Of a stretch of 35,504 bases of DNA, positions 1-35,504 are shown in pieces; positions within the stretch are counted from its first letter, which is position 1, and each line of letters begins with the position of its first letter. This DNA comes from Macrostomum lignano. Taxonomy: Eukaryota. The translations under genes and the position numbers were made by a program. The stretch spans positions 125,564 through 161,067 of the forward strand of contig NIVC01003057.1 in assembly GCA_002269645.1 (NCBI GenBank), read 5' to 3'. Under the pieces are notes generated by a model. That model searched no databases and was not told where the DNA came from. It worked only from the letters and a program-made list of their open reading frames with translations.

Positions 1-230
1 CTCAGAAGAGACTACACTACTTAACTGAAAGTAGTTTAATAGCACATGCACGGACGGAGTTACAGTATTTATGCTTCTCGGGAATCATTTCTACGAGTTT
101 AAAAGTATTATAAGAGATAATACTACTTACTAAAAATAAAAGTAGTTTATTAGCACATGCGCATAGTTTTTTCATTCCTAATAATCGCACAATCGTTTTC
201 TCCCTACCCTCACTGCCTTGTCTGCGCCAG

Positions 231-327
231 CTGGAACGATCCATTGAACCAGTCCGTGACTGAACGAATTGTCAGCCAAATTGTTGCCACAACGCCTGAC
301 ATTCCGTGTCTCCAGACGACTGGCGAA
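231..327 (+). CDS. Constitutive internal exon upstream of the alternative-exon array (uncharacterised, C14orf93-like gene)
   Basis: Acceptor CGCCAG|C at 230 and donor GAA|GTGAGT at 328. Reads WNDPLNQSVTERIVSQIVATTPDIP.... As assembled it ends in phase 0 (..CLQTTGE). One base restored at CC 304-305 gives ..DIPVSPDDWR+A, and one restored at G328 gives ..TTGE+G. Either yields the phase 1 the downstream exons require. Confidence 0.65.
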
Positions 328-406
328 GTGAGTGCAGCTCCATTTTGAATGTGTATAAAAATTAATTGTGTGATTTGTATATATGTAGATATTGAAACAT
401 TGGCGC

Positions 407-425
407 GTAGCATTTGCAGAGGTTT
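407..425 (+). promoter_or_regulatory. Putative intronic docking site GTAGCATTTGCAGAGGTTT
   Basis: About 80 nt after the 328 donor. Reverse-complementary (with G-U pairs) to a motif found once in front of each of the seven alternative exons. Confidence 0.75.
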
Positions 426-615
426 ACAACCCCCAGTTACTGTTTCATTATTATTAATAATAGTATTATTATTACTATCCTCATCCTCAAAATGAGAGCC
501 TGATACTCTCTTGACACACTGATGAACCATTAATTGTATGAATTAATTAACTAATTAAAGCATTAATTGGCCTGTTAACAATGCATAGTGCCGAGCATTA
601 ACAACAATAATAATT

Positions 616-630
616 CCACTGCAAATTCTA
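616..630 (+). promoter_or_regulatory. Selector 1 (CCACTGCAAATTCTA)
   Basis: 13 of 15 positions pair with docking 408-422. Confidence 0.7.
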
Positions 631-662
631 ATGACATTTAAGGTCAGTCAGTCTCTATGCAG

Positions 663-781
663 TTCTAAAGCCTATTCGCATTTTTGCAGCCCAAATGCTC
701 AGACTATGGGAAGAATAGCATCCAAGGCGCGATGTACAGTTGAAAAAGCTTAGAGACAGGAAATATTGTCGAGTGAAAAGA
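663..781 (+). CDS. Alternative exon X1 (5' boundary uncertain; in-frame TAG as assembled)
   Basis: Donor AGA|GTAAGT at 782; ends ..LKKLRDRKYCRVKR. Phase-1 acceptors at 662 or 689. In-frame TAG at 716-718. Confidence 0.55.
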
Positions 782-834
782 GTAAGTTAAGCAGTATGAG
801 GAAATATATATTAATTTAGCCTTAAAAACTACTG

Positions 835-851
835 CCGTGTGCAAATGATAC
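835..851 (+). promoter_or_regulatory. Selector 2 (CCGTGTGCAAATGATAC)
   Basis: TGCAAATG pairs perfectly with docking CATTTGCA, with further flanking pairs on both sides. Confidence 0.55.
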
Positions 852-938
852 TACTGCCCGCGTGAATCTAAAACTCAGCCAAAAACAACATTAATTTATG
901 CTACCTATTAACTCTACACTGAAACACTTGGACTGTAG

Positions 939-1039
939 AACTGTGCAGTCAGTTAATCGGGCAGCTAATGAGCAATCCGTCTGGCAGAAATCTTGATTTG
1001 AAACGTCAGACCATGAGAAAGTGCGGCAGATTGCGCACC
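939..1039 (+). CDS. Alternative exon X2
   Basis: CTGTAG|AA acceptor, ACC|GTAAGA donor, 101 nt = 2+33 codons, open: LCSQLIGQLMSNPSGRNLDLKRQTMRKCGRLRT. Confidence 0.7.
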
Positions 1040-1240
1040 GTAAGACACTTTTGCTACTTACAGGGGTGGGAACTCCGGCCCCCCGGCCCTGTGACACTTA
1101 ACTCTCTTTCTCTCGCCTCTCCACTCTCCTCTCCTATCCCCTTTTCTCCTCTCTCTTATCTCTTGTGTCTCTAGTAAAAACGTTTGCCGACCCCTGTGCC
1201 ACTAGAAGATTCTGTAGCCGTTTGTTATTCCTGCTTTCGC

Positions 1241-1257
1241 AATCCTCTGCGAACTGC
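1241..1257 (+). promoter_or_regulatory. Selector 3 (AATCCTCTGCGAACTGC)
   Basis: CCTCTGCGAA pairs 10/10 (one G-U) with docking TTTGCAGAGG; TGC extends the pairing after a 1-nt bulge. Confidence 0.7.
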
Positions 1258-1347
1258 ATTATCGTTGCGCTAATAAAAAGAATCCGAAGCAATGCTTAGT
1301 AGTATGTGTTGGGCATGGTGATGTCTCTCTATCTGATAAATTTGCAG

Positions 1348-1448
1348 GCAAATGTGCCGTAGCAATATTCACCCCGCTGCATAGGGAGACGGTTGTCAAG
1401 CACGAGGATAGGAAGCGGGTTAAACGAAAATATTCCCGAGTTTCCGCT
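1348..1448 (+). CDS. Alternative exon X3
   Basis: TTTGCAG|GC acceptor, GCT|GTAAGT donor, 101 nt = 2+33 codons, open: KCAVAIFTPLHRETVVKHEDRKRVKRKYSRVSA. Confidence 0.8.
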
Positions 1449-1501
1449 GTAAGTTGACCTTGATTTCTAAGAAATAAGCCAAACCCTCGCCCTCACCGTT
1501 T

Positions 1502-1511
1502 CCTCTGCGAA
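1502..1511 (+). promoter_or_regulatory. Selector 4 (CCTCTGCGAA)
   Basis: 10/10 pairing (one G-U) with docking 413-422. Confidence 0.7.
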
Positions 1512-1584
1512 AGTCGCCGACATTTGTATACAAAATAAATAAAGCACAACTAATTTTGTTTTAAACTGTCAATCCTATCTGTAG

Positions 1585-1695
1585 TTCGATGCAATTTGAA
1601 CATTTTTTGACAATTCCGCGTCAATGAAAAGCGACGCCGTGTTGAAATACGAGGCCAGAAAACGGTCAATGCGTAAATATGCCAGAGTTAGCTCT
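1585..1695 (+). CDS. Alternative exon X4 (one extra T in the 1603-1608 run)
   Basis: CTGTAG|TT acceptor, TCT|GTAAGT donor. Removing one T gives RCNLNIFDNSASMKSDAVLKYEARKRSMRKYARVSS, clearly homologous to X3 at both ends. Confidence 0.7.
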
Positions 1696-1740
1696 GTAAG
1701 TAGTATATGCTTGGGGAAATTGTCCACTAACACTTGAACA

Positions 1741-1754
1741 AGATCTCTGCAAAT
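1741..1754 (+). promoter_or_regulatory. Selector 5 (AGATCTCTGCAAAT)
   Basis: 14/14 pairing (two G-U) with docking 412-425. Confidence 0.75.
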
Positions 1755-1855
1755 TAAACCACAAGTGCCCGTTAACCACCAAAGTTTCACTGTGTACTTT
1801 TTATTGGGTTGGAATGCTTATTTTACTTTAAACACTTGCAATTAATGATGTCTAG

Positions 1856-1950
1856 GCGGTATAGACGAATTTGTGCGCACCGTTTTGGACGAAGAGATGC
1901 GCAATATTAAATCGCGCGGTTATAAACGGCGCTATAGCCGTATTACTGCG
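1856..1950 (+). CDS. Alternative exon X5
   Basis: GTCTAG|GC acceptor, GCG|GTAAGT donor, 95 nt = 2+31 codons, open: GIDEFVRTVLDEEMRNIKSRGYKRRYSRITA. Confidence 0.8.
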
Positions 1951-1971
1951 GTAAGTCTCATTAACCCGGGG

Positions 1972-2400
1972 GTGTGTGTGTGTGTGTGTGTGTCTGCCTG
2001 TCTGTGTATGTGTCTGCCTGTCTGTGTATGTGTCTGTCTGTCTGGCTGTCTGTCTGTCTTAGTGTCTGTCTGTCTATCTGCCTCTGTCTGTCTGTCTGTC
2101 TGTGTAGTGTCTGTCTGTCTGTGTGTCTGTCTGCCTGTCTGTCTGTCTGTGTATGTGTCTGTCTATCTTGTCTGTCTGTGTGTCTGTCTGTCTCTGTGTG
2201 TGTGTCTGTCTGTTTGCCTGTGTGTCTGTCTGTTTGCCTGTCTGTCTGTCTGTCTGTTTGCCTGTCTGCCTGTTTATCTGTCTGTCTGCCTGTCTGTCTG
2301 CCTGTCTATCTGTCTGTCTGTCTGTCTTAGTGCCTGTGTGTCTGTCTGTCTTAGTGTCTGTATGTCTGCCCGCCTGTCTGTTTGCTTGTCTGTCTGTCTA
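1972..2400 (+). repeat. (GT)n plus degenerate (TGTC)n microsatellite in the X5-X6 intron
   Basis: Direct reading. Produces the spurious CLSV-rich ORFs 1974-2410. Confidence 0.95.
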
Positions 2401-2518
2401 TTGGCGTTAACCTATGTATTAAAAATCCAAGCCCTACCTAGGCTGTCTGTATTTAGAGTATATAGAAAACTGGGCAAATTAGAAATTCATTTAGGCCACT
2501 GAGAAGTCCTTTTTTCTC

Positions 2519-2534
2519 AACCTCTGCTAGTCGC
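2519..2534 (+). promoter_or_regulatory. Selector 6 (AACCTCTGCTAGTCGC)
   Basis: AACCTCTGC pairs 9/9 with docking GCAGAGGTT. Confidence 0.7.
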
Positions 2535-2619
2535 TTTCCGTTGTGTATTTAACTTTTATTTGCTGGTTTTGAGTGTTTTTACTTACTATACTCCAATATA
2601 ACTATGCGGTTCTGACTAG

Positions 2620-2729
2620 GACTACTGTACCATATAATGTTTGACGATGGCCGCTACACTGGTAGCGAGGGCGGTTCTTGTACCAAAAATCGACTCAAAT
2701 ATTGGCGTCGTTATAGGCGAATCTCTACA
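2620..2729 (+). CDS. Alternative exon X6
   Basis: GACTAG|GA acceptor, ACA|GTAAGT donor, 110 nt = 2+36 codons, open: LLYHIMFDDGRYTGSEGGSCTKNRLKYWRRYRRIST. Confidence 0.75.
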
Positions 2730-2737
2730 GTAAGTTC

Positions 2738-2745
2738 CCTCTGCA
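2738..2745 (+). promoter_or_regulatory. Selector 7 (CCTCTGCA)
   Basis: 8/8 pairing with docking TGCAGAGG; lies immediately after the X6 donor. Confidence 0.6.
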
Positions 2746-2848
2746 CTTGTCATATCGGCCTAAGCAACAGTTATTATGTTGCTTGCCCTTAGCAACAAAG
2801 ATTTTATATGCTGAGCAATAGTACACAAATACCTTGTATTGCATACAG

Positions 2849-2925
2849 CTTTAATTAAGGAGATATTGTTTACAAAGCAGCGAGCTGATCTGGCCGCCGC
2901 GCGGAAACGCATGCGCGTACGCTGC
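2849..2925 (+). CDS. Alternative exon X7
   Basis: ATACAG|CT acceptor, TGC|GTAAGT donor, 77 nt = 2+25 codons, open: LIKEILFTKQRADLAAARKRMRVRC. Confidence 0.7.
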
Positions 2926-3425
2926 GTAAGTTCAATTGGTCAATCGGCTTTTTTACATTATATATCTACTCAACCCGCTACTGATAGTAATATAATTAAG
3001 TCTGAGCACTTGTTTTAAAGTTTCTTTTTGTCTACAAATTGGAGCTTCATTAGAAACCTGCAAAAAAATCTGAACAATCTGCTTGGACTTTTCTAATTGA
3101 TGTACGTCTAGGTCCCGGGTTCGAATCCGCGTCGCGACTTGCACCTTAGGCCCTGACCACTAATGCATAGTAACTAAAATTTGTGGATATGCTGGGGTGA
3201 AGCGCAATAAATGGAGACTTCTTTCCCAATAGGAGGTTTTTGACAAACTTGACTCCCACTTCTAATTGAATTCCCATTGCTATATAAATTGACAGGGGTG
3301 CGATTCCCCATGAGGGCCAACCCCCACCCCTAAAACAGTGTACATGCCTGATGATTGAAGTGTATGTTCTCAGGATTCATTGCGCACCACCCCCCCCCCC
3401 ATTGCTCGCTCGCCATCCCATGCAG

Positions 3426-3767
3426 AAGCTGTCCCGTCGTCAGAAGGCATTTGAACAAGTCCTGCCATCGCTGAACCCGGACGATCTAGACAAGTATCGA
3501 GTTGTACTATCGCGCGATTTCACTTCGTCAGACGAGGAGACTGAGGACGAATCCACTGGCGAGACGGCCCTGCGAGTTCGAGAACTCGTTTGGGAGTCGG
3601 AGGAGGTCCGCCAGGTGAAGCAGCGGCTAGATCAGACGTTTATGAATCGATTTGCCACGCAGAAGCAGCGAGCCACTCTGCAGCGCTGCATTCGAAACGC
3701 CGGCTGCACGAGTTCGAGGACGCCACCCGCTGAAGCGCCGGACTGGGCTCTGCGAGCTCCCGAGTGA
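3426..3767 (+). CDS. Common terminal exon of the uncharacterised gene (C14orf93-like C-terminal region)
   Basis: ATGCAG|AAG phase-0 acceptor. KLSRRQKAF...DFTSSDEETED...VRELVWES...LD...SSRTPPAEAPDWA then stop. The basic helix / SSDEE acidic patch / W-x-S / LD / SSR-P-P-WA layout recalls C14orf93-like invertebrate proteins (from memory, not searched). Confidence 0.75.
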   Translation, partial: KLSRRQKAFEQVLPSLNPDDLDKYRVVLSRDFTSSDEETEDESTGETALRVRELVWESEEVRQVKQRLDQTFMNRFATQKQRATLQRCIRNAGCTSSRTPPAEAPDWALRAPE

Positions 3768-4038
3768 AAATTGCATTGACTATTTTATTCAAGGGCGACT
3801 TAGCTAGAAGGCAGAGAGCAATATGCTTTGTTTCTTAAAAAAGCTTTGAAGGCTATTTTCTACGCAGAAATCGCTCGATGCAAGCCGGCCTTCAAATATT
3901 TTCTAAGAAAACCCAAAGTTTCCCATCCTCGGACTTCTGTGCTACTGACAGTAGTTTTTTAAGTCAGCTTTTGTCTAAAACGATTTCTTGTATTTAAACT
4001 TGTGGCATCAAATTTGCAATTTGTGTTACACGAAACTT

Positions 4039-4044
4039 AATAAA
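4039..4044 (+). terminator. Candidate polyadenylation signal AATAAA
   Basis: About 270 nt after the TGA at 3767. Confidence 0.4.
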
Positions 4045-4562
4045 TTTGACTGGCAGTTTAAATACCTGGGTGTTGCATTTTGTTGTGTAAGCTGTCGGTG
4101 AACCAGTTACAATTATCTGTAGGATTTCTGCAATCGTTTTTTATGTATATTAACATGTTTTAATTTATAGTAATTCTCGTCTCGCATATATTCTATTCTC
4201 TTGTTTGCACCGATTTTGTTTATAAATAATCAAACAGGTTAACTTTTTACATTTTCTTAACAAGTTGCTACGGCTACAGATTAATGTTAGTGTAATATAT
4301 AAACATGCAGCGCAAAGTGACTTGTCGAAGTTGTCGTTGTCAACATAATCCATACGCTTGTGCATCCTGTTTAATACCTGCCATTATCCAGCTGTACTTC
4401 GTTGAACAAAGCTTGAATACAATACAAGTTTAGTGTTATTCTTAAACAGCAGACCAGAAATTTACTCATGAAGGCACCGTGCTTATTGTCATGCTCGCTA
4501 TTCAATTGTGTCCATTGATGTGTCTTCAGATCTTTAGCTTTTTGTTATTGATGAAAATCGAC

Positions 4563-4845
4563 AGATAGGTAGGTAGATAAATAGGTGTGTAGGTAGGTAG
4601 ATATAGATAAATAGATAGATAGATAGATCGATAGATAGATAGATAGACAGATAGATAGATAGATAGATATAGATGGATGATAGATGGATAGATAGATATA
4701 GATAGATAGAAAGATAGATAGATAGAAAGATATATAGATATATAGATATAGATGGATAGATAGATAGATAGATAGATAGATTGATTGATTGATTGATAGA
4801 TAGATAGATAGATACATTCATAGGTAGATAGATGCGTACGTAGAT
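4563..4845 (+). repeat. (GATA)n microsatellite
   Basis: Degenerate TAGA/GATA run; explains the LSIY ORFs. Confidence 0.95.
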
Positions 4846-5294
4846 AGACTATTTAGAATCTCTATAGTAATAACAGTATCGCAATATTGCAAGGAGTTGG
4901 GCGGATGTGCACTGAAATCTCTTAGCAGCCACTTTGAATATTTGTCCCAGATTCAATAGCCGATTTTTGCAGACAGTACGGGCTCTCAATAGTGAAGAGC
5001 CGAGCCCAGTTCGAGTCGCACGTGCTCTGAAAGTAGAAAATTCTCGAAATTGGGTCAGCGCGTCTGAATTAGTGTGGGGGAGTCAAGATTTGAGACTTCA
5101 AAAGTCAGTCGCAGACATGCAGGTACCCGTATTTTTTAACATTTTTGAAAGAGAGAAGTGAAATATCCACGCTGAGGGAACGCAAGCACGGATATGAATT
5201 CGAGTCGCTATTTTCAAGCATTCAGAATTTAACGTTTTAACTTTATCTATTCAGCAGCAGTTCTTTTGGTTGGAATTGGATAATCAGATCTTTC

Positions 5295-5640
5295 CGAAGC
5301 TTCACAAATCGTCTAGAAGTCTTGCTTGTTGCCTTCACATTCACAAGCTCAAAGCTTCACAAATCGTCTAGAAGTCTTGCTTGTTGCCTTCACATTCACA
5401 AGCTCAAAGCTTCACAAATCGTCTAGAAGTCTTGCTTGTTGCCTTCACATTCACAAATCGTCTAAAAGTCTTGCTTGTTGCCTTCACATTCACAAGCTCG
5501 AAGCTTCACAAATCGTCTAAAAGTCTTGCTTGTTGCCTTCACATTCACAAGCTCAAAGCTTCACAAATCGTCTAAAAGTCTTGCTTGTTGCCTTCACGTT
5601 CACAAGCTCGAAGCTTAATAAATCGTACAGAAGTCTTTTG
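5295..5640 (+). repeat. 55-bp minisatellite (CTTCACAAATCGTCTAGAAGTCTTGCTTGTTGCCTTCACATTCACAAGCTCAAAG), about 6 copies
   Basis: Period seen directly (identical ORF starts at 5326 and 5381); one internally deleted unit. Confidence 0.93.
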
Positions 5641-8184
5641 ATTAGATAAGCTCCATAATTCTGGAGAAGTTTATGCTTGTTGCTTTCACAAGCTCTGCTT
5701 TCAATCCACACTACCAGGTCTTTCTATAATCACTTCACTAGCTGACGACTTAAACCAGTTCGACCAATGTCAATTTTCGAACTATAGGAAAAGCTGTCCT
5801 TGCTATTCTCTGGAATTCCCCTATTGCTTTTAACAGTCGTGACTTTTACGTGTATATCTGCAGTAGGTGCGGGTTGTCTCCATGTCTAGCCTCGGGGTTG
5901 GAATACTATTATTATATTATATCAGCCAAGACGTAATTCTTTGCTGTAGTTTCTCGTGTATTTCAACCGACACAAGAAGCCCATTAAGCTGTTATAGTGG
6001 CTATAAAATTCTCCCACTGAGTGCCTCTACGGACACAGCCATATTACACGTGGAAGTCAAAAGTTAAATTACACCCGATAAATTAAATACGAGTAGATTT
6101 TATTTAATTTTCGCGTATTACCCAACTTCCGTTTTTAGGGAACTCCCGTCAGTCGCTATAGGAGTCCTTTGCGAACGTGCAACAGGCGTATAACACTGTA
6201 GCTACTGTTAATAGGGCCGATAAGTCTTTGTTCTTGTCACGCGCTTGAATTCGGATTCCCCGCTGGTCAGTGGTTCGCTCCGGAGGGTTGGGTTAAAAGT
6301 GTCGTGATGCAATCAGCATTAATTAGAGCTGTGTCCTCCACGCGTGTGTCTGCTTAGGTCCGGAGTTATCGTTATGATAATGGATGGCTGGTTGCAGGTA
6401 TGAAGTTTTAACTGCAGGATTTCCGCTTCTTCTTTTAATTCTTGAGTCATCGCGCGCTGAGTTGTCTCGAAGAACTTGGGAGCTAGTGGCCGCGGCCCGC
6501 ACGCGAGCACATCCGAGTGTTCGGGAACAGAGCTAACAGATGGGATAATTTCATAGCTGGATTGGACTGCAGATTCTGATAGGCAGATACAAGCGGAAGA
6601 TTGAGGAAGCTGAGTCTGGCTTGCCTGCATCATCATCAACCCCGTGCTGTTTCCGCTGACCAGTTCGCTACATTGAACAGTGTCGCCCGTCTGCGCGCCC
6701 CAGAGCACCACTTCTAACACTTAATTATATATCGAACCGCTATATTCTGGCTGCAGTTATGCAATTGGGAGAATGCTCAAAATATGAGGCTGGTGTAAAG
6801 ACTATATAATCTCGTATAGAAAGAAGACCCAAAAGAAATTTGTTGCTTTTTTGAACGCCCGGCTGAGCAGAGAAACCGCGAGTTCCCCGCTGTTTGAGCG
6901 CAGGTGAAACGTAACAACAGACATCCTTTTAGTATCGGCAATAATTCTCTTGAGTCGACACCTAAATCTACAAGCTTCTCCAAGGTCCCGAAGATAAGAG
7001 ATTTCTGCTTTATAGCAGGCAACACAGAATTGCAGTCTGAGATAGATAAAAATGCATATATTTTAAGACAAACTGATAAGAGACTTACAAAACCTAATTT
7101 TGAGCAAACAGATGCTTTGTGTAGACGCGCAAAGAAATAAGATCCAAGATAGATCATAAAATCTGTTATCAAAACGCATGTTAAGTCTCTGACTACAATC
7201 CAGATTCGTCTAGAATATGATTTTGTTCAGTGTCCGACCATCAGTTTTATCCTGTCTGCATGGAACCATGGCGGTTTCCGTGAAATTTGAAGCAACCGCC
7301 ATTCCATGACGGCACGCGCCTCTCGTTTCCTGAGATTTGACCCTTCCCGCCCCTTGCCAGACTTCAGAAGCGGCTACCGCTGTTTGTTAAGGATTCCATG
7401 CCGTGTCTCCGTCCGGTCGCCTCTTGGATTTATAGTGACTCTGCCGTCACTGTGTCCCTACAAAGTTAGCAAACAGTAAGCAGAGATAGGAGGCGCGAGA
7501 AGGGAGTTGAGAACCGGTGTTTGCTCAACCACACGCTCCCTGGATGGACTCATGCCTCATAAGACTGAGCTAGTCTCTAAGCGGAGTCAGCCTCGCTCGT
7601 TCGGTCTCTATGCAACGTCGGCACTTAAACACACAACCGCAGTGAGAAACTTCATCATCAGAGCTGTTTTCCTACTGATTTTCAATATATCCAACAGCCA
7701 TCTGCATGCGCCAGCGTCCTCTGAAGGCATGCGCCTAAACAGAACAACATACATCCGTCATCATTCGTTCGCCCTTGTTTTCATTTCTCAATATTCGAAG
7801 TTTTTCGAGGTCAGATAGATGGGGGGGGGGAAGTAGAGGTGACCCCTGCAGTGATCCAGCTGGACAAACTTTGCGGCCGGGGGTCGGGCGATGCAAAAGT
7901 GTCCGGAAATGAGACGCTTTGAGCTTAGGGAAATATTTTCTTCAGGTGCCCGGTCTGCGGTTACCAAGATATTATTTGTTTATTAGGAATGAAATTCCAC
8001 GATTTCTCTGCGCATGTCTACATTTAAAAAGCGGCGTGATGCCTGAAACTTCAATAGCAATTGACACTTGACATTGTGGACAAAGGAGCCAGATGGTCAA
8101 GGCTGGTAAGGGTGAGAAGGGGGAGAGAGGAGGAATGAGACAGGGGAAGAATCGCAGAGGTGAGTGAAGACTGTGATGTGACTG

Positions 8185-9618
8185 CAGAAGAGATGGGAGA
8201 GGTGAGAGTGAGGGAGAGAAAGTGAGATAGAGGGAAAGTGAATATGAGAGGAATAGAGTTGAGATCGGAGGGAGAGAGTGGAGATGGGAGAGAGGAGATT
8301 GGACGGAGAGTGATGGGAGAGTGGGGATGGGAGAGTGGAGATGGGAGAGTGGGGATAAGAGGGAGAGGAAATGGGAGGGAGAGTGGAGATGGAAGGGAGA
8401 GTGGGGATGGGAGGGAGAGTGGAGATGGGAGAGTGGGGATGGGAGAGTGGGGATGGGAGAGTGGGGATGGGTGAGTGGGGATGGAAGGGAGAGTGGAGAC
8501 GGGAGAGTGGGGATGGGAGGGAGAGTGGAGACGGGAGAGTGGGGATGGGAGAGTGGGATGGGAGAGTGGGATGGGAGAGTGGAGATGGGAGAGTGGGGAT
8601 GGGAGAGTGGAGATGGGAGAGTGGGGATGGGAGAGTGGGGATGGGAGAGTGGAGATGGGAGAGTGGGGATGGGAGAGTGGGGATGGGAGAGTGGAGATGG
8701 GAGAGTGGGGATGGGAGAGTGGGGATGGGAGAGTGGGGATGGGAGAGTGGGGATGGGAGAGTGGGGATGGGAGAGTGGAGATGGGAGAGTGGGGATGGGA
8801 GAGTGGAGATGGGAGAGTGGAGATGGGAGAGTGGGGATGGGAGAGTGGGGATGGGAGAGTGGGGATGGGAGAGTGGGGATGGGAGAGTAGGGATGGGAGA
8901 GTGGAGATCGGAGAGTGGGGATGGGAGAGTGGGGATGGGAGAGTGGGGATGGGAGAGTGGGGATGGGAGAGTGGAGATGGGAGAGTGGAGATGGGAGAGT
9001 GGGGATGGGAGAGTGGGGATGGGAGAGTGGGGATGGGAGAGTGGAGATGGGAGAGTGGGGATGGGAGAGTGGGGATGGATGAGTGGGGATGGAAGGGAGA
9101 GTGGAGACGGGAGAGTGGGGATGGGAGGGAGAGTGGAGACGGGAGAGTGGGGATGGGAGGGAGAGAGGAGATGGGAGGGAGAGTGGGGATGGGAGAGTGG
9201 GGATGGGAGAGTGGAGATGGGAGAGTGGGGATGGGAGAGTGGGGATGGGAGAGTGGGGATGGGAGAGTGGAGATGGGAGAGTGGAGATGGGAGAGTGGGG
9301 ATGGGAGGGAGAGAGGAGATGGGAGGGAGAGTGGGGATGGGAGGGAGAGAGGAGATGGGAGGGAGATGGGAGGGAGAGAGGAGATGGGAGGGAGAGTGGA
9401 GATGGGAGGGAGAGAGGAGATGGGAGGGAGAGTGGAGATGGGAGGGAGAGTGGGGATGGGAGGGAGAGTGGAGATGGGAGGGAGAGTGGGGATGGGAGGG
9501 AGAGTGGGGATGGGAGGGAGAGAGGAGATAGGAGTGAGAGAGTTGAGACGGGAGAGAGGAGATGGGAGGAAGAGAGTTGAGATTGGAAGGAGAGAAGAGA
9601 TGAGAGGAGATGGGAGGC
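8185..9618 (+). repeat. G-rich minisatellite, 14-bp GGGAGAGTGGGGAT with 18-bp GGGAGGGAGAGTGGAGAT variants
   Basis: Direct reading. The overlapping 165-524 aa ORFs in several frames are repeat translations. Confidence 0.95.
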
Positions 9619-10229
9619 AGATCAATGCAGGATTCTGTTACGAGCTATACAACCTCAAACACCGGGAAAACATTCATGCCGGAAATTCTCCATCGCCCAA
9701 CCTGCCGGGGGGGGGGGGGGTTGGGGATGTAGGTATTTGGCTGCGCGCGTGTCTCGCTCGCCTATCTGCGAGTGGAGACTTGAGTCCGGTCGAACTTTCA
9801 TTAGAATTTAATAAGCTTGAGTGTGTTTGGTCACGCCGCCGCCTTTGGTTGCGGTCTCGCTGGCCTAGGTGCGCGTGACTCCTGTTTTGGCAGGTGCGTG
9901 CCTGGGGACTCGCTGTGACTGGCTCTATAATATATGGCTTGAAATGAAATTCAAAATTGGACTGATTGAATCGGTGTTGCTGTCTCGGCGTAGCTGGGGT
10001 TGAGAGTGGTCGCATGCTTTTATTGCTTGAATTTCGGTTGAAGTGGGCTAATCTATGCATATACATAAATATATATGGCATACTTGATTGCGGTTGATAC
10101 ACAACTTTTCGGCAAAAGCTTTCTGGATTCTGTACAAAAAAATAATGGATGTTGTGGAGGTGTTAGGGGCCACTTGCTGTTTCTGAGGCGTCCTTGATGC
10201 CTCTGGTGTCCTTTCACTTGCGTCCATCA

Positions 10230-10632
10230 GTTGTTTTTGGCGCCAATCGGTTGTTTTAGATAATCGGTCAATCGGTCGTTTTTGGCGCCAATCGGTTGTT
10301 TTTGGCGCCAATCGGTTGTTTTAGACAATCGGTCGTTTTTGGCGCCAATCGGTTGTTTTTGGCACCAATCGGTTGTTTTTGGCGCCAATCAGTTGTTTTT
10401 TTACACCAATCGGTTGTTTTAAACAATCGGTTGTTTTTGGCGCCAATCAGTTGTTTCTGGCACCAATCTGTTGTTTTTGGCACCAATAGGTTGCTTTTGG
10501 CGCCAATAGGTTGCTTTTGGCACCAATCGGTTGTTTTTGGCGCCAATAGGTTGTTTTTAGCGTCAATCGGTTGTTTTTTAGCGTCAATCGGTTGTTTTTA
10601 GCGTCAATCAGTTGCTTTTGGCGCCAATTGGT
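10230..10632 (+). repeat. About 20-bp minisatellite with palindromic TTGGCGCCAA core
   Basis: Unit TTGGCGCCAATCGGTTGTTT with variants. Confidence 0.93.
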
Positions 10633-11394
10633 TGTATGAATGGGCACCCCATTCAACTGCATTCGTTGAGAGCGACAAACAGAAAGGCAAAGAAGATTTT
10701 CTTTCAATCAATGCAAATTGGTTGCCACCTTTTCTGTGGCCTCCCAGTTTCAAGAGGGCCGCACGGCACGCCCAGTCTCCCTTAATTGTTGTGGCCCTGG
10801 GAAAAACCAGTTCGTTCACACCCGAGCAGCCGTGGGAGACGGCCATGCTGCGAGTGGATACTCTGACTATGAAGAGAATTAATTGAAAGGGAAATTACAG
10901 TTTAATAAAGGAAGAACCAAAATAGATGGCATTGGGGAGAACAAAGGTTTGGTATGAGACTAGCAAAAGAACCTGTCATCCATTGTGTTGTGTCTTGGTC
11001 AGCATTTCACTATCAATATGCTTTTTTTTGCCTAAGTAGGCACGTGACCCGGGCCTTCCGAATTCAGAAATCTGTGCTCAGTGAGTTTTTTATTTGCGTT
11101 TTTGTTTTATTGTCATCGAATTTATTCGAAAATTAATAGCCGCCGCAGACCCGTAGTTGCAGTTGGCTTGGCAACCTAGAGAATTATGCGAAGATAAAGG
11201 CGAGATATGAACAAGGGGGATGGGGCCATCCGCAGTTTCATTCGATCACGTGACAGCTGGTAATTAAAATATAACAAATCGAGTATAAACTGATTCAAAA
11301 TTTGCAATTATTCAGATGCGAATTTTAGCATTTGAAGGGCCATTTCTCAAGTCAAGTGTGCCATTTCTAATAGTAAAATTTCCATTTCTTAAAT

Positions 11395-11997
11395 TCAAAG
11401 CGCCATTTCTCAGATCCGAAGCGCCATTTCTCAGATCCGAAGCGCCATTTCTCAGATCCGAAGCGCCATTTCTCAGATCCGAAGCGCCATTTCTCAGATC
11501 CGAAGCGCCATTTCTCAGATCCGAAGCGCCATTTCTCAGATCCGAAGCGCCATTTCTCAGATCCGAAGCGCCATTTCTCAGATCCGAAGCGCCATTTCTC
11601 AGATCCGAAGCGCCATTTCTCAGATCAGCGCCATTCTCAGATCCAGCGCCAGTTCTCAGATCCAAACCACCAGTTCTCAGATCCGAAGCGCCATTAATCA
11701 GATCTACAGCGCCATTTCTCAGATCCGAGGCGCCATTTCTTAGATTCTAAGCGCCATTTTTCATACCCAAAGCGCCACTCCTCATACCCAAAGCGCCATT
11801 TCTCAGATCCGAGGCACCATTTCTCAGATCCTTAGCGCCATTTCTCATACCCAAAGCGCCATTTCTCAGATCCAAAGCGCCATTTCTCAGATCCAAACCA
11901 CCATTTCTCAGATCCAAACCACCAGTTCTCAGATCTACAGCGCCATTTCTCAGATCCGAGGCGCCATTTCTCAGATCTACAGCGCCATTTCTCATAT
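11395..11997 (+). repeat. 21-bp minisatellite GCGCCATTTCTCAGATCCGAA
   Basis: About 11 perfect copies followed by diverged copies. Confidence 0.95.
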
Positions 11998-12604
11998 TCG
12001 AGTGCCACTTTGTCCATCGAATGTGCCAAAGCAAATCATTGAGAAACCGGACCCACTGGTTAACAAAGAAATCGTTGACATGAAAAAGTTCGTCAACAGA
12101 AGGCCTCAAGCAGACCGCAGACGATACAAAACGTCTCTAATGTCTTCGATTTTTTATCTAGGAAACAAATTATAGTTCAAAACACTTTTTTTCATATCAG
12201 AGTTTTTCATCCGCCAGATCTCTATGGGTTAAATTTGAGTCAGCATAACGGCAAATTACCCTGCTTCTTCTTCTGATTTCTGAGCTCAGGTCACGCCGCG
12301 TTGCTAGGGCAAGCTTGTCTGCAATAAAACTGACTGAAGGTGTGCCGGCGAGTCGAAAGAGTGTTGGAACTGAGGATGGAGCTAGTTCGGAGTACCAGCA
12401 TCTCTTATCGGGTTTCAGGTGTCTCCAGGATCCCCCCCCCCATTGTCAGGCAGAGTCCTGCGGAGTCCCGATTGCAGGACGAGTAATTGCCGGGACGCAC
12501 GTGTTCCCGAATTGCTGCCTGTTTTCTACAATTTTGCTGAAATTATCAGTTTTCATCAACTAAAGTTGCACGTCCAGGCGAACCCGCATGGCAACAGAGC
12601 TTAG

Positions 12605-13210
12605 GGAAACGGAGAGGAAAGTAGAGGAGCGGAGAGAGAAGTAGAGGGGCAGAGAGAAAGTAGAGGGGCGGATAGGGAAGTAGAGGAGCGGAGAGAGAAG
12701 TAGAGGAGGGGAAAGAAATTAGAGGGGGCGGATAAGGAAGTAGAGAGACGGATAAGCAAGTAGAGAGCGGATAAGGAAGTAGAGGGGCGGATAAGGAAGT
12801 AGAGGGGCGGATAAGGAAGCAGAGGGGCGGATAAGGAAGTAGAGGGGCGGATAAGGAAGTAGAGGGGCGGAAAGAAAAGTAGAGGAGCGGAGAGAGATGG
12901 AGAGAGGCGGATAGGAAAGTAGAGAGCGGATAAGGAAGTAGAGAGACGGATAAGCAAGTAGAGAGCGGATAAGGAAGTAGAGGGGCGGATAAGGAAGTAG
13001 AGGGGCGGATAAGGAAGCAGAGGGGCGGAAAGAAAAGTAGAGGAGCGGAGAGAGATGGAGAGAGGCGGATAGGGAAGTAGAGAGCGGATAAGGAAGTAGA
13101 GAGACGGATAAGGAAGTAGAGGAGCGGGGAGGGAAGTAGAGGAGCGGAGAGAGAAGTAGAGGGGCGGATAAGAAAGTAGAGGGGCGGATAAGAAAGCAGA
13201 AGGGGCGGAG
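12605..13210 (+). repeat. Purine-rich 20-bp minisatellite GATAAGGAAGTAGAGGGGCG
   Basis: Direct reading. Confidence 0.92.
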
Positions 13211-13639
13211 TGGGTGAGCCAGTCGCTCCAAGGCCCCTCTCGTGAGCCCAAGGTGCTGTCCACAATTTCCGAGCGTCTCAGCAGCTGCTCCAGGCCACAT
13301 CCACCAGTTTTTGATGGTGGCCGGTCACGCTCGCTCACCGAACGTTTCCGTCGTGCTCGCATAAAATTTATTGCTTGAATTTTTCTGCTCGATATGAAAG
13401 CGAACTATTGCGCAGCACAATTTAATATTCGCCCAACCAATGCCGTCAGTGGTGGCCCGTTTTCCCATCGTGCGACACCAGAAGGGATCGAGAAGAGCGA
13501 GCACGTTGGCCGCCAAATATCGGTGTGACCGAAAATACTTTCATCTAGTGTTGTTGACTCGTGTTGTTGTGCGCATGTTCCTGCTTTCATTCGTGGTCTG
13601 CCTGATCTTTTATCTACCTCTCCACCTCCTTCTTAATCT

Positions 13640-14196
13640 CTCCCTCTACGAGCTACATCTCTCTCCCTCTACGAGCTACATCTCTCTCCCTCTACGAGCT
13701 ACATCTCTCTCCCTCTACGAGCTACATCTCTCTCCCTCTACGAGCTACATCTCTCTCCCTCTTAATCTCCTTCTTAATCTCTCCCTCTACGAGCTACATC
13801 TCTCTCCCTCTACGAGCTACATCTCTCTCCCTCTACGAGCTACATCTCTCTCCCTCTTAATCTCCTTCTTAATCTCTCCCTCTATGAGCTACATCTCTCT
13901 CCCTCTACGAGCTACATCTCTCTCCCTCTACGAGCTACATCTCTCTCCCTCTACGAGCTACATCTCTCTCCCTCTACGAGCTACATCTCTCTCCCTCTAC
14001 GAGCTACATCTCTCTCCCTCTACGAGCTACATCTCTCTCCCTCTACGAGCTACATCTCTCTCCCTCTACGAGCTACATCTCTCTCCCTCTTAATCTCCTT
14101 CTTAATCTCTCCCTCTCCATCTCTCCCTCCATCTCCCTCTCTCTCTCCCTCTCCATCTCCCTCTCTCTCTCCCTCTCCATCTCCGTCTCTCTCCCC

Positions 14197-14263
<67 letters not shown>

Positions 14264-14320
14264 TCCCTCCCATCTCCCTCTCCCTCTCATCCCCTCCTTC
14301 AATATTTTTTTTCTAATTTA
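13640..14320 (+). repeat. 23-bp minisatellite TCTACGAGCTACATCTCTCTCCC followed by a (CT)n/CT-rich tract
   Basis: Direct reading; pure (CT)n near 14200-14258. Confidence 0.93.
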
Positions 14321-14989
14321 TTCGGTGCATTTTATTCCATTTGCAATATCTGTACGAAAAAATGCGAGTTCGCTTCAATCCCTCAAACTGGTCGCTACGA
14401 GACAAGACAAAGACTCTCTACACCTGCATTGTTCTCTCGCACAAATACCCTTATATTCGTAGTAAAATACCTTCAGCTCTTAACAGCTTTTAGAGGAAGC
14501 TTGGCCCAGCCTCCGGGGTTATGAAGCAGCTCTCTGTGAGTGTCATTGAGCGGCGCTGGCCAAACAACTTCAAGAGCTGTGCCCGAAAATCACCCCCGAC
14601 CCAAACCCTTAGGGAATAAAGACACGGAGAGGGGAGTCAGAGACAAAGGAAGCTGCTCAGAGGTTTCTATCCTTCCTTCATCCCCCGCCTCAGTTTCATA
14701 AGTCTCCCGAAGCTCCAGTAGACCAGTAGCCCTGGCTGTTTATTCTCCCTCTCTCTCTCTCTCTCGACGCGCCGGTTGCCACCCGCCGAGCCCTCTTATT
14801 TTCCAGAAAAATGCAAGCGGCTATGGTCGAGCGCCAGTAAATGTGGGCGCCCAGACGCAAAAAACCTCTTCAATGGGGTAATTATAAGGGATTTTCAATT
14901 TGGGCTGTTGTTTTTGTCTTGACGATGGCTCTGCTTTTGATTGTGGATTTGCCTGTTCGAGATTGATCATTTGGTTGCTTTGGGGACTC

Positions 14990-15700
14990 TACCATTTCCC
15001 CTCTACTCTCTCCCCTCTACTCTCTCCCCTCTACTCTCTCCCCTCTACTCTCTCCCCTCTACTCTCTCCCCTCTACTCTCTCCCCTCTACTCTCTCCCCT
15101 CTACTCTCTCCCCTCTACTCTTTCCCATCTACTCTCCTATCTACTCTCTCCATCTAATCTCTTCTCTCTACTCTCTCCTCTCTACTCTCCAATCTACTCT
15201 CCTATCTACTCTCTACCCTCTACTCTCTCCCCTGTACTCTCTCCCCTCTCTACTTTCTCCCCTCTCTACTCTATCCCATCTACTCTCTCCCATCTACTCT
15301 CCTATCTACTCTCTCGCATCTACTCTCTCTCATCTACTCTTCTATCTATTCTCTCCCTCTACTCTTCCATCTACTCTCCTATCTACTCTCTACCCTCTAC
15401 TCTCTCCCCTGTACTCTCTCCCCTCTCTACTTTCTCACCTCTACTCTATCCCATCTACTCTCTCCCATCTACTCTCCTATCTACTCTCTGGTATCTACTC
15501 TCTCTCATCTACTTTTCTATCTATTCTCTTCCATCTACTCTCCTATCTACTCTCTCCTCTCTACTCTCTCCCATCTCTACTTTCTCCCCTCTCTACTCTA
15601 TCTCATCTACTCTCGCTTATCTACTCTCTTATCTACTCTCTCGCATCTACTCTCTCCCATCTAATCTCTCCCATCTACTATCTCCCATCTACATCTTCCT
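14990..15700 (+). repeat. Pyrimidine-rich 14-bp minisatellite CTACTCTCTCCCCT
   Basis: Homogeneous at the left end and diverged to the right; flanked by a 35-bp direct repeat. Confidence 0.92.
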
Positions 15701-16169
15701 CTATTGCCTGTTCGAGATTGACCATTTGGTTGCTTTGGTAGAAGGTATTCAGCAATAAAAAGATGAATTCTTGCTTCAATTTATTTCGAGAATATTAGAG
15801 ACTGAACTCATTGAACTCACCAGATGCTGCTTGTACAAAACTCTATGACTCGAACCCCAGCGATTTCAGTTTGCCCTTTGACTCTTAACCCCAGGATATC
15901 ACGACGGTTTCACTGGATAATTCGTTAAACTGTTATTATCTTCCCTATCATGGATAATTTGGGATTTTTGTTCAGTCTGGCAAACAAATTATTGCATGGT
16001 ATGCTTAGCCTACAAGCTTTAGATAATGGAGTTTATCAGCCTGTATATGTGAGAATGAGAACGTTTTAAAACGACTACTATTGCAGAGAGGTTAAATGTC
16101 ATCAGGCGCAGTTGCTTTGATTTTTGATAAGCTGGGTACACAGATGGAGGTGAAGAGATTGAGGTGCAT

Positions 16170-17245
16170 ACAAATTGAGGTTGAAAGGTTGAGGTACACA
16201 GATTGCGGTACATAGATCGAGATACACAGATCGAGATACACAGATCGAGGTACACAGATTGAGGTACACAGATTGAGGTACACAGATTGAGGTACACAGA
16301 TTGAGGTACACAGATCGAGATACACAGATCGAGATACACAGATTGAGGTACACAGATTGAGGTACACAGATTGAGGTACACAGATCGAGATACACAGATC
16401 GAGATACACAGATCGAGATACACAGATCGAGGTACACAGATTGAGGTACACAGATTGAGGTACACAGATTGAGGTACACAGATCGAGATACACAGATCGA
16501 GATACACAGATTGAGGTACACAGATTGAGGTACACAGATTGAGGTACACAGATTGAGGTACACAGATTGAGGTACACAGATCGAGATACACAGATCGAGA
16601 TACACAGATTGAGGTACACAGATTGAGGTACACAGATCGAGATACACAGATCGAGATACACAGATCGAGATACACAGATCGAGATACACAGATCGAGATA
16701 CACAGATCGAGGTACACAGATTGAGGTACACAGATTGAGGTACACAGATTGAGGTACACAGATTGAGGTACACAAATTGAGGTACACAGATCGAGATACA
16801 CAGATCGAGATACACAGATCGAGATACACAGATCGAGATACACAGATCGAGGTACACAGATTGAGGTACACAGATTGAGGTACACAGATTGAGGTACACA
16901 GATTGAGGTACACAGATTGAGGTACACAGATTGAGGTACACAAATTGAGGTACACAGATCGAGATACACAGATCGAGATACACAGATCGAGATACACAGA
17001 TCGAGATACACAGATCGAGGTACACAGATTGAGGTACACAGATTGAGGTACACAGATTGAGGTACACAGATTGAGGTACACAGATTGAGGTACACAGATC
17101 GAGATACACAGATCGAGATACACAGATTGAGGTACACAGATTGAGGTACACAGATTGAGGTACACAGATTGAGGTACACAGATCGAGATACACAGATCGA
17201 GATACACAGATCGAGGTACACAGATTCAGGTACACAGATTGAGGT
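16170..17245 (+). repeat. 14-bp two-variant minisatellite (GATTGAGGTACACA / GATCGAGATACACA)
   Basis: Direct reading. The 371-421 aa minus-strand ORFs are its translations. Confidence 0.95.
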
Positions 17246-17974
17246 ATTTTTCAACAAATGGGCGGAGATGGTCAAAGTCAGCATTTAAAAACCCTGCCAA
17301 GTCTTGAACAGGTCACTTCAAACTGTTTGAGAGGCCGAGAAAGGAGACGGGGAGAGAAAGCCAGTGGCACTTGACCTTATGCCACAAAGCTCTCCATTTC
17401 ACTCTAACAGATGGGTTAATAAAGATATTTTAACAACAACACACAGCTTGGTGAATGACTTGAGAGCACGAGGAGGGAGGGGGTTTTTAATCCGCCGGCC
17501 AGTCATTGCTTTGAAGTTTATTGCGCAAGTGCAACAGTGATCCTAACAGAGTGCGCAATCAGGCTCAAGCCGCCAGTGCACTGTAAACACACCATTAAGG
17601 GTTGAATAATAATGGTAGAGAAGCGGAGACAATGGTCAGTTGCCTCATCCGCAATCGATTGAATTTCTTCTGAGTGACTTTCTGTGTTTTGTTTGCTTTT
17701 TAGGCTAACCCACCACACGTTGAGTGGCCCCTCCGCCCGCCCGCACGCGTTTAAAACTCTACTTAAAAATATTTTAACGGCTGCGGCTGCGGGCGGGTGC
17801 TCAGGGCCACTCAACTCTGCTGGTGGGTCACTTGACTGGCCACCCCAACCTCTGGAGTCCACCTGGCGGCCACTGCTACCCGCTAAACCTCATCCATGGA
17901 GTCCTCGATACAAGAATCTGGACAAATGACTTTGTTATGCCGTTTTTACTAAATTTATCTACACTTATTCAGGA

Positions 17975-19368
17975 AGACTCTAGTTTGTGAAGATTCTACT
18001 TTGTGAAGATTCTATGGCTTTCTGAAGATTCTATGGTTTGTGAAGATTCTATGGCTGTTGAAGATTCTATGGTTTGTGAAGATTCTATGGTTTGTGAAGA
18101 TTCTATGGTTTGTGAAGATTCTATGTTTGTGAAGATTCTATGGTTTGTGAAGATTCTATGTTTGTGAAGATTCTATGGTTTGTGAAGCTTCTATGGTTTG
18201 TGAAGATTCTATGGTTTGTGAAGATTCTATGGTTTTGAAGATTCTATGGTTTTCTGAAGATTCTATGGTTTGTGAAGATTCTATGGTTTGTGAAGATTCT
18301 ATGGTTTGTGAAGATTCTATGGTTTGTGAAGATTCTATGGTTTGTGAAGATTCTATGGCTTTGTGAAGATTCTATGGTTTGTGAAGATTCTATGGTTTGT
18401 GAAGATTCTATGGTTTCTGAAGATTCTATGGTTTGTGAAGATTCTATGGTTTGTGAAGATTCTATGGTTTGTGAAGATTCTATGGTTTGTGAAGATTCTA
18501 TGGTTTGTGAAGATTCTATGGTTTGTGAAGATTCTATGGCTGTTGTGAAGATTCTATGGTTTGTGAAGATTCTATGGTTTCTGAAGATTCTATGGTTTGT
18601 GAAGATTCTATGGTTTGTGAAGATTCTATGGTTTGTGAAGATTCTATGGTTTGTGAAGATTCTATGGTTTGTGAAGATTCTATGGTTTGTGAAGATTATA
18701 TGGTTTGTGAAGATTCTATGGTTTGTGAAGATTCTATGGTTTGTGAAGATTCTATGGTTTGTGAAGATGCTAGGTTTGTGAAGATTCTATTTTGTGAAGA
18801 TGCTAGTTTGTGAAGATTATATTTTGTGAAGATGCTAGTTTGTGAAGATTCTATTTTGTGAAGATGCTAGTTTGTGAAGATGCTAGTTTGTGAAGATTCT
18901 ATTTTGTGAAGATGCTAGTTTGTGAAGATGCTAGTTTTGAAGATTCTATTTTGTGAAGATGCTAGTTTGTGAAGATTCTATTTTGTGAAGATGCTAGTTT
19001 GTGAAGATGCTAGTTTGTGAAGATTCTATTTTGTGAAGATGCTAGTTTGTGAAGATGCTATTTTGTGAAGATGCTAGTTTGTGAAGATGCTAGTTTGTGA
19101 AGATTCTATTTTGTGAAGATGCTAGTTTGTCAATATTCTAGTTTGTGAAGATTCTATTTTGTGAAGATGCTAGTTTGTCAATATTCTAGTTTGTGAAGAT
19201 TCTATTTTGTGAAGATGCTAGTTTGTGAAGATTCTATTTTGTGAAGATGCTAGTTTGTCAATATTCTAGTTTGTGAAGATTCTATTTTGTGAAGATGCTA
19301 GTTTGTGAAGATTCTATTTTGTGAAGATGCTAGTTTGTCAAGATTCTAGTTTGTGAATATTCTAGTTT
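17975..19368 (+). repeat. Compound minisatellite: 18-bp GTTTGTGAAGATTCTATG then 16-bp TTTGTGAAGAT(G/T)CTA(G/T)
   Basis: Unit length switches near 18760-18790. Confidence 0.95.
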
Positions 19369-19824
19369 CAACCCCAATGTACCTATTTTGACTAAAAGTT
19401 GAAAATAAAGCTTTTGATTTGAGTAAGCAATCCAGATTCTCTTTCACGATATCCTTGGCCTACCCGCAGATTTCACACGAAGTCGATTAAAAATGGCGAA
19501 TAAAAATGAAATTAACTCCAAAGAGAAGGCAGCCCGCCACTTTGCCTGCGCACCCAAAACGCCCTCAAGGCCAGTGTTGTATGAGTTCGAGTTTAAAATT
19601 CTTCAAGTTTTACAGCTACATGTACATTTTAAGTTTTGATACAGAATTGCGTGCGACTGGCTTTGATTTCATTCAGTTCTGAATCAAGTTTTTGCGTGCA
19701 AAGACCAACTGTGAAGTGCAGCGGGTCAGGGTCAGTGCTTCATCGCGCTTGAGCAGGACTCCAATGGCTTGCTGTGGTCTGTCAGCTGACTTCATTGCCA
19801 TGCTGTTCGCGCATTTTCTTCTGC

Positions 19825-20430
19825 CCTCTACTTACTCTCATCTACTTTCTCTCCTCTACTCCCTACTATCTACTCTCTCCCCTTTTCTCTCTCCCCTCGA
19901 CTCTCTCCCATATATACTCTTTCTTCTACTCTCTCCACTCTACTCTCTCCTACACTCTTCCCCATCTACTCTCTATCTTTATCATCTACTCTCTCCCATC
20001 TACTCTCTCCCATCTACTCTCTTCCCTCTACTCTCTCCAATCTACTCTCTCCGCTCTACTCTCTTCATTCTACTCTCTCCAATCTACTCTCTCCGCTCTA
20101 CTCTCTTCACTGTACTCTCTCCAATCTACTCTCTCCGCTCTACTCTCTTCACTGTACTCTCTCCAATCTACTCTCTCCGCTCTACTCTCTTCACTGTACT
20201 CTCTCCAATCTACTCTCTCCGCTCTACTCTCTTCACTGTACTCTCTCCAATCTACTCTCTCCGCTCTACTCTCTTCACTGTACTCTCTCCAATCTAACTC
20301 TCTCCGCTCTACTCTCTTCACTCTACTCTCTCCCCTCTCTAGTTTCTCCCCTCTCTTCTCTCTCCCATCTACTCTCCTATCTACTCTCTCCCCTCTACTC
20401 TACTCTACTCTACTCTACTCCACTCCCCTA
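19825..20430 (+). repeat. Pyrimidine-rich minisatellite with 42-bp (3x14) higher-order unit
   Basis: AATCTACTCTCTCCGCTCTACTCTCTTCACTGTACTCTCTCC repeated about 6 times; related to the 14990-15700 array. Confidence 0.92.
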
Positions 20431-23014
20431 CATTCTCGCTCCTGTCTCCCATATGCCGCATGCCACTTGAAGCCGACTTCAGTCTCAGTTTCAACCACCA
20501 GCCCAGCAGCCGCACCTGCTCCCCCCCGCAGTTCGCACCCCACCCGCGGTGCGTGAAAATGGAAGAAAAAAATTATTGAAACTCTTCTTGGAGAAAAACT
20601 CGAATTCGCACCTTCTTTTCCTGATTGACTTTTTCTGGCTTAACGGGTCCTCCCCTTCAGACAAGAATGATGGAGCATTTTTATCGGAAATAAGTGGGTC
20701 CTTTCGCCGCCCCCCCCCCCGAGTTCCATTGTCACATTTTGCCTTTTCTTAACAATATTCACAAAATTTATGACTTTTTATGCGCGAGCAGGTTGTTGGC
20801 GTTGACTTCTTTAGAAGACTTCGGGGGGGATGGGTAATTATCTTATTTTTTCAACGCCCCATTGACACCTGTGGACGCATCTGCTCAGGCATCAGAGACG
20901 ATGACGAATGAATGAATAAAAGGATGCTGGAACGGTGAATATTGCTGGCTAATTTTATGCAACTTTGACAAACTTTGCGGATAATTTCAGTTGAAATTTT
21001 TTTCTGATCAATAATCAGGAGGGAATTGTTCGCAAACGACTTTGGGAGAATCTAAGTTTGAGACTGGTTGGCCTTTTTCGCTCTTCCCATGGGAATTTTT
21101 ATGCCGAAGCTCAAGTGGCGAGCGGGGGGAAGGGAGAATTTGAATCGTAAAAAAGTGAGGCTGATGAGGGAATATTTGATGAAGCCAGGCAGAGGCTGGG
21201 GCACAAAGACAAGTATTGAGCATAGCCGTGATCGGGGAGAAACTGACCACAAACAACAAAGACCGCAATGTATGGAAGGGCGAGTCAGTCGATCTCAGTT
21301 GATTGATGAAGGGGGCGACTCTGGGATCTCGACTCCGATCTGACTTCTACACATAGCGTGTGTCTGTCGCCAAGGCGGGTCGCGGTGGAGCTTCAGCTTG
21401 AAACTGACCCCTTAGCGACCGAATCGGGTGTGGGTGTGTGCTCAGCCGAGCATCCTTCCCACGCTGGGTCTCGGCCTTCCAGTTTATCGCCCTCCCCGCC
21501 CGCTTCGGTTGGTCAGCTGCCTGTCAAAACTCGCTGATCTGACGTACTGATGATAAATCGATGGACCGTGAAACTGAGACCGGATTGCGGATGAGGAGGA
21601 ATCTAATGGATTTTTATGTACATTGCATGCGCTGAGTCCCTATCTGACATCTGCTGGTTCTCGAGCTGGATTTAGAAAGATGCTCATCTACACATGCGGG
21701 TGGGAACTGACACTGAATGTTTTTGGATATCCGTCCGTTTCAAACATGTTGAGAGTTCCACCTGCCCGCCTCGGATAGCCGTCAAACAACTTGAAAAACC
21801 CGTGGATTATGAAAAAAGCACAATTTAAAGTTTTTTTCCAGTTTCACACTTTCCTATTTATTTCAAACAATGGTATACTAGCCTTGGACTCGGCACTTGC
21901 AGTCAGCCACATGTTCGCCCCCAGTCCCCGCACAATATCTCTCTCGTATCAGGCAGTAAATTCCATAAGGATATCAGTTCTAAGAAAGTATTGCGTAACA
22001 GCCAATAAAAAGTTTAGTATATAATAAACAATATCGGCATTCGACTGGAGTTGAAACTTCGCCTGTATCTAAGGCAGGTGGGGTCAATATTAACTGGCAA
22101 TAAATCTGTTCTTATTCGAAAAATTAGCACAGCTTTAAAATTCGAATATAGTAGCTCCGGATATGGCTGCGTGATTTTGTACAATGCACACAGATTGCAC
22201 TGAGGTGTTTATTAAAACATGAAACAATGACATTACCATAGAAGCTGAACGAATCATCGTTGCGGTTGCTAGGACTACTTGGATTTTTTCAACTGTAGCT
22301 GCAGACCGTGTCCACTATAGTCCTAATCACAGGGTCACAATGGGTGACAGTGACTGCGGGACCGCAATGTGACTATTCAATCTATTCAATCTTGATTTGC
22401 CTAATTATAGTGGGAAAGAAGATGGAAGGAAACAAGTCTTCTTACGCACTGTTTCCAGGGCCTGCAGTGTAACCTGCAGTCAAATTGTGCTCAAAGTTTT
22501 TTATTGCTATAGAAAAAATTTATACATACAAGATATCTATTGTTACACATTTTAGTTAAGTCTATATCTTTCTCTGACACAATCCATATTCGGTCTCGGA
22601 TTTCGACCGAGCAGTTAACAAATATTACGCATCCAAACGCTCTGACGTCAATCACAAACACATTCTGCACTGGTTTAAAGCGACTTTTTCAATTGTCCTT
22701 CTTATCTACATCGAGGGCCCACTTCTAAACCGCGTATTTGACGACTTTCTGTAAGAGGGACTGCGCAATACCTTTGGTAGAGATTAGTTTCTCAAAAATC
22801 GCTCTCCATTTCTCTGCCTTACTGATATTGGGTTTCTCGCAGTTGGTGCGAAAGATTAGCGCTGACTGATAAGATTTAAATGGTTCATGAAGTTCACGAT
22901 GTGGGGCGATTGTTGGCTAATTAAGGCAGAATAAGACTGCCTGTGAGATTAGATGGAGATGAGCTTTTTATTGAGACTGGAAGAATGGCGAGTGGAGAGG
23001 GAGAAAGGATACAG

Positions 23015-23460
23015 ATGGTACAGAGGGTACAGAGGGTAGAGAGGGTACAGAGGGTAGAGAGGGTACAGAGGGTAGAGAGGGTACAGAGGGTAGAGAGGGT
23101 ACAGAGGGAAAAGAGGGTAGAAAAGGCAGAGAGTGTACAGAGGGTACGGAGGGTACAGAGGGTAGAGAGGGTACAGAGGGTAGAGAGGCTACGGGTACAG
23201 AGAGGAATAGAGGATAGAAAGGGCAGAGAGTGTACAGAGGGTACGGAGGGTACAGAGGGTACGGAGGGTACAGAGGGTAGAGAGGGTACAGAAGATAGAG
23301 AGGGTACAGAGGTTAGAGAGGGTACAGAGGGTACAGAGGGTAGAGAGGGTACAGAGGAATAGAGAGGGTACAGAGGGTACAGAGAATAGAGAGGGTACAG
23401 AGGATAGAGAGGGTACAGAGGGTACAGAGGGTACAGAGGGTACAGAGGGTACAGAAGGGA
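23015..23460 (+). repeat. 9-bp minisatellite GGGTA(C/G)AGA
   Basis: Direct reading. Confidence 0.92.
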
Positions 23461-23604
23461 GATATGAGTGATAGGAGAAGCAAACTGAAAATTCGTTTCT
23501 AATTTTTGATTTTCGTAAAAACTGAATAACTGGAATCAATGCAAGGTTATTGATTTAATTGGCCTTGAACAGCGCAGTTATTCACATTTTGTTGTCTCTG
23601 AATT

Positions 23605-23610
23605 TTTATT
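23605..23610 (-). terminator. Candidate PLK4 polyadenylation signal AATAAA
   Basis: TTTATT on the plus strand, about 280 nt after the inferred stop. Confidence 0.35.
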
Positions 23611-23887
23611 AAGAGGCTAGGAAAAATTGGAAAATTGAAGTTACAAATTTGAATAGTTGAATGCTTATATTGCATTTTTGTACATAATTATGAGCGGACA
23701 AGCTAGTTAATTAGACTAATAAAATTGACAGAGCACAGAGTTGATTTATCTATAAATAAAACGGAGAATGCAATTTATGTACAATCAGTGCAATATGCTC
23801 TGTGGCGCGGGTATGTATTGTACATACAAAGGAATGTGGAAGAAGAGAGTAACTAAGCGCTATGTTGAACTGCATTCTACTCATTGC

Positions 23888-24306
23888 TCATGCTCGGGAC
23901 TTGCCCAGCAGCAGGAGGCCCAGACGGCGCTGGATGTCGGCGGGCAGCGGCGTGTCGGCCAAGGGCGTCGCTGGCTGGACTCGAGCCGCTGTCTATGGCC
24001 GAAAGGGTCAGTGTAGTCGAGAGAGCGCAGCTGCTCGGAGCCGTCCTGTCGGATCTCCAGGAGGCTGCCGTCGCTGAACAGGACCCTGGTGTCGTTGTCG
24101 CTCAGCTGCTGCACATCCGCCACCTGCAGCAGCGGCTGAGTCGGAATTGGAACCGGTGTCGGAGTCGGGGTAGACTTCGATGATGAGGTCGCGGGTTCGA
24201 GCCCCGAATCGGCTGGCGCTCGACCGATAGTGGCGGGGAAGCAGCAGCGGCCCGGCGAGGACAGGGCGGCCAGCGCGGATTCGACTCGTTTCACCTGGTC
24301 GAAGGT
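23888..24306 (-). CDS. PLK4: PLK4 exon 8: end of cryptic polo box, short linker and Polo box 3 (apparent -1 frameshift near 23950-23985)
   Basis: TTCCAG|ACC acceptor. TFDQVKRVESAL..CFPATIGRAP matches the FPIIIGRKP motif. QQLSDNDTRVLFSDGSLL..LDYTDPFG is PB3. The terminal helix PLPADIQRRL..stop lies in a shifted frame. Confidence 0.82.
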
Positions 24307-25153
24307 CTGGAATTAGCAAACGGGTATTAGAAATAATTAGCTCCGGATTTTGGGAAGTTCTTCCCACCCCTAGCGACCAAACCGATTCCCTCATTAGCCA
24401 CCGGAGGGTGAATGACTTGAGCTTGCTTCGGCGAGCAAATTTTGCTCTCTAATCTCAAGAGGATTCTCCATTCGGCTCTCTCTTGTCTCGCCTAAATCCC
24501 ATGCGAAATATGCCTTGACTATATTGCCCGGTCAGATATGGCACGCAGAGGAGGGGAGCTCGCCTTAATGAGACACGCGGCCGCCTCTTCCGCCCGGGAA
24601 TATTGATTAGATGAGGCGGGAATTATTTAGGAGCTGGAGAGAGGGATAAAATTTTGTGGCGCGGCTCGGAATCTATATTGGACCAACAATGGCCACCCGC
24701 ACGGCAACTAATTAAGGCGCTCAGAGCTCTGGGTGTGTCCGGCGCGGGTCAGCCAGCTAGCAACAGAGCTGCCCCCTCCCCCGCCCACCTGAGGGACGGC
24801 CGTGAGCAGTCTCTCAACATCCTCTCTGTGTGAGTGTGGGAGAGCGATTGAGTAAGCGGTTTCACAACACACACAGAGTGAGGGGTGACCTATGGCTACC
24901 AGTCGATCCACCCACCAGCTGTGACGGCCTCACAAAGCTCTCTCCCATCCAGCCTCCAATCTATTCATCCATTATTAGCCCCATCAGTCCAGGGGTTTAA
25001 TTAGCATTGCCGAAATTCAAAGCTATAATATACACACACAGTAACTCGGGGTAGGGCGATTTCGGCAATCAATTTTGGCAAAATCGGGCAAGCGGATGAA
25101 GGCAAAACACTGGACGGGGGGCAGGGATTGTGCTTGATGGGCCGCTGGCTCAC

Positions 25154-26184
25154 CTCATTAACATAATGCAGAATCTCCGCTTCATCTGGCGACAAGCTGC
25201 GCAGCTCGACGGCTTGCCGTCGACTGTCATTCGAAGTCCGCCATTGCGTCGACCTGCCCGACGGCCGTTGTAGAAGTACACGGCAAAGTCGGGCTCCGGG
25301 TCGCTGTTCTCGAACAGCACGCACCTGGCTCGGTCCGTGTGCAGCACAACCTTGGCGGTGTTGCTGCGCAGGATGCTGATGAAGGAGTCTGCGAGTTGGT
25401 AGAGTCGGGCAGCTCGGTCTGGCAGATCCGGGAAGATGAACTTCTCAGCTGATGACCAGTCCAGGCTGTCTTGCTGCTGCTGTTCGCTGATCAGAGCAAC
25501 GTGTCGGCCATCTGGTTCGATTCTCAGCACCCTTCTTGGTGGCGTGGACTTCCTTCCACCGACTTTGAACTGTTCGACTGTGAGGTCACCATCGGCAGTC
25601 AGGCTGAACACGGTCGGGCCCTTGACAACCCGACACGGCTCCAGGCGGGCGGTGCTCAGCGGGTTCTGCGGCAGTCGACGTCCGCGCTGAGAGCCCAGCG
25701 AGGAGGTCGGGTTGGATGAGGCGCAGGACTGCGGACCGTCTGACACGGTGTCGAGAGGCTGCTGATGCTGCTGATGCTGTTGAAGCCTTGGAGCCGCCAC
25801 AGGAGCCGCCTGCGGACCCAGCGGGCTGCCCTCGGACTGGACGGCGCTTGAGTAGCCTTCGCTGTGCCTGGAGTGCCCGGTCAGAACTCCTCCTGTGGCG
25901 GCGGTGGCGGCGTTGCTGGCGGCTCCTCCGGCCTGCCGACCGTCTGAGTGGCACCGCCGCAGGCTGGCGGCCGTCTGCAGATGCGGCGTTGAAGCTGCTG
26001 CTGGCGCCGGTCGATGCTGGCGCTGCTCAACTTGATGAAGCTGAGGCCGGGACAGCGACACGGAGGCCGGAGTTGATGGCGTGGCGACCGATGAGGCGGC
26101 GGCAGGGATGGGGGTGGAGGCGGCCAGACAGTGCGAGCCGCTCTGAACCGAATCGTTGCCCGAATCGTTGCTGGCGCTTCTCTC
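25154..26184 (-). CDS. PLK4: PLK4 exon 7: degron, linker and cryptic polo box PB1-PB2 (apparent -1 frameshift near 25211)
   Basis: TTCTAG|GAG acceptor, GAG|GTGAGC donor. SNDSGNDS degron; NPLSTARLEP, LPDRAARLYQLADSFISILRSNTAKV and CVLFENSDPEPDFAVYFYNG match the PLK4 CPB. Length 1031 nt is one short of a codon multiple. Confidence 0.88.
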
Positions 26185-27254
26185 CTAGAAGATTCGCAGA
26201 ATTGGAACAATTAATAGTTATTGTTGAAGACCGAATGGAGAATGGAAAAATATGATTTTTTTCTCTCTGTGGAACAATTGTCGTTACTCCATTAAATTCT
26301 AATAATAATAACCGCCCCGTTTTGGTTGACGAAGTTCGAAAAATGGACCGGGGGACTGTGATGAGTCCGCTTTTGTTTTGTCCGAACCGAAGCTCAACAA
26401 GTGCCTTGGCAACCAGATTTTTAGAGAGAGAGATAGGGGCTACTGATGGGCACTTGATAGGATTGAACCTCTACACACTTTCATTTCTCACCTGCACTCA
26501 AAACTTTTCCAACGCTCGAGTATCGAGTGCTCAAAAATAGGCGAGAGTGATGCATGGGATACAATCGATCCGCTATTCCCCACCCTCTGCAGTCCATCTG
26601 GTTTCTATAGGGTATGCAACAGCGGCTCTCAAGAGCTGTGAATGGCAGAGTAACAGCATATATAGCATCGGGGTCTATAGATTCTCAAAATATTAAAATA
26701 TAGGAGTTTAATTTTCTTCCCCGCGAATCCTCTCCTCTGCAAGCAACAGCGCTTGTTGCGTCCATTTTGCTTTCATCGCAATCCCTGGTTGCTAGGATGA
26801 CCAGTTGGCCAGTCCCTCTGCTCGCTCGGTCAAGGGAAGCTGAGCTGAGGCATTTCGGCTTTTTAGAATGGCTTTTGAAGGATAATAAATATTTACAATC
26901 GAGGAGGGGGGATCTGGAAGCCGGTGAGAGGAGACGGCGAGCAATCTCTCCCACAGCTCAAAGTCTTACGCAATAAGTTGGTCACTTTTTGTTATACGGC
27001 GTCATCCCCGAGACGGGAGGGCGGACAGACGGGGCTATCGCAACAGCTTAGGAATTCCCATCCATCTCATGCCATGGATACTGGGATCAGGGGGTGTAGG
27101 GGCGTCGTTATCGAAGATAAGACGAAATCCTTCATGTGTTTGGGGGGCGGCTGGCCTCTGTGTGTGATAGAGATTTTGTCTACAGTAGCCACCCACCTGT
27201 CGGCAGATATCGACAAATTCCCTGACAGTGTGACATGATGGCTTCTACCATGGG

Positions 27255-27560
27255 ATCTGTGATGAGTGCCATTTTTGGGATCTGTGATGATGAGTGTCAT
27301 TTTTGGGATCTGTGATGATGAGTGCCATTTTTGGGATCTGTGATAAGTGCCATTTTTGGGATCTGTGATAAGTGCCATTTTTGGGAGCTGTGATAAGTGC
27401 CATTTTTGGGAGCTGTGATAAGTGCCATTTTCGGGATCCGTGATGAGTGCCATTTTTGGGATCGGTGATAAGTGCCATTTTTGGGATCCGTGATGAGTGC
27501 CATTTTTGGGATCTGTGATAAGTGCCATTTTTGGGATCCGTGATGAGTGCCATTTTTGGT
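27255..27560 (+). repeat. 25-bp intronic minisatellite GTGCCATTTTTGGGATCTGTGATAA
   Basis: Direct reading; PLK4 intron 6. Confidence 0.93.
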
Positions 27561-27586
27561 TTTTTGACCTGGCAAAGAGCACTCAC

Positions 27587-27857
27587 ATGCGCCTTGTCCC
27601 GCATAAACGGGTGCTGAAGAACTTGAGCCAGAGTCAGTCGCTCTTTCGGTCTCTCCCGCAGCAGTTTAGCAATCAGGTCGATGGCCTCGGGGTGCAGGCT
27701 GCCCGGGATATCGTACTTCAGCCGTCTGGCGTTGTCTATGGTCGACTTCGGGTCCTTGGTGTCAAACGGCGCCTTGCCAACCAGCATGGTGTACAACATC
27801 ACGCCCAACGACCAGACGTCCACTTCTGGACCTTGCACTCCTTGACTGCTGACCTCC
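27587..27857 (-). CDS. PLK4: PLK4 exon 6: kinase subdomains VIII-XI
   Basis: CTGCAG|G acceptor (phase 2), CAT|GTGAGT donor. PE..DVWSLGVMLYTMLVGKAPFDT...LLRERPKERLTLAQVLQHPFM. Confidence 0.95.
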
Positions 27858-28613
27858 CTGCAGTGGCATGCAAGGTTCAATGTTTGATTGTTTGAAAATA
27901 TGATATCATAAAAATCAAATTGCGCATAGTAAAATTGAAACAATATATAGACTGTTTTTATTGCTCAAATTTCAACAACTGCTCATGTTCACTCATGCAG
28001 CGCGATCTGTCTGGCTGATGTTGGCTGATCTGGATTTTAAGCCAAAGTGTCTACAGAACTGAACTCTGACTTTTCCCCACACTTTGGAAGCGCCAGAGCG
28101 TGCCACCTAAGCTGCGGAACCACAGCAAGATTTCCTCCTTGTCCAGCTGGAGGTGCTGGGGTCTGAAGATTTCGCAACGCCAACGCATCCTGAAGCCGGC
28201 GCTCAAGCCTCGGGGCAAATTTATGGAGAGACATTGAGTAAAAGCAGATTTGTTCTTGAATCTTATTTTGAATCAATTTGTTGGTTTGCCGTCTCGACTG
28301 ACTTGAGCTGACAGCCTTTGCACCTAAACTCATTGGCGGAACCTGACAATCTCTGGCAAGACTGTTAGTCGCAATTCCCGAGGTTCTTCTGCCCGAATTC
28401 ATTGCTAACGAAAAAATCCCAATCAAGCATTGACCCAATCAGGTAGAAAACTGATCAATTAGAAATTCCAGTTGCTCAACGGGATGGTTTTAGAGAGATA
28501 GCGATGGCAAAAATAGTCAGGTTGAACAGATCAATTAGCATAAAATTAGCATTTTTACAACTATGTGTTGTCGGTGTTTTAATTAACAATGTAACGTCGG
28601 CTTGAGAACTCAC

Positions 28614-28699
28614 GGTGAGATGTAGTTTGGAGTGCCGCACATGGTCTTGTTGGTCCGGTCCTCCGACAGTTCAGCGGCTAACCCGAAGTCCGAGATCTT
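28614..28699 (-). CDS. PLK4: PLK4 exon 5: DFG and activation loop
   Basis: CCTGCAG|AAG acceptor, CC|GTGAGT donor. KISDFGLAAELSEDRTNKTMCGTPNYIS. Confidence 0.96.
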
Positions 28700-28744
28700 C
28701 TGCAGGAAAAAAGACAGAAAGAAAAAAATTGTCACTTCCTCTGA

Positions 28745-29075
28745 ACGTTTTGGAAGCGCTGTTTAAGGAGTGCCGTTTTGGGGGCGCCGTTTAGGGAGCG
28801 CCGTTTTGGGGGCGCCGTTTAGGGAATGCCGTTTTGGGGGCACCGTTTAGGGAGCGCCGTTTTGGGAGCGCCGTTTTGGGGGCGCCGTTTAGGGAGTGCC
28901 GTTTTGGCGGCGCCGTTTTGGGGGCGCCGTTTGGGGGCGCCGTTTAGGGAGTGCCGTTTTGGGGGCGCCGTTTAGGGAGTGCCGTTTTGGGGGCGCCGTT
29001 TTGGGGGCACCGTTTTGGGGGCGCCGTTTAGGGAGCGCCGTTTTGAGGGCGTCGTTCTGGGAGCGCCGTTTTTCT
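28745..29075 (+). repeat. About 15-bp intronic minisatellite GGCGCCGTTT(T/A)GGG(G/A)
   Basis: Direct reading; PLK4 intron 4. Confidence 0.92.
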
Positions 29076-29140
29076 GGGGTCGCTAATTACAACACTCTTT
29101 CCTACACACCAAACACCAATTCATACCCAATGCAACTCAC

Positions 29141-29253
29141 CACTTTGCAGTCTTCAGTGAGCAGCAGGTTTGCCAGGGTGAGATCCCTGTGAATGATTCC
29201 GCTCCGATGCAAATAGCACAGGCCAGCAACGATCTGCTTAAGAAAGTAGCGAA
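29141..29253 (-). CDS. PLK4: PLK4 exon 4: catalytic loop
   Basis: TTGTAG|TT acceptor, GTG|GTGAGT donor. RYFLKQIVAGLCYLHRSGIIHRDLTLANLLL; HRDLTL is PLK4-type (PLK1-3 have HRDLKL). Confidence 0.96.
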
Positions 29254-29353
29254 CTACAAAAGAATGGTTTTGGGGTGATGTTTTTTTTAATTATTGATTG
29301 ATAGATTCCTTGATTTACGCTTCTAAACTGTTGGGACTATCGCTCGGACTAAC

Positions 29354-29465
29354 CTTTGTCTTCGCTAAGACAGCCATTGCGTCGTACATAGTCGTGCAGA
29401 TTTCCGCCCTGGCACAGTTCCAGCACAATGTAGACATTGGCGGTGTCCTCAAAGTATGAGTAGAG
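29354..29465 (-). CDS. PLK4: PLK4 exon 3: hinge region
   Basis: CTGCAG|CTC acceptor, G|GTTAGT donor. [37 protein letters not shown]. Confidence 0.95.
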
Positions 29466-30252
29466 CTGCAGTGTGTGGCGCATGTGTGTGGGGTGGAGTT
29501 TTTAGTTACCGGCGATAGAACATGTGATGGAGTATACGGGATAGCAAAACTGTCACCACAGACTCTTTAAAAACCGCTTGACCACCCACTGGCTGATTAA
29601 AGAAGCGCCATTGCGCTCCACTTGAAGAGCATTCCAAGCAAAAGCCAACATCAACGCGCTATCTGTCTTCACTGACCAGCTGCCGAGAGTAATCGAGGTG
29701 TCACTGAACTGTTGATTAATTTAATTATTTAAAGAATTTGCTCAACACCCCTACCCCCCATACTATTCAGTCTACCTGAGTCTACCACTTGAAAATCTCT
29801 TTTTAACGAATCGGTAGGGTAAAGACACACCTGCATAGGCCATGGGTACCAAGGGACTGCATGTGAGGCGGGAATGCTGCATGCATTTTTCTGTTAGAAG
29901 CTTTTGCTTACTCTAGGTCACTCAGTGTGTACACAATCCTTCGTCTCAACTCTCGTGCCATTTTCTCTCTTTCCTTCTCTTCAACGTTTCACTGCACTCT
30001 GCTGCGCATGGGATGTACACTTGCTGTACAGTGTGCCTCTCTCTGTCTACTCACCTGCAAGCAGGCTGGCTCTCTCTCTGCCTCACCCGTCCACCTCATC
30101 TCCTGCTACTGCAGGAAAGACTGCCTGTCTGTCTGACTAAGCAAGAGCGCACTGAGTTATCTTTCCTGCCTATGCTATAGTTCTATTGAAATCTAGCACA
30201 AAGCACCGAGTTCCAGCAGTGTTAGATTAGTTTGAGTTCAAATTTTGCTCAC

Positions 30253-30349
30253 CTGCAGCACAAACTGATGCCTCAGCCGTTGGTGAATGCTGATCTCGCT
30301 GATCACGCGCGCTCGTCATATTGCGTTGGTGGACCTTCCGTTTGTCCAA
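30253..30349 (-). CDS. PLK4: PLK4 exon 2: alphaC helix (apparent +1 frameshift near 30310-30314)
   Basis: GTACAG|TTG acceptor, CAG|GTGAGC donor, 97 nt. LDKRKVHQRNMTS is in one frame and RVISEISIHQRLRHQFVLQ in the next; 32 aa after removing one base. Confidence 0.88.
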
Positions 30350-31099
30350 CTGTACAATGCGGGGGTGTTGTGAATGGGAGACGTGGCATTGTAGGTTATT
30401 GCGAGACAAAATTGGAAATCCAATTCAACTTTTGTTGAATCTAAATGTTGACTTTTTAATAATCGCTTAGTGGTCAGCGTTCTCACGTCTGTTTTGTCAC
30501 TCGTAACTTTCATATTGTCAATGCTATAGAGTCGCACCATGTACACTAATATATGTTTATTCTATACCTAACTCTTTCAACTTTCAAATTATAGGCATGA
30601 AAATTTTCAATAGATATAATTTGTTAGTTTATGCATGTCACGCTTTGTTGTCTCAGTGTCAAACCTTGATCGACGGTCTCTAAAAGTTTAAAATTCCAGT
30701 CAAATTTTCAATTGTTTGCTCAACTTAAAACAAATTTCTATTTTAGGATTCGATTTTTGGAATTTGGCGAATCCCGTATATAGATTTATGAAGCTTTCTG
30801 TGGTCAGTCAGTGAGTCTGTCACTGCGCCCATCCTTGCGGGTGCCAGGTGATTAGATGATTCGGGAGATTACAGTGTGGGTTAGGGATATACCGCAGAAT
30901 CGGCCTTCCAGCCTGCACCAATACTGCAGAGTCTCCGCGATGGTCAAGGCTGTGACAGGATCTCTGGGTGGTTACCATCTTGATAAGAGTAGGACAGGGA
31001 GGTTGGGGATGCAGGGGCGGGGTCCGGTTGTTTCCCTGCACTACCATATAGGAGTTGATTGGGCTCCGCCTACATGATATTTCCAGTGTGTAATCCTGC

Positions 31100-31390
31100 C
31101 TCACTAATCTCTCTGACCAATCTAACTCTCCGTCTGACCAATGTGATTCTCTTCCCGTTACTAGTCTGACTCTCTCTGATTGACCAGTCTGACTCTCTCC
31201 GTCTGACCAGTCTGACTCTCCGTCTGACCATTCTGACTCTCCGTCTGACCAATATGACTCTCTCTGTCTGACCATTCTGACTCTCCGTCTGACCAATATG
31301 ACTCTCTCTCAGTCTGACCAGTCTGACCAATATGACTCTCTCTGTCTGACCAGTCTGACTCTCAGTCTGACCAGTCTGACTCTCTCCATA
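31100..31390 (+). repeat. Degenerate about 21-bp intronic minisatellite TCTGACTCTCCGTCTGACCAG
   Basis: Direct reading; PLK4 intron 1. Confidence 0.88.
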
Positions 31391-31420
31391 TGAAAAAGTA
31401 TAAACTAAAAAAGTTCTCAC

Positions 31421-31576
31421 CACTTTGATCGCCACAGGTTTGCCAGTCCGCTTGCAGGTGGCCTGGTAGACTCTACCGAAACCGCCATCGCCAAGGTGAC
31501 TACCGAATTCGTAGTCCTCGGCAGCCAGTCCGAGCTGGTCGCAGTTGAACTCAGACTTTTCTCCACAGTCGGACAT
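31421..31576 (-). CDS. PLK4: PLK4 exon 1: start, Gly-rich loop and VAIK lysine
   Basis: ATG at 31576. MSDCGEK resembles the vertebrate PLK4 N-terminus MATCIGEK. LGDGGFGRVY...PVAIKV, then GTG|GTGAGA donor. Confidence 0.93.
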
Positions 31577-31902
31577 TTCAACTCTGACGTATGATTGGAT
31601 CGGGCGGGGTCAAAATAAAAGAAGGGGAATTATGAGAATTAATAAATGTAAATTGCTTGCTAAACGATGCACTGATGCATTTGCTTTTGCAGTTTCTCTT
31701 CTGCTTCTTTCGTCGCTCGAGAGGGGGTGTTGGGTATTAGATAGATGAGGGACTTAAGCCAGAAGAGTCGTTTGGCCCTGGCTTTGAAGGGTTCGGGGTG
31801 GAGGTGGGGTGGTGCGGTGAGCCCTCCCAGATCTCAAACAACCCCGCCTCGCCTTGTAATTGGGCTAACGGCTCAACCAATGACAGTCGAGCCCGCTCTC
31901 AC

Positions 31903-31912
31903 CTGTACTCAT
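31903..31912 (-). other. Possible 3' end of an upstream PLK4 exon (ATGAGTACAG|GTGAGA)
   Basis: Consensus donor at 31902, and a pyrimidine tract plus CAGAG acceptor 5-7 nt before the ATG. The distal AG would add MSTVE in frame. Confidence 0.4.
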
Positions 31913-32149
31913 GACCCGCGGTTGCCTTCTCTCTTCTCTCTTCTCTCCTCTCTCCTCTTTTGCCTGCAGCCCGCCTGCTGGTTGCCAGGGGATACGTGAG
32001 AAACACGCCCGCTAGCAGGCAAGCAGTAGAAGGATTTTGAGTACAGTGCTGTACTGAATAGGAATGTGCATTCTGTTGGGCAGTGCACTCTCGTACAGTA
32101 CGTGTGAGCCGAGCAGAGTTAACCAGTGCGGGATTTACATTCAGATTGT

Positions 32150-32670
32150 CGAAGGATGAGATTCTGATTCGTAAGATTTCAAATCTCAGGTGTGAGATTA
32201 TCAAAAAAGAGTCCAATCTCAGGTCGAGATTATCAAAAGAGTCCAAATCTCGGTTTTGAGATTATCAAAAGATTGAAAATCTCAGGTGTCAGATTATCAA
32301 AATAGTCCAAATCTCAGGTGTGAGATTATCAAAATAGTCCAAATCACAGGTGTGAGATTATCAAAAAGTCCCAATCTCAGGTGTGAGATTATCATAAGAT
32401 TCCTTATCTCAGGTGTGAGATTCTCAAAATAGTCCAATCTCAGGTGTGAGATATCAAAAGATTCCAAATCTCAGGTGTGAGATTATCAAAATAGTCCAAA
32501 TCTGAGGTGTGAGATGATCAAAGTAGTCCAAATCTCAGGTGTGAGATAATAAAATATTTAAAATCTCAGGTTTGAGATGAACAAAAGAGTCCAAATCTCA
32601 GGTGTGAGATTCTTTTTTCAAAGAATCCAACTTAGAATCGAACTGAGATATCAATAAGATTCTCAAAGCA
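32150..32670 (+). repeat. About 32-bp minisatellite with internal hairpin AATCTCA-GGTG-TGAGATT
   Basis: Period 32 (32281 to 32313); 7-bp inverted repeat in each unit. Confidence 0.9.
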
Positions 32671-33344
32671 GGCTCCCTGCTGCGCAGGTATTGGTTGGAC
32701 CCCACATTATGCAGGTGTCGCTTGTTAAGCACGCGCAGGTCCGTCGGTTCCTCCATCCTGGGCTCCTTTCCGTCATCAAGTCGTCCCAGCCTCCTCAGTA
32801 GGTCTGTCACACGAGACATGGTTGGTTAAATGCATGGAATTATCAGTATTTCAGTTTGTGTAGTGTTATAATATACACAAATATATTGAAGATTGGCTAG
32901 TAAGGTTATATAAGAAGAGGGTTAATTAAACCCCTTTAATTGCTAATTATTTCAATCTTTGACCCGCGTGGCAACCGCCTTAGGTATAGAGAAGCGATTC
33001 GAGCAAATTGAATCTATCAGAATTTGACCTGTTGTTTATAATTGCCGGTCAGGGGGATGCAACGGTTATTAAAGGCCTCATCAATACAGCAGCACACCTG
33101 TTAAGGTTTGGTGATGACTTTTTAAAATGCAGCCTTTCGTTGCCAGGGTGGACCATTTGTGAAGCTAATTTTCTACACCATGCTCCAAAACGATCGATCG
33201 AAAATTAAGTATAATTTATTAGTCAGAGAATAAATTGTCTCAGCATCATAAAATGCTTTCTATACAGTCAGATAAACATTGAGTCCTGCCCTCATGCACT
33301 TATTTATAATATTTTTGTATTTTTGCGTATATATACATGATCTG

Positions 33345-34525
33345 TTAGTCTATCTACCGAATCTATACAATTGTCTACCAAATTATACAACTGTCTACCG
33401 AATCTATACAACTGTCTACCGAATCTATTAATCTGTCTACCGAATCTATACAACTGTCTACCGAATCTATCAATCTGTCTACCGAATCTATCAATCTGTC
33501 TACCGAATCTATTAATCTGTCTACCGAATCTATCAAACTGTCTACAGAATCTACCTAACTGTGTACCGAATCTATCCAACTGTCTACCGAATCTATCAAT
33601 TTGTCTACCGAATCTACCTAACTGTCTACCGAATCTATACAACTGTCTACCGAATCTATCAATCTGTCTACCGAATTTATCAATTTGTCTACCGAATCTA
33701 TCAAACTGTCTACCGAATCTATTAATCTGTCTACCGAATCTATCAAACTGTCTACCGAATCTATTAATCTGTCTACCGAATCTATCAATTTGTCTACTGA
33801 ATCTATACAACTGTCTACCGAATCTATCCAACTGTCTACCGAATCTATCCAACTGTCTACCGAATCTATACAACTGTCTACCGAATCTATCAACTGTCTA
33901 CCGAATCTATCCAACTGCCTACCGAATCTATCAAACTGTCTACCGAATCTATCCAACTGTCTACCGAATCTATCAATCTGTCTACCGAATCTATCAACTG
34001 TCTACCGAATCTATCAAACTGTCTACCGAATTTATCAATTTGTCTACCGAATCTATCAAACTGTCTACCGAATCTATTAATCTGTCTACCGAATCTATCA
34101 AACTGTCTACCGAATCTATTAATCTGTCTACCGAATCTATCAATTTGTCTACTGAATCTATACAACTGTCTACCGAATCTATCCAACTGTCTACCGAATC
34201 TATCCAACTGTCTACCGAATCTATACAACTGTCTACCGAATCTATCAAACTGTCTACCGAATCTATTAATCTGTCTACCGAATCTATCAAACTGTCTACC
34301 GAATCTATTAATCTGTCTACCGAATCTATCAATTTGTCTACCGAATCTATCCAACTGCCTACCGAATCTATCAAACTGTCTACCGAATCTATCCAACTGT
34401 CTACCGAATCTATCAATCTGTCTACCGAATCTATCAACTGTCTACCGAATCTATCAACTGTCTACCGAATTTATCAATTTGTCTACAGAATCTATTAATC
34501 TATCCACCGAATCTAGGATTCTGTC
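33345..34525 (+). repeat. 21-bp minisatellite CTGTCTACCGAATCTATCAA(A/T) with 20-bp variants
   Basis: Direct reading; the source of all ORFs in 33304-34498. Confidence 0.95.
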
Positions 34526-35369
34526 TACCAAAACAGATACCAAATAAATCAAAGGTTCCTGAGGTCGTATATTGAACAAACCAACTCGTTTTTTTATAGA
34601 AAAAAAAACGTGCGAAAAATTAAACACCTATAACTGTAAGGTGTCTCAGAGTTATTGAAAAATCAAAATTATGTTGTCCACAAGCAATGTCTGCAACAAC
34701 AACAGTAATAGCAAGTCTAGGAACAAAATAGTATCAAAGAAGAAAAAAATGATGTAAAAAATGGAATTCGGTCCGGCATCCCACACTTTGTGTTGCTGTG
34801 GGCCATTGTTATATAAAATGAAAATATAATTTTGAGAACCTGCAGGGTTGCAACTCAGGGCGAACGGAGACTGACAGGGATGGGGAAAATCACTTTCCCC
34901 CAATCGCCATCTGAAATCTCCCACAGACAATTGCCACTGCCTCTGATTCATGCTGTGTCTGTTTGAAACATATTCAAATCAATAGCCAATAGGTCTCAGC
35001 CCCCGGGCCCGCATCAACCCAAAGGTGAAGTTGAGGGTCGCATCGCCAGACGCAATTTCGCTTTAAAAAATCATTCATCTCCTCAACCTCAATAAAGAAG
35101 ATATTAAAGAAACGAAAAGAAAACACGGAATCTTTGTTAAAGTTTTGTTGCCTGGCTGGTGCTTCAATAAGGGAAGTTTGTCAACTTTGTCTGTCTGCGC
35201 GAGAAATCACGTACATGATGTACCTGGGCTACTGGCTATTCTAAGAAATGAAGGCAAAGAAAGTGGGAGTGGATTTCCTACAACGAGACGGGGTGATTTA
35301 CAGTGCTCCTGGCAACTGCTGTCTTCCCAGAGGATGTTATCTGTCACTCTTAAACAGGTTAACCGCTTT

Positions 35370-35504
35370 TGGATTGGCGCCATTAAAATAATTTTTGATT
35401 TGGCGCTATTTAAACGGTTTTGGCGCGATTGAAACATTTTTGGTTTTGGTGCGATTGAAACAGTTCTGGTTTTGGCGCCATTGAAACAGTTTTTTGTTTG
35501 GCGC
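35370..35504 (+). repeat. Degenerate about 26-bp repeat with TTTGGCGC core, truncated by the window end
   Basis: Five to six TTTGG(C/T)GC..TTGAAAC units. Confidence 0.75.

What the first reader, a model, noticed from the sequence alone, without database searches (positions are those of the whole stretch)
407..2745. One docking site plus seven selector sequences: Dscam1-style competing RNA pairing
Seen: intronic GTAGCATTTGCAGAGGTTT (407-425) is complementary to exactly one motif in front of each alternative exon. These are 616-630 (13/15), 835-851 (8-bp perfect core), 1241-1257 (10/10 plus extension), 1502-1511 (10/10), 1741-1754 (14/14), 2519-2527 (9/9) and 2738-2745 (8/8). Six sit about 70-105 nt before their acceptor. 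Exact CCTCTGC occurs 4 times in about 2.5 kb, against about 0.15 expected under uniform base composition. Established: docking-selector pairing drives mutually exclusive choice in the Drosophila Dscam1 exon 6 cluster. Inference: an independently evolved instance in a gene family unrelated to Dscam, probably outside arthropods.
Basis: partly seen in the sequence, partly recalled or inferred. Interest (0 to 1): 0.95.

Follow-up and report, generated by a model that had tools for sequence, protein, structure and literature searches.

The report
Flatworm docking-selector alternative splicing switch
A gene of the flatworm Macrostomum lignano carries seven tandem alternative exons, each preceded by a short intronic sequence complementary to one shared upstream "docking" sequence, which is the RNA-pairing layout that picks one exon at a time in insect Dscam1, here in a different phylum and an unrelated gene family.

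Summary
No experiment has tested it.

The window comes from Macrostomum lignano (Platyhelminthes). It holds the 3' part of an uncharacterised gene. After constitutive exon E0 (231-327) come seven tandem variant exons, all with length = 2 mod 3, and then a constitutive last exon.

A blind scan of all 3079 19-mers in the locus ranks the proposed docking site (402-425) first for pairing with the 130 nt before the seven acceptors. No selector precedes the last exon.

Across four near-identical genomic copies, docking plus selectors vary at 1 of 109 columns. Other intron sequence varies at 8.7%.

Paralogues repeat the layout. One has a related docking site and co-varying selectors. Two use a completely different docking sequence: in one, 7 of 7 variant exons have a matching selector, in the other 8 of 11. 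A single-variant paralogue has one docking:selector stem.

Annotated proteins use variant A5 or A2, one at a time.

Still missing are RNA-seq proof of mutual exclusivity and mutational tests. This is a new member of a known kind. I found no report of it outside arthropods and vertebrates in the searched literature.

The parts
231..327 (+). Constitutive exon E0 (WNDPLNQ...DDWR); 5' splice site GTGAGT at 328
   Evidence: Strong acceptor and donor. In the other three copies E0 is 98 nt and ends one base into a codon, in phase with the variants. The window copy lacks one T (TTT->TT), most likely an assembly indel. E0 is present in annotated proteins P0001 and P0006.
402..425 (+). Docking site GGCGC(G)GTAGCATTTGCAGAGGTTT, 74-97 nt after the E0 donor; the core GCAGAGG at 416-422 is unique in the locus
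   Evidence: Top-ranked of 3079 19-mers. 0 of 1000 shuffles reach it. Invariant in four copies except one G indel at its 5' edge. The block TTGCAGAGGTTTACA is the best local match between the otherwise unalignable first introns of two paralogues. The 14-mer has 9 genome hits, 8 of them in these two gene groups.
616..630 (+). Selector S1 (weakest, 13/15), 74 nt before A1
   Evidence: one A/G difference, at a position that is already mismatched. Duplex only about -15 kcal/mol.
690..781 (+). Variant exon A1 (92 nt); decaying or pseudo-exon
   Evidence: In-frame TAG in the window and L008, TAA in L009, open only in L010. L009 also has a 3.7-kb TIR-flanked insertion between S1 and A1.
835..851 (+). 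Selector S2 (TGCAAATG core), 104 nt before A2
   Evidence: -22.9 kcal/mol. Invariant in four copies.
939..1039 (+). Variant exon A2 (101 nt; LCSQLIGQLMSNPSGRNLDLKRQTMRKCGRLRT)
   Evidence: Open in the shared frame. Used in UniProt models P0002 and P0007.
1241..1257 (+). Selector S3 (CCTCTGCGAA...), 107 nt before A3
   Evidence: -25.7. Invariant.
1348..1448 (+). Variant exon A3 (101 nt; KCAVAIFTPLHRETVVKHEDRKRVKRKYSRVSA)
   Evidence: Open frame; identical in four copies.
1502..1511 (+). Selector S4 (CCTCTGCGAA), 83 nt before A4
   Evidence: -23.6. Invariant.
1585..1695 (+). Variant exon A4 (110 nt in three copies; the window copy has one extra base)
   Evidence: Intact as RCNLTFFDNSASMKSDAVLKYEARKRSMRKYARVSS in L008, L009 and L010.
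1741..1754 (+). Selector S5 (AGATCTCTGCAAAT, 14 bp with two G:U), 115 nt before A5
   Evidence: -23.8. Invariant.
1856..1950 (+). Variant exon A5 (95 nt; GIDEFVRTVLDEEMRNIKSRGYKRRYSRITA)
   Evidence: The only variant in annotated full-length proteins P0001 and P0006.
2519..2527 (+). Selector S6 (AACCTCTGC), 101 nt before A6
   Evidence: -22.6. Invariant.
2620..2729 (+). Variant exon A6 (110 nt)
   Evidence: Open frame; identical in four copies.
2738..2745 (+). Selector S7 (CCTCTGCA), 8 nt after the A6 donor and 111 nt before A7
   Evidence: -23.8. Invariant.
2849..2925 (+). Variant exon A7 (77 nt)
   Evidence: Open frame.
3426..3767 (+). Constitutive last coding exon (KLSRRQKAF...APE, stop at 3765-3767); no selector in the intron before it
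   Evidence: The encoded domain is conserved in about 26 paralogue groups and in other invertebrate phyla.
533..557 (+). AT-rich block (ATTGTATGAATTAATTAACTAATTA) between docking and S1; role unknown, membership uncertain
   Evidence: It is the second-best local match between the introns of paralogues (16/17 with L016, 14/15 with L013). It could be chance in AT-rich sequence.

Best explanation
This is a docking-site/selector (competing RNA pairing) system that chooses among tandem alternative exons of one M. lignano gene.

Proposed mechanism (inferred): in the pre-mRNA, the docking site lies 74-97 nt after the E0 5' splice site. It can pair with only one of seven selectors, because every selector uses the same docking core (GCAG at 416-419). 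Pairing loops out the variants in between and places the acceptor about 75-115 nt downstream of the paired selector close to the E0 donor. That variant is then spliced to E0, and afterwards to the last exon.

All variants have length = 2 mod 3. Skipping all of them, or including two, therefore shifts the frame of the last exon, so reading frame and probably NMD act as a second filter (inferred).

Shown here: the anatomy, the statistical excess of complementarity, the sequence constraint, the covariation across paralogues, and the use of A5 or A2 alone in annotated models.

Not shown: that pairing forms in vivo, that it causes the choice, and how variants downstream of the chosen one are kept out.
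For: 1. Anatomy. There are seven homologous variant exons in one phase, and six are intact in the intact copies. Each has one selector 74-115 nt upstream. None precedes the constitutive last exon.

2. Blind scan. The docking site ranks first of 3079 19-mers, with z = -5.2 against shuffles. The same scan on the regions after the donors finds no site that stands out.

3. Only the selector blocks are shared. The flanks of the seven units do not align. Footprints are staggered along the docking site: S1, S2 and S5 extend into CAAAT, while S3, S4, S6 and S7 extend into (A/T)CC. One protein-binding motif would not give that pattern.

4. Constraint. Across four genomic copies about 6% diverged, 1 of 109 docking and selector columns varies, against 162 of 1860 other intron columns and 21 of 1127 exon columns. 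My hand-calculated binomial P is about 6e-4.

5. Paralogue L016 (contig C1).
- Its docking site is TATAGCGTTGCAGAGGTTTACA, about 100 nt after the E0 donor.
- It has its own selectors 90-95 nt before variant acceptors.
- The cognate docking site binds better than the other gene's in 12 of 13 selectors.
- Three stem positions show compensatory swaps: U:A to G:C, A:U to C:G, and C:G to G:C. There are 19 double-change cells against 11.5 +/- 2.3 in shuffles (0 of 500 reach it).

6. A second, unrelated docking sequence, GGTCTGGAAACGTCGCAAG.
- It was found blind in the paralogue on contig C127, where 8 of 11 tandem 77-nt exons have complementary selectors (z = -4.8).
- In the paralogue on C586 (L019), 7 of 7 exons have selectors 77-145 nt upstream.
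- Its 16-mer has 9 exact genome hits, all in three paralogue groups.

7. The single-variant paralogue L013 has a perfect 13-bp stem: AACGTTGCAGAGG pairs with CCTCTGCAACGTT, which lies about 75 nt before the acceptor.

8. Annotated proteins include exactly one variant: A5 in P0001 and P0006, A2 in P0002 and P0007.
Against: - No RNA-seq or long-read data were available, so mutual exclusivity rests on four gene models. The two A2 models retain the following intron.
- S1 is weak and A1 is a pseudo-exon in three copies.
- In paralogue L016, the annotated isoform (P0011) uses the exon at 3791, which has no detectable selector (-9.3 kcal/mol).
- Three of 11 exons in the C127 gene lack a selector for the docking site.
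- G-rich 19-mers reach -16.6 in the scan, so energy alone does not separate cleanly.
- Rows of the covariation table share docking sites. They represent only 2-3 independent lineages.
- The four copies are only about 6% diverged, which limits the power of the constraint test.
- No repressor, or other means of skipping the variants downstream of the chosen one, was identified.
Confidence: 0.8

Rival explanations
1. The pairing is real and selected, but its role is general. It would bridge the intron or activate the cluster (for example by bringing distant acceptors near the E0 donor, as in the single-exon paralogue) rather than enforce one-at-a-time choice. Exclusivity would then come mainly from reading frame and NMD.
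For: The single-variant paralogue L013 keeps a perfect docking:selector stem although there is nothing to choose between. All variants have length = 2 mod 3, so frame alone removes double inclusion. A gene model with two variants in tandem and a shifted frame exists (P0025).
Against: All selectors compete for the same few docking bases, so only one stem can form per transcript. Clusters of 7-11 variants each keep their own selector. This rival overlaps heavily with the main model.
Confidence: 0.12
2. The shared CCTCTGC/TGCAAAT blocks are binding sites for a splicing regulator placed before each variant exon. Their complementarity to 407-425 would be incidental.
For: A pyrimidine-rich motif at a fixed distance before acceptors could be a protein site. 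CTCTGC is common to 5 of 7 windows.
Against: Different selectors match different, overlapping stretches of the docking site, including parts that lack the common core. The docking site is itself conserved and unique. Paralogues changed docking site and selectors together. Other paralogues use a wholly different sequence pair that is still complementary.
Confidence: 0.04
3. The repeats are neutral leftovers of the tandem duplications that made the exon array and have no present function.
For: Exon arrays arise by tandem duplication that copies flanking intron sequence (Ivanov and Pervouchine 2018, PMC6071210).
Against: The variant peptides are highly diverged and the intron flanks no longer align, yet the selector blocks persist. 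Variable columns are 1 of 109 against 8.7% in neighbouring intron. The docking block is the only significant match between the introns of paralogues.
Confidence: 0.04

Closest known systems
Drosophila/pancrustacean Dscam1 exon 6 cluster (docking site after exon 5, one selector before each exon 6 variant; Graveley 2005 as summarised in PMC6071210 and PMC12962786)
   Same: The topology matches: a single docking site in the intron just downstream of the upstream constitutive exon, and one selector upstream of every tandem homologous variant. Selector footprints are staggered and overlap on one docking core. Docking site and selectors are conserved islands in otherwise diverged introns.
   Different: The phylum is Platyhelminthes and the gene is an uncharacterised non-Ig family. 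There are 7 variants (7-11 in paralogues) rather than 48. Selectors sit at a tight 74-115 nt from the acceptor. All variants have length = 2 mod 3, so frame gives a back-up filter. No hrp36-like repressor, locus control region or balancer structures have been identified. There is no experimental test.
Insect 14-3-3 xi/zeta, Mhc, MRP1 and Dscam1 exon 4/9 clusters (competing pairings with a downstream docking site; PMC6071210, PMC4691838)
   Same: Competing intronic pairings are associated with tandem mutually exclusive exons outside Dscam exon 6. This shows the principle is reused in unrelated genes.
   Different: In those genes the docking site lies downstream of the cluster, or the pairing is bidirectional. 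Here a scan for a downstream docking site found nothing.
Stem-loop duplication model for the origin of competing structures (Ivanov and Pervouchine 2018, PMC6071210)
   Same: The family contains what looks like every stage. L013 has one exon with one intronic stem. Other paralogues have clusters in which one arm plus the exon is multiplied and the other arm stays single.
   Different: The model was derived from fly and human annotations. Here it would be played out among paralogues of one flatworm family. The direction of change (gain or loss of variants) was not resolved.
Mammalian ATE1 exons 7a/7b (competing intronic elements R1-R5; PMC7797038)
   Same: An example outside arthropods of competing RNA structures controlling mutually exclusive exons.
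   Different: ATE1 has only two exons and several interacting element pairs. It is not a one-docking, many-selector array.

Membership tests
Docking-site/selector competing-RNA mutually exclusive exon cluster (Dscam1 exon 6 type) | Tandem array of homologous alternative exons of similar length and the same phase, between two constitutive exons | tested here: met
   Seven exons of 77-110 nt, all with length = 2 mod 3. They share the C-terminal motif R-[KR]-[YC]-x-R-[VIL]. They are flanked by E0 and the last exon.
Docking-site/selector competing-RNA mutually exclusive exon cluster (Dscam1 exon 6 type) | A single docking site in the intron next to a constitutive exon | tested here: met
   402-425, 74-97 nt after the E0 donor. 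It is unique in the locus, is the top hit of the blind scan, and no second site lies downstream.
Docking-site/selector competing-RNA mutually exclusive exon cluster (Dscam1 exon 6 type) | One selector complementary to the docking site in front of each variant and none before the constitutive exon | tested here: met
   7 of 7 variants have one, and the last intron has none. S1 is weak.
Docking-site/selector competing-RNA mutually exclusive exon cluster (Dscam1 exon 6 type) | Selector footprints overlap on the docking site, so only one pairing can form at a time | tested here: met
   The selector strings each cover the complement of the docking bases GCA(G) at 416-419, and the predicted duplexes for A2-A7 include the 411-423 core; for A1 the lowest-energy duplex uses a different site (568-595), not S1.
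Docking-site/selector competing-RNA mutually exclusive exon cluster (Dscam1 exon 6 type) | Evolutionary conservation and covariation of docking site and selectors | tested here: met
   Within the genome only. Variable columns are 1 of 109 against 8.7% among four copies. There is covariation with paralogue L016. A different complementary pair is used in other paralogues. Other species could not be examined.
Docking-site/selector competing-RNA mutually exclusive exon cluster (Dscam1 exon 6 type) | Exactly one variant per mature mRNA | tested here: inconclusive
   Four annotated models carry one variant each (A5 twice, A2 twice with a retained intron). No RNA-seq data were available. The frame logic is consistent with single inclusion.
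Docking-site/selector competing-RNA mutually exclusive exon cluster (Dscam1 exon 6 type) | Disrupting the pairing changes variant choice and compensatory mutation restores it | not testable with these tools
   Needs a minigene or transgenic experiment.
Docking-site/selector competing-RNA mutually exclusive exon cluster (Dscam1 exon 6 type) | Accessory components of the fly system (hrp36 repressor, locus control region, balancer pairings; PMC12962786) | not tested
   Only 74 nt lie between the E0 donor and the docking site. An AT-rich conserved block at 533-557 is unexplained.
BEN domain proteins (the label UniProt gives A0A1I8HGZ8 = P0007) | Match to the BEN domain profile or fold | tested here: not met
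   No Pfam family at E <= 1 apart from a spurious Fer4_22 hit. None in ten homologues. No PDB sequence hit. Foldseek of the AF2 model against the PDB finds nothing at E < 1.
Dscam / Ig-superfamily receptors | Ig and FN3 domains | tested here: not met
   No Pfam domains. The predicted fold is mostly helical.

The most novel reading that the evidence does not exclude
This may not be one gene but a whole lineage-expanded flatworm gene family that diversifies one long helix of a conserved, uncharacterised bilaterian domain. The family has about 26 paralogue groups. At least five of them carry docking/selector clusters, using two unrelated docking sequences. On this reading, docking-selector exon choice arose (or spread) independently of arthropods and has been retuned gene by gene. 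The family preserves the evolutionary series from a single intronic stem-loop to arrays of 7-11 exons. It would make M. lignano, which has transgenesis, a second and simpler experimental system for this mechanism.
Probability: 0.55. Interest if true: 0.85.

Novelty: new member of a known kind. Interest (0 to 1): 0.72.

Why it matters
Arrays with one docking site and many selectors are textbook for arthropod Dscam1 and a few other insect genes. Full-text searches of the available literature found no report in flatworms or other Lophotrochozoa.

An independent instance in a distant phylum matters for three reasons:
- It shows that the solution is convergent or general rather than an arthropod oddity.
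- Its small clusters (7 variants in 2.6 kb) are far easier to dissect than the 48 variants of Dscam exon 6.
- Its paralogues offer natural experiments: two docking sequences, compensatory changes, and a single-stem relative. These bear directly on the proposed origin by duplication of one arm of a stem-loop.

It also flags an uncharacterised protein family, conserved in brachiopods, annelids, echinoderms and hemichordates, in which one helix is deliberately diversified.

Tried and rejected
- Prokaryotic reading. ORF lists show only repeats and split exons; the locus is eukaryotic.
- Downstream or bidirectional docking site. The scan of the 110 nt after each donor gave only GC-rich exonic 19-mers, so this was rejected.
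- Known ncRNA. There are no Rfam matches in 1-4200 and no tRNA.
- BEN-domain identity. Not supported.
- Transcript isoforms or orthologues in the protein databases. A 179-aa query spanning E0, a variant and the last exon returned only P0002. The full-length search returned only M. lignano proteins.
- Frameshifts in the window copy. I first read E0 (97 nt) and A4 (111 nt) as out of frame. Comparison with three other copies shows the window has single-base indels. Against L008 it differs by 1 substitution and 16 indel columns, mostly single-base, so these are most likely assembly errors and not biology.
- Paralogue L020 (three candidate exons). The blind scan gave only GC-rich hits, so no docking site was called there.
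- Replicating the constraint test on homeologues of the paralogues.
Full report
**Observation**

GTAGCATTTGCAGAGGTTT (407-425) is complementary to one short block in each of seven downstream introns: S1 616-630, S2 835-851, S3 1241-1257, S4 1502-1511, S5 1741-1754, S6 2519-2527 and S7 2738-2745. CCTCTGC occurs four times between 1244 and 2738 and three times in the remaining ~32 kb. The docking core GCAGAGG occurs once in the locus.

**What the locus is**

The window is contig C3057:125564-161067 of a 764-Mb assembly. Protein searches identify the organism as the free-living flatworm Macrostomum lignano.

The region 231-3767 is the 3' part of a plus-strand gene. Its first coding exon lies just upstream of the window and is seen in the 99.5%-identical copy L008 (contig C420). 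The gene model has these parts:
- Exon 1: about 248 codons, starting MATAVLPPPP.
- E0: 231-327.
- One of seven variant exons: A1 690-781, A2 939-1039, A3 1348-1448, A4 1585-1695, A5 1856-1950, A6 2620-2729, A7 2849-2925.
- A last exon: 3426-3767.

All variants have good acceptors and GTAAG donors, and their length is 2 mod 3. They are read in the same phase and share a basic C-terminal motif such as ...RKYSRVSA or ...RRYSRITA.

The window copy has single-base indels in E0, A4 and the 5' edge of the docking site. Against L008 it differs by 1 substitution and 16 indel columns, mostly single-base. The other three copies are in frame. I therefore treat these differences as assembly errors.

A1 has an in-frame stop in three of four copies and is open only in L010. 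In L009 a 3.7-kb TIR-flanked insertion separates it from S1. A1 looks like a decaying variant, and it also has the weakest selector.

Annotated proteins contain exactly one variant. PAA83431 (P0001) and PAA69508 (P0006) use A5. UniProt A0A1I8HZA2 (P0002) and A0A1I8HGZ8 (P0007) use A2, followed by retained intron.

**Is the complementarity more than chance?**

- I scanned every 19-mer in 328-3425 against the 130 nt before each of the seven acceptors, without using the proposed site. Positions 402-410 take the nine best ranks. The best mean is -18.8 kcal/mol, against a background of -9.2 +/- 2.25. The next candidates are G-rich exonic 19-mers at -16.6.
- None of 1000 shuffles of the docking 19-mer reaches the observed mean or the observed weakest-window value (z = -5.2).
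- The k-mers most widely shared among the seven windows are all fragments of the docking complement. The flanks do not align.
- With the 24-nt docking site, A2-A7 give -22.6 to -25.7 kcal/mol. The selector starts 84-116 nt before the acceptor. The window before the constitutive last exon gives -16.1 as a scattered structure.
- The same scan on the sequence after each donor finds no site that stands out. There is a single, upstream docking site.
- No Rfam family or tRNA matches the region.

**Constraint**

M. lignano carries four copies of this locus: the window, L008 at 99.5% identity, and L009 and L010 at about 94%. In their alignment, variable columns number:
- 1 of 109 in docking site plus selectors;
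- 21 of 1127 in exons;
- 162 of 1860 in the remaining intron, with the (TGTC)n array excluded.

By my own binomial arithmetic, 1 or fewer in 109 at a rate of 0.087 has P of about 6e-4. The single change (S1, A to G in L010) falls on a position that is already mismatched.

**Paralogues: the strongest evidence**

The last-exon peptide has 78 matches in the genome, about 26 paralogue groups of 2-4 copies each.

*(a) L016, contig C1.* It has at least six candidate variant exons of 86-95 nt.
- The blind scan again returns, as its top hit, a site about 100 nt after the E0 donor: TATAGCGTTGCAGAGGTTTACA.
- Its strongest partners lie 90-95 nt before variant acceptors: CAAGCCTCTACAACGCGATG and GAAACCTCTTTGACGCTATGG.
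- TTGCAGAGGTTTACA is the best local match between the first introns of the two genes (15/15), at +87 and +109 nt from the donor.
- The 14-mer has nine exact hits in 764 Mb. Eight are in these two gene groups.
- Where the two docking sites differ (GCATTTG against GCGTTG), the selectors differ in step (CAAAT against CAACGC).
- The cognate docking site is the stronger partner for 12 of 13 selectors.
- In a hand-built alignment of docking-selector pairs, three stem positions show swaps on both sides: U:A to G:C, A:U to C:G, and C:G to G:C. There are 19 double-change cells against 11.5 +/- 2.3 in shuffles (0 of 500). The covariation score is 0.242, against 0.06-0.11 when the partner is slid.
- Caveat: rows share docking sites, so these represent few independent events.

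*(b) The gene on contig C127.* It has at least 11 tandem 77-nt variants.
- The blind scan returns an unrelated docking site, GGTCTGGAAACGTCGCAAG.
- Eight of the 11 pre-acceptor windows carry staggered complements such as GCAGCGTTTCCAGA, CTTGCGATGTTTTCC and TAGCGACGTTTTCAG.
- 0 of 600 shuffles reach the observed value.

*(c) The gene on contig C586 (L019).* It has the same docking site and seven 77-nt variants. Each has a selector 77-145 nt upstream. Seven of the eight hits at or below -17 kcal/mol in 3.7 kb are these selectors. The 16-mer CTGGAAACGTCGCAAG has nine exact genome hits, all in three paralogue groups.

*(d) L013.* This paralogue has a single exon at this position. It has a perfect 13-bp stem: AACGTTGCAGAGG pairs with CCTCTGCAACGTT, which lies about 75 nt before the acceptor.

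Complementarity is thus preserved while the sequence changes, partly in one lineage and completely in another.

**Mechanism**

Shown here:
- one docking site;
- seven competing selectors with overlapping footprints;
- a fixed selector-acceptor spacing;
- sequence constraint;
- covariation;
- single-variant gene models.

Inferred by analogy with Dscam1 exon 6 (PMC6071210; PMC12962786):
- Pairing of one selector with the docking site loops out the upstream variants. It brings the next acceptor close to the E0 donor and so activates that variant.
- Because every variant has length 2 mod 3, and E0 ends one base into a codon, zero or two variants shift the frame of the last exon. Frame and probably NMD therefore act as a back-up filter.

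Unknown: how variants downstream of the chosen one are skipped. In flies this involves the repressor hrp36.

Complications:
- The annotated isoform of L016 (P0011) uses a variant with no detectable selector.
- Three distal variants of the C127 gene lack selectors for the docking site.
- S1/A1 is decaying.

**The protein**

- No Pfam family matches the protein or ten homologues.
- No PDB sequence matches the family profile.
- AlphaFold2 with a 37-sequence alignment gives a confident C-terminal half (residues 215-428, pLDDT about 90). The variant exon forms the central part of a long helix, 279-330.
- Foldseek against the PDB finds nothing at E < 1.
- The UniProt label "BEN domain-containing" is therefore not supported here.
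- Weaker homologues of the C-terminal region are "uncharacterized" proteins of Lingula, Owenia, Acanthaster, Patiria and Glandiceps.
- This is an old bilaterian family, much expanded in Macrostomum. It is unrelated to Dscam.

**Comparison and novelty**

The topology is that of Dscam1 exon 6: an upstream docking site and a selector before each variant. It is not that of 14-3-3, Mhc, MRP1 or Dscam exon 4/9, where the docking site is downstream or the pairing is bidirectional.

Differences from Dscam1 exon 6:
- the phylum and the gene family;
- the small cluster size;
- the tight selector spacing;
- variant lengths that are not a multiple of three;
- no accessory elements identified.

Full-text searches found no report of such a system in Macrostomum, flatworms or Lophotrochozoa. 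Absence from that library is not proof of absence.

I rate this a new member of a known kind. Its added value is a paralogue series, from single stem to 7-11 variants with two docking codes, that fits the stem-loop duplication model of Ivanov and Pervouchine.

**Limits**

- No transcriptome data, other Macrostomum genomes or experiments were available.

Noticed in passing
window 24000-31650, minus strand: A PLK4 (polo-like kinase 4) gene. It has kinase-domain exons at about 31.1-31.6 kb and 27.2-28.0 kb, and Plk4 polo-box 1 and 2 at 25.15-26.18 kb. Minisatellites sit in its introns.
   Followed up: partly
window about 291, about 406, about 1598 and 13 other positions in 201-3800: Against the C420 copy, the window copy differs by 1 substitution and 16 indel columns, almost all single-base, many of them in short same-base runs. 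Two of them frameshift E0 and A4. These look like long-read assembly errors, or a very recent duplicate, rather than real lesions.
   Followed up: yes
window 690-781 (A1); L009 1769-5439: Variant A1 is dying. It has different in-frame stops in different copies and is open only in L010. One copy has a 3.7-kb insertion with CAGTGTTCCCAC...GTGGGAACACTG terminal inverted repeats between S1 and A1.
   Followed up: partly
window 533-557: [quoted passage not shown] It recurs, with one mismatch, at a similar place in paralogues L016 and L013. It may be a second conserved element or may be chance.
   Followed up: no
L016 3791-3876 (contig C1, minus strand): The only annotated isoform of this paralogue (P0011) uses a variant exon that has no detectable selector for the docking site. 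It may be a default exon.
   Followed up: no
L019 6143-7399; C127 gene variants: Many variants in the second docking family have weak, non-consensus donors (GTACGC, GTGCGT, GTTAGT, GTCAGT, GTTGGT, GTAATT). The variants in the window all have GTAAG donors (GTAAGT, or GTAAGA for A2). One gene model (P0025) strings two 77-nt variants together and runs out of frame.
   Followed up: no
window 1975-2399 and more than 15 other arrays (e.g. 8274-9568, 16135-17246, 17983-19364, 33353-34515): The window is very rich in micro- and minisatellites (periods of 4-48 nt, up to about 100 copies). One of them is the (TGTC)n array inside the A5-A6 intron. It accounts for that intron's length and for spurious duplex hits there.
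   Followed up: partly
window 3100-3140: A fragment resembling a tRNA T-arm (GGTCCCGGGTTCGAATCCGCGTCGCGAC) lies in the last intron. It may be a SINE remnant. ARAGORN calls no tRNA.
   Followed up: partly
L008 1286-2934 (about 2-3.5 kb upstream of the gene's start codon): A ribosomal protein L21e-like gene (my identification from the ORF translation, not tool-tested), followed by a roughly 500-bp proline/serine-rich tandem repeat, lies immediately upstream of exon 1.
   Followed up: no

What the first reader, a model, noticed from the sequence alone, without database searches (positions are those of the whole stretch)
663..2925. Hidden array of seven homologous, apparently mutually exclusive exons in an uncharacterised gene
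Seen: seven exons (663-781, 939-1039, 1348-1448, 1585-1695, 1856-1950, 2620-2729, 2849-2925) each have a phase-1 AG acceptor and end in a phase-0 GTAAG(T/A) donor. Their ends read RKYCRVKR, RKCGRLRT, RKYSRVSA, RKYARVSS, RRYSRITA, RRYRRIST and RKRMRVRC. Any one of them joins in frame to KLSRRQKAF at 3426; any two together shift the frame. Inference: a tandem-duplicated mutually exclusive exon cluster giving up to seven isoforms. Clusters this large are known mainly from arthropod Dscam1, and I know of none in this protein family. The supplied ORF track does not resolve it into a gene.
Basis: partly seen in the sequence, partly recalled or inferred. Interest (0 to 1): 0.93.

Follow-up and report, generated by a model that had tools for sequence, protein, structure and literature searches.

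The report
Flatworm seven-exon alternative splicing cluster
An uncharacterised gene of the flatworm Macrostomum lignano carries seven tandem copies of one small coding exon plus intron signals like those that make fly Dscam1 choose one exon per transcript; this would be new for flatworms, but RNA data have not yet shown it.

Summary
The array is real. Seven GTAAG donors lie between 782 and 2926, and each follows an open frame ending [RK][RK]xxR[VLI]xx. They are the only GTRAG sites between the upstream exon (231-327) and the last exon (3426-3767).

The window is a Macrostomum lignano locus, 99.5% identical to GenBank NIVC01000420.1 (gene BOX15_Mlig033261g1). The RNA-seq-based GenBank model joins 327 to exon 5 (1856-1950) to 3426. 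Two UniProt models join 327 to exon 2.

Exon 1 has an in-frame TAG. It is open in only one of three genomic copies. Exon 4 is 111 nt with a TGA in this window, because of a 1-nt insertion absent from all three GenBank copies.

Synonymous sites between the copies are saturated while the peptide motif is kept, so the copies are old and selected as coding sequence. Every double inclusion gives a premature stop.

New here: a single docking site (397-425) is complementary to a selector 56-87 nt upstream of each of exons 2-7, with a weak one for exon 1. This is the Dscam1 exon-6 layout. No control sequence matched it.

Four paralogues have one exon at this position and one has two. No transcript evidence exists for exons 1, 3, 4, 6 or 7.

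The parts
231..327 (+). Upstream constant exon ('exon B', ...WNDPLNQSVTERIVSQIVATTPDISVSPDDWR), ending in phase 1. The window lacks one T at about 301 relative to GenBank, which shifts the frame.
   Evidence: tblastn of P0001 on L001 and base-by-base comparison of window and L001; frames.
397..425 (+). Candidate docking site (CATTGGCGCG(G)TAGCATTTGCAGAGGTTTAC), about 70 nt downstream of the exon B donor. The window lacks one G at 406 that L001, L002 and L003 all have.
   Evidence: Duplex scan; controls; identical in three genomic copies.
568..595 (+). Weak candidate selector for exon 1. It ends 67 nt before 663; duplex -21.0 kcal/mol.
   Evidence: alignment to the reverse complement of the docking site.
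663..781 (+). Variable exon 1 (119 nt). It is degenerate here, with an in-frame TAG at 716-718. A different TAG is present in copy L002. It is open in copy L003.
833..869 (+). Selector for exon 2 (-24.1 kcal/mol). It pairs with the 5' half of the docking site.
939..1039 (+). Variable exon 2 (101 nt, LCSQLIGQLMSNPSGRNLDLKRQTMRKCGRLRT).
   Evidence: It is joined to exon B in UniProt models P0135 and P0160.
1243..1275 (+). Selector for exon 3 (CCTCTGCGAACTGC...GCGCTAAT; -28.8 kcal/mol).
1348..1448 (+). Variable exon 3 (101 nt, KCAVAIFTPLHRETVVKHEDRKRVKRKYSRVSA).
   Evidence: The only DNA-level similarity between copies is exon 3 against exon 4.
1497..1528 (+). Selector for exon 4 (CCTCTGCGAAAGTCGCCGAC; -25.1 kcal/mol).
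1585..1695 (+). Variable exon 4. It is 111 nt with a TGA in this window because of an extra G at 1598. It is 110 nt and open (RCNLTFFDNSASMKSDAVLKYEARKRSMRKYARVSS) in L001, L002 and L003.
1740..1790 (+). Selector for exon 5 (core AGATCTCTGCAAAT, a 14-bp uninterrupted helix; -28.9 kcal/mol).
1856..1950 (+). Variable exon 5 (95 nt, GIDEFVRTVLDEEMRNIKSRGYKRRYSRITA). This is the exon used in the RNA-seq-based GenBank models.
   Evidence: P0001 and P0134; basis of the annotation in PMC5730564.
2518..2552 (+). Selector for exon 6 (AACCTCTGCTAGTCGC; -25.2 kcal/mol).
2620..2729 (+). Variable exon 6 (110 nt, LLYHIMFDDGRYTGSEGGSCTKNRLKYWRRYRRIST).
2730..2761 (+). Selector for exon 7 (GTAAGTTCCCTCTGCACTTG...; -25.8 kcal/mol). 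It overlaps the exon 6 donor.
2849..2925 (+). Variable exon 7 (77 nt, LIKEILFTKQRADLAAARKRMRVRC).
3426..3767 (+). Constant last coding exon (KLSRRQKAF...DWALRAPE plus stop). This is the conserved C-terminal domain of the family.

Best explanation
Window 231-3767 is the 3' half of a Macrostomum lignano gene (GenBank BOX15_Mlig033261g1). It belongs to an uncharacterised metazoan protein family that is expanded in this flatworm.

One small exon has been duplicated in tandem to seven copies. This exon encodes most of a long helix that ends in a basic R-K-Y-x-R-V motif, just before the conserved C-terminal domain.

Proposed mechanism:
- One copy is spliced into each productive mRNA. That gives six alternative proteins from this locus. 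Exon 1 is now a stop-containing pseudo- or poison exon here.
- Choice is governed by competing RNA pairings. A single docking site about 70 nt after the upstream exon can pair with only one of the selectors that lie about 56-87 nt upstream of each variable exon. Pairing loops out the preceding copies and brings the chosen acceptor close to the upstream donor. This is the arrangement described for Dscam1 exon 6.
- Transcripts with two copies, or with none, are out of frame. Double inclusions carry NMD-type premature stops.

Shown: the array, its homology, the shared splice phases, the coding-type conservation, use of exon 5 (and probably exon 2) alone, and the complementarity.

Inferred: use of exons 3, 4, 6 and 7, true mutual exclusivity, and the role of the RNA pairing.
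For: - **Array.** Seven motif-plus-GTAAG donors are the only GTRAG sites in the 3.1 kb interval.
- **Identity.** The profile search finds P0001, PAA83431.1 (E 1.5e-81). The locus matches NIVC01000420.1 at 99.5%. P0001 maps as exon B, exon 5 and the last exon. That annotation is RNA-seq based.
- **Exon 2.** P0135 and P0160 join exon B to exon 2 at the predicted acceptor.
- **Integrity.** Exons 2-7 are open, 3n+2 and keep their splice sites in three genomic copies. Exon 1 is open in one copy.
- **Coding selection.** Across the last 8 codons of 21 exon pairs there are 24 identical codons, 53 synonymous differences and 91 amino-acid differences. Identity by codon position is 0.42, 0.65 and 0.32, against 0.25-0.29 in the flanking intron.
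- **Single ancestral exon.** Paralogues have the same phases and usually one exon at this position.
- **Frame.** Each of exons 2-7 alone gives the full ORF. All 21 double inclusions give a stop more than 50 nt before the last junction.
- **Docking and selectors.** One 24-mer pairs with all six inter-exon introns at -24.3 to -28.7 kcal/mol. The selectors end 56-87 nt before exons 2-7. Besides GTAAGT, CTCTGC is the only hexamer shared by at least 5 of 6 introns, and it is the reverse complement of the docking core.
- **Controls.** None of 10,000 GC-matched genomic 24-mers reaches the observed 5th-ranked, 6th-ranked or summed energies. With 40 dinucleotide shuffles and a full rescan, the best 6th-ranked energy was -15.8 +/- 1.1 against the observed -24.3.
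Against: - No transcript or protein in the searchable collections contains exons 1, 3, 4, 6 or 7. That search is not exhaustive, since it also missed P0001.
- The two exon-2 models read through the exon 2 donor and may be ab initio predictions.
- The selectors descend from one ancestral sequence, so the six matches to the docking site are not independent events. Uninterrupted helices are only 8-14 bp.
- The three genomic copies are too similar (about 1% substitutions in alignable intron) to test conservation of the elements.
- No orthologue from another species was available.
- No element was found that would explain skipping of the copies downstream of the chosen one.
- Exon 1 is decaying in two of three copies, so at least part of the array is dispensable.
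Confidence: 0.72

Rival explanations
1. Only exon 5 is a real, constitutive exon. The other six are relics of old tandem duplications that are never, or only accidentally, spliced. The complementarity between the intron elements is an inherited leftover of a stem-loop that was partly duplicated, with no present function.
For: The RNA-seq-based GenBank models at two loci use only exon 5. Exon 1 has acquired independent nonsense mutations in two of three copies. No public protein contains exons 3, 4, 6 or 7. Partial duplication of a stem-loop is a published route to such complementarity (PMC6071210).
Against: Six copies keep an open frame, identical phase, AG acceptor and GTAAG donor although their synonymous sites and flanking introns have diverged to random levels. 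Relics that old should be riddled with stops and lost splice sites. The selectors are the only conserved intron motif. Two independent models join exon B to exon 2.
Confidence: 0.15
2. The exons are real alternatives, but choice does not depend on RNA pairing. Exon selection is set by splice-site strength and protein factors. The shared CCTCTGC motif would be a protein-binding intronic element, and frame incompatibility plus NMD removes multi-exon products.
For: All double inclusions are NMD-type. The core motif is pyrimidine-rich and sits at a fixed distance upstream of each acceptor. Helices are interrupted and modest in length.
Against: The selectors for exons 1 and 2, and part of the selector for exon 3, pair with the other half of the docking site (GGCGCGGTAGCATTTGC) without the CCTCTGC core. 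This fits pairing to one docking site better than one protein motif. None of 10,000 real genomic 24-mers matches the six real introns as well.
Confidence: 0.1
3. Alternative first exons with their own promoters (as in clustered protocadherins or UGT1A), or parts of separate paralogous genes.
For: Each unit ends in a strong donor that could splice to the common exon at 3426.
Against: Exons 1 and 3 have no in-frame ATG. All have AG acceptors in the phase left by exon B. Annotated models join exon B to exon 5 and to exon 2. No other part of the protein is duplicated in the interval.
Confidence: 0.02

Closest known systems
Drosophila Dscam1 exon 6 cluster (docking site and selector sequences; Graveley 2005, as summarised in PMC6071210)
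   Same: Tandem homologous exons sit in one intron. A single docking site lies in the intron just downstream of the upstream constant exon. One selector lies upstream of each variable exon, and all selectors compete for overlapping parts of the docking site. One exon is included per mRNA.
   Different: There are 7 copies rather than 48. The exon encodes a helix with a basic tail in an uncharacterised protein, not an Ig half-domain. The organism is a flatworm, not an arthropod, so the origin must be independent. Here the structure is only predicted. No repressor or other means of skipping downstream copies has been identified.
Insect 14-3-3zeta, Mhc and MRP1 mutually exclusive clusters (PMC6071210)
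   Same: These are multi-exon clusters in non-Dscam genes controlled by competing intronic pairings. Cluster sizes are comparable (a few to about eight exons; this size range is from my own knowledge).
   Different: In those genes the docking site lies downstream of the cluster. Here it is upstream, and no downstream docking site was found.
coq-2 mutually exclusive exon pair in helminths (PMC7434440)
   Same: It shows that mutually exclusive splicing of duplicated exons occurs in flatworm lineages.
   Different: It is a pair, not a seven-member array. I have not checked that paper for a docking and selector mechanism.
Clustered protocadherins and UGT1A variable first exons
   Same: An array of homologous variable exons, each with a donor that splices to a common downstream exon.
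   Different: Those are first exons with their own promoters and start codons. Here the exons are internal, have acceptors, and two lack any ATG.
Paralogues of the same family in M. lignano (PAA93606.1, PAA67809.1, PAA93853.1, PAA90217.1, PAA53999.1)
   Same: Same exon-intron structure and phases, and the same protein architecture. PAA53999.1 (P0004) has a second, unannotated homologous exon.
   Different: They carry one copy of the exon (two in PAA53999.1) rather than seven.

Membership tests
Tandem-duplicated mutually exclusive exon cluster | Adjacent exons in one intron that are homologous to each other | tested here: met
   All seven share the C-terminal motif and align to the single exon of paralogues. 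Exons 3 and 4 also align at DNA level.
Tandem-duplicated mutually exclusive exon cluster | Same splice phases and similar length, with open reading frames | tested here: met
   Lengths are 77-119 nt, all 3n+2, with a phase-1 acceptor and phase-0 donor in the GenBank copies. In this window exon 4 fails through a 1-nt insertion and exon 1 has a TAG.
Tandem-duplicated mutually exclusive exon cluster | Exactly one of the exons is present in each mature transcript | tested here: inconclusive
   The annotated models contain exon 5 alone or join exon B to exon 2. There are no data for the other exons, and no read-level data were available.
Tandem-duplicated mutually exclusive exon cluster | Joint inclusion is incompatible with a productive mRNA | tested here: met
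   All 21 pairs give a premature stop more than 50 nt upstream of the last junction. Skipping all copies shifts the frame.
Docking-site and selector competing RNA structures (Dscam1 exon 6 type) | One docking site in the intron flanking the cluster | tested here: met
   Window 397-425. It is the best-scoring window of both flanking introns and exceeds all controls.
Docking-site and selector competing RNA structures (Dscam1 exon 6 type) | One selector next to each variable exon, all overlapping on the docking site so that only one can pair | tested here: met
   Six selectors end 56-87 nt upstream of exons 2-7 at -24 to -29 kcal/mol. There is a weak one for exon 1 at -21. All pair within 393-428.
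Docking-site and selector competing RNA structures (Dscam1 exon 6 type) | Conservation of docking site and selectors across species | tested here: inconclusive
   They are identical in three genomic copies of M. lignano, but these copies are nearly identical overall. No orthologous locus from another species could be fetched.
Docking-site and selector competing RNA structures (Dscam1 exon 6 type) | Disruptive and compensatory mutations change and restore exon choice | not testable with these tools
   This needs minigene or transgenic experiments.
Variable first-exon arrays (protocadherin or UGT1A type) | Each variable exon has its own promoter and start codon | tested here: not met
   There is no in-frame ATG in exons 1 and 3. 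The exons have acceptors that are used after exon B in annotated models.
Any curated protein family (Pfam, PDB) | Significant match of the protein to a described domain or solved structure | tested here: not met
   No Pfam hit above threshold. No PDB sequence hit. No Foldseek PDB hit with E <= 0.001.

The most novel reading that the evidence does not exclude
A flatworm gene has independently evolved a Dscam1-exon-6-type system. A seven-member (six productive) mutually exclusive exon cluster would be chosen by competition of upstream selectors for one docking site. As far as the searchable literature shows, it would be the first such multi-exon competing-structure cluster outside arthropods. 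It sits in a lineage-expanded protein family where the swapped module is a helix next to a basic patch.
Probability: 0.5. Interest if true: 0.75.

Novelty: new member of a known kind. Interest (0 to 1): 0.62.

Why it matters
Multi-exon mutually exclusive clusters controlled by docking-site and selector pairing have been worked out almost only in insects (PMC6071210). An independent case in a lophotrochozoan would show that tandem exon duplication repeatedly produces this RNA-based choice mechanism, as Ivanov and Pervouchine proposed.

The case is small (seven exons, 3 kb) and experimentally tractable. M. lignano has transgenesis and public RNA-seq (PMC5730564).

It also flags an annotation gap. 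The current gene models show one isoform where six may exist. One paralogue has a second unannotated copy of the same exon.

Tried and rejected
- **Word-indexed protein searches.** A search with the last exon found nothing. A search with the concatenated variable exons found only the exon-2 model. The index is evidently incomplete, because the exhaustive HMMER search found 132 relatives.
- **Function of the protein.** Pfam, PDB sequences and Foldseek against PDB with the AlphaFold model gave no assignment.
- **RNA genes.** Rfam and tRNA scans of the window found nothing.
- **Downstream docking site.** A scan of the last intron (bidirectional model) gave nothing above background.
- **Shorter exon 1.** The only in-phase AG after the stop would give a 26-nt exon with a poor acceptor, so I rejected it (read from the sequence).
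- **Alternative first exons or separate genes.** Rejected.
- **Arrays in relatives.** Four M. lignano paralogues and two family genes on an ENA metagenome contig have a single exon. One paralogue has two.
- **Docking site in the two-exon paralogue.** A quick scan found nothing convincing.
- **Literature.** Searches for Macrostomum or flatworm mutually exclusive clusters, and for the gene identifiers, found nothing.
Full report
**1. The observation**

Seven GTAAG sites lie at 782, 1040, 1449, 1696, 1951, 2730 and 2926. That is 7 of the 16 on the + strand of the whole window.

They are the only GT[AG]AG sites between 328 and 3425. A motif-plus-GT regex finds nothing comparable elsewhere in the window except three hits inside a minisatellite. 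Every stated acceptor has an AG. So the array is real and far beyond chance.

- Exon 1 (663-781) has an in-frame TAG at 716-718.
- Exon 4 (1585-1695) is 111 nt (3n) and has an in-frame TGA.

The upstream exon 231-327 is also open only in a frame that ends in phase 0, which does not fit the phase-1 acceptors.

**2. What the locus is**

A word-indexed protein search with the last exon found nothing. An exhaustive HMMER profile search found 132 relatives. The best is P0001, which is PAA83431.1, 'hypothetical protein BOX15_Mlig033261g1' of the flatworm Macrostomum lignano (E 1.5e-81).

Its contig, NIVC01000420.1 (locus L001), matches window 1-13762 at 99.5%. Nearly all differences are 1-nt indels. 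P0001 maps as a first exon upstream of the window, then exon B (window 231-327), then exon 5 (1856-1950), then the last exon (3426-3767). The GenBank annotation of this assembly was built from RNA-seq and a de novo transcriptome (PMC5730564). The path from exon B through exon 5 to the last exon therefore has RNA support.

Three of the indels matter:
- GenBank has an extra T at window 301. This makes exon B read ...TTPDISVSPDDWR and end in phase 1.
- GenBank lacks the G at window 1598. Exon 4 is then 110 nt and open (RCNLTFFDNS...).
- GenBank has an extra G at window 406.

Two further genomic copies exist, as expected for the partly duplicated DV1 genome. They are L002 (NIVC01001317.1) and L003 (NIVC01002369.1).
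- In all three GenBank copies, exons 2-7 are open, 3n+2, and keep their AG acceptors and GTAAG donors.
- Exon 1 carries a TAG in L001 and the window, and a different TAG in L002. It is open in L003 (LKSIRIFAAQMLRLWEEMHPRRDVQLKKLRDRKYCRVKR).
- Exon 1 was therefore once intact and is now decaying.

Other models of the same gene give further hints:
- P0135 and P0160 (UniProt A0A1I8HGZ8 and A0A1I8HZA2) join exon B directly to exon 2 at the predicted acceptor, then read through its donor.
- P0133 retains the intron after exon B.

**3. Are the copies functional coding exons?**

At DNA level only exons 3 and 4 still align (66% over 77 nt). Flanking intron identity is at random level, 0.25-0.29.

In the last eight codons, the 21 exon pairs show 24 identical codons, 53 synonymous differences and 91 amino-acid differences. 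Identity is 0.42, 0.65 and 0.32 at codon positions 1, 2 and 3. Arginine is written as AGG, AGA, CGA, CGT, CGG and CGC at the same motif positions.

This pattern means old duplicates maintained by selection on the peptide. It does not fit recent copies or decayed relics.

**4. Relation to the family**

The protein has no Pfam domain, no PDB relative and no Foldseek match. Relatives are many M. lignano paralogues plus 'uncharacterized proteins' of Lingula, Glandiceps and Potamilus.

An AlphaFold model built on 19 sequences is confident for the C-terminal half (pLDDT 80-98). It places the variable exon (residues 284-315) inside one long helix, 279-330, that runs into the basic KLSRRQK stretch.

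Paralogues P0002, P0003, P0005 and P0007 have the same exon structure and phases, with a single exon at this position. P0004 has two: the annotated one and an unannotated one at L008 4840-4916. Two family genes on an ENA metagenome contig also have one each. The seven-fold array is therefore specific to this gene, and each family protein contains one copy of the segment.

**5. Exclusivity by frame**

This was computed on the GenBank sequence.
- Each of exons 2-7 alone gives the full ORF.
- Exon 1 alone gives a premature stop.
- Skipping all copies shifts the frame and stops 29 nt into the last exon.
- All 21 double inclusions stop more than 50 nt before the last junction, which is the NMD-type position.

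**6. A docking-site and selector arrangement (new)**

I scanned 24-mers of both flanking introns against the inter-exon introns with RNAduplex. One site stood out, at window 397-425 (CAUUGGCGCG(G)UAGCAUUUGCAGAGGUUUAC), about 70 nt after the exon B donor. It pairs with all six inter-exon introns at -24.3 to -28.7 kcal/mol.

The partners lie at:

| Selector for | Window coordinates |
|---|---|
| exon 2 | 833-869 |
| exon 3 | 1243-1275 |
| exon 4 | 1497-1528 |
| exon 5 | 1740-1790 |
| exon 6 | 2518-2552 |
| exon 7 | 2730-2761 |

Each ends 56-87 nt before the next variable exon. A weaker partner (-21.0) at 568-595 ends 67 nt before exon 1. The last intron has none.

Besides the donor hexamer, CTCTGC is the only hexamer shared by at least 5 of the 6 introns. 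It is the reverse complement of GCAGAG, which occurs once in the docking intron. The selectors for exons 1, 2 and partly 3 pair with the other half of the docking site. This argues for pairing rather than a common protein-binding motif.

Controls:
- None of 10,000 GC-matched genomic 24-mers reaches the observed 5th-ranked, 6th-ranked or summed energies against the real introns.
- With dinucleotide-shuffled introns and a full rescan of both flanking introns, the best 6th-ranked energy is -15.8 +/- 1.1 (minimum -18.8) against the observed -24.3. The summed energy is -120 +/- 6 against -157.

Caveats:
- The selectors share ancestry, so they are not independent.
- Uninterrupted helices are only 8-14 bp.
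- The three genomic copies are too alike to test conservation.

The geometry, with the docking site downstream of the upstream constant exon and selectors upstream of each variant, is that of Dscam1 exon 6. It is not that of 14-3-3zeta, Mhc or MRP1, where the docking site is downstream (PMC6071210).

**7. Verdict**

- Its reading as a tandem-duplicated, mutually exclusive cluster is the best explanation. It gains independent support from the annotated exon-5-only transcripts, the exon-2 models, the coding-type conservation, the frame logic and the competing-structure signature.
- It is not proven. There are no data for exons 1, 3, 4, 6 and 7.
- Exon 1 is defective at this locus. In this window's sequence exon 4 and exon B carry 1-nt indels, probably assembly errors.
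- I found no report of such a cluster in flatworms or of this gene. A mutually exclusive pair (coq-2) is known in helminths (PMC7434440).
- I file it as a new member of a known kind, of moderate to high interest. It can be tested directly with existing RNA-seq.

Noticed in passing
window 301, 406, 1598 (and about 30 other sites up to 13762): The window differs from GenBank NIVC01000420.1 almost only by 1-nt indels, often in short homopolymers. Three of them hit functional elements of this gene: the exon B frame, the docking site and the exon 4 frame. They look like assembly errors rather than alleles.
   Followed up: partly
L008 (NIVC01002989.1) 4840-4916: The paralogue PAA53999.1 (BOX15_Mlig000065g7) has a second, unannotated copy of the same exon (ELRKCVFTTLLNWRKDSRKYLRRNS|gtaaga, 77 nt, same phases). 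It lies 1.6 kb downstream of the annotated one (3175-3260). This is a candidate mutually exclusive pair. No clear docking site was found in a quick scan.
   Followed up: partly
L002 (NIVC01001317.1) 7627-11297, corresponding to window about 660: One genomic copy of the gene has a 3.67 kb insertion immediately upstream of the exon 1 acceptor. Exon 1 also carries a nonsense mutation in that copy. The content of the insertion was not examined.
   Followed up: no
window 23881-31576, minus strand: A PLK4 (polo-like kinase 4) gene. Kinase-domain pieces lie at 31070-31576 and 27245-27943, and Plk4 polo boxes PB1 and PB2 at 25150-26061 (Pfam).
   Followed up: partly
window 8051-9878, 10296-10601, 11312-12109, 12546-14093, 14941-15741, 16019-17284, 18272-18781, 19692-20556, 22943-23539, 33304-34498: Dense minisatellite arrays produce long spurious ORFs in several frames on both strands. 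This is consistent with the high tandem-repeat content reported for this genome (PMC5730564).
   Followed up: no
window 1972-2400 and 4560-4840: A (TCTG)n-type microsatellite fills most of the intron between exons 5 and 6. A (GATA)n microsatellite lies downstream of the gene. The first pairs promiscuously in duplex scans and had to be excluded to see selector 6.
   Followed up: yes
window 3100-3135: A tRNA-like segment (ggtcccgggttcgaatccgcgtcgcgac, resembling a T-arm) lies in the last intron, probably a SINE fragment. ARAGORN and Rfam call nothing there.
   Followed up: partly
window 23-49 and 134-160: A 27-nt direct repeat (89% identity) lies in the intron upstream of exon B.
   Followed up: no
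L007 (ENA ERZ25070786 ctg116691l) 3721-6474 and 6777-8381: A metagenome-assembly contig from an unidentified organism carries two tandem genes of the same family. Reverse-transcriptase and integrase ORFs lie nearby: the RT ORF (4412-4591) inside the intron before the last exon of the first gene, the integrase ORF (1598-2722) upstream of its variable exon. Each gene has one exon at the variable position.
   Followed up: partly
protein clusters: UniProt names of M. lignano members of this family ('BEN domain-containing', 'CUT domain-containing', 'Rab-GAP TBC domain-containing' and others) differ from member to member. Pfam scans of five representative proteins (none of them the so-named entries) do not support them. 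They probably come from fused or mis-predicted models of the older assembly.
   Followed up: no
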